The notes below the pieces were generated by a model. The model had not been told where the DNA came from. It made no database searches and worked only from the letters and a program-made list of their open reading frames with translations. Both the position numbers and the translations under genes were made by a program. Shown here in pieces: positions 1-22,017 of a stretch of 22,017 nucleotides of DNA (within the stretch, counting starts at the first letter, position 1; every line of letters starts with the position of its first letter). Origin of the DNA: an uncultured virus (IMG/VR IMGVR_UViG_3300042367_000583) (taxonomy: Duplodnaviria > Heunggongvirae > Uroviricota > Caudoviricetes). The stretch spans positions 62,001-84,017 of IMG/VR virus record IMGVR_UViG_3300042367_000583. The stretch is one strand, 5' to 3'.

Positions 1-308
1 AAAAGATTAGGTATTGCTACACCTGTTAAAATCGAAAAGATAAACTGGAATATAGCAGTTTTAAAACGCCAAAAACATCCTACTTTCCTGTCTGAATCAG
101 CGTCAATAAATGCACTGCTTAAAAGACATTCTATATCATTGTCATCTGCTTTGATTACGCTTTCATAAACTCCTTCTAGTATTTTCGATGCAAAGGGTTT
201 TTTTGATGTTTTAGTATTTTTAACTAAGCAATCGACATATTGCTTGACTTCTGTTGGCAACTCAGCGTAGCTTAAGTTGATTAGTACTCGATAGGTCAGG
301 CTTTTCAT
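1..308 (-). CDS. Hypothetical protein, 3'-partial (runs off left edge); paralog of 313..714
   Basis: Not in ORF track. ATG at 308 behind AGGAG RBS; open to edge: MKSLTYRVLINLSYAELPTEVKQYVDCLVK...FIFSILTGVAIPNL. Confidence 0.75.
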   Translation of the reverse strand, partial: MKSLTYRVLINLSYAELPTEVKQYVDCLVKNTKTSKKPFASKILEGVYESVIKADDNDIECLLSSAFIDADSDRKVGCFWRFKTAIFQFIFSILTGVAIPNL

Positions 309-312
309 TTTT

Positions 313-714
313 TTACTCCTCAGTTGTATTGTCGGTTATTTCTTTATACCAGCTTTTTTCTGCTAGAAAAATCGACGCTAGTGTTAAAGCTTCTCTGAAA
401 AGATCAAAATCTTTTTTAAGAGGAGAAGGAATAGCAACTCCTGTACATATAGGCATAAGAATAGTTATAACCCAAAATTTAACCCGATTAATAAAAGAGA
501 GATTCCATTTACCATCGAATAAGTACAGATAGACGTATCCTTTTTGTATATCTCCTTCCCACCACTAGATTAATATCTCGTTAGTTATTTGGCTAGTTTG
601 AGATTTTTTTAATAAATCATCAATCCAATTTTTTGAGTCAAGAGATAATTCGAGATATTTATTTTTAATCATAAGCTTATATAGCTCCTCTTTGAGATGC
701 GAGTTGATGTTCAC
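313..714 (-). pseudogene. Hypothetical gene (133 codons) interrupted by an in-frame TAG at 565-567
   Basis: GTG at 714 behind GGGGAG. Frame stays open after TAG (codon 50) to TAA at 313. Shares TGVAIP and N-terminal pattern with 1..308. Confidence 0.7.
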
Positions 715-747
715 TGTTTTACTCCCCAATTGTGCTAGTTTTTACTT

Positions 748-1167
748 TTAAGGCATTTTTAGGTCTTCATAGCGTTTTCCCCATTCGTTAACAAGAATCG
801 TAATTTCTGGAAGATTAATCGCTTTACCTTTAATCCATATATACGGATTATTTGATTCTGATAAACTTGTTAATGTTTCAAATAGCAAGTTTGTAGATTT
901 CAATTCTACAAATGTTAAATTAATCTTGATTACTTTTTTAGTTTTGCCAGAATCGCAAGTAATCTCAAAATCTGCCTTTAATTGCTGTACTTGATTAATG
1001 CCTACACTAAAAACTAGGTTAGCTACCAATCCATGCAAGCAAATATTTTCGACTTGCCCTGTACTTAAAACTTTCCATTGGTTTTTGCTGCTTTCAACTA
1101 AGATTTCTTGTATTTGCTGGGAAGTCAGTTCATCCCACCAATCACGACTTAAGAGATTCAGATTCAT
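748..1167 (-). CDS. Hypothetical protein
   Basis: 139-aa ORF with AGGAG RBS, co-oriented with neighbours. Confidence 0.75.
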   Translation of the reverse strand: MNLNLLSRDWWDELTSQQIQEILVESSKNQWKVLSTGQVENICLHGLVANLVFSVGINQVQQLKADFEITCDSGKTKKVIKINLTFVELKSTNLLFETLTSLSESNNPYIWIKGKAINLPEITILVNEWGKRYEDLKMP

Positions 1168-1246
1168 TTAATACTCCTTAATTCCCATTTTTAGATTTTT
1201 TAGCTTTTCAGGTCTTTATAGGTTGCTGATAACTGACAACTAACTA

Positions 1247-2047
1247 TTAAAAATCTTCACTGAGAAGTTCACCAGGATCAATATTTTCACTGCGAACTTC
1301 TATTACTGGCTTTAGCCTTGCGTCTATAGCTTTTTTTAGGAGGTCGGCTAATTCTTTTTCAGAGGTTGCTTGTTGGGCGACTTGTTCTGCTTCTGATTGA
1401 GGTAATCCTTGATTTACAGCCCAAATAATTCCAGCTTGTTTGCGCTCTTCTGATAGCGACGACTGTGGTTTGCTTGGCAAAGATACTTCCACATCTACTA
1501 CATTACCAGATTCGCCAATTTCAGCGCCTAGCTCGTCAGGATTATAAATAGGTGCGCCAAGTGCTAAGTCGGGGCAAAACTCACGGAACCCGTTAGAAAT
1601 CGCCCTTGCAAAAAGCATATTTTTGGGGTATTTTTTCCAGTTAGGATTCCCTGCGAGAAGTCCTGCTGCTTGGGCATCGTCTTTTGAAAAAGAACTAATC
1701 CCTAAAGATTCCCAGTTGTTTTGCCAAAGCTCAAAAAACTCTAATTCGCAGATTTCTGGCGTGTGTTTAATTTTTTTGTATCGGTATTTACCCGATCCTT
1801 TAATTAAAGCCGCCATTAAATTAGCACTTAATGCAGGTTTTCCTTGTATTAAATGAATACCAGTCATCGAAGCAAAGGCTGGAATACCTAACTCTTTTCC
1901 TGCTAAAACTTTGACAAAACATTTAGCAGCACTTTGTACATCCCCAAACATTCCTGATTTTGCCAAAATATCAGAAACTTTGTAAATATCATCGACTGTT
2001 TTAAGTTCCAGCGGGGAAGATTTGATATTGACAATTTCACTAGACAT
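1247..2047 (-). CDS. RecT-like phage single-strand annealing protein (probable start 2047, MSSEIV)
   Basis: Motifs AGKELGIP...IHLIQGKPALSA...W.KYPKNMLFARA...FCPDL...Y..DEL; acidic C-terminal tail; AGGA RBS before 2047. Confidence 0.7.
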   Translation of the reverse strand: MSSEIVNIKSSPLELKTVDDIYKVSDILAKSGMFGDVQSAAKCFVKVLAGKELGIPAFASMTGIHLIQGKPALSANLMAALIKGSGKYRYKKIKHTPEICELEFFELWQNNWESLGISSFSKDDAQAAGLLAGNPNWKKYPKNMLFARAISNGFREFCPDLALGAPIYNPDELGAEIGESGNVVDVEVSLPSKPQSSLSEERKQAGIIWAVNQGLPQSEAEQVAQQATSEKELADLLKKAIDARLKPVIEVRSENIDPGELLSEDF

Positions 2048-2143
2048 AATGTTTTTCCTAAAAATAGGTGTAAGGATCGCTGAATTTACAAAATGAAGAA
2101 AGCTCGGTAACAAGCATCTATCTTCTGAAACTCGATTAATACA

Positions 2144-2172
2144 ATCTTATAGTAAATTACTAGAATTGTCAA
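2144..2172 (-). promoter_or_regulatory. Sigma70-type promoter for recT-like operon
   Basis: TTGACA-N17-TAAGAT. Confidence 0.65.
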
Positions 2173-2241
2173 GCATTTTTAAAAAAAAACTTGCAAAAAA
2201 CTTACAAAAAGATAATAGTACAAAAGAACTAAGTTATTATC

Positions 2242-2502
2242 GTTAATAGATTGTAGATAAAGATATTAACAATGGAATCCTTGATATATATAGGTTTCAG
2301 ACTTTGTTAATACTGTTATCATTATCCCCCAATATTATTTTTTTTACACTCTTACTGCTGAGGCTGTTTTTCCCCTTTACCCTATTTTCTTTTTTCCTCT
2401 ATACAGTATTAACAGCATCAACAAAGTCTAGAACCTTTACAGGGTAACGGTTTCGATTGTTAATAACCCTATTAACAATCGAAATACAATCTAACTTCCC
2501 AC
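2242..2502. repeat. ~260-bp element, copy 1 (imperfect terminal inverted arms, MITE/origin-like)
   Basis: Colinear direct repeat of 12632-12892; left arm is an imperfect reverse complement of right arm. Confidence 0.85.
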
Positions 2503-2508
2503 CATTTC

Positions 2509-2700
2509 TTGCTAATATTAAAGGGCAATGCAGCGAATTTCAACGAGAGGAACGGAAACAAGCGTTTAGAAAAGCTGAACGCTTTGTTACAAATGCTAGT
2601 GAGCAAGGTGGTGTCACTCCAGAAACACAACCGCACTCATTTCAGCGCCCGTGTGGATACTGAAATTCGCAGTGGTCTTACCTTTATCCCTTTGCCTTAA
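2509..2700 (+). pseudogene. Possible 3' fragment of a captured gene
   Basis: Frame open back into the repeat junction, TTG start without RBS, ends 5 nt before the 2706 ATG. Confidence 0.35.
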
Positions 2701-2705
2701 ACAGA

Positions 2706-3332
2706 ATGACAACGATACTTAGAAGAGTACAACAATTTTTAGACTCTGGCGATAGTGATAACGCTAGAGAAGAAATTGATAGAGCTTTCGGCAATCTGAG
2801 AAGGGTGGATAGTCATGTTAGAGAGTTTGCCGCTCTGTTAGCACTGGGATCGATCGAAGCTTCAGAAATCGGATTAGGAGTATTGGGACGCAAGCTTCTA
2901 CAGAATGACAGCGAGATTAATAATGAGGTTATTTGGTTATTTATTGCGTCAATTTTATCTCGCGATAGTATTCCCTCTGATAGTCCATCTAGAATCAGCC
3001 TACTTGTTCTTACCGCTTCTGTCAATAGTTGGGAATTACCAATTTTTGCGCTTCTTACCCCTGCCCTCGACGCTTTTTTTAAAGTTAGTCTTGCGGACGG
3101 AACCCCTTTAATTGCCGAACAAACTCTCGATTTTTTGACCACTTGGGGAAGAATTTATGCTAAAGCACCTCATGTCAAAACGCAGCTTCAAGAACTTCAA
3201 TCTCTTAGTAATAATCTATTAGAGCAAGTAGATGACTCAGGGTTAAAAGCTGAATGGTCAGAGGGAATTAATATATTTTTTGAAGAAGCCAGCACAACCA
3301 AATATTCAGATAGTAATGTTTTTTCTCCATAA
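2706..3332 (+). CDS. Hypothetical alpha-helical protein, probably C-terminally truncated
   Basis: 208-aa ORF opposite to flanking genes; last codons and stop lie inside the repeat arm at ~3320. Confidence 0.65.
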   Translation: MTTILRRVQQFLDSGDSDNAREEIDRAFGNLRRVDSHVREFAALLALGSIEASEIGLGVLGRKLLQNDSEINNEVIWLFIASILSRDSIPSDSPSRISLLVLTASVNSWELPIFALLTPALDAFFKVSLADGTPLIAEQTLDFLTTWGRIYAKAPHVKTQLQELQSLSNNLLEQVDDSGLKAEWSEGINIFFEEASTTKYSDSNVFSP

Positions 3333-3417
3333 AGCATCAACGGTATCAACAAACCTTGAAACCTAGTCAAGGTAAAGGTTTCGATTGTAGATAAGGTTAT
3401 TAACAATCGAATTACAA
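3320..3417. repeat. Isolated right arm of the 260-bp element (copy 3)
   Basis: catcaacggtatcaacaaa...gaaacct...ggtttcgattgtagataaggttattaacaatcgaattacaa aligns with ~2390-2490 and ~12780-12880. Confidence 0.75.
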
Positions 3418-3466
3418 AAGAACAGAAGATATACTTAGCATATTTAAATTAAATACTGCTATCTGC

Positions 3467-5728
3467 TTAGACGATCGTTGCTAGTGATTCTTTAAAAGGC
3501 ACTGGATAGCTTGAATTTTGAAAAACCCGTACTGTGTAAGCCGATTGGATTGATCCCCAATCGGCTATCTGTTGCGATTCTGTGTAAACGACGCTTCGGG
3601 CTGACGATACTGACCATTCTCGTTTTACTGTGGACTCGTCGTAAATTCTGACTACATAGCTGTTCAATTCTCCTGCTGCGTAAGCAATATCGATATAGTC
3701 GATCCAACGACCATTTAACCGCGTCCGTCGATACCAAGTAATAATTAAATCGTTGTTATCTTTTTCCCCTCTTACAGCACAAGGGAAAGGCTTTAATCCT
3801 TCTAAAGTAATTGTGTGAGCAGTCTCGTCTTCTATATCAGTTTCAAGTAGTCCATTAGGGACTACTTTTAATAAATATTCTCGATTAATATCAGAAAGAT
3901 TTAAAGGGAGTCGAACTAAATAATTAGTTAGTAGCACAAATTTTTCCCCTATTATATGCTTAGAGATAGCTGGTTCAGTTCCTTTGACTCCACGAATTGT
4001 ATATGAAATATCAAAAATTAAAGGATTGCTAGACACAATAGCAGCATTTTTAAAAGCTATAATTTCTCCAGTAGAAAACCAACCTAATTGTTTGCCCGAT
4101 AGAAATGTTTCAAGAGTAACTGGCTCTAATTGCCCTGAATTCATACTTATTCGTATCCAATTTGAATCGTCAATAAAACTAGGAGAGGCGTTGTTAAAAT
4201 TTGGGGAAAAGCTCAATACAGTACCAGTTACGCTGTTGACAACATTGCCAACAGCAAAATCATAGCTTAATCCGTTGTCATCAGAATAAAATAATGCTCC
4301 TTTCCTAAAACTAGAGTTACCTTCAATTGCCACATAAATTCCTATGTCTGTATCTCGGCTATTAACTATTGGGACTTCAATAGGAATAGCGTTAGCGCGT
4401 CCGTAGGGACGAGGAGTGTTATTGTCTGGCGGAAATTCGTTATCTATAGGAATATCTGGTAAATATCCTACTCCTTGAAATCGAGTAGCTTCAATTTCAA
4501 TTAAATAATTTACGCCTCTTACTTTTTTGGTGATTTGCATCAATTCCTGATGATAATTGTTATTATCATTAGTAAAAATTACATCCCCAACTTTCAGATT
4601 TTCCCATGCTGGCAATAAAAGCATTTTTGAAAAAGTTTTTGATTGCGTTTTCCCTAAAAAAAGAATTTTTGAGGCAATATTCATGAAAAACATATCTATA
4701 TCTATTAGTTTAGTTTGAAAGCTAAGCTCGTTTGTGTGAGTATCTGATGGGTCTTTAGCTACTACGGTAATAGTTTCATAATTTTTTAAAACATTTAGCC
4801 CAGATACTGTAACGGCACTAGGAGTTTCTCTAAAATGAGTCAGTTTTTTTTCATTAAGGTCAATAGGATTTTCTCCAAATTTTTTAGACCCAAAAGAGCT
4901 TTTAGGGATAAAAATAGGATCAGATGATTGTTCTTGTCTTTTAAAAATGATTTTATCTTTTGGCTCCCTTGCTACAATAAAAAAAGCTCTCATAAGTTCT
5001 TCTAACTGATCAGCAAAAGATGTCCCATCAAACAATAAATCAAATCCTTGAATTCGGTAATCATTAGGAATGTCAGTCACATCAATTTGATCGTCTGTTC
5101 TACCAGCTAATTTACAAATAGTTTTCAAAATATCTTTTATTTTTGGATTGTCTCCACTTTCTCCAATCACCTCAACATCAATAGCAGGAAATCCAGTGCC
5201 GTCATAATTAGCAATCGGATAATTATTAAAAAGTAAAAAAGACATTCCAGTAAAAGCAGGTACTGGGTTGGATTCTTTCGATTGAATAACAGAAGATGGC
5301 GTAGTTTGATTGCCAGTATAAATAGTTGTATGTTCAATAAATTTTAGGCTTTTTTCGTCGTTAGTTTCAGAATTGTAAACAAGGATGCTGTTCATCCAAA
5401 CTCGCCTAACAGAGCCAATTTTTCTGGCAATTGGATAAGCGGCTGTCAGAAAATAAGTGTAAACTTCGGTAGTTTGCCCACCACCACCACCTTTTCCGCC
5501 TTGTCTTTCGGAAGTGACGACTTCCTTAAGAGGAAGCCCCCACATCATAGTTAGCCCTTCTTTTCTCACCTTCCCAAAAGGATAGGATAGGCTTTTGCCG
5601 TATTCAGCATCGGGAACACCAGTATCCTCAATTCTTCCTTTTTGTTGAACAGGAGGTTTAGGAGCAAATAGAGATAATAATAGGTTAGCTCCGACTCCTA
5701 TTGCTATGGGAATGAGAAAATTAGCCAC
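3467..5728 (-). CDS. Phage tail tip/host-specificity protein (gpJ / GTA megatron-like, Phage-tail_3)
   Basis: 753 aa; YG..L.Y.FG.VR, GGKGGGG, I..VRRVW.N, PAF.G, GEIIAF, RGVKGT, W.RRTR motifs. Confidence 0.85.
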   Translation of the reverse strand: MANFLIPIAIGVGANLLLSLFAPKPPVQQKGRIEDTGVPDAEYGKSLSYPFGKVRKEGLTMMWGLPLKEVVTSERQGGKGGGGGQTTEVYTYFLTAAYPIARKIGSVRRVWMNSILVYNSETNDEKSLKFIEHTTIYTGNQTTPSSVIQSKESNPVPAFTGMSFLLFNNYPIANYDGTGFPAIDVEVIGESGDNPKIKDILKTICKLAGRTDDQIDVTDIPNDYRIQGFDLLFDGTSFADQLEELMRAFFIVAREPKDKIIFKRQEQSSDPIFIPKSSFGSKKFGENPIDLNEKKLTHFRETPSAVTVSGLNVLKNYETITVVAKDPSDTHTNELSFQTKLIDIDMFFMNIASKILFLGKTQSKTFSKMLLLPAWENLKVGDVIFTNDNNNYHQELMQITKKVRGVNYLIEIEATRFQGVGYLPDIPIDNEFPPDNNTPRPYGRANAIPIEVPIVNSRDTDIGIYVAIEGNSSFRKGALFYSDDNGLSYDFAVGNVVNSVTGTVLSFSPNFNNASPSFIDDSNWIRISMNSGQLEPVTLETFLSGKQLGWFSTGEIIAFKNAAIVSSNPLIFDISYTIRGVKGTEPAISKHIIGEKFVLLTNYLVRLPLNLSDINREYLLKVVPNGLLETDIEDETAHTITLEGLKPFPCAVRGEKDNNDLIITWYRRTRLNGRWIDYIDIAYAAGELNSYVVRIYDESTVKREWSVSSARSVVYTESQQIADWGSIQSAYTVRVFQNSSYPVPFKESLATIV

Positions 5729-5762
5729 GGCTTTTTAAAAGATAGTATTTTCTCTATTCTAA

Positions 5763-5835
5763 TAGGTTGAGCAGGGGTTGAACCTGCCTAAGATGAATTA
5801 TGAGTTCGTTGCCTCAACCGCTCGGCCATCAACCC
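5763..5835 (-). tRNA. tRNA with CAT anticodon (Met or lysidine-type Ile2)
   Basis: Cloverleaf: acceptor GGGTTGA/TCAACCT, anticodon loop CTCATAA (one C-A mismatch in stem), T arm GCAGG-TTCAACC-CCTGC; no encoded CCA. Confidence 0.85.
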
Positions 5836-6251
5836 TTGATTTGTTTTGGGGAAAATAAAGCAGGAGAGATATTAAAAAAATCGGCTAATTTTTGAACGTG
5901 AATATCTGTTATCTCTCGCTGTCTATCAAAAATATCATCTAGGATTGATTGATCCTCAAAAATAGATAATAAGTCTTGCTTTTGCAAGTTCTTTAGTTCT
6001 AACAAAAATTTCAATAGCTCAACTCCATAAATATCAGGTATTGCCTGCACGTTTTCTTCATACTCATAAATCAAAGTTCCTAAAACACTTAAATACTCCC
6101 TTTCTTCTATTGCCAATTGAATTTTATCTAATATGATTTTATCTAAAAAAGAACTGATAACTCTTTCCGTGTTTTCTAGCTCTTCCTTGTTGTAAATAGG
6201 ACGAGGAGGGTATTGTTTTAATAATTCTAAGTATTTATTTGTATCAAACAT
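5829..6251 (-). CDS. HigA-like antitoxin / XRE-HTH regulator (probable start MFDTNKY at 6251)
   Basis: YLELL..YPPRPI.N.EE, L.VLGTLI.EYEE, LKFLLE..NL.KQDL, R.IT..HVQKLADFFNISP.LF. The longer ORF-track start overlaps tRNA-Tyr. Confidence 0.75.
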   Translation of the reverse strand: MFDTNKYLELLKQYPPRPIYNKEELENTERVISSFLDKIILDKIQLAIEEREYLSVLGTLIYEYEENVQAIPDIYGVELLKFLLELKNLQKQDLLSIFEDQSILDDIFDRQREITDIHVQKLADFFNISPALFSPKQIKG

Positions 6252-6278
6252 AGTGTGACTGTAATCGCTGTAACTTTT

Positions 6279-6307
6279 ATCATAGGTCAAGTCTTTGATT
6301 TTGTCAA
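6279..6307 (-). promoter_or_regulatory. Sigma70-type promoter for HigA-like gene
   Basis: TTGACA-N17-TATGAT. Confidence 0.65.
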
Positions 6308-6323
6308 TATGTTTGATTTTAAG

Positions 6324-6406
6324 TGGGTTAGGCTGGATTTGCACCAGCGTGGAATTAAATCTACAGATTTACAGTCTGTCACCTTCGGCTACTCGGTCAC
6401 TAACCC
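6324..6406 (-). tRNA. tRNA-Tyr(GTA)
   Basis: Acceptor GGGTTAG/CTAACCC, anticodon arm ACAGA-CTGTAAA-TCTGT, long variable arm, T arm GCTGG-TGCAAAT-CCAGC (atypical loop). Confidence 0.88.
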
Positions 6407-6435
6407 TTGTTTGTTTCAATCCCTTGTTTAAATTT

Positions 6436-6464
6436 ATCTTACTGTAATTCTTAATGCTTGTCAA
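6436..6464 (-). promoter_or_regulatory. Sigma70-type promoter for tRNA-Tyr
   Basis: TTGACA-N17-TAAGAT about 30 nt upstream of the tRNA 5' end. Confidence 0.7.
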
Positions 6465-7010
6465 TCATATTGGTTTTTGATTTTCTTGATTCTTTTGAGA
6501 TTCTTGCAAATTAAGAAGTTGAAGCATTGCTTCTCCTGCGTCTTTACGCGCCATGCTACAAGTCCAGAGTCTTTGTTGATTGCGCTTGATAATGATAATT
6601 TCTGTATTAGAAACTAAACAAACTAAATCATTTTTCTGTTTTATTAGCTGATTAATAGCTTCTATTCGTTGCTCCTGTTCTAGTTGGGAAACGGGTTGGA
6701 GTTTTTCTCCATACTCTTGTGTAGAGAAAATAACGGCTAACATAAAACTTTTTGTTTCTTTAAACTGAAAACGAATAATCTGCCAACTAAATTCACCATC
6801 AGGCTCTAATTCTCGATTCCAAATATTTAGAAAGGTTTCTAAATAACCTTCTAATCCTTTTTGAGTTTGACGGTTTTTATTAATATCACTGAAAAGTCCT
6901 TGATGCTGTTGAGGATAGTTTTCAACAGGTTTTACTGACTCACTATCTTGAATAGAGCAAGAATGACAAGAATTAAATGGAAACATAAAGGGCATATTGT
7001 TTGCTATCAA
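6465..7010 (-). CDS. Protein resembling the C-terminal domain of N-6 DNA methylase/type IIG-like RM enzymes (stand-alone fragment)
   Basis: YLETFL..WN.EL...G.F...; IIIKRN..RLWT.SMAR.DA.EAM; no SAM-binding or NPPY motifs. Confidence 0.5.
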   Translation of the reverse strand: MIANNMPFMFPFNSCHSCSIQDSESVKPVENYPQQHQGLFSDINKNRQTQKGLEGYLETFLNIWNRELEPDGEFSWQIIRFQFKETKSFMLAVIFSTQEYGEKLQPVSQLEQEQRIEAINQLIKQKNDLVCLVSNTEIIIIKRNQQRLWTCSMARKDAGEAMLQLLNLQESQKNQENQKPI

Positions 7011-7057
7011 GATATTAGGAAAGTTTAATAATTTGTTACAGATTAACTATATTAGAT

Positions 7058-7372
7058 TTATTCTCTGTAAAAATTAAGATCACACCAAAAGGAATCTTTC
7101 CAAAAATTTATCAATTGTATATTTTTTTCAGCTATTAATTTTCGCCAAAGACGAAAATTCTCAAAAAAATTATACCATCCAAAAGGAACATCTTTTCTAA
7201 GGGTAGTCCAAATAATAGGTAAATAGCTGTTGATAGGTTTATAAAGTTTGTTACAAACATAAATATAAAAACCAAGAGACAAAGTGTAAAACAACCCTTT
7301 GGTGATTAACATAAATCCCCATACAGAAATTAAAAACAAATTCAAGATTAAGGCTATCGGTTTTATTTTCAT
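7058..7372 (-). CDS. Hypothetical membrane protein
   Basis: 104 aa, hydrophobic N-terminus, ATGA overlap with upstream gene. Confidence 0.65.
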   Translation of the reverse strand: MKIKPIALILNLFLISVWGFMLITKGLFYTLSLGFYIYVCNKLYKPINSYLPIIWTTLRKDVPFGWYNFFENFRLWRKLIAEKNIQLINFWKDSFWCDLNFYRE

Positions 7373-7563
7373 TTTTGACCTTTAATAGATTTTAAAGTTA
7401 TTACTATGCTAGTTACACAAAAAAGCCAAACATACCAAAATTTAAAAAGCAATTCTGTTTCTGTTAAATGTAAATGAATGAATCTAATACCGAAAATTAT
7501 ACAAGTATTAAAACTCATGACAGCAATCAAAAGGTAATAGTTTATTTGTTTAGTCTTTTTCAT
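7369..7563 (-). CDS. Small 2-TM membrane protein, paralog of 7582..7794
   Basis: 64 aa; YLL.AV...IR...L.LT..EL...FWY.WL shared. Confidence 0.7.
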   Translation of the reverse strand: MKKTKQINYYLLIAVMSFNTCIIFGIRFIHLHLTETELLFKFWYVWLFCVTSIVITLKSIKGQK

Positions 7564-7581
7564 GTCTTAATAGTCTTGACT

Positions 7582-7794
7582 TTATTTAAATCCTACCACT
7601 TGTTTTACATTTAATTTTTGAAAAGTTAATCCTAAACAAAATGCAAACCAAAGCCAAATATACCAAAACCTGAGAAACAACTCCGACCATGTTAGCTGTA
7701 AGTTGTTAAGTCTTATGGCAGTAAATACACAGGTAAAAATAATTAAATTTACAGCCACTAATAAATAAGGTTTTTTCTGTTTTTTAGACTTCAT
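7582..7794 (-). CDS. Small 2-TM membrane protein, paralog of 7369..7563
   Basis: 70 aa; basic N-terminus, two hydrophobic segments. Confidence 0.7.
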   Translation of the reverse strand: MKSKKQKKPYLLVAVNLIIFTCVFTAIRLNNLQLTWSELFLRFWYIWLWFAFCLGLTFQKLNVKQVVGFK

Positions 7795-7843
7795 TTTAGT
7801 TTAATCTTTTTAGGTGTTCTATATTACTTTACCACAATTAAAG

Positions 7844-8041
7844 TTATTTGTCTATAGTTTTGACAAGAAAATAAATTAAATTTATCTTTTCCGATGTCAG
7901 TGTTTTGATTTTTATTAAGATTTCTACTAATTTATCCTTAAGTTCTTTTTTAGTGGGTTCTGTGTTAGTTGGTTCATAGATAAAAGTTTTAGCACTCCCA
8001 TCTTGTTCTATTTTAGTCAAAGTGTATTTTTCCATGATCAT
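7844..8041 (-). CDS. Hypothetical protein
   Basis: 65-aa co-oriented ORF. Confidence 0.55.
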   Translation of the reverse strand: MIMEKYTLTKIEQDGSAKTFIYEPTNTEPTKKELKDKLVEILIKIKTLTSEKINLIYFLVKTIDK

Positions 8042-8064
8042 AGTGCCTTTTTTTAGGTGTAGGT

Positions 8065-8520
8065 TTATCTTAATATATCTAGCCCTCGATTTCTGATTTT
8101 TTGAGCAAGGTCTTTATTAAATACTTTTGATTTTTTAATCACAGTAATCTGATTGCTTGGCCAGTATTCTAGCAGAAAATCAACGAGTTCTATTGAAGTT
8201 GTGTGTATTCTAGCTTCTTTGCTACATCCTTTTAGTAATTGGTAAAAAAGAAATAGTCCACTAAGCAGGTCTTTTTCAATTACCCAAAATACTAATTTAA
8301 TTAATGTATTGCTAAGTCGCCAGTGTTTTAGAAGTTGGCATAGTTTTGTCTCTTCTAATTGCCAGTAACTGAAAAAATCCAAAACATTAGAGATTACTGG
8401 GTAGTCGCTTCTATTTACAAAGTCAGATACTAGAGCATCGATTGCTTCTAGAGATTGACACATCCCGATAGATGCAATCGATAATCCCTCTAATTTATAT
8501 CCTGAGATAATTTGTAGCAT
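8065..8520 (-). CDS. Hypothetical protein
   Basis: 151-aa ORF starting 20 nt past the array trailer. Confidence 0.65.
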   Translation of the reverse strand: MLQIISGYKLEGLSIASIGMCQSLEAIDALVSDFVNRSDYPVISNVLDFFSYWQLEETKLCQLLKHWRLSNTLIKLVFWVIEKDLLSGLFLFYQLLKGCSKEARIHTTSIELVDFLLEYWPSNQITVIKKSKVFNKDLAQKIRNRGLDILR

Positions 8521-8540
8521 GGTTTTGGAGTTTTGTTTTG

Positions 8541-9011
8541 TTTTCCTGCCTTAGTAAGGCTTAAGCTTAATTGCTTCGCCCACTGCTTAAATGCTTCCCA
8601 GTCGGTTTCATCGTTTCAATCCCTAATAAGGCTTAAGCTTAATTGTTTCATAAATGAGATTAGCAAGGAAAAATGGTGCTTAAGGTTTCAATCCTTAATA
8701 AGGCTTAAGCTTAATTGCTTCGATAACTAATGCCTATATCAAAGATGAAGATCAGCGTGTTTCAACCCCTAATAAAGCTTAAGGTTAATTGCTTCAAGAT
8801 CAGAAAACCCCTCACAGTTATCAGTACGCGTTTCAATCCCTAATAAGGCTTAAGGTTAATTGCTTCGATTTCGATAAAGAATCAGCGCAGGAGGAATTAC
8901 TTGTTTCAATCCCTAATAAGGCTTAAGGTTAATTGCTTCAATTTGGATCGCTGTACCCAAAAATCGAATTCGAAGTTTCAATCCCTAATAAGGCTTAAGG
9001 TTAATTGCTTC
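8541..9011 (-). CRISPR. CRISPR array: 7 repeats of 37 nt, 6 spacers of 34-37 nt
   Basis: Consensus (minus) GAAGCAATTAACCTTAAGCCTTATTAGGGATTGAAAC; repeats start at 8541 (degenerate), 8613, 8685, 8759, 8830, 8903, 8975; mutations accumulate toward the 8541 trailer. Confidence 0.98.
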
Positions 9012-9280
9012 CCATCTTCCTTTAGCCCTTGATGTAAAAGGGTTTCGGGTAAGGATTGCGCCCCATTCGCTAAAATTTAGTTTTCAAGGTTCTGCTTGGT
9101 TCAAAAAATCAGGCTAGTAAATCCCAGATCGTAAGCTGGTCGGGGTTTCTGGGGATTGCGCCCCGTGATTTTTTGGAACTTCGCTTAGATGCCTTATTAG
9201 GTAAGGCTTTCGGGTTATTTATGCCGTGGCTATCCTCGCACGGCTGAGGTGGGGCGGAAGAAAAAATAAGGGATTGCGAG
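9012..9280 (-). promoter_or_regulatory. CRISPR leader, overlapping the last ~57 codons of the Cas gene
   Basis: GGATTGCGCCCC at 9053 and 9153 (100 bp apart), GGATTGCG at 9271; repeated CCCGAAA-[C/G]CCTT-N7-AAGG motifs (minus); CTCGCA/TGCGAG inverted pair at 9235/9275. Confidence 0.6.
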
Positions 9281-10992
9281 TCATTCTCGGACTGAGTGAG
9301 GGTGCGATTCCCTTCCTGCTTCATCTGCTTACTAATCGAGTGTTCGGCATTCTCTATCGGCGCGTCCCCAATAGACTCTTGATTTGCATCAAGATCAGGC
9401 GTGAATTCCCTCGCTAAACCGAGGTATTTTCCAATCATAGAGACAGGAAACTTGATTAAAGAGGCGATCGCTCTTAAAAACTCATCTCGTAAGCCACGAA
9501 TCAGAATATTTGCGGCGGCATTCTGATCGGCGTGAGCTTCGTAACCACAGCTAACACATTTAAACTTCGATTGACTAACGCGGTTAGCTTTATCAATATT
9601 ACCACAATTGAAGCAAGTTTGTGAAGTATGTTTAGGATTAACTCGGATCACTTTTCTGCCACGTTCGTTAGCTTTATTTTCAATAAATGTGCGAAGTTGT
9701 CCAATAGCATTATCAAGTAATGCCTTATTTAATCCAGACTTTCTTTTTTTGCCATTTTGTTTATAACCATCGCCGTCTTCTCTTTCTTTAGGTTTTGCGG
9801 CGGCTGTCATGTTTTTTAGTTTTAAATCTTCTAAAATAACTGATTGATATTCGCTAGTTATTTTATGGGCTAATTGAGCATTTCTCCCTTTTCGCTGACG
9901 AGCAATTTTCTCGTGAACACGAGCGAGTTTAGCGTAGGTTTTACGCTGATTATTAGAGTTATCTTTTTGTCTAGAAGCTTGACGCTGTAATCGGTTAAGT
10001 CGCTTTTTCTGAATTTTTGCGTAGCGTTTAGCTTCCGATTGTCTCCCTAAGTCATCGGTAAATATTGCCACAGCACCCATATCTAAACCAACACATTTAT
10101 CGGATTCTTTATAGATCGTGTCGTCAGTTTCGATGGTTAGCTGTAAGTAATATCCCGTCGCTTTACGAGTAATTTTAGCCATTCGGGGAGCTTTCCCTTG
10201 CAATCGATCAATCCCCCGTACTTTTAGTAATCCTATCTTTGAGGAAACGATAACTCCATTAGATTCAATCTTTATAGTTTCAGGTTGACCGTTAACAAGA
10301 GTCTCTACCTTATCCCGTCTTCCTTTAAACTTAGGAATCCCACGGATACCTTTTTTAGCGGCATCATAAGCAGGTTTAATCACACTTCTAAAAAAGCCTT
10401 TTTTAAACTCTGTTTCAATTTCACCGATAAATTTTGCTGTATCTCCTCGAAAGTAAAAAGCAAGTTTCTCCCTGTTGAGATAATTAACAGCATCCTCGCC
10501 AATATTTTCGGCATTCATGAAACGACGGATAGGAATAGCATCTAAGGGAGTATATTCTTTTCCGTTGCTTGTCTTTTTAAAATAGGCGATTTTACAGCAA
10601 GGATTGCTGATTAAAAGTTCTTTCTCTTTATCTTTAAGGGTTTTAAACTCTTTTTCGTCGTAATCCCCAGAATAACTTAACTTCCATATTTCAGGGCTAA
10701 ACTCATCGAATTTATGTTTTTTGCGATAATATCTTTGTGTTGACTCCTCTTTGAGTGCGATTGAAAGATTCCATAGCAACTTACACGCCGCTAAAGAACG
10801 ATCAATCTCTGTGATTTGTTCTTTAGTAGGATGTATCTTAAATTCCAAGACTTCCATAGGAGATTTTTCTTCTTTTTTCTTAGGAGTCTTTTTGACAATA
10901 CTAAACCTTAGATGATTATCTTTAGAACTAGGTGTTTCTTGAATTTGGTACTCATCTACTTTAAGTTTGACTTTACTTTTTTTGGCTTTCAT
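9109..10992 (-). CDS. TnpB-derived type V effector (C2c8 / V-U2-like) RNA-guided nuclease
   Basis: IS605-OrfB HTH (FKIHPTKEQ...CKLLWN), RuvC-I VGLDMG, RuvC-II ILEDL, Zn ribbon CFNC/CVSC, RuvC-III ADQNAAANI; 627 aa; abuts the array; no tnpA. Confidence 0.85.
   Translation of the reverse strand: MKAKKSKVKLKVDEYQIQETPSSKDNHLRFSIVKKTPKKKEEKSPMEVLEFKIHPTKEQITEIDRSLAACKLLWNLSIALKEESTQRYYRKKHKFDEFSPEIWKLSYSGDYDEKEFKTLKDKEKELLISNPCCKIAYFKKTSNGKEYTPLDAIPIRRFMNAENIGEDAVNYLNREKLAFYFRGDTAKFIGEIETEFKKGFFRSVIKPAYDAAKKGIRGIPKFKGRRDKVETLVNGQPETIKIESNGVIVSSKIGLLKVRGIDRLQGKAPRMAKITRKATGYYLQLTIETDDTIYKESDKCVGLDMGAVAIFTDDLGRQSEAKRYAKIQKKRLNRLQRQASRQKDNSNNQRKTYAKLARVHEKIARQRKGRNAQLAHKITSEYQSVILEDLKLKNMTAAAKPKEREDGDGYKQNGKKRKSGLNKALLDNAIGQLRTFIENKANERGRKVIRVNPKHTSQTCFNCGNIDKANRVSQSKFKCVSCGYEAHADQNAAANILIRGLRDEFLRAIASLIKFPVSMIGKYLGLAREFTPDLDANQESIGDAPIENAEHSISKQMKQEGNRTLTQSENDSQSLIFSSAPPQPCEDSHGINNPKALPNKASKRSSKKSRGAIPRNPDQLTIWDLLA
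9260..9430 (-). ncRNA. Candidate omegaRNA-derived tracrRNA scaffold inside the Cas gene 3' end
   Basis: IS605-like motifs TACCTCGG..GGGAATTCACGCCTG (9426-9396) and GATGAAGCAGGAA (9325-9313), then anti-repeat-like CAATCCCTTAT followed by a T-run. Confidence 0.4.
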
Positions 10993-11019
10993 GGATCGAC
11001 CTTCCTTTATTCTTATCTA

Positions 11020-11049
11020 AATCTACCATAAGCTTTATAGAAATGTCAA
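11020..11049 (-). promoter_or_regulatory. Promoter of the Cas gene
   Basis: TTGACA-N18-TAGATT with TG extension; near-copy at 11472-11501. Confidence 0.65.
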
Positions 11050-11058
11050 GTAAGAAGT

Positions 11059-11427
11059 CTAAAGATTTTTTGGGATACCAGTTCCCACATCAGAACCTAT
11101 AGCCCAACCCTTATAAAAGTTAAAGGCGGTAGTATCAATATAGAGGGGAAAACCTAAAGCTTCCCAGCAGTATAATAGTCTTAGTACATCAACAGTCTGA
11201 ACCGTATAATTTGATCCTGATTCAGTGATGATAAATTTTTCAAAAATCTCTGGGGCAACTAGAACAGAACAATAGTTAGTGTCGTTAAATTTACCAGACT
11301 TTTTGGCTAATTCAGAAGTAATTGCGATCAAAATCTCTTTTGTAAGTAATCTTTCTTGCAATATATTGCAACTATCTAAGTTAGTCCAAGCGGTAAATTT
11401 AACATAATTAGATCGGGAATTAAACAT
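11059..11427 (-). CDS. Hypothetical protein
   Basis: 122-aa ORF between the two promoter copies. Confidence 0.7.
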   Translation of the reverse strand: MFNSRSNYVKFTAWTNLDSCNILQERLLTKEILIAITSELAKKSGKFNDTNYCSVLVAPEIFEKFIITESGSNYTVQTVDVLRLLYCWEALGFPLYIDTTAFNFYKGWAIGSDVGTGIPKNL

Positions 11428-11471
11428 AACTTATAGTAGAAAAAGGTGCTAAACTATATTTGACTTACTTA

Positions 11472-11501
11472 AATCTACCATAAGCCTACTAGAAATGTCA
11501 G
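11472..11501 (-). promoter_or_regulatory. Duplicate promoter copy, overlapping the RHH start codon
   Basis: CTGACA-N18-TAGATT; shares taaatctaccataagc....tagaaatgtca with 11018-11048. Confidence 0.6.
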
Positions 11502-11635
11502 ATAAAAATTATTATCCTCTTAACGTCCGTACATCAGAATCAGAAGAGAAAAAGCTAAAAAACTACTGTAAAGCCCGGAAGCGGTCAATAACCGATGTAG
11601 TCCGGGAATTGATTAGAAGTTTACCCGATGACTGA
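11495..11635 (+). CDS. Ribbon-helix-helix (CopG/Arc-like) DNA-binding protein, 46 aa
   Basis: Not in ORF track. MSDKNYYPLNVRTSESEEKKLKNYCKARKRSITDVVRELIRSLPDD fits the RHH pattern. Confidence 0.8.
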   Translation: MSDKNYYPLNVRTSESEEKKLKNYCKARKRSITDVVRELIRSLPDD

Positions 11636-11664
11636 TACTCAAGGATGTTATTGGGATAGCTAAC

Positions 11665-11700
11665 ATTAAAAGTGCCAGTTCACAGACTGGCACTTTTAAT
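11665..11700. terminator. Bidirectional intrinsic terminator
   Basis: Perfect 15-bp inverted repeat ATTAAAAGTGCCAGT-tcacag-ACTGGCACTTTTAAT between convergent genes. Confidence 0.8.
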
Positions 11701-11701
11701 T

Positions 11702-12448
11702 TTATTCTCCGATTAATAGCTGACGGTTTCTAGCCTTAGAAAAAAGCTGCTTAACTTCCTTGAGGTTTTCGGTGGGGACATAGGATGCTTGATTAACTCG
11801 CAACCCCTGACACACTAAATGAGAGTGTCCATTCTTCTCCAACCAACGCTCTAACTCTCTTCCAGACTTGAATCCTAGTTCTTTCCCTAGATCGGCAGTG
11901 GAACGACCCTCAAAACTCACGTTTCGTCCGTTTCTACAGATAATTGTCTCAGTGACTTTTTCAACCTTCTCGATCACAATATCTGGACGGCCATCTAACA
12001 AGGCTAAAACCTCAGCACCATGTATTAATCGAATTGCGTCACGCCGATCCATATAATAGGTTTTGGCTTTTGTCAGTTCTAACTCAAGTTCTAATTCTCG
12101 AATACGTCCACTTTGAGCGGGGATTACTTCTTTGATAAGTTGCTTTGCTTGACTAAATGCCTTGACTAAGTTGCGCTTACAAGCAATGACCTGCGAAGTA
12201 TTTCGAGACAGTGTCATCAAAAAAGTTGCTTGCTCTTCATTCAGGTAGCAGTAACGCTCAGGACGACCGCCGCTAGAGCCTTCTAGGGGTTTCGACATTT
12301 GAAATGCGACAACTCCAAACTCTTGAATCTCGTCAATGTATTTTTCTATGGTTTGACGCAAGGCGCGGTGTTCAATCCCCAACTCATCAGCAATCAAACG
12401 AGAATCAACGACAAGACAATCATTCTGTGATACTATTTCAATAGCCAT
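11702..12448 (-). CDS. Rha-family phage regulatory protein / antirepressor
   Basis: VVDSRLIA.ELGIEH...GGRP..YCYLNEEQATFLMTLSRN...K.NLVKAF; AGGAGG RBS. Confidence 0.85.
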   Translation of the reverse strand: MAIEIVSQNDCLVVDSRLIADELGIEHRALRQTIEKYIDEIQEFGVVAFQMSKPLEGSSGGRPERYCYLNEEQATFLMTLSRNTSQVIACKRNLVKAFSQAKQLIKEVIPAQSGRIRELELELELTKAKTYYMDRRDAIRLIHGAEVLALLDGRPDIVIEKVEKVTETIICRNGRNVSFEGRSTADLGKELGFKSGRELERWLEKNGHSHLVCQGLRVNQASYVPTENLKEVKQLFSKARNRQLLIGE

Positions 12449-12567
12449 ATTGGCCTCCTATTCAGTTAATGTGGTTAGTCCCCCGTTAGTACCGGGGGCA
12501 ATTACTACAATTGTACCATTTTAAATAGTTGCTTGACGATTCTAGTCAGTAGGAAGAAATAGTCAGG

Positions 12568-12600
12568 GAAAGGGGATTATCTTAATCCCCTTTCTTTTTT
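12568..12600 (+). terminator. Intrinsic terminator-like hairpin
   Basis: GAAAGGGGATTA-tct-TAATCCCCTTTC followed by a T-run. Confidence 0.6.
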
Positions 12601-12631
12601 AGTGTCCTATGCTGGCAGTCATTGTTAGATT

Positions 12632-12892
12632 GTTGATAGATTGTAGATAAAGGTATTAACAATAGAACCCTTGATGTATATAGCTTCTAGACTTTGTTGA
12701 TACTGTTGACACTATTCCCCGATATTATTTTTTTATGTTCTTACTGCTGAGGCTGTCTTTCCCTTTTACCCTATTTTCTTTTTTTCCTCTATACAGTATC
12801 AACGGCATCAACAAAGTCTAGAACCTTTACAGGGTAACGGTTTTGGTTGTAGATAGGGTTATTTACAATCTATCTACAATCCAACTTCCCAC
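12632..12892. repeat. ~260-bp element, copy 2
   Basis: Colinear with 2242-2502; similarity stops sharply after AACTTCCCAC in both copies. Confidence 0.85.
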
Positions 12893-12903
12893 GGTATTGC
12901 CTC

Positions 12904-13017
12904 TTAATTACACTGACAAGTTCTTTCCTCAAGTATCTCTTGAGTCTGGTTATCGAGGGATAGTGCCTCGGTAGGCATCATTTCTAAAAACAATAAGCTT
13001 AAAATAATCTTTCTCAT
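12904..13017 (-). pseudogene. Short ORF with signal-peptide-like start, possibly truncated next to the repeat element
   Basis: MRKIILSLLFLEMMPTEALSLDNQTQEILEERTCQCN*; starts 18 nt after the NlpC stop. Confidence 0.4.
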
Positions 13018-13035
13018 TGGGTTTATGGTAATTTT

Positions 13036-13470
13036 CTATGATTTTACCACTCCCGAAACAGGTACTCGATAAACCAGTACAGGCGGGTATTCATGAATAT
13101 AGGTCTTAATCACGCCATTTATTGAGTCAGCATGAATATACTCCCCATCTCCTAAATAGATGCCTACATGACCATTTATACCTGATTTACGGAAGACTAA
13201 AATATCTCCTTTATCTGGACTACCTTCTACTCTTGTCAAGATACCCTCAATAAATCTCACTAAGAAATTGTTCCGGGGAATCCGTTCGTAGTTTTCAATG
13301 ATGAAATCGTAAGGTAAAAACCCGACTTTAATCCCCACGCCAGCAATAAATCCTACACAATCGGTTCCAATCCCTTTAAGCGATTGTCCATGAAACCAAG
13401 GAGTACCGAGCCATTCAAGAGCTTCAGCAACGATTTGATTATCCAAAGAATCGTTTTTTAGTTCGTTCAT
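13036..13470 (-). CDS. NlpC/P60 tail-associated peptidase (gpK-like)
   Basis: WLGTPW.H.....G.GTDCVGF, GDILVF, GHVGIY.G.GEYIHA. Confidence 0.92.
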   Translation of the reverse strand: MNELKNDSLDNQIVAEALEWLGTPWFHGQSLKGIGTDCVGFIAGVGIKVGFLPYDFIIENYERIPRNNFLVRFIEGILTRVEGSPDKGDILVFRKSGINGHVGIYLGDGEYIHADSINGVIKTYIHEYPPVLVYRVPVSGVVKS

Positions 13471-16400
13471 TTTGTGTATTTTCCCGTTCTTTCAATTGAT
13501 TTAAACTATACCCCATGTCATTCCGTGATTCTACAGTCACGTTATTGGTGTTATTAATTACCAAAGACTGATTAGAGCTATTAGTATTTGAAGTTGTGGA
13601 GTAATTAGGTTTACCCCCGACAAATCCCCCATTAGCATAGTTCTTAATAGGAGCATTATTTCTGTACTCTAGATATGCTTCTGTTTCTTTAGGGGTAAGA
13701 ACCAATTCGCCTTCATTAGCTACGATCAAGCGAGGTTTTCGGCCTCCCGACATTGCTCGTTCACGCTGAAAAGCTGAAATGATATTTTTCTCTATCGGAG
13801 CATTGGCATCTCCAACTTTCCCGCCATCACTAAATAAGCTGAATCCTGTACCTAGAGAAAAGGCAGAAGCCGGAGCAGAAGCAAAGCTAGAGGCTCCTAT
13901 ACTACCAAGTGACCCAATCGAACCAAGTCCGCCTAGTCCCCCACTAAAAATCCCTGTTATTCCACTAAGTAGCCCGTTAAATAAGCCACCGCCGCCACCG
14001 CCACCAAAAATAGAAGAAAAGATGTTACCTACTGGTTTGAAGATACTGTTTAGAGCATTAGTGAAAAAGTTGCCTACTGGCCCGATGATTGCATTAAATA
14101 CTGACTCAAATGCCTGAGTTATTGGTTTAGTAAAACCATCGATAGCAGAAGTTAAAGCATCGATAGCAGGCTTAGTAATACCCTCGACAAATTTTGTCAT
14201 GATATTTAATCCAAGACTACTAAAAGCCGATCCTATTCCTTTTCCTTCTCTAATGTCAGAGAAAAAGCTTTCAGCTGCGCCACGATTCGGAGAGGCATCT
14301 AATGCTACTCGCTCTAATCTTAATTCTGCAAGTTTTTCCCATTCCGAGCGGATATTAGCCACATATTCAGCGTATTGTGGTAAGTCTTTGTAAGGTTCTA
14401 AATAATCCTCTAATTCCTCTTTTTCTTTTTGTAGGCTAATACGTTCGGCAAGGATAGCAGAATCATCAAATAAAGTCGGTCGAGACTGAAATTCTAGTTG
14501 CGTTCTTTGGATAGTTAAATCATTTAACCGATCACGGATACTCCTGACTGTATCTCTGGTTTTTCTAAATGATGCTTCTAAGGTAGCTACTCCCTGATTT
14601 TTGCCTAATTGTTCAATCGCTTGATCAAGAATTGCTACCTGTTCTTTAGCTAATTCAGCGTTTTTAGCTAAAACCTCGATACTATCTGTTATCTCTTTGA
14701 CAAATTCAGGGGGAAGAGCTATACCTTTTTCTTGAAATTCTCCTAAGATTTCTTTTATTGCGTCGCTGTATTTTTGTTGAGCGTCAGCATTTAAAAGTAA
14801 AGTCCGTCGCTGGTCTTCTAGTGATTCAATCTGAGAGCGATATTGTCGAGAGACTTCCGTGGCACTCTTGTTAATTTCTTCTTGTACTGTCAGATACCCT
14901 TTAGAGTTGATGGTCAAATCAGCGACATTTTCGGAAGCATCTCTTAAAGTACGTTCTAATGCACGGGCATCTTCCTCTTGCTGCCGTCTAAATTTTATTG
15001 ATCTGTCAAGAGCATTGTTTAGATTTTGTTGCTCTTCTAGCCGTCTTGAAAACTCCTCAGCGTTTTGGTTGGCTGTTTCAGCGTTGCGAATTTGATCAGC
15101 CGCTGCGCCAAGATTACCCGTAGGAAGATTGGGAACGGGAGGCAAATCAGGACCCTGGAAGTTAATCGGATTGTCTTTAAGAACCGGTGGTAAATCGGCA
15201 TCCCAGAAATTATCTTGATTTTGATTAGGTAGAGTCGGTAATTGGGCTATAGGTGGAGGACTACTAAATTCTGGACCGCCTTTTCCTTCTTTTGTTTCTT
15301 CTTTTGTTAAAACACGGGCAGGAGAAGGGTTAGAGGTGGAGTCTTTAATGGATTGGCTAATTGCATTAGTAGCATTAGTTATTATTTTTCGATTATTTAG
15401 TTGATTGCCGTTAATATTTGCATAAGCAGTTACAATATATTCTTTCCCATTAATGTTTACCAGTCCAACGTTACCAATAACTTTAGAGTTATTTCCAATT
15501 TTTCCGCCGATTTCATTATTATACTTAAAATTTCTTGTTTGTCTCAGAGATTGTTCAGCTAATTGACTTGCAGGATTTTGATTTTTAATTAAAGACTGCA
15601 TAGCTAACGTTACGTCTTGTGCTGTTGAAATGTTTGGAGTTCCACTGCCTGGTATATTTAAATACCTAGAAATAGTAGTGTTTTTATAACCTTCTTTTCT
15701 GGCTAATTCTGTAGCTTTGGTTAGCCCACCTAGCCGATCAATTAAAACATTAGTTGCCGTATTATCTGACTTTTCTAGCATTAGCTGTACTAGCTGTTCA
15801 ACTGTTTTAACTTGATTGGCTTTTAATTGTCCGTGTGGATCAACCAAAGGCAATTTTATGGCGATAGCGTCTTTTAAGGAAAGTTTTCCGCTTGTTATTT
15901 CTTTGGCAATCAAATCAGCAATAATAACTTTAATTGTACTAGCTGGTGACGCTGGGGGTGTTTGAGCGTTTTTAGAATATACAGTTTTTCCGCCAACTTC
16001 TTGAACTAAAACAGATTGAATATTTTTTGGTAATCTGTTGGTGATTTGTTGCTGAACTGATGGAGAAGGGTTAGGGGTGGAAGTTGATGGAGTGGGTAAA
16101 CCGCCTTGATTTCTTCTGATTTGTCGAATACGGTTTGATGCTCCGCTGTTAGCAGGATTGCCGTCATATCGCAGTGCGTCCAATTCGGATTGAGTACGGG
16201 GAGCATTGAGTTGATATTTTCGTAAAAACTGCTCGTAAACCTTTAACAGGTCTTCCATCCGCTTCATGCCTTGCCCGGGGTAATTAGCCCCTGGAAAAGA
16301 TGCCCATTCTTTGCGGGTTGCGTTAATTACCCCACGAATATCTCCTTTAAAAAGCTCGTCTAATCCACCTCTAAATAAAATACGGCTTAATGCGACTAAA

Positions 16401-19400
16401 TCTTGAGAGGCAGGAGAAAAATCTTTTAATCCTAATTTCGCTTTTTCTTCATCCCATGTAAAATCCATAATCTGGTATCTTCCAGATGCCGATGAAGTGG
16501 TCGATCCAAACGGGATTCTTTGTCGTGGATGGTCTGCAAAAGAACTAAATTGTCCATGTCCAAAAAGAGTGTTATATCCCTTATTTGGCATATTGAAAGT
16601 ACCTTCTGCGTAAGCAATAATATCAAGAAAGGCTTTGACGCGAGGATTGTTTAAATGCTGAGATAATTCTTGACCGCGTGGTGTTAACCCCTTGGGAATT
16701 GAAGACGACTGCGGCGGCGGTAAAAACCCTCCCCCATTCCACACAGGAGCAGGGGTGAAATTACTAGGTGCTGGTAGTATCAAACCTTCCTTAGCTTTTC
16801 TAATTGCCTCAGCAGTTTCCTCTATACTTTTTACTAAGTCTTCTCCAGAAGTCTTGATATTTGGGGGAATAGCTATTAACTCAGAATTGATTAATTTAAT
16901 CGGTTCTGGAAGTGTATTAAGATTTGTGACAATATCCTTGATTGATTGGGGAATAAAGCCTAATTCTTTATTGGTTTGTCGGATTAAATCAGCTAGAGTA
17001 CGATTGAGGTCTTCCTGAGTCCGTTTAATATCCTCAATCGTTCTTAGTCTATTTCTTTCAGCGTCTTGCTGTTGCTCTTGTAGATTACGGATATTTCTTA
17101 GGGTAGAGATATAGGAAGTTTCTATCTCCTCGGTTCGGGATTGGAAGGTGCGTCCGCGACTGGCAAGGTCAGCTTGGCCCTGTACAAATTCTAGGAAAAT
17201 GTCCCCTAGTTCTTTACCAGCGTCGCTTGTACCGGGTATTAATAAACGGTTTTTAACTTGCTGTACCCTGATTCTATCAGTCGTATCCAGTAACTGATTT
17301 TGGGCATTTAAGAGGTTCTTATCGAGTTCCCTGACTAAATCAATGTAACTTTCAGATAGGGAACGATTTTCTCTAAAAGCTGACAGTTGAGCATCTTCAA
17401 TCTGTCTTCTATAATCTTCAATCTGACGATTAAAGTCGATTATCTGACGGTCAAGGTTGCGGTAATAGTCTTGTATTTGTTCTTGCTGATCTCTTAAAGA
17501 TAGTTCGGTTTCAGCTATTTGCTGTGTGATATTTGCAATAGCTGTTTTTACTGCTAAAGGATCATCTACGTTTAATACTAATTTTTCTTGCTCTAAGGCT
17601 AATTGATTATAAAGAGCCGCTAAGTTTATCTTGGTTTGTTCCAGTCCGTAGCTAATATTTTGACTGGAGGAGGTTTTATTAGCTAGATTAGTGAGTTGTT
17701 CTGCTTTAACAATTTCTCCACTAGCTTGTTTTTCTTGTATTTGTCTTTTCTTTCTTTCGACAATAATCTCTCGACTAATTTGCTGAATTTCTCTCTCAGC
17801 GTTTAAAATATCTCGTCGAGCGGTTGCGTATTCTTTAGCCTGATTTAAAATATTTCTTAAAGCGGCGTTATCTTTTAGGTCAGATTCGTACTGATCCATT
17901 ATTTGCTGAATAGCATCAGGAGAGAGTAAATTTTCAGCAATTGCTTCACCAAAGCTCGCTACATTTAGCTGTTTTAAGTCTTCTTTAAAGTAAGTGCTTA
18001 AAACTTTATTGGCAGATTTAGATAGCCTTTCGTTTAAAGTATTAGAGATAGAGTTAGCTGAATTTTCTAAAGTGGCGATACGCTCTTTAGCAGTCTGTAA
18101 GCTTTCTTCTTGAACTTTAACATTAAACTGAAATTCATTAATTTTCCCTGATGCAAATTGTTGATTTAATCCAATTGAACGACTTAAACTATTTCCTTCA
18201 TTGGCAAAATTAGCATTAGCTCTTGTTCTTATAGCAAGATCAAAGGCAACTTGTAATTTTCTATATTCTTTTTCTTGGTCTTTCAAGACTTGTAGATAAT
18301 CTTGTTCCGCTTTTTTTAAGTAACCAATTATAGTCACGAGGTCTTTTTTACGTTGTATGTAAGCAATGTCAGTTATATCTCTATTCTTAAAGCTTTGCTC
18401 TAACGATGCTAACGCTATCTCATATTGCTGAAGGTCGGCAGTAATTCTTGACCCAACGGGACCTAACTGTTTATTAATTAGCTCCTGTTCTCGCTTCATT
18501 AAATTCTGCTCTTGCTGGTTAAATTCAGATACAGATCGGTCGTTTCCTTCTGTGCTTGCAATTGTTCTTTCTGCTCTAACTAAAGCTAAATTATTTCTGA
18601 TTTCTTGTAATTCAGATGAAAATTGTTTGCTACCTGAAAAATTAGATAAAGTGTCTTGATATTCTTTGAGATTTCCGACTCCAGTAGCCAGAGATTTATC
18701 AATGTTTTCTAGTCCTTGTCGTAATTCTAATAGTGACATAAGCCATTTAGAATTATAAACAAGCCCTAGTGTTAGAACATTAAAAAACTTTTCTCCTCCA
18801 GACAATTCCATATCAGGCAAAAAGCTTGTTAAGCCTTTGCGATTACTGTTATCGGTTTTGTTTTGCCAAACATCAAGAGCTTTTTTAGACTCTTCTAGGG
18901 TTCTTACAGCTTGTTTTAGTTCTTCGCTACCAGCATTTAATGCGTTATAAACAAATTGAATACCAGTTATCACCGCAGTAGGGATAGCCAATGCTTTAAT
19001 TAATCCTATTCCTGCTAAAGTAGCAAGGTTTATAGATACTTTTAATTTACCCATGGCTGTAGCTGTAGATAGAGATGCTACTCCGGCAACTTGTAAGGAT
19101 GCACTCATAGCAGCGCTGGCAACGGCTCCTAACCGACCCGCTGCCGCAAATTGCATGACTGATTTTCCTAAGAATCCCATGACTGACAGTAACCCTGCGG
19201 CTCCCACTGATGCCACAGTCCCTAGATTGTCATTCAAGGTACTCAAGACGGCATTTAATGCCTGTAAAGCAGGGTAAGCGGCTACTCCAATTTTTTCCCC
19301 TAACTGCATTTGAAGCTGTTCGGTATTGTTCTGGAATCGAGAGATTTCCGATTGTAAAGTTTCGGTAGAAAGAGAAAGACCTCCGGCACTCATCCGTTTA

Positions 19401-22017
19401 TATTCAGCCGCTAACCGAGGTAAAACATCTTGTACTAAGAGATTGCCTGCTGATGCTTGTTGATAAAATTGAGCAGTGGTCAGCCCTATTGATCGGGCGG
19501 CTACATTTAAAGCGTCGTTTAACCCTCCTGACTCGCTCAATTGCTGTGTGAATTCTTCAACGGAAACAACAGCTTTAGAGGCTATTTGCCCGATAGCTCT
19601 AAAAGATTCAGCTTGTTGTTGGGCATTGGTTTGTCGCGCTGCTAATGCCTCTTGGAATCCTTCAAAAATATTATCTGCCTGCGCTTGTAGTGGAGAATCA
19701 GTAGTAATTAATTTGAATCTGCTATAAGCAATAGCGGATTCTTTAAAGGATATTCCTAATTTGTCAGCCCTTGCCACTAAAGCGTCAAGAGATTGTTCTA
19801 CGTTGCCTACACCGGCAAGATTTAAATTTAATTTAATTCTTTGTAGCTCAGTAAAAGCAAGTAAAGAATCAGTAACAGCTTGTTGAATCCTAAAAGGAAT
19901 ATCGTCAATAGCAAAAAGTAGAGGTCGCAATAAAAATTCTGCTCCTTTGAAAAGAGCAAATCCCCCAATTGCCGCCATAGCACCTTTACGAAGATTGATC
20001 ATACCTCCTGTAGCGGCATTAAGTTCTTGGTCGAGAGTTCTGAGTGCTTTGCCACCAACCGAGAGGAAATTAATAAATCCGTCCGCTTGGGCAATAGCAG
20101 CTTTTAGTCCGCTCACAATGCCGTCTGTAAAGCCATTAGAAACGCCCGCTTTTTCAATACTATCGAGAGCGTTAAAAATGTTGTCTCGTTTTTTATTCCA
20201 GTCGTCAAGAATTTCTTCTCTTGTTGTTTTTGGACGAGCGATGACGGTAGCTCGCTTCATCACTTGAAAAGCGCGGGGAGAAGCGAAAATTCCCGTGTTC
20301 ATCGAGCCTTGAATCTCGTTGATAACCGCTAGGCGTTCCCCTCGGTCTAGTCCCATTTCTTTAACAGCTTGAAGAATCGCTTTTCGGGCTTCTTTTGACC
20401 TCGTCCCGACAAAAAAAGTAAAATCGCTTACCTCTTTATCGAATTGAGTCTCTAGCCTTAATCCGAAGCGAATATGACGCGCCCCTAACGCTAATCCTTC
20501 ATAAAAAAACCGCATTGCTTTCATCGCTTTTTTAGATGGCGAAGCATTCCCCAATCCCTTATTTGTTGCATCAACTATTTCAATTGCAGTTTGATAGGCT
20601 ATTCTTTTGGCATCGTCGCTGTTTACTCCTATTTCTAAACCTTTCTCAAAATTATTGGCTCCTGCTTTACCAGCAACAAACATTAGTTCTGACATATCAG
20701 CGCCGATTGATTTAACAATTGTTCGCAATTTTGACTGTTCGTCAAGGAGTAATGCGCTTAACTCAAAAAATACATCTTTTTTCTGTTTGCCGCTAATTAT
20801 AGATTCCCAAGCTTTATACAACCTTTCAAATTCTGCAATGTTTTGCTTAAGGCTCCCTGGTATTATTCTTTCTTGTGCCATTTTGTCATTGCCAAGCATT
20901 TTATCAAAATCACTAGCATCAGGTTTGTTTACTAGAATAGTGTCATGCAATTCTACTCCTTTCTGCGAAGCTAGTTCTATTACATCATTTTCAAAAGGTT
21001 TGGCGGTATGGCGATTATCTCCCCCTTGATTACTCCACCCAAAAGCTCCTGCTCCCGTTAAAAGAAAATCGTCCCACAATTGTCCTTCTACACCATAAGT
21101 GAACTTATCTTTCGGTCGTTCACCTATTTTATGTTTTTTGAAAAATTCTGGAATATTTACATCTTTTAAATATTCGCGAGTTTCATGATAGCGGCCTTGC
21201 CCACCTCCACGGTATTCCCCAGTTTTGTCATAGTGGCTGTATTCACTTGCACCACGTCCAAAGGAAGCTAGGCTGTCACCAGGATGGAGAAACATTTTAT
21301 CGGGATTAAATAACCCTTCTAAAGCTACTGGCTCAAAACCTCCGTAATTATAGACCGCCAATCCTGTTTCTGGTTGTGTTCGTGGAAAAGCGTTTCCTTT
21401 CCAGACACCGTCTCCAATGAATTTATTAGATGCGTTTTGATGCCACAACCCGTAAATAGGATTGACATTGCTAGAAATATCATCAGGTCGCATCTGAGAT
21501 TCAAATTCTTGCCTTAATCCTCTGTCTTTATTGCTATTAGGATGTAAAGCTTGATAACCATCTTCTAAAATACTTTCTAGATGTTCTCTTTTGGCATAAA
21601 TTAAAAATTTTGCGTCTTGTTTTTGATTAAGTTGCAATCGTTCATTTACGTCTTGAAGAAACTTATCAAAAAATTGTACATACAATTTTGCTTGTTCTTT
21701 TGTTCCTATTTCAAGCCCTCTTATCAAATTTCTACCCGCTTCTTTACCTTTCCAAGATGGTGAAGCATTCCCCAGTCCTTTATTTGTTGCGTCGATAATT
21801 CCAATTGCAACATCTAAAGCGTATTTTTCGCTATTATTATTTTGTAATCCAATATTTAACCCCTTAATATAATTTAACCCAGACTGTTTGCCATCACTGG
21901 AAAACATCGAACTAATCGCTTCAAGGTTTTTTGCGAATACTGGAACGCCAGCACTTAAAGAAGATGCAATAACTTCAATGAGTTTGCGTCCGTAAATATT
22001 GTACTTTTCTTCTATAT
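13439..22017 (-). CDS. Tape measure protein (>2850 aa, 5'-partial) with lysozyme and beta-lactamase-fold domains
   Basis: Frame open from 21907 to the right edge; tape-measure motif (QIASK..VS.EE..QQLSE), coiled coils, GLGNASPS repeats, C-terminal A.GG.VG and NEGELVL motifs. Confidence 0.92.
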   Translation of the reverse strand, partial: IEEKYNIYGRKLIEVIASSLSAGVPVFAKNLEAISSMFSSDGKQSGLNYIKGLNIGLQNNNSEKYALDVAIGIIDATNKGLGNASPSWKGKEAGRNLIRGLEIGTKEQAKLYVQFFDKFLQDVNERLQLNQKQDAKFLIYAKREHLESILEDGYQALHPNSNKDRGLRQEFESQMRPDDISSNVNPIYGLWHQNASNKFIGDGVWKGNAFPRTQPETGLAVYNYGGFEPVALEGLFNPDKMFLHPGDSLASFGRGASEYSHYDKTGEYRGGGQGRYHETREYLKDVNIPEFFKKHKIGERPKDKFTYGVEGQLWDDFLLTGAGAFGWSNQGGDNRHTAKPFENDVIELASQKGVELHDTILVNKPDASDFDKMLGNDKMAQERIIPGSLKQNIAEFERLYKAWESIISGKQKKDVFFELSALLLDEQSKLRTIVKSIGADMSELMFVAGKAGANNFEKGLEIGVNSDDAKRIAYQTAIEIVDATNKGLGNASPSKKAMKAMRFFYEGLALGARHIRFGLRLETQFDKEVSDFTFFVGTRSKEARKAILQAVKEMGLDRGERLAVINEIQGSMNTGIFASPRAFQVMKRATVIARPKTTREEILDDWNKKRDNIFNALDSIEKAGVSNGFTDGIVSGLKAAIAQADGFINFLSVGGKALRTLDQELNAATGGMINLRKGAMAAIGGFALFKGAEFLLRPLLFAIDDIPFRIQQAVTDSLLAFTELQRIKLNLNLAGVGNVEQSLDALVARADKLGISFKESAIAYSRFKLITTDSPLQAQADNIFEGFQEALAARQTNAQQQAESFRAIGQIASKAVVSVEEFTQQLSESGGLNDALNVAARSIGLTTAQFYQQASAGNLLVQDVLPRLAAEYKRMSAGGLSLSTETLQSEISRFQNNTEQLQMQLGEKIGVAAYPALQALNAVLSTLNDNLGTVASVGAAGLLSVMGFLGKSVMQFAAAGRLGAVASAAMSASLQVAGVASLSTATAMGKLKVSINLATLAGIGLIKALAIPTAVITGIQFVYNALNAGSEELKQAVRTLEESKKALDVWQNKTDNSNRKGLTSFLPDMELSGGEKFFNVLTLGLVYNSKWLMSLLELRQGLENIDKSLATGVGNLKEYQDTLSNFSGSKQFSSELQEIRNNLALVRAERTIASTEGNDRSVSEFNQQEQNLMKREQELINKQLGPVGSRITADLQQYEIALASLEQSFKNRDITDIAYIQRKKDLVTIIGYLKKAEQDYLQVLKDQEKEYRKLQVAFDLAIRTRANANFANEGNSLSRSIGLNQQFASGKINEFQFNVKVQEESLQTAKERIATLENSANSISNTLNERLSKSANKVLSTYFKEDLKQLNVASFGEAIAENLLSPDAIQQIMDQYESDLKDNAALRNILNQAKEYATARRDILNAEREIQQISREIIVERKKRQIQEKQASGEIVKAEQLTNLANKTSSSQNISYGLEQTKINLAALYNQLALEQEKLVLNVDDPLAVKTAIANITQQIAETELSLRDQQEQIQDYYRNLDRQIIDFNRQIEDYRRQIEDAQLSAFRENRSLSESYIDLVRELDKNLLNAQNQLLDTTDRIRVQQVKNRLLIPGTSDAGKELGDIFLEFVQGQADLASRGRTFQSRTEEIETSYISTLRNIRNLQEQQQDAERNRLRTIEDIKRTQEDLNRTLADLIRQTNKELGFIPQSIKDIVTNLNTLPEPIKLINSELIAIPPNIKTSGEDLVKSIEETAEAIRKAKEGLILPAPSNFTPAPVWNGGGFLPPPQSSSIPKGLTPRGQELSQHLNNPRVKAFLDIIAYAEGTFNMPNKGYNTLFGHGQFSSFADHPRQRIPFGSTTSSASGRYQIMDFTWDEEKAKLGLKDFSPASQDLVALSRILFRGGLDELFKGDIRGVINATRKEWASFPGANYPGQGMKRMEDLLKVYEQFLRKYQLNAPRTQSELDALRYDGNPANSGASNRIRQIRRNQGGLPTPSTSTPNPSPSVQQQITNRLPKNIQSVLVQEVGGKTVYSKNAQTPPASPASTIKVIIADLIAKEITSGKLSLKDAIAIKLPLVDPHGQLKANQVKTVEQLVQLMLEKSDNTATNVLIDRLGGLTKATELARKEGYKNTTISRYLNIPGSGTPNISTAQDVTLAMQSLIKNQNPASQLAEQSLRQTRNFKYNNEIGGKIGNNSKVIGNVGLVNINGKEYIVTAYANINGNQLNNRKIITNATNAISQSIKDSTSNPSPARVLTKEETKEGKGGPEFSSPPPIAQLPTLPNQNQDNFWDADLPPVLKDNPINFQGPDLPPVPNLPTGNLGAAADQIRNAETANQNAEEFSRRLEEQQNLNNALDRSIKFRRQQEEDARALERTLRDASENVADLTINSKGYLTVQEEINKSATEVSRQYRSQIESLEDQRRTLLLNADAQQKYSDAIKEILGEFQEKGIALPPEFVKEITDSIEVLAKNAELAKEQVAILDQAIEQLGKNQGVATLEASFRKTRDTVRSIRDRLNDLTIQRTQLEFQSRPTLFDDSAILAERISLQKEKEELEDYLEPYKDLPQYAEYVANIRSEWEKLAELRLERVALDASPNRGAAESFFSDIREGKGIGSAFSSLGLNIMTKFVEGITKPAIDALTSAIDGFTKPITQAFESVFNAIIGPVGNFFTNALNSIFKPVGNIFSSIFGGGGGGGLFNGLLSGITGIFSGGLGGLGSIGSLGSIGASSFASAPASAFSLGTGFSLFSDGGKVGDANAPIEKNIISAFQRERAMSGGRKPRLIVANEGELVLTPKETEAYLEYRNNAPIKNYANGGFVGGKPNYSTTSNTNSSNQSLVINNTNNVTVESRNDMGYSLNQLKERENTQNERTKKRFFG

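Follow-up and report, generated by a model that had tools for sequence, protein, structure and literature searches.

Results

The window, meaning the whole stretch of 22,017 nt analysed here, corresponds to bases 62001-84017 of an IMG/VR virus record of 84,017 bp, which CheckV estimates to be 92% complete. Within it, a gene for a C2c8-type effector is followed downstream, on the same strand, by a CRISPR array; the features of the locus, in window coordinates, are as follows.

8541..9011, minus strand: CRISPR array of seven 37-nt repeats and six spacers of 34-37 nt (repeat search)
8975-9011, 8903-8939, 8830-8866, 8759-8795, 8685-8721, 8613-8649 and 8541-8577, minus strand: the seven repeats, effector side first
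8867..8902, minus strand: spacer 2, with a 35/36 match in the 3' tail of the second C2c8 gene of sibling phages (spacer search)
9012..9108, minus strand: leader, from stop codon to repeat 1, near-invariant in 11 distinct relatives
9012..9430, no strand assigned: probable scaffold (tracrRNA- or omega-RNA-like) region, C-terminal tail plus leader (hairpins, motifs, GC)
9081..9092, minus strand: 12-nt motif GAACCTTGAAAA, also in the host I-D array leader (alignment)
9109..10992, minus strand: c2c8 effector gene, 627 aa (ORF, Pfam, NCBIfam)
9526..9528, minus strand: RuvC-III aspartate D489 (motif, alignment to 9nzq)
9547..9615, minus strand: zinc ribbon, cysteines C460/C463/C479/C482 (Pfam, motif)
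9829..9831, minus strand: RuvC-II glutamate E388 (motif, alignment to 9nzq)
10081..10083, minus strand: RuvC-I aspartate D304 (motif, alignment to 9nzq)
11020..11049, minus strand: promoter-like TTGACA-18-TAGATT, TG-extended, in copy 1 of a 45-nt direct repeat, directly 5' of c2c8
11059..11427, minus strand: 122-aa gene between the RHH gene and c2c8, present in 15/17 IMG/VR relatives
11472..11501, minus strand: promoter-like copy 2, CTGACA-18-TAGATT, 5' of the 122-aa gene and overlapping the start of the RHH gene
11495..11635, plus strand: 46-aa ribbon-helix-helix (RHH; CopG/ParG-like) gene, divergent from the module and conserved in phage relatives

The source contig is an 84-kb siphophage of the bloom-forming cyanobacterium Microcystis. 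Its gene set includes tape measure, tail, NlpC/P60, Rha, RecT, terminase and ribonucleotide reductase genes as well as two tRNAs; the locus is phage-borne, as originally put forward. The link to the host comes from spacers: 131 of the 1121 unique spacers in 57 host-type (DR1) arrays match this phage, 82 of them over at least 30 nt at 90% identity or more, and six of the 131 fall within c2c8; a near homologue also carries the name Microcystis C2c8. At the DNA level, 8400-11700 had no match among GenBank phages. Six-frame searches for Cas1, Cas2, Cas4, Cas6 (two models) and the Y1 transposase TnpA found none in any of five records, namely the window phage and four relatives, three of these relatives being at least 90% complete; the absence of adaptation genes and of tnpA, claimed at the outset for the window, is confirmed at this wider scope.

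The 627-aa protein scores 465.7 bits against the NCBIfam model V_cas_c2c8 (NF038192; cut-off 350) over residues 48-470, and Pfam recognises OrfB_IS605 (E 1e-15) and a Cas12f1-like TNB domain (E 3.1e-22). A core (residues 48-500) is preceded by a lysine-rich, poorly constrained N-terminal extension (1-47) and followed by a C-terminal tail (501-627). The DxG and ADxNAAxNI motifs line up with the solved Cas12f structure 9nzq (E 6.7e-25); the RuvC and zinc-ribbon core is held in common with Cas12f and TnpB generally (9nzq, 8bf8 and others), from which the effector differs in its larger N-terminal part and its tie to an array with class-1-like repeats. D304, E388 and D489, which we take to be the catalytic residues from established knowledge of TnpB and Cas12, are all intact, as are the four cysteines of the zinc ribbon, in keeping with what had been claimed for the protein. 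By profile and motif, then, the effector is a type V-U2 (C2c8) protein with intact RuvC and zinc-ribbon motifs. PHROGs and the source annotations label it a transposase, and one might suppose an ordinary transposon TnpB with an array fortuitously nearby, but we attach almost no probability to this and count it as already contradicted: the protein falls under the cut-offs for IS200_TnpB (141.1 bits vs 425) and IS607_TnpB (74.6 vs 350) while exceeding that for C2c8, TnpA is absent, the 84-kb genome has a single copy of c2c8, and the array is retained in all relatives. The HMM comparison thus came out for a type V effector over a plain IS605 TnpB. The score also lies under the Cas12f2 family cut-off.

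The array lies 97 bp from the effector, measured from the c2c8 stop codon at 9109 to where repeat 1 ends at 9011, and both this spacing and the count of seven repeats were as first reported. Repeats decay with distance from the effector, the first three being perfect, the next three having two mismatches and the last having seven. Homologues without arrays had been named as evidence that would tell against a CRISPR system; instead, the pairing of effector and array is kept in 17/17 IMG/VR relatives, two genome contigs and plasmid NZ_CP025929.1, and the relatives' arrays range from 4 to 25 repeats with changing spacers, beside an intact effector.

The expected likeness to type I-D repeats held when the repeat was compared with the Microcystis I-D repeat DR1 (PMC4428289, Table 3): the two are of equal length and identical at 31/37 positions, and their 3' 16 nt are exactly alike. 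Judged on sequence, the phage repeat is a close copy of the host repeat. Six positions differ consistently from DR1, and several variants weaken the stem. Apart from a 3' GATTG.AA, the phage repeat is unrelated to the V-U2 repeat of phage CL131 (see below) and to the repeat in the second C2c8 array that sibling phages carry, and it does not match the known V-U2 repeat kind, repeat type being no formal criterion of subtype. Set beside a host I-D array, it agrees at 31/37, I-D cas genes are absent and the leader has only a 12-mer in common; the protospacer flank nonetheless fits the I-D PAM. The host repeat itself was found in one IMG/VR contig.

Protospacers were accepted at 80% identity or more across the full spacer. 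The core of spacer 2 is present in 31 IMG/VR contigs, belonging to sibling phages, where the 5' flank of the site is GTC in 24, GCT in six and GTT in one. This target site is absent from the window phage, and a sibling phage's second array holds a perfect match to the window phage. Of the 84 spacers in the family, ten have matches on NZ_CP026286.1, a Microcystis plasmid of 7 kb. The search found no target for 73/84 family spacers, nor for five of the six in the window, which were covered by searching the array against GenBank phages and PLSDB and several spacer cores against IMG/VR; at E up to 1, the former returned repeat look-alikes only and no spacer match, and in the IMG/VR scan, which covered spacers 1 to 4, the cores of spacers 1, 3 and 4 had 0 matches each. 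The 84 family spacers had no match in the window phage outside the array, except for one of 19 nt at chance level, and the array of relative L015 gave only repeat-like matches to two Microcystis myophages. Three further Microcystis plasmid stretches (L119, L120 and L121) were excluded from the count, their matches being partial and of 14-18 nt only. IMG/VR sequences related to the replication protein of the plasmid proved to be primase-helicase genes of the phages themselves (32-49% identity) and did not point to further plasmids. As far as match identifies them, the targets found are mobile elements competing within the same host, namely the sibling C2c8 locus for spacer 2 and the 7-kb plasmid for sister arrays, and the predicted aim at competing elements is to that extent upheld.

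With L013_5 removed (14/35 mismatches) and L015_6 and L016_3 merged as one site, GTC flanks 6/12 distinct protospacers of V-U2 arrays, the others having GCT, GCG, ATC, ATT, CAT or AAA. Protospacers of host DR1 arrays, put through the same pipeline, have GTH at 108/161 (GTC 52, GTT 52, GTA 4), and GTH is the published I-D PAM, both in PMC7648086 and in PMC10212523.

Could host Cas6d process the phage crRNAs and the host I-D Cascade take them up, in place of C2c8 or alongside it, such that the phage would turn host interference machinery on its rivals? The 3' 16 nt common to both repeats include the 8-nt handle ATTGAAAC, the hairpin is preserved, a single G-U pair included, and the GTC flank is an I-D interference PAM. 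A precedent is cyanophage N-1 (PMC4916379), whose Cas-less array is similarly discussed in PMC6293099; according to that text its repeats are of the type found in its host and adaptation genes are absent, and, unlike the present phage, it lacks an effector gene altogether. We nevertheless think Cascade use improbable: relatives and plasmid without exception keep the array next to an intact C2c8, and the six consistent differences from DR1, together with several variants that weaken the stem, also speak against it. Furthermore, canonical V-U2 repeats end in GATTGCAAG, which is close to GATTGAAAC, so that the common 3' end may serve C2c8 itself.

Because the host targets the phage so heavily, with the 131 I-D spacers that include six within c2c8, the array could also be regarded as chiefly a decoy that titrates I-D proteins of the host in the manner of an RNA anti-CRISPR or mini-array. 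RNAs that mimic repeats (Racrs) have been described (PMC10651486), and repeat look-alikes occur in Microcystis myophages. However, Racrs and mini-arrays are solitary repeats or very short arrays without a cas gene, which is not what we find here, and a decoy would have no need of changing spacers, PAM-flanked matches to rivals or an intact nuclease next door; we hold this to be very improbable indeed.

In 17 sister phages, spacer turnover takes place at the end of the array nearest the effector, and far-end spacers are common to several of them. Thus, L009, L011 and L012 agree in their last three spacers; L009 and L012 agree in the last six, with two and four private spacers, respectively, at the effector end; and the window array has only its last spacer in common with L008, L019, L010 and L020. 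This is the leader-end gain that comparison of related phages was meant to reveal. Spacers in family arrays measure 33-37 nt, mostly 34-36, and I-D adaptation yields spacers of about 35 nt (PMC10212523). When phage and host I-D leaders were compared, only the 12-mer proved common to both, its alignment score being reached by 2/1000 shuffles.

Metagenomes also contain chimeric V-U2/I-D arrays with chimeric junction repeats (L064, L053/L079, L087 and L051), in separate assemblies and with differing crossover points, and the L015 array consists of two blocks whose repeat variants differ. An alternative route of renewal, recombination with arrays of plasmids or of the host, demonstrably occurs. 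In its strongest form, the phage array would be renewed mainly by homologous recombination with Microcystis plasmid V-U2 or host I-D arrays, and any spacer integration would occur on long-lived plasmid or chromosomal copies; in keeping with this, the effector of the plasmid is nearly the same as that of the phage, and a lytic cycle presumably leaves little time for adaptation. Yet the private spacers are placed singly, at the effector end and between identical repeats, and phage spacer blocks are absent from the 57 host arrays, which offer two partial overlaps only. We judge recombination unlikely as the main route, and since it would still need host I-D adaptation somewhere, it modifies our preferred explanation, spacer gain in trans through host machinery, more than it replaces it. 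The original prediction had the host Cas1-Cas2 updating the array: turnover, the GTC flank, spacer length, the leader 12-mer and the chimeras are indirect indications that it may do so, though no integration event was observed.

The guide scaffold of TnpB is encoded across the 3' end of its gene. In the region formed by the c2c8 tail and leader there are three CGCAATCC motifs complementary to the GGGATTG of the repeat, and GC rises to 51%, against 37.5% for the genome. Variable sites fall on the three codon positions as 54/25/157 in the core and 17/17/23 in the tail, where hairpins display compensatory changes (CCTCG/CGAGG, CCCTG/CAGGG, CCCC/GGGG) while the amino acids change. Four base pairs are changed on both sides, a figure attained by 74/500 shuffles, covariation being weak because the relatives are close; the folding energy of the 469-nt tail plus leader (z -0.31) is no better than that of shuffles. 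In metatranscriptomes, contigs over 8955-9509 were 10 to 1000 times deeper than the gene core in 4/4 runs from four studies, these being depths of assembled contigs, without strand or ends, and a poor measure of expression; the contigs hold the first spacer of a relative's locus, not that of the window phage. Anti-repeat duplexes had their best energies opposite the effector strand (-25.3 and -24.9, vs -20.9 in the gene core); the CAATCC motifs are on the sense strand, and wobble pairs favour this effector strand. Taken together, the deep tail and leader contigs and the conserved tail hairpins suggest a scaffold RNA, which probably underlies the 3' tail of c2c8 and the leader.

A general promoter scan found as many hits as the mean for shuffles (10 vs 10.0), and only the duplicated element is taken seriously, because it is conserved. 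The RHH gene probably controls this duplicated promoter before c2c8 and the 122-aa gene; a CopG gene likewise adjoins c2c8 on the Microcystis plasmid. The module on the plasmid lacks the 122-aa gene, whose product has no Pfam or PHROG family; an apparent lead to a glycosyltransferase DXD domain (Atlas score 0.90, 161 common features) was at chance level. To call the system 'minimal', as was done originally, is to say too little: the RHH regulator gene, the 122-aa gene with its duplicated promoter and the probable scaffold RNA belong to the locus as well.

Discussion

The kind of system described here was known earlier, from Aphanizomenon phage vB_AphaS-CL131 (2018; MG209611.1), which has a type V-U2 locus (PMC6293099), and from the c2c8 gene annotated by RefSeq on a Microcystis plasmid. 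Like our phage, CL131 is a cyanobacterial siphophage with a C2c8-type effector, a same-strand array behind it, an adjacent antirepressor gene and no other cas genes. Its effector, by contrast, has 466 aa, is 36.5% identical and is missing the long tail, and its 36-nt repeat is unrelated to ours and, according to its authors, unlike the I-D and III-B repeats of its own host; they reported one weak spacer match and found no tracrRNA (PMC6293099). A 2024 review table lists no published V-U2 activity.

The second precedent, plasmid p1 of Microcystis aeruginosa NIES-2481 (NZ_CP025929.1), encodes a near-identical effector of 624 aa, and its module resembles that of the phage in tail, leader, repeat (one mismatch) and divergent CopG/RHH gene. 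It differs in lying on a 147.5-kb replicon that also encodes a III-B system, cas1 and cas2 included, and in missing the 122-aa gene; its array has 23 repeats, and 1/22 spacers matches the phage family. What is new here is the 31/37 likeness to the I-D repeat, the effector-end turnover among 17 sisters, GTC at 6/12 sites and the chimeric V-U2/I-D arrays.

For spacer supply, the nearest parallel is the plasmid-borne type IV-A3, which, in experiments by Benz et al. in 2024, reportedly gains spacers in trans by way of the type I-E adaptation module of its host. Both are CRISPR systems of mobile elements that lack adaptation genes, have repeats fitting a type I system of the host and are directed against rival elements. 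However, IV-A3 has a class 1 effector and resides on conjugative enterobacterial plasmids, while our phage has a class 2, TnpB-like nuclease paired with I-D, a link that we infer.

In proposing a mechanism, we consider it somewhat probable that the locus is a working type V-U2 (C2c8) module on a Microcystis siphophage, refilled via the host I-D system and aimed at rivals. Host I-D Cas1-Cas2-Cas4 would act in trans on the leader-repeat of phage or plasmid, adding spacers, and part of the renewal would come through recombination with other arrays. The array would be transcribed from the effector side, and crRNAs, together with a scaffold RNA from the c2c8 3' tail and leader, would load C2c8, which may then cut DNA carrying a GTY-flanked match: for the window array the second C2c8 locus of sibling phages, and for sister arrays the 7-kb Microcystis plasmid.

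More broadly, and as a conjecture we would not rate above doubtful, a TnpB-like class 2 effector may have taken over the repeat, PAM and spacer supply of the host I-D system; the two systems would then have one adaptation machine between them and could exchange whole segments of array, as in the chimeras, and a three-way CRISPR war within Microcystis would be the outcome. If true, host I-D would be set against the phage and its c2c8, the phage against its sibling's second CRISPR locus and small plasmids, and the sibling array against the phage. V-U2 is among the few type V subtypes still to be characterised, and we know of no V-U2 PAM or guide architecture in print; the locus supplies testable leads in GTY as a candidate PAM, in targets found in nature, in a conserved regulator and in a candidate scaffold RNA for which there is expression evidence. 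It also suggests a route by which a TnpB-derived nuclease without adaptation genes might keep a current array, by borrowing its repeat from a class 1 system already resident. Were this confirmed, trans-adaptation, so far a matter of type IV-A3 with I-E, would extend to a phage-borne effector of class 2, and in the ecology of blooms, phage-phage and phage-plasmid CRISPR conflict would join the known conflict between host and phage in Microcystis.

A type V-U2 locus in a Microcystis siphophage

The window, bases 62001-84017 of an 84,017-bp IMG/VR virus record that is 92% complete by CheckV, carries a locus that is a real member of type V-U2. Its 627-aa protein scores 465.7 bits against NF038192, the curated NCBI model of C2c8 (cut-off 350), and in the same model search stays below the cut-offs of the IS200, IS607 and Cas12f2 models. 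The Pfam domains OrfB_IS605 and Cas12f1-like TNB are recognised, the RuvC residues D304, E388 and D489 and four zinc-ribbon cysteines are all present, and the C2c8 motifs can be aligned with solved Cas12f and TnpB chains. The module and its surroundings comprise the following features.

8541-9011, minus strand (same strand as c2c8): CRISPR array, seven 37-nt repeats and six spacers of 34-37 nt
9109-10992, minus strand: c2c8 ORF, 627 aa
Between c2c8 and the RHH gene in the phages: 122-aa gene, function unassigned
11495-11635, plus strand: RHH gene, 46 aa, divergent from the module
Phage neighbours in the window: 2822-aa tape measure, NlpC/P60, Rha, tail protein, RecT, two tRNAs
Remainder of the phage genome: terminase, ribonucleotide reductase, helicase, endolysin

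Six-frame searches of the phage and four relatives for Cas1, Cas2, Cas4, Cas6 and Y1 TnpA returned none in any of the five records. A 45-nt element with a near-consensus promoter (TTGACA-18-TAGATT) precedes the 122-aa gene and also c2c8, and is almost absent elsewhere in the phage genome; the RHH gene is kept in phage relatives. The locus is very probably functional.

Two further observations concern the phage itself. The tape measure (13439-21907, minus strand) contains a lysozyme/endolysin-like stretch at residues of about 1736-1923 and a beta-lactamase-family domain (PF13354) at residues 1966-2162, and three or four small PHROG 23556 paralogues stand in a row (window 3-308 and positions 61445-62729 of the entire record).

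Relatives and host

The same protein is encoded at 17 IMG/VR loci with 90-99% identity, and one close homologue bears the NCBI name Microcystis C2c8. The same array also occurs on two contigs, probably phage, that were binned into a Crocinitomicaceae MAG. In M. aeruginosa NIES-2481, plasmid p1 (NZ_CP025929.1) has a c2c8 annotated by RefSeq (624 aa), with the C-terminal tail and the leader the same as those of the phage, an adjacent, divergent CopG/RHH gene, and an array of 23 repeats that differ from the phage repeat by one base. A type III-B module on this plasmid (L121 8936-28518) comprises two cas1 genes, one cas2 and, adjoining cas1, a group II intron reverse transcriptase.

Scanning JGI metagenomes with the host repeat found arrays at 57 loci, which together contain 1121 unique spacers. 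The window's phage is matched by 131 of these; for 82 the match covers 30 nt or more at 90% identity or better, and six of the 131 fall within c2c8. So many matches from arrays of DR1, the Microcystis type I-D repeat, identify the host as Microcystis and mean that its I-D system targets the phage heavily. Plasmids NZ_CP046059.1 and NZ_AP024566.1 are also heavily matched, by 74 and 38 metagenome host I-D spacers respectively; neither has a convincing V-U2 spacer match.

An I-D-like repeat and a shared leader motif

The array starts 97 bases downstream of c2c8, and its repeats, counted from the gene side, are perfect in the first three, carry two mismatches each in the following three and seven in the last. 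When compared with DR1 as printed (PMC4428289, Table 3; PMC6930136), the phage repeat is equal in length and identical at 31 of 37 positions, the mismatches lying at positions 2-4, 12, 18 and 21, so that no mismatch falls in the 3' 16 nt. Neither the V-U2 repeat of the Aphanizomenon phage CL131 nor that of a second C2c8 array in sibling phages is related to the phage repeat; these two end 3' in GATTGCAAG or GTTGGCAAG, similar to the GATTGAAAC of DR1. This likeness may have allowed the adoption of an I-D-type repeat. The phage leader (9012-9108) and the commonest host I-D leader have the 12-mer GAACCTTGAAAA in common, and their alignment score is reached by only 2 of 1000 shuffles; outside the 12-mer the two leaders do not align.

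Related repeats are also found in Microcystis myophages. The '56 bp repeat units' annotated in Ma-LMM01 (NC_008562.1, about 35763-35942; L034 2997-3176) are an I-D mini-array of three host-type repeats, with the final base A not C, and two spacers, preceded by a consensus-like promoter; this may be a decoy or a mini-array directed against host I-D. MaMV-CH01 (PP681321.1; L033 3007-3043) has a lone V-U2-type repeat, with four mismatches to that of the phage and eight to DR1, just upstream of a small gene whose homologue lies just past the siphophage arrays; it is either left over from a gene transfer or a candidate RNA anti-CRISPR. Other partial look-alikes of the repeat are present elsewhere in both myophages.

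Array turnover and chimeras

An array is present in every relative, with 4 to 25 repeats each, and across relatives the spacers are common at the far end and private at the effector end. L009, L011 and L012 have their last three spacers in common; L009 and L012 agree in their last six and add two and four private effector-end spacers respectively, and L011 has ten. The window array has only its last spacer in common with L008, L019, L010 and L020. Private spacers at the effector end, coupled with the degenerate repeat at the far end, put the leader at the effector end and show that spacer gain is ongoing and polarised. In L013, L014, L018 and L025 the last two repeats, at the far array end, are about 515 nt apart and enclose a gene of about 95 aa; its motif VPFGWYNFFE.FR.W recurs in the window's 104-aa ORF at 7058-7372.

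The array of L015 consists of two blocks of differing repeat variants, a sign of recombination. Chimeric arrays, in which the c2c8 tail and leader are followed by one or two V-U2 repeats, a chimeric repeat and then DR1 repeats, occur on the metagenome contigs L064, L053 (identical to L079), L087 and L051, which come from separate assemblies and have differing crossover points. These junctions do not appear to be assembly joins, since the stretches in common (7 and 16 nt) are too short. The c2c8 upstream of L064 is 94% identical to that of the window, while the genes upstream of L087 and L053 are about 45% identical in the core and about 84% in the tail. The DR1 spacers of L064 match the window's phage, and the c2c8 copy there is therefore probably not on the phage.

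Spacer targets and PAM

The window and 19 further loci provided 84 unique spacers, none of which matches the window's phage outside its array. Plasmid p1 of M. aeruginosa NIES-2549 (6,987 bp) is matched by ten of them (81-97% over full length, nine sites) and a sibling phage by one; for 73 no target was found. Of the 22 spacers in the plasmid-borne V-U2 array of NIES-2481 p1, one matches the phage family. The complete window array has no target in GenBank phages or PLSDB, and spacers 1, 3 and 4 have no match in IMG/VR. The phage's own primase-helicase-like protein (positions 39237-41114 of the record) and the DUF3987 replication protein of the 7-kb plasmid targeted by sister arrays (L035 658-2613) share about 33% identity.

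The core of window spacer 2 is present in 31 IMG/VR contigs, several from the same phage family, with a full-length match of 35/36. Its site lies in a second C2c8 gene of sibling phages (L016/L017, 6896-8581; 561 aa, 369.7 bits against NF038192), within the 3' tail; the stop codon of this gene falls inside the first repeat of its own array. This second array (8578-9643), with 15 copies of a distinct 36-nt repeat, stands just past the first and is present in all 31 contigs with the target; the second system is not in the genome of the window's phage. A second-array spacer on a sibling-phage contig (L141) in turn matches the phage over 37/37 nt at 4008-4044 of the record, with the 5' flank AAAAT.

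Flanks of host DR1 and V-U2 protospacers were taken through one pipeline. The host counts (n=161: GTC 52, GTT 52, GTA 4) agree with the M. aeruginosa I-D PAM, 5'-GTH-3', given in PMC7648086 and PMC10212523. For V-U2 arrays GTC flanks six of 12 distinct protospacer sites, the remaining six having ATC, ATT, GCT, GCG, CAT and AAA; over the 31 contigs the spacer-2 site has GTC in 24, GCT in six and GTT in one. The V-U2 spacers of the 84-spacer set are 33-37 nt long, which is consistent with I-D adaptation, for which PMC10212523 gives roughly 35 nt.

A candidate scaffold RNA under the tail

GC content, 37.5% in the genome as a whole, climbs to 51% over 9125-9424. Counted by codon position over 11 distinct relatives, the variable sites are 54/25/157 in the core (residues 48-500) and 17/17/23 in the tail (501-627); codons that change the amino acid, against those with synonymous changes only, number 70 and 133 in the core and 32 and 13 in the tail. 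Tail and leader contain conserved hairpins. One alternates between CCTCG/CGAGG, CCCTG/CAGGG and CCCC/GGGG across relatives, altering the encoded residues also, and one pair of a second is U-G, C-G or U-A; other variation is confined to loops, and 98.6% of cells pair in the curated structure. Four pairs are altered on both sides, against 0-1 in slid controls, and 74 of 500 shuffles also reach four; the sequences being close, support from covariation is modest. Tail and leader do not have an unusual minimum free energy. Three CGCAATCC motifs in the tail and leader are complementary to GGGATTG of the repeat, and RNAalifold predicts an 8-bp pairing of one with repeat 1.

Four metatranscriptome runs, each from a different study, have contigs over 8955-9509 that are 10 to 1000 times as deep as those over the gene core (X15: 118,896 at 9288-9398 vs 17-183 over the core), depth from assembled contigs being blind to strand and ends and a poor measure of expression. 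On the deep contigs the first spacer is that of the L053/L087-type relative, not that of the window's phage. The strand opposite the effector has the terminator-like hairpins and the best repeat duplexes; wobble pairs favour the effector strand. The region under the tail and leader probably encodes a scaffold RNA, on one strand or the other.

In CL131 (L007, about 7478-7517, sense) 18 nt lying about 170 nt upstream of the array match the anti-repeat at 16 positions and are followed by a copy of the 3' end of the CL131 repeat; the 2018 description reports no tracrRNA for CL131 (PMC6293099).

Implications for the V-U2 family

Trans-adaptation by a mobile-element CRISPR has reportedly been described by Benz and colleagues (2024, cited in PMC11656645) for type IV-A3 through I-E. 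A phage-borne V-U2 system was already known from CL131 in 2018 (PMC6293099); as far as the portions available of these sources go, a table in a 2024 review (PMC11641405) lists no published activity for V-U2, and the subtypes newly named in PMC10691335 do not include it. Our search of open-access papers found no description of the Microcystis V-U2 module or of its link with I-D. The mechanism by which the present locus works is an inference; what sets the locus apart is its adopted host I-D repeat and I-D PAM, a polarised gain of spacers without adaptation genes of its own, the swapping of stretches of array with I-D arrays, and spacers aimed at the CRISPR locus of a sibling phage and at a small plasmid.

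What the first reader, a model, noticed from the sequence alone, without database searches (positions are those of the whole stretch)
9260..9430. omegaRNA-to-tracrRNA intermediate hidden in the Cas coding sequence
Seen: after RuvC-III the ~125-aa tail looks disordered, but its DNA contains TACCTCGG...GGGAATTCACGCCTG and GATGAAGCAGGAA, which resemble motifs of the IS605 omegaRNA that overlaps tnpB 3' ends. Where a transposon right end would be expected, the minus strand reads CAATCCCTTAT (10/11 complementary to repeat ATTAGGGATTG) then a T-run. Inference: the ancestral scaffold was kept and now pairs with crRNA, a snapshot of the TnpB-to-Cas12 transition.
Basis: partly seen in the sequence, partly recalled or inferred. 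Interest (0 to 1): 0.8.

Follow-up and report, generated by a model that had tools for sequence, protein, structure and literature searches.

The report
Guide-RNA scaffold inside nuclease gene
The last part of a cyanophage's small CRISPR nuclease gene also encodes a folded helper RNA that pairs with its CRISPR repeats, a layout inherited from transposon TnpB and already known for Cas12n, shown here for the untested type V-U2.

Summary
The quoted strings, the 10/11 anti-repeat and the T-run lie at 9426-9261 on the minus strand, inside the predicted-disordered tail (aa 513-627) of a 627-aa type V-U2 (C2c8) effector on an 84-kb phage record.

Taken alone the 10/11 match is near chance. Comparison with relatives carries the case. 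A covariance model built without the window's clade finds 9426-9267 as the best hit in the window. Its helices are 96-97% paired, and 20 of 24 pairs carry compensatory changes. The two quoted strings are the strands of one conserved helix (CCUG/CAGG). The terminal CAAUCCC covaries with each locus's own repeat.

The same RNA lies in non-coding DNA after a tail-less effector (L024). It is a separate divergent gene in four loci, and a weaker version sits in a TnpB gene's 3' end. Contigs from four metatranscriptomes pile up on 8975-9433.

The reading as an omegaRNA-derived tracrRNA inside the ORF is therefore supported, though not shown at the bench. The layout is already published for Cas12n and TnpB, and this scan noted it earlier in other V-U2 cyanophage loci. 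It is a new member of a known kind. The T-run is probably not a terminator.

The parts
9109..10992 (-). Type V-U2 (C2c8) effector ORF, 627 aa. The folded core ends near aa 512 and aa 513-627 are predicted disordered.
   Evidence: ORF; NF038192, 465.7 bits against a cut-off of 350, E 2e-139; PDB Cas12f/TnpB/Cas12n matches end near aa 510; D304, E388, D489 invariant; pLDDT below 50 for 513-627.
9262..9426 (-). Scaffold RNA (tracrRNA/omegaRNA-like) encoded in codons 523-577 of the tail
   Evidence: Model R1, built without this clade, hits 9426-9295 (25.7 bits, E 1.7e-5, filters off) and 9426-9267 (29.8 bits, E 2.4e-5). It is the best hit in the window.
9409..9424 (-). Helix H1 (CCUCG / CGAGG, loop GUUUAG), preceded by UA and followed by GGAA
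   Evidence: The 29-nt motif occurs in 38 loci. Two double compensatory changes occur in the window clade: UA/CG to CG/UA, changing the protein L to P and RE to GK. A3 helix 1 is 98.8% paired.
9396..9399 (-). 5' strand (CCUG) of the helix that closes the H2 arm.
   Evidence: Pairs with CAGG at 9315-9318. A3 columns 28-32/60-64 are 97.5% paired, and pair 32-60 reads GC 11, UG 3, CG 1, UA 1. The helix is also in the MFE fold.
9353..9394 (-). Clade-specific enlarged H2 arm: hairpin H2a (9394-9388/9383-9377, GCAA loop) and hairpin H2b (9375-9368/9360-9353)
   Evidence: H2a is 98.8% paired and H2b 100%. Pair 61-73 reads CG 7, UG 4, UA 1. Other lineages carry one variable hairpin at this position (helix 2).
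9313..9325 (-). Conserved motif GAUGAAGCAGGAA. Its CAGG (9318-9315) is the 3' strand of the closing helix.
   Evidence: (GAAsCAGGAA is invariant or nearly so in A3). It is present in non-coding DNA in L024.
9298..9312 (-). Helix H3 (GGG / CCC or UCC register, 9-nt loop)
   Evidence: helix 5: 100% paired with GC/GU alternation. The homologous H3 in A3 has all 4 pairs with double changes.
9279..9293 (-). Helix H4 (AGUC / GACU, loop CGAGAAU)
   Evidence: pair 140-150 reads UA 8, CG 3, UG 1. This compensatory change alters the protein (S to P, D to G). The homologous H4 in A3 is 100% paired with 6 of 7 pairs doubly changed.
9270..9276 (-). Anti-repeat CAAUCCC, complementary to GGGAUUG of the repeat
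   Evidence: R1 aligns it to the conserved CAAYCNC element. Pairing with each locus's own repeat gives 92 of 98 positions in 14 lineages, against a permuted mean of 82.6, with 0 of 20000 permutations as high.
9261..9266 (-). U-run after the anti-repeat; probably not a terminator
   Evidence: It is conserved only in this clade and in L024/L025. No terminator-like site was found on the minus strand. RNA contigs bridge it (X1 8984-9360, X7 8982-9363, X6 9129-9332).
9121..9138 (-). Codons for the C-terminal peptide QLTIWD (QLxLW/F motif)
   Evidence: The motif is conserved in distant homologues with synonymous codon variation. The resemblance to the beta-clamp-binding motif is recalled, not tested.
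8541..9011 (-). CRISPR array: 7 repeats of 37 nt (the last degenerate) and 6 spacers, on the same strand as the gene
   Evidence: Weak Rfam CRISPR-DR5 resemblance on the minus strand.

Best explanation
Window 9426-9262 (minus strand) is read in two ways. As codons 523-577 it belongs to a disordered C-terminal tail of a phage-borne type V-U2 (C2c8) nuclease. As RNA it is the roughly 165-nt guide-RNA scaffold of that nuclease.

The scaffold runs H1, then a CCUG/CAGG helix closing a variable arm (here H2a and H2b), then the GAAGCAGGAA motif, H3, H4, and a terminal anti-repeat CAAUCCC. The anti-repeat pairs with GGGAUUG near the 3' end of each CRISPR repeat, so the scaffold acts as a tracrRNA for the array 8541-9011.

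It descends from the TnpB omegaRNA, which likewise overlaps the 3' end of its nuclease gene. In omegaRNA the partner strand of the terminal helix and the guide follow in cis. Here they are supplied by repeat-spacer units.

Shown: the conserved structure, its strand, its covariation with the repeat, and its presence in RNA libraries. Inferred: binding by the effector, processing from the mRNA or a long leader transcript, the exact RNA ends, and the requirement for cleavage.
For: 1. Identity. NF038192 (C2c8) scores 465.7 bits. The RuvC residues D304/E388/D489 are invariant. The array is adjacent on the same strand.

2. Structure in relatives. On 16 sequences from other lineages (A3), 97.4% of 347 cells pair, against 70.9% in shuffles and 38-47% when partners are slid. 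20 of 24 pairs change on both sides, and 0 of 500 shuffles reach this. With the extra helix, 22 of 29 pairs change on both sides.

3. Independence. R1 was built without the window clade, yet its top hit in 22 kb on both strands is 9426-9295 (25.7 bits, E 1.7e-5; the next hit scores 12.2 bits).

4. Wider search. R1 gives 41 hits in 98 sources (373 kb). The fitted alignment A5 is 96.6% paired against 62.2% shuffled.

5. Window clade. Among 12 distinct sequences, 359 of 360 cells pair. Double compensatory changes occur in H1 (two), H2b and H4, and they change amino acids.

6. Strand. G-U pairs are frequent (for example pair 5-16 is GU in 10 of 16). They would be C-A on the other strand.

7. Not tied to coding. 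The scaffold lies 27 nt after the stop of a 482-aa effector in L024 (56.5 bits). It lies upstream and divergent in L041, L043, L044 and L047. In L047 the anti-repeat matches the repeat 10 of 10.

8. No room elsewhere. In 10 loci the ORF stops inside repeat 1.

9. Anti-repeat covariation. 92 of 98 positions pair, and 0 of 20000 permutations are as high.

10. TnpB link. An 18.9-bit collinear hit lies in the last 135 nt of a 432-aa TnpB ORF (NF040570, 2e-70).

11. Substitutions in the tail are nearly independent of codon position, unlike in the core.

12. RNA. In 4 of 4 metatranscriptomes from 4 studies, contig depth is far higher over 8975-9433 than over the gene body. X2 gives 926-4598 against 12-46, and X7 gives 20-243 against 0-3. 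X7 contigs run into sequencing adapter at 9423 and 9433.
Against: No raw reads were available. Contigs give no strand, no true ends and only a rough level, and the runs were chosen because they hold this stretch.

R1 scores the window only 25.7-29.8 bits, because the H2 arm is enlarged and H3 is 3 bp.

Thermodynamic folding gives no support on its own. The z-score is -0.13. Only 19 of 31 comparative pairs appear in the MFE fold. Co-folding with a repeat does not recover the anti-repeat duplex.

The anti-repeat is only 7-8 nt and lies 258 nt from repeat 1. Two further CGCAAUCC copies (9163-9150 and 9065-9048, D3) could be the working ones.

No sigma-70-like promoter lies just upstream of 9426.

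The link to TnpB omegaRNA rests on weak hits (E 0.18-0.75 genome-wide).

The tail is also under some peptide-level selection (QLxLW), so part of its conservation is protein-driven.
Confidence: 0.75

Rival explanations
1. The scaffold works mainly in cis, like an omegaRNA with a long leader. One transcript starts near 9430 and runs through the tail and the 97-nt spacer into the array. Only the first repeat-spacer unit, or the unprocessed precursor, uses the scaffold, and no discrete trans-acting tracrRNA exists.
For: RNA contigs run continuously from about 9360 to repeat 1 (X1 8984-9360, X7 8982-9363). No terminator was found on the minus strand. In 10 related loci the ORF and scaffold run straight into repeat 1. 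In the TnpB relative the partner strand follows in cis.
Against: The arrays hold 6 or more spacers with conserved repeats, which need a scaffold in trans. In four loci the scaffold is a separate divergent gene. Depth is 4-12 times higher over 9310-9400 than over 9037-9309 in X2 and X7, which suggests a shorter stable species (subject to the tool's caveats on contig depth).
Confidence: 0.15
2. The conserved RNA is a regulatory or stability element of the mRNA 3' end or the CRISPR leader, not a guide scaffold bound by the effector. The working tracrRNA, if any, lies elsewhere, for example at the CGCAAUCC copies 9163-9150 or 9065-9048.
For: Two extra anti-repeat-like copies lie closer to the array (D3). 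The intergenic 100 nt is as conserved as the tail. The cyanophage CL131 paper reported no tracrRNA near its V-U2 locus (PMC6293099, passages read).
Against: The element keeps the order H1, closing helix, H3, H4, anti-repeat even when moved to a separate gene next to the effector. Its last 7 nt track the repeat of each locus. A weak but collinear match (18.9 bits) to the scaffold model lies in a TnpB gene's 3' end, where omegaRNAs are known to lie. The extra copies are clade-specific.
Confidence: 0.06
3. Protein only. The tail is a disordered linker with short peptide motifs, and the apparent RNA structure is a by-product of codon conservation.
For: The tail motifs Y..L.G(K/E)(V/F)TP, KQMKQE and QLxLW are conserved in homologues of 30-45% identity. 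QLxLW shows synonymous variation. The frame through the scaffold stays open, with TAC in frame, in all but one (L071) of the in-ORF loci that could score.
Against: Paired changes alter residues non-conservatively (L to P, RE to GK, S to P, D to G) while keeping base pairs. The same sequence and structure occur in non-coding DNA and on a separate gene. G-U patterns and slid-partner controls both point to RNA pairing.
Confidence: 0.03

Closest known systems
Cas12n (type V-N, formerly V-U4/C2c9) with its tracrRNA overlapping the ORF 3' end
   Same: A miniature TnpB-like effector has a disordered C-terminal tail whose coding DNA holds the tracrRNA, on the same strand as the array. Sources: PMC12216341 (introduction passage read) and bioRxiv 10.64898/2026.03.27.714800 (section 6 read). 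The solved chain that PMC12216341 identifies as RdCas12n, 9j09, matches residues 320-500 at 1.3e-22.
   Different: It is a different protein family. Here NF038192 (C2c8) passes its cut-off, and no c2c9 model appears among the 7 NCBIfam hits. In the cyanobacterial and cyanophage loci fetched here, the scaffold position varies within the one family: inside the ORF, downstream of it, or upstream and divergent. Whether the RNAs are homologous was not tested, because no Cas12n tracrRNA sequence was available to me.
TnpB omegaRNA (reRNA) of IS200/IS605 elements
   Same: The scaffold overlaps the 3' end of the nuclease ORF on the sense strand. A cyanobacterial TnpB (L134, 432 aa) carries a collinear, weaker match to the same model in its last 135 nt.
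   Different: In TnpB the partner strand and the guide follow in cis at the transposon right end. Here the guides come from a 6-spacer CRISPR array 258 nt downstream, and no TnpA or IS ends were seen in the window. Rfam 15 gave no match in this interval to any of its families.
TranC systems (TnpB-to-Cas12 intermediates formed by splitting of the right-end RNA)
   Same: The concept is the same: a transposon RNA split into a tracrRNA-like part and a crRNA part. I know it only through its description in bioRxiv 10.64898/2026.03.27.714800 (passages read).
   Different: I could not read the original TranC paper, so I cannot say whether its clades include C2c8/V-U2. That preprint states that its TranC clades have no unstructured tail holding the tracrRNA.
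Type V-U2 locus of cyanophage vB_AphaS-CL131
   Same: It is a phage-borne C2c8-type effector next to a small array, with no other cas genes (PMC6293099, passages read).
   Different: That paper reported no tracrRNA and left the array direction open. Here a tracrRNA candidate and its strand are proposed.

Membership tests
Type V-U2 (C2c8) CRISPR effector | Protein matches the curated C2c8 model above its cut-off | tested here: met
   NF038192 scores 465.7 bits against a cut-off of 350, E 2e-139, over residues 48-470.
Type V-U2 (C2c8) CRISPR effector | RuvC-like nuclease core with catalytic D/E/D and a zinc-ribbon (TNB) insert | tested here: met
   Pfam OrfB_IS605 and Cas12f1-like_TNB match. D304, E388, D489 and the CxxC pairs are invariant in 20 homologues.
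Type V-U2 (C2c8) CRISPR effector | Adjacent CRISPR array, no adaptation genes | tested here: met
   Seven repeats lie at 8541-9011, 97 nt after the stop. Pfam and NCBIfam found no cas1/cas2 among the neighbouring ORFs.
tracrRNA | Anti-repeat complementary to the CRISPR repeat | tested here: met
   CAAUCCC(U) pairs with (A)GGGAUUG. Across 14 lineages 92 of 98 positions pair with the locus's own repeat, and 0 of 20000 permutations are as high.
tracrRNA | Expressed as a discrete small RNA | tested here: inconclusive
   RNA-library contigs from 4 studies concentrate on 8975-9433, with adapter-bounded ends at 9423 and 9433 in X7. Contigs give no strand or true ends.
tracrRNA | Bound by the effector and needed for crRNA-guided cleavage | not testable with these tools
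   This needs RIP-seq and cleavage assays.
TnpB omegaRNA / reRNA | Overlaps the 3' end of the nuclease ORF on the sense strand | tested here: met
   The scaffold 9426-9262 lies inside ORF 9109-10992. The strand is fixed by G-U pairs.
TnpB omegaRNA / reRNA | Scaffold continuous with a single guide at the transposon right end, within an IS element | tested here: not met
   The guides lie in a multi-spacer array, and no TnpA or IS ends were found among the window ORFs.
TnpB omegaRNA / reRNA | Structural homology to a TnpB-associated RNA | tested here: inconclusive
   R1 gives 18.9 bits (E 6.6e-4 in 15 kb; 0.18 genome-wide) in the last 135 nt of a TnpB ORF, with the same order of elements.
Cas12n (type V-N) | Membership of the Cas12n/C2c9 protein family | tested here: not met
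   The best curated family is C2c8. Chain 9j09 (RdCas12n per PMC12216341) aligns only over residues 320-500.
Rfam families | Match to any curated RNA family in 9260-9430 | tested here: not met
   Only two tRNAs reach gathering threshold. At E up to 10 over 8950-9600 there are only weak CRISPR-DR hits on the repeat and two matches that I take for chance (GHRLOS and PK-BYV, both on the + strand and far below gathering score).

The most novel reading that the evidence does not exclude
The C2c8/V-U2 family preserves, within one family, every stage by which a transposon guide RNA became a CRISPR tracrRNA. These are: omegaRNA in a TnpB gene's 3' end; the scaffold inside the effector ORF with the ORF ending in repeat 1; the scaffold inside the ORF but separated from the array (this window); the scaffold non-coding downstream; and the scaffold as its own divergent gene. 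In the phage-borne branch the same DNA additionally encodes a disordered tether ending in a QLxLW sliding-clamp-binding peptide, so a phage nuclease would be delivered to host or rival-phage replication forks. The system is used in phage-against-phage conflict, since one spacer here matches a rival phage's second V-U2 gene.
Probability: 0.25. Interest if true: 0.75.

Novelty: new member of a known kind. Interest (0 to 1): 0.55.

Why it matters
I found no functional study of type V-U2 in the library searched. The one phage locus described there was reported to lack a tracrRNA. A concrete scaffold with strand, helices and anti-repeat gives a testable single-guide design for a family of 480-630-aa nucleases.

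The family also offers a natural series for studying how an RNA that overlaps its nuclease gene became an independent tracrRNA gene. It is a clear case of one stretch of DNA under both RNA-structure and peptide constraints.

The general principle is already known from TnpB and Cas12n, so the gain is extension and resolution rather than a new mechanism.

Tried and rejected
**No support or no result**
- The single-sequence fold of 9450-9255 is no more stable than shuffles (z -0.13).
- Co-folding the scaffold with repeat and spacer did not recover the anti-repeat duplex. In that script I set the CCUG/CAGG helix one base off; this was corrected, where the comparative structure scores -30.5 kcal/mol against an MFE of -43.0.
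- Rfam gave no family match in the tail, at gathering threshold or at E up to 10.
- The promoter and terminator scan found no sigma-70-like promoter just upstream of 9426 and no minus-strand terminator.

**Candidates set aside**
- The perfect 11-nt complement at 9201-9191 was rejected as the main anti-repeat. It carries a mismatch in most close relatives and forms a local hairpin with 9212-9207.
- The hairpin GCCGUG/CACGGC (9244-9223) has an uncompensated G to A change in 4 relatives and was not included.
- First assumption, Cas12k/CAST: dropped.

**Tool calls that failed**
- The genome search for relatives of a virus record, and with a locus as centre: errors. I then went through the genome handles of related loci.
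- The search for related loci with the 15-sequence alignment A1: no conserved stretch. A 6-sequence alignment worked.
The clamp-binding idea therefore remains untested.

**Other**
- R1 did not reach E 0.01 on L025, although an H1-like motif and an anti-repeat are visible by eye.
- Parts of the gene without RNA contig cover in X1, X6 and X7 are not evidence of absence.
Full report
**What is there.**
The window is the last 22 kb of an 84,017-base virus record. Pfam hits on neighbouring ORFs fit a phage: Rha regulator, NlpC/P60 peptidase and a tail-associated domain, plus two tRNAs.

ORF 9109-10992 (minus strand, 627 aa) is a type V-U2 effector. The curated C2c8 model NF038192 scores 465.7 bits against a cut-off of 350. 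Pfam finds the OrfB_IS605 and Cas12f1-like TNB domains. Solved Cas12f, TnpB and Cas12n chains align only up to about residue 510 (28 distinct chains matched).

Ninety-seven bases after the stop, on the same strand, lies an array of seven 37-nt repeats at 8541-9011. My first guess from the repeat ending (Cas12k/CAST) was wrong and was dropped.

**Checking the observation.**
CAATCCCTTAT (9276-9266) is 10/11 complementary to the repeat and is followed by six T. AlphaFold2 with a 20-sequence alignment gives pLDDT below 50 for all of residues 513-627, so the tail is predicted disordered.

Taken alone, however, the signals are weak:
- The 11-mer with up to one mismatch occurs three times outside the array, against 0.53 expected.
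- The interval folds no better than shuffled sequence (z -0.13).
- No Rfam family matches it.

**The tail is translated, yet it does not evolve like ordinary coding sequence.**
Homologues of 30-45% identity keep tail motifs: Y..L.G(K/E)(V/F)TP, KQMKQE, a basic patch and a C-terminal QLxLW(D/G). The last motif shows synonymous codon variation, so the peptide itself is under selection.

In 18 distinct close relatives, the core of the gene varies mostly at third codon positions. The tail varies about equally at all three positions, and about as much as the intergenic spacer.

**A conserved RNA.**
Other C2c8 loci were fetched from cyanobacterial genomes. Matches were found in 10 of 401, 21 of 351 and 3 of 25 genomes searched. 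A further 79 loci came from metagenomes.

In L024 the effector stops nine residues after RuvC-III.

A 29-nt motif, TACC-NNN-loop-NNN-GGGAA-NNNA-NGCC, occurs in 38 loci. Its three middle stem pairs are fully compensated.

An alignment of 16 sequences from lineages other than the window's (A3) supports four hairpins. 97.4% of 347 cells pair, against 70.9% after shuffling and 38-47% when partners are slid. 20 of 24 pairs change on both sides, and 0 of 500 shuffles reach this.

A fifth helix joins GCCUG to CAGG. Its variable pair reads GC 11, UG 3, CG 1, UA 1. Frequent G-U pairs fix the strand as that of the gene.

**The window belongs to this RNA family.**
Model R1 was built from A3, without the window's clade. 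It finds 9426-9295 as the top hit in the window on either strand (25.7 bits, E 1.7e-5, next hit 12.2 bits; filters off). With default filters it finds 9426-9267 (29.8 bits). The score is modest because this clade has an enlarged variable arm (two hairpins, 9394-9353) and a 3-bp H3.

Within the clade (12 distinct sequences, A4), 359 of 360 cells pair. Four pairs show double changes. In H1, UA/CG becomes CG/UA while the protein changes L to P and RE to GK. In H4, UA becomes CG, with a UG intermediate, while the protein changes S to P and D to G. This structure was derived from the window sequence, so the percentage paired is biased upward. The compensatory changes are not.

**It is an anti-repeat-bearing scaffold.**
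R1 found 41 matches in 98 sources (373 kb). The fitted alignment is 96.6% paired against 62.2% shuffled. Its last element, CAAYCNC, follows each locus's own repeat:

| Locus | Anti-repeat | Repeat segment |
|---|---|---|
| window | CAAUCCC | GGGAUUG |
| L024 | CAGUCCC | GGGACUG |
| L059 | CAACCUC | GAGGUUG |
| L047 | CAACCCCUAC | GUAGGGGUUG |
| L044 | CAAUUCAACA | UGUUGAGUUG |

Over 14 lineages, 92 of 98 positions pair, against a permuted mean of 82.6 (sd 1.66), and 0 of 20000 permutations reach this. In 10 loci the ORF ends inside repeat 1, leaving no intergenic room for a tracrRNA.

**Position varies within the family.**
- The scaffold lies in the ORF tail in the window clade and many other loci. 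TAC is in frame in all but one (L071) of the 21 in-ORF loci that could score; the L053 group is placed in its ORF tail.
- It lies 27 nt after the stop in L024.
- It lies upstream of the effector, on the divergent strand, in L041, L043, L044 and L047.

**Link to TnpB.**
In five whole cyanobacterial genomes, R1 has no hit better than E 0.1 outside the C2c8 locus (in G230 nothing reaches that level), plus weak hits of about 18 bits. One of these (L134, 1501-1623) lies in the last 135 nt of a 432-aa TnpB ORF (NF040570, 2e-70). It shows the same order of elements and a cis partner for the anti-repeat-like segment just downstream. This supports omegaRNA ancestry, but only weakly.

**RNA evidence.**
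Four metatranscriptome runs from four studies hold parts of the stretch. When their contigs are laid on 8400-11100, summed contig depth is far higher over 8975-9433 than over the gene body:

| Run | Depth over 8975-9433 | Depth over gene body |
|---|---|---|
| X2 | 926-4598 | 12-46 |
| X7 | 20-243 | 0-3 |
| X6 | 2-9.5 | 0 |
| X1 | 16-33 | 0-10 |

X7 contigs run into sequencing adapter at 9423 and 9433, next to the start of H1. Contigs bridge the T-run. Contigs show no strand or true ends, depth is per contig, and the runs were selected for this stretch. This is a hint, not proof. It does argue against the T-run acting as a terminator.

**What is known.**
[quoted passage not shown] The same preprint describes TranC intermediates that arose by splitting of the right-end RNA (passages read).

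For V-U2, full-text searches for 'c2c8' (47 papers, 20 listed, none of them on CRISPR function) and for 'V-U2' with 'Cas12' (18 papers, 15 listed) found no functional study. The cyanophage CL131 paper reported no tracrRNA (PMC6293099, passages read). PMC10691335 (passages read) notes only that omegaRNAs can overlap the TnpB CDS. I could not read the original Cas12n and TranC papers or any supplements.

Earlier notes of this scan describe the same arrangement in other V-U2 cyanophage loci. I reached the reading before seeing them.

**Verdict.**
The feature is real and the reading is supported. It is a new member of a known kind.

Noticed in passing
window 9121-9138 (minus strand); the same motif in L014, L040, L042, L045, L054, L055, L061, L066, L071, L121: The tail ends in QLTIWD. 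The consensus across lineages is QLxL(W/F), with synonymous codon variation. From memory this resembles the bacterial beta-sliding-clamp-binding motif QL[SD]LF. It is absent from the L053-type branch, whose tails end in a basic patch plus ..ENDSS. The complex prediction with a Microcystis DnaN could not be run.
   Followed up: partly
window 8867-8902 (spacer) against L014/L015 7375-7410: One spacer matches, at 35 of 36 bases, the tail and scaffold region of a second C2c8-like gene in two related phage contigs. This suggests phage-against-phage targeting of a rival's V-U2 system. The flank on the protospacer side reads TTGTC.
   Followed up: partly
L014/L015 5872-7581 and downstream: Related phage contigs carry a second C2c8-like gene (570 aa, C-terminus YTQLTLWETG). 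It has its own scaffold (R1 33 bits at 7339-7432) and a second array with a different repeat (..TAGATTGCAAG). The window has no counterpart.
   Followed up: partly
L136 401-437 (Microcystis phage MaMV-CH01; the same in MaMV-DL01, DL02 and DH01): A solitary 37-nt copy of the V-U2-type repeat (35 of 37 identical to the window's repeat variant) sits in a 63-nt gap between two hypothetical genes of Fukuivirus Microcystis phages, in crRNA sense, with no array. It could be a decoy repeat (RNA anti-CRISPR); this idea is recalled from the literature, not tested.
   Followed up: partly
window 9150-9163 and 9048-9065 (minus strand): Two further copies of CGCAAUCC, spaced about 100 nt apart, lie downstream of the scaffold. 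The first forms GGGG-CGCAAU-CCCC. Their role is unexplained (spare anti-repeats or sequestering hairpins).
   Followed up: no
L002, L050 (and probably L004) downstream of repeat 1: After a window-like first repeat, the repeated 18-mer found 14-15 times is different (..TTCCAATTAATCTTAAAC). The array next to the effector in these contigs may therefore be of another repeat type, or a second array may abut it.
   Followed up: no
L003, inserted after the position aligned to window 9205: A 9-nt insertion, GGATTGAAA, which looks like the 3' end of the repeat, sits in the loop of the hairpin GCCUUA/UAAGGC in one Microcystis MAG.
   Followed up: no
L054, L055, L057, L059, L066, L071, L074, L075, L078, L121: The effector ORF reads into the first CRISPR repeat and stops there, so the last residues (..AETG..ETDLV) are encoded by repeat 1.
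   Followed up: partly
window 13439-21907 (minus strand): A 2,822-aa ORF whose C-terminal 1000 aa, the only part scanned, carry a beta-lactamase/peptidase S11-like domain (Pfam Beta-lactamase2, 1e-25). It lies next to an NlpC/P60 gene and is presumably a giant phage structural or lytic protein.
   Followed up: no

Follow-up and report, generated by a model that had tools for sequence, protein, structure and literature searches.

A putative, highly divergent SopF-type (DUF3626) ADP-ribosyltransferase-like domain between repeats in the giant tape measure protein of an uncultured phage

The giant tail tape measure protein (TMP) encoded in the window, i.e., the whole analysed stretch of 22,017 nucleotides from an uncultured virus of the Caudoviricetes, carries between two DATNKGLGNASPS repeats an insert that, judged by profile comparisons, most likely belongs to the DUF3626 family, either as a very divergent member or as an offshoot. 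SopF, an effector of Salmonella (DUF3626, PF12294; PDB entries 7DN8/7DN9), is a NAD+-dependent mono-ADP-ribosyltransferase and the one characterised member of this family, and there is a good probability that the insert represents a divergent SopF-type ADP-ribosyltransferase (ART) cargo domain. The more far-reaching reading, which we favor with moderate confidence, is that of a folded cargo domain of divergent DUF3626 type within a multi-enzyme TMP, which would be injected and would ADP-ribosylate host components in a NAD+-dependent manner; what we infer for the insert is its ART fold, its activity as an enzyme, its target and the way in which it enters the cell. Since the insert of a TMP resembles a SopF-type ART, an enzyme that modifies the host may be delivered by the phage together with its tail.

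The assignment of the carrier to the TMPs, made in the earlier note from the letters of the window, holds: the core domain exceeds the Pfam cut-off, and PHROG tape-measure families match the single minus-strand frame, which is free of stop codons up to the end of the window (Table 1). Core domain, hydrophobic segments and gene position, with an NlpC/P60 tail protein and an Rcc01698-like tail protein encoded downstream, all fit, and the product is a phage tail TMP; the phage, a siphophage, probably infects Microcystis. The remaining N-terminus of the protein (1,701 aa) was located at the opposite end of the 84-kb viral contig (contig positions 5104-2). The whole TMP accordingly comprises at least 4,559 aa, full-length relatives range from 3,257 to 4,754 aa, and the insert is positioned about 1,700 to 2,100 residues from the start of the full protein. 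The location near the N-terminus that had been proposed must be abandoned, because it is the contig end that cuts the reading frame. Further domains of the TMP include a weak kinase-like domain N-terminal to the membrane-type segments and a lysozyme/transglycosylase-like domain, the latter supported by Pfam SLT matches in the relative P0005. The beta-lactamase-fold domain is not named a resistance enzyme here, because its score of 49 bits with the NCBIfam class A model is well below the cut-off (200).

Table 1 Location of the tape measure protein, its domains, the insert and the predicted NAD+-contact residues in the window
Feature	ORF residues	Position	Strand	Basis
C-terminal 2858 aa of giant TMP, 5'-open at contig end		13439..22015	-	open frame, TMP_3, PHROG
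Tail end of preceding module; contig break inside module	1-60	21836..22015	-	P0005 comparison
Upstream flanking repeat	DATNKGLGNASPS at 75-87 (21755-21793)	21748..21809	-	sequence match
Insert domain, probable divergent DUF3626/SopF-type ART-like	136-358	20942..21610	-	hhalign vs widened DUF3626 alignments
LESILEDG	146-153	21557-21580	-	translation
EFES	170-173		-	translation
PIYG	186-189	21449-21460	-	translation
Y188 in PIYG, column of SopF Y224 (nicotinamide contact)	188	21452..21454	-	profile alignment
YNYGG	222-226	21338-21352	-	translation
Y224 in NYGG, column of SopF Y240 (nicotinamide contact)	224	21344..21346	-	profile alignment
GDSL, aligned to near-invariant D-S (S110) of DUF3626	246-249	21269..21280	-	profile alignment
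VEGQLW	309-314	21074-21091	-	translation
E310 in VEGQLW, column of invariant Glu in YIEAQIHG, SopF E325 (N-ribose contact)	310	21086..21088	-	profile alignment
Downstream flanking repeat	DATNKGLGNASPS at 482-494 (20534-20572)	20527..20588	-	sequence match
Tape measure core, Pfam TMP_3	728-904	19304..19834	-	E 2.3e-12, 47.5 bits, cut-off 41
Two hydrophobic membrane-type segments	931-950, 991-1023	18947..19225	-	Kyte-Doolittle scan
Lysozyme/transglycosylase-like domain		16139..16702	-	PHROG endolysin family, E 4.9e-37
Beta-lactamase-fold (penicillin-binding type) domain		15422..16012	-	Pfam Beta-lactamase2, E 2.8e-25

Both repeats and the motifs between them were recovered in this frame in the order originally described, and the repeat is also recognizable at the DNA level (62 nt, 82% identity, copies 1,221 nt apart). 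Six insert sequences from lineages with 38 to 95% identity to the window were aligned (A3); P57 I58 Y59 G60, Y95 G96, G117 D118 S119 L120 and E181 G182 (alignment numbering) are among the residues that do not vary, and owing to this invariance the motifs are regarded as more than chance. The signature PxYG...GDS...YxEAQ, given in the earlier note, agrees with the real DUF3626 consensus (RPKYGAL, Y.DS, YIEAQIHG).

A second repeat-flanked module precedes the insert. The ORF of the window starts (IEEKYNIYGRK...) with what is the end of the module located between repeat 1 and repeat 2 of P0005, and this P0005 module matches the DUF3626 alignment with a probability of 93.4% (E 2.4e-7). It is cleanly missing from the relative P0002. 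The direct comparison of the P0005 module with the insert gave no significant similarity, so that the two repeat-flanked slots are connected through DUF3626 alone. The proposed exchangeability of the insert is thereby borne out in part: a neighboring DUF3626-like module is gained or lost at the repeats between P0005 and P0002, but an unrelated domain was not encountered in the slot.

The insert is very rare and, according to our sequence searches, known only from four lineages of giant TMPs. Searching 1.84 billion representatives exhaustively with phmmer returned three matches at E ≤ 0.001, those in giant TMPs being P0002 (94% identical) and P0003 (41% over 132 aa); the 579-aa repeat protein P0004 (E 1.7e-6) was set aside, as its matches are four short stretches of a repeated unit. 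A region search recovered the insert in 3 of 525 candidates (P0005, P0002 and P0006, the last 49% identical), and IMG/VR yielded seven insert loci, all from the same lineages, which were found again by a second scan with other motifs. No insert was detected among 142 candidate stretches of genome contigs, 431 candidate stretches of metagenome contigs, GenBank phages (a set that may lack records close to the genome of the window) or three bacterial genomes with the TnpB of this phage, and neither stand-alone (101 to 426 aa) nor mid-size (427 to 2,000 aa) relatives were found. The 60 other ORFs of the phage contain no macro-domain, ADP-ribosylhydrolase or NAD-salvage gene.

The DUF3626 reading of the earlier note is supported by a collinear profile match above controls, by the retention of NAD+-contact residues and by DUF3626 language-model neighbors. 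In a paper on SopF, activity is largely blocked by the exchange E325A, at the N-ribose contact, and by Y224A and Y240A, at the nicotinamide contacts; its primer table places these residues in YIE, PIY and AYG, respectively. The DUF3626 profile aligns the PIY, AYG and YIE motifs of SopF (7dn8_C, E 1.4e-11), and the corresponding residues of the insert, Y188, Y224 and E310, are invariant in A3. Of the other family residues (numbering of the DUF3626 alignment A6), R49 and E53 are retained as R168 and E172, A181 is replaced by Gly, and the KSQFET block, F57, R102, H184 (Trp), G185 (Asp) and D192 are absent from the insert; Y178 is kept in P0003 only among the insert lineages.

These exchanges leave room for a DUF3626 descendant that is not a protein ART, i.e., a NAD+ glycohydrolase, a modifier of nucleic acids or small molecules, or an inactive binding module in which just the shape of the NAD+ pocket persists. 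We regard this alternative as unlikely. In its favor, residues close to the catalytic Glu are altered (H184, G185, and Y178 in two lineages), an activity is known for just one DUF3626 member, and the dN/dS of the insert, which amounts to about 1.0 to 1.45 among close relatives in comparison to 0.13 to 0.24 in the flanks, is compatible with a loosened constraint. This ratio could indeed stem from relaxed constraint instead of an arms race. On the other hand, the three residues whose exchange blocks SopF are conserved in insert lineages down to 38% identity, and the amino acid differences between the window and its close relative L002 spare the invariant motifs (inspected by eye).

A divergent SopF-type ART domain also has to be distinguished from an orphan globular domain that has no enzymatic function and serves the TMP as a spacer or in assembly, and whose likeness to DUF3626 would be a chance collinearity of short motifs. 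The insert has no match in the Pfam, PHROG and NCBIfam libraries or among PDB sequences, the Pfam DUF3626 model (cut-off 27 bits) did not detect it in three lineages at E ≤ 10, and both AlphaFold2 models were unusable (pLDDT of 32.7 for the single sequence and 35.1 for the six-sequence alignment), which all is in line with a spacer. The Pfam model likewise had no match at E ≤ 10 in the genome of the phage itself, and control genomes gave no signal either. The comparison of A3 with A6, an alignment of 17 DUF3626 sequences that includes viral members to widen the profile, resulted in an hhalign score of 22.5 (P 0.018, probability 2.6%, 184 collinear columns). When the same 17 sequences were aligned by L-INS-i, the score was 32.4 (P 3.8e-4, probability 36%; global-mode P 8.7e-5), and after addition of the P0005 module it was 32.9 (probability 40%). 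Overall, widened DUF3626 profiles gave scores of 22.5 to 32.9 over 184 to 192 collinear columns with P values of 0.018 to 3e-4 and probabilities of 2.6 to 40%; the 'classical' DUF3626 subset scored just 17.8, and a narrow template of five cyanobacterial DUF3626 proteins alone yielded a probability of 0.3%. These low probabilities count in favor of a chance resemblance.

Several controls nevertheless argue for a genuine relationship. With either template, all 150 column shuffles stayed below the observed score (mean 13.1, standard deviation 2.3, maximum 21.2), and reversed queries scored 14.4 and 13.6 with the two templates. Among 24 real 250-column windows of the TMP alignment, the three that cover the insert obtained 29.6, 28.8 and 24.9 in the correct profile order, followed by one at 18.4 and 20 at 9.9 to 14.1, and each half of the insert independently matched the corresponding half of the DUF3626 profile. 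Single-sequence windows of P0005, P0006, P0003 and the N-terminus of the protein itself reached scores of at least 20 exclusively over module 1 and the inserts, and the insert of the independent lineage P0003 alone scored 34.4 (P 1.5e-4). Counting against such a relationship, the reciprocal HMM of the insert provided no individually significant DUF3626 match (best E 1.5); DUF3626 proteins make up 10 of its 16 best non-self matches in comparison to 45 of 379 non-self ORFs, an enrichment among mutually related sequences. The language-model neighbors of the 49%-identical insert, which can serve as leads only, comprise clusters of DUF3626 (at ranks 2 and 3 with a score of 0.90), OspC and DUF2441, and agree with DUF3626. 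The top-ranking neighbor, DUF3841, was rejected: 301 cyanobacterial genomes yielded a single clear member, which resembled neither the insert (score 14.6) nor DUF3626 (13.2). With the adjoining slot of relatives being DUF3626-like as well, a mere spacer appears distinctly improbable. The invariant HPGDSL might be read as the mark of an SGNH/GDSL-type esterase or lipase that attacks the host envelope, but this reading can practically be dismissed: SGNH hydrolases have their GDS block at the start of the domain and a terminal DxxH block, whereas the motif of the insert lies mid-domain behind about 115 conserved residues, no DxxH is conserved (the ELHD of the window is absent from P0006 and P0003), and no Pfam lipase or GDSL model matched at E ≤ 10.

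The putative ART domain shares with SopF the collinear order of motifs (P-I-Y-G/A, Y-G, D-S and Y/x-hydrophobic-E-A/G) and would share delivery into a target cell by an injection device. It differs in falling below the Pfam DUF3626 model and in lacking KSQFET, R102, H184 and D192; moreover, SopF is a type III effector acting on the eukaryotic V-ATPase, while the insert resides in a phage tail protein with a presumably cyanobacterial target. All 11 viral DUF3626 ORFs tested exceed the Pfam cut-off, and four of them also match Phage_Mu_F, two above the cut-off. These MuF-DUF3626 fusions of uncultured phages (IMG/VR loci L052, L061, L064 and L065) resemble the insert in placing a DUF3626-type domain on a virion protein, and their motifs (RPIYGY, YGNITIKL, FGDSL) are the nearest to those of the insert. 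However, their carrier protein is MuF of the head, the Pfam cut-off is passed, and the domain occurs once, at the C-terminus, with no repeats on either side. As MuF fusions, DUF3626 domains are a recurrent virion cargo of uncultured phages; a full-text literature search on DUF3626 found no phage paper.

TMPs with wall-degrading domains are a further parallel, since lysozyme-like and beta-lactamase-fold domains are likewise present here. The known enzyme domains of TMPs, e.g., of mycobacteriophage TM4 and T5 (Pb2), target peptidoglycan, and a NAD+-dependent domain would be a different class of cargo. T4 Alt and MuF-VIP2 are virion-packaged ARTs that are injected and modify host proteins, but they are members of the R-S-E clade, reach the cell from the head and lie outside the tail TMP. 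[quoted passage not shown] 2017, PMC5512222). The TMP is comparable in combining a lysozyme-like, a beta-lactamase-fold and a weak kinase-like domain with one or two domains of DUF3626-like type, with delivery presumed from its identity as a TMP. The ARTs of polyvalent proteins are of the H-Y-D type (Tox-ART-HYD2), unlike the insert, and neither tape measure nor DUF3626 is mentioned in the main text of that article (PMC5512222).

A possible course of infection can be outlined as follows. The tail would expel the TMP, whose C-terminal wall-degrading domains (lysozyme-like and beta-lactamase fold) would act in the periplasm, while the hydrophobic segments would enter the membrane. The N-terminal domains, one kinase-like and one or two SopF-like, require ATP or NAD+ and would reach the cytoplasmic side just before the DNA. 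There, Y188, Y224 and E310 of the insert would bind NAD+, and a host target would be ADP-ribosylated, which may aid takeover or block a defence. Recombination at the flanking repeats could account for the gain and loss of modules.

A more speculative extension, to which we assign a low probability, is that the TMP is sorted by compartment, with wall-degrading enzymes C-terminal and cytoplasm-type domains (kinase-like and tandem SopF-like ARTs) N-terminal to the membrane segments, and that a membrane-embedded host protein would be ADP-ribosylated at the entry site. The subunit of the V-ATPase that SopF modifies is c, and by analogy the c-ring of the ATP synthase or a membrane-bound defence sensor may serve as examples of a target; on this view, an arms race with this target would lie behind the elevated dN/dS of the insert relative to its flanks.

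Virion-delivered ARTs have been described from the heads of phages (T4 Alt, MuF fusions, polyvalent proteins). If the preferred reading of the insert as a SopF-type ART domain is true, the list of TMP cargo would extend beyond wall-degrading enzymes to SopF-type domains in repeat-flanked, copy-variable cassettes. To our knowledge, SopF is known solely as an effector against animal cells, and an effector family of animal pathogens would be linked to the conflict between phages and bacteria. The finding would also offer a handle on host takeover by phages of bloom-forming Microcystis.

The largest open reading frame (ORF) of the window is the C-terminal piece of a tape measure protein (TMP), as indicated by a TMP_3 domain, a lysozyme-like region, a Beta-lactamase2 domain, hydrophobic segments, and the tail genes downstream. 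The beta-lactamase-fold domain has an SxxK motif (STIKV) and, because it scores 49 bits versus an NCBIfam class A cut-off of 200, is more likely of a peptidoglycan-directed penicillin-binding type than a resistance enzyme. The NlpC/P60 and Rcc01698-like genes form a gene-transfer-agent-like distal tail module with DUF2460, BR0599, and phiJL001_Gp84-type genes located elsewhere in the same genome. Two minus-strand genes on either side of the tail region (1247-2113 and 11702-12448 of the window) encode a RecT-like annealing protein and a Rha/anti-repressor-type regulator.

Features of the window and of its tape measure ORF
Feature	Window position	ORF residues	Strand	Remark
Largest ORF (TMP)	22015 to 13439		minus	2858 aa, 5' end open
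Repeat DATNKGLGNASPS		75-87 and 482-494		flanks insert
Insert motifs, in order		LESILEDG (146), EFES (170), PIYG (186), YNYGG (222), GDSL (246), VEGQLW (309)		
TMP_3		728-904		Pfam scan
Two hydrophobic segments		931-1023		
Lysozyme-like region		1772-1959		PHROG match
Beta-lactamase2	15422-16012	2002-2198	minus	Pfam match
NlpC/P60 tail protein	13036-13470		minus	overlaps TMP stop codon
IS605/TnpB-type gene (OrfB_IS605, Cas12f1-like TNB)	9109-10992		minus	amid phage genes
Rcc01698-like tail protein	3467-5728		minus	comes after NlpC/P60 gene

The window forms the final 22 kb of an 84,017-bp IMG/VR viral contig, which is listed as linear and estimated by CheckV to be 92% complete. Contig positions 5104-98 (minus strand) encode the equivalent of the first 1669 residues of P0002, a related giant TMP (4425 aa, 94% identical) with the insert at residues 1685-1965. 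The N-terminal 1701 aa of the TMP thus lie at the other contig end (L009:2-5104), and the contig is therefore permuted and broken inside the TMP gene, whose two pieces together encode at least 4559 aa. The break falls within module 1, the domain between repeats 1 and 2 of the relative P0005, because the window ORF opens with the final residues of this module (IEEKYNIYG...) and the N-terminal piece closes with its opening residues (...SLGDIEK). On direct joining of the contig ends, the leftover bases (1 + 2) would keep the frame (window 22015-22017 plus L009:1-5104), and the product would miss about 245 aa of the DUF3626-like module that P0005 has.

The insert, for which an earlier note had proposed a role as swappable DUF3626/ADP-ribosyltransferase (ART)-like cargo, contains all the features listed there in the order claimed. 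Its flanking repeat extends at the DNA level over 62 nt with 82% identity and a spacing of 1221 nt; P0005 (4754 aa) has three GLGNASPS repeats (residues 1650, 2015, and 2422), and SPS-type repeats lie on both sides of the domain in every lineage. The domain is very rare. A phmmer search of 1.84 billion representatives gave three matches at E <= 0.001, i.e., P0002, the 3257-aa TMP P0003 (41% identity over 132 aa), and P0004, a repeat protein that was dropped. Among proteins 1571-5002 aa long, a region search retained 3 of 525 candidates (P0005, P0002, and the 3969-aa P0006 with 49% identity), and the seven insert loci in IMG/VR all belong to the same lineages. Protein searches found no stand-alone or mid-size relatives, and searches of species genomes and metagenome contigs gave no match. 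Likewise, no match was obtained in Pfam, PHROGs, NCBIfam, or PDB sequences, and AlphaFold2 reached a pLDDT of only 32.7 (single sequence) or 35.1 (six sequences).

DUF3626 proteins were gathered from 6 of 401 cyanobacterial genomes, and the consensus of the five that were aligned (RPKYGAL, Y.DS, YIEAQIHG) bears out the family signature given in the note. The hhalign comparison of this alignment with that of six insert sequences was negative (probability 0.3%). IMG/VR provided 37 viral DUF3626-like loci, from which 12 distinct ORF regions were used; all 11 ORFs scanned exceeded the Pfam DUF3626 cut-off. Four loci (L061, L064, L065, and L068) read RPIYGY...YGNITIKL...RTTYVFGDSL...YIEAQIHG and are much nearer to the insert. 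The widened 17-sequence DUF3626 alignment gave a score of 22.5 over 184 collinear columns (P 0.018, probability 2.6%), an L-INS-i alignment of the same sequences a score of 32.4 (P 3.8e-4, probability 36%; P 8.7e-5 in global mode), and addition of the P0005 module a score of 32.9 (probability 40%); DUF3626 subsets scored 17.8 to 26.6.

None of the 150 column shuffles matched the observed score, whichever template was used (mean 13.1, sd 2.3, max 21.2), and reversed queries scored 14.4 and 13.6. Among 24 windows of 250 columns along a five-TMP alignment, the three over the insert scored 29.6, 28.8, and 24.9, followed by one with 18.4 and 20 with 9.9-14.1. Of the insert, the N-terminal half aligned to positions 1-79 of the DUF3626 profile and the C-terminal half to positions 114-220. 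Single-sequence sliding windows along P0005, P0006, P0003, and the N-terminal 1701 aa of our TMP reached 20 or more only in module 1 and the inserts; the P0003 insert alone scored 34.4 (P 1.5e-4), and the P0006 insert alone remained below 20. In a reciprocal search with an insert HMM, no DUF3626 ORF was significant on its own (best E 1.5). DUF3626 ORFs made up 10 of the 16 best non-self matches, compared with 45 of all 379 non-self ORFs searched, an enrichment that is supportive only, because DUF3626 ORFs are mutually related.

The Salmonella effector SopF, in which DUF3626 comprises residues 178-338 according to PMC6682159, is an ADP-ribosyltransferase that has an 'I-Y-E' triad and whose structure has been solved (7DN8 and 7DN9; PMC10333799). 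ADP-ribosylation is reported to be largely abolished by E325A, which affects an N-ribose contact, and by Y224A and Y240A, which affect nicotinamide contacts; the primers place Y224, Y240, and E325 in P-I-Y-A-A-L, A-Y-G-K-S-F-F, and Y-I-E-A-H-I-H-G (PMC11937434). Precisely these three stretches are aligned by the DUF3626 profile (7dn8_C, E 1.4e-11), and in the profile comparison they correspond to PIYG, YG, and E-G of the insert. The equivalents of the NAD+ contacts, Y188, Y224, and E310, are all kept in the insert and are invariant among the six sequences, which share 38-95% identity with the window. R168 and E172 correspond to the DUF3626 invariants R49 and E53. KSQFET, F57, R102, H184 (replaced by Trp), G185, and D192 are not retained.

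Module 1 of P0005 matched DUF3626 with a probability of 93.4% (E 2.4e-7; 88.8% in a second comparison). In P0002, which lacks this module, the left half of repeat 1 is fused to the right half of repeat 2, as recombination between the repeats would be expected to give. The number of repeat-flanked slots therefore differs between relatives, and both slots probably hold one kind of domain. This agrees in part with the swappable cargo of the note; no unrelated domain was seen in a slot.

Compared with three relatives of 93-95% protein identity, the window has 13.5-17 non-synonymous and 3-3.5 synonymous differences in the insert, which are small counts. The dN/dS of the insert is 0.99-1.45 (window 20900-21628) versus 0.13-0.24 in the next 628 codons (window 19000-20899; Fisher's exact p 3e-4 to 1e-3), and its dS is lower (0.021-0.024 versus 0.05-0.13 in the adjoining TMP). 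By eye, the amino acid changes relative to the close relative L002 spare the invariant motifs. The pattern is compatible both with diversifying selection at the surface and with relaxed constraint.

In a language-model atlas, the named neighbours of the 49%-identical insert included DUF3841 (rank 1), DUF3626 (ranks 2 and 3; score 0.90), OspC, and DUF2441, the last of which is assigned to the ART clan of Pfam (PMC7955679). Scores and recognition value are both weak, so these neighbours may serve as leads only; DUF3841 was unsupported on direct test.

The IS605/TnpB-type gene is a recent mobile insertion. Copies in three Microcystis records are 92-93% identical, which indirectly points to Microcystis as the likely host; copies with 90-95% identity occur on two contigs from a MAG labelled Crocinitomicaceae. 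The large terminase gene (L069:11052-13925) has LAGLIDADG/Hom_end homing-endonuclease domains mid-gene, and its middle part looks like an intein. Two FGE-sulfatase-like (formylglycine-generating enzyme family) genes are located at L069:3771-4370 and L069:17827-18351.

Injected ARTs have been described, e.g., T4 Alt, MuF-VIP2, and polyvalent proteins, as have TMPs bearing enzymes. The main text of the polyvalent-protein paper (PMC5512222) mentions neither tape measure nor DUF3626, full-text searches for DUF3626 yielded nothing on phages, and titles and selected passages of the literature on tape measure proteins and ADP-ribosyltransferases yielded no ART inside a TMP. Four IMG/VR loci (L052, L061, L064, and L065) encode Phage_Mu_F with a C-terminal DUF3626, and the SopF family appears to be recurrent virion cargo. 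PHROG 26588 joins a ParB-like nuclease to a DUF3626-like end.

The C-terminal half of the TMP bears periplasm-type enzymes. The N-terminal piece contains a kinase-like region (L009:2-5104, residues ~925-1100; HNDLAAGN...DLG) with weak matches to Bud32/RIO/APH (E 5e-6 to 1e-2) and Kdo families, each far below its cut-off; in relatives there is also a weak GxSxG region of lipase type. The 60 other ORFs of the phage revealed no gene for ADP-ribose removal or NAD salvage. On the N-terminal side of the hydrophobic segments, the TMP has the kinase-like region and one or more SopF-like domains, which would need cytoplasmic cofactors. The steps beyond the resemblance of the insert to SopF are a proposal: at infection, the TMP would exit the tail, breach the wall, and enter the membrane, its N-terminal enzymes would be carried to the cytoplasmic side, and the insert would use NAD+ to modify a host target.
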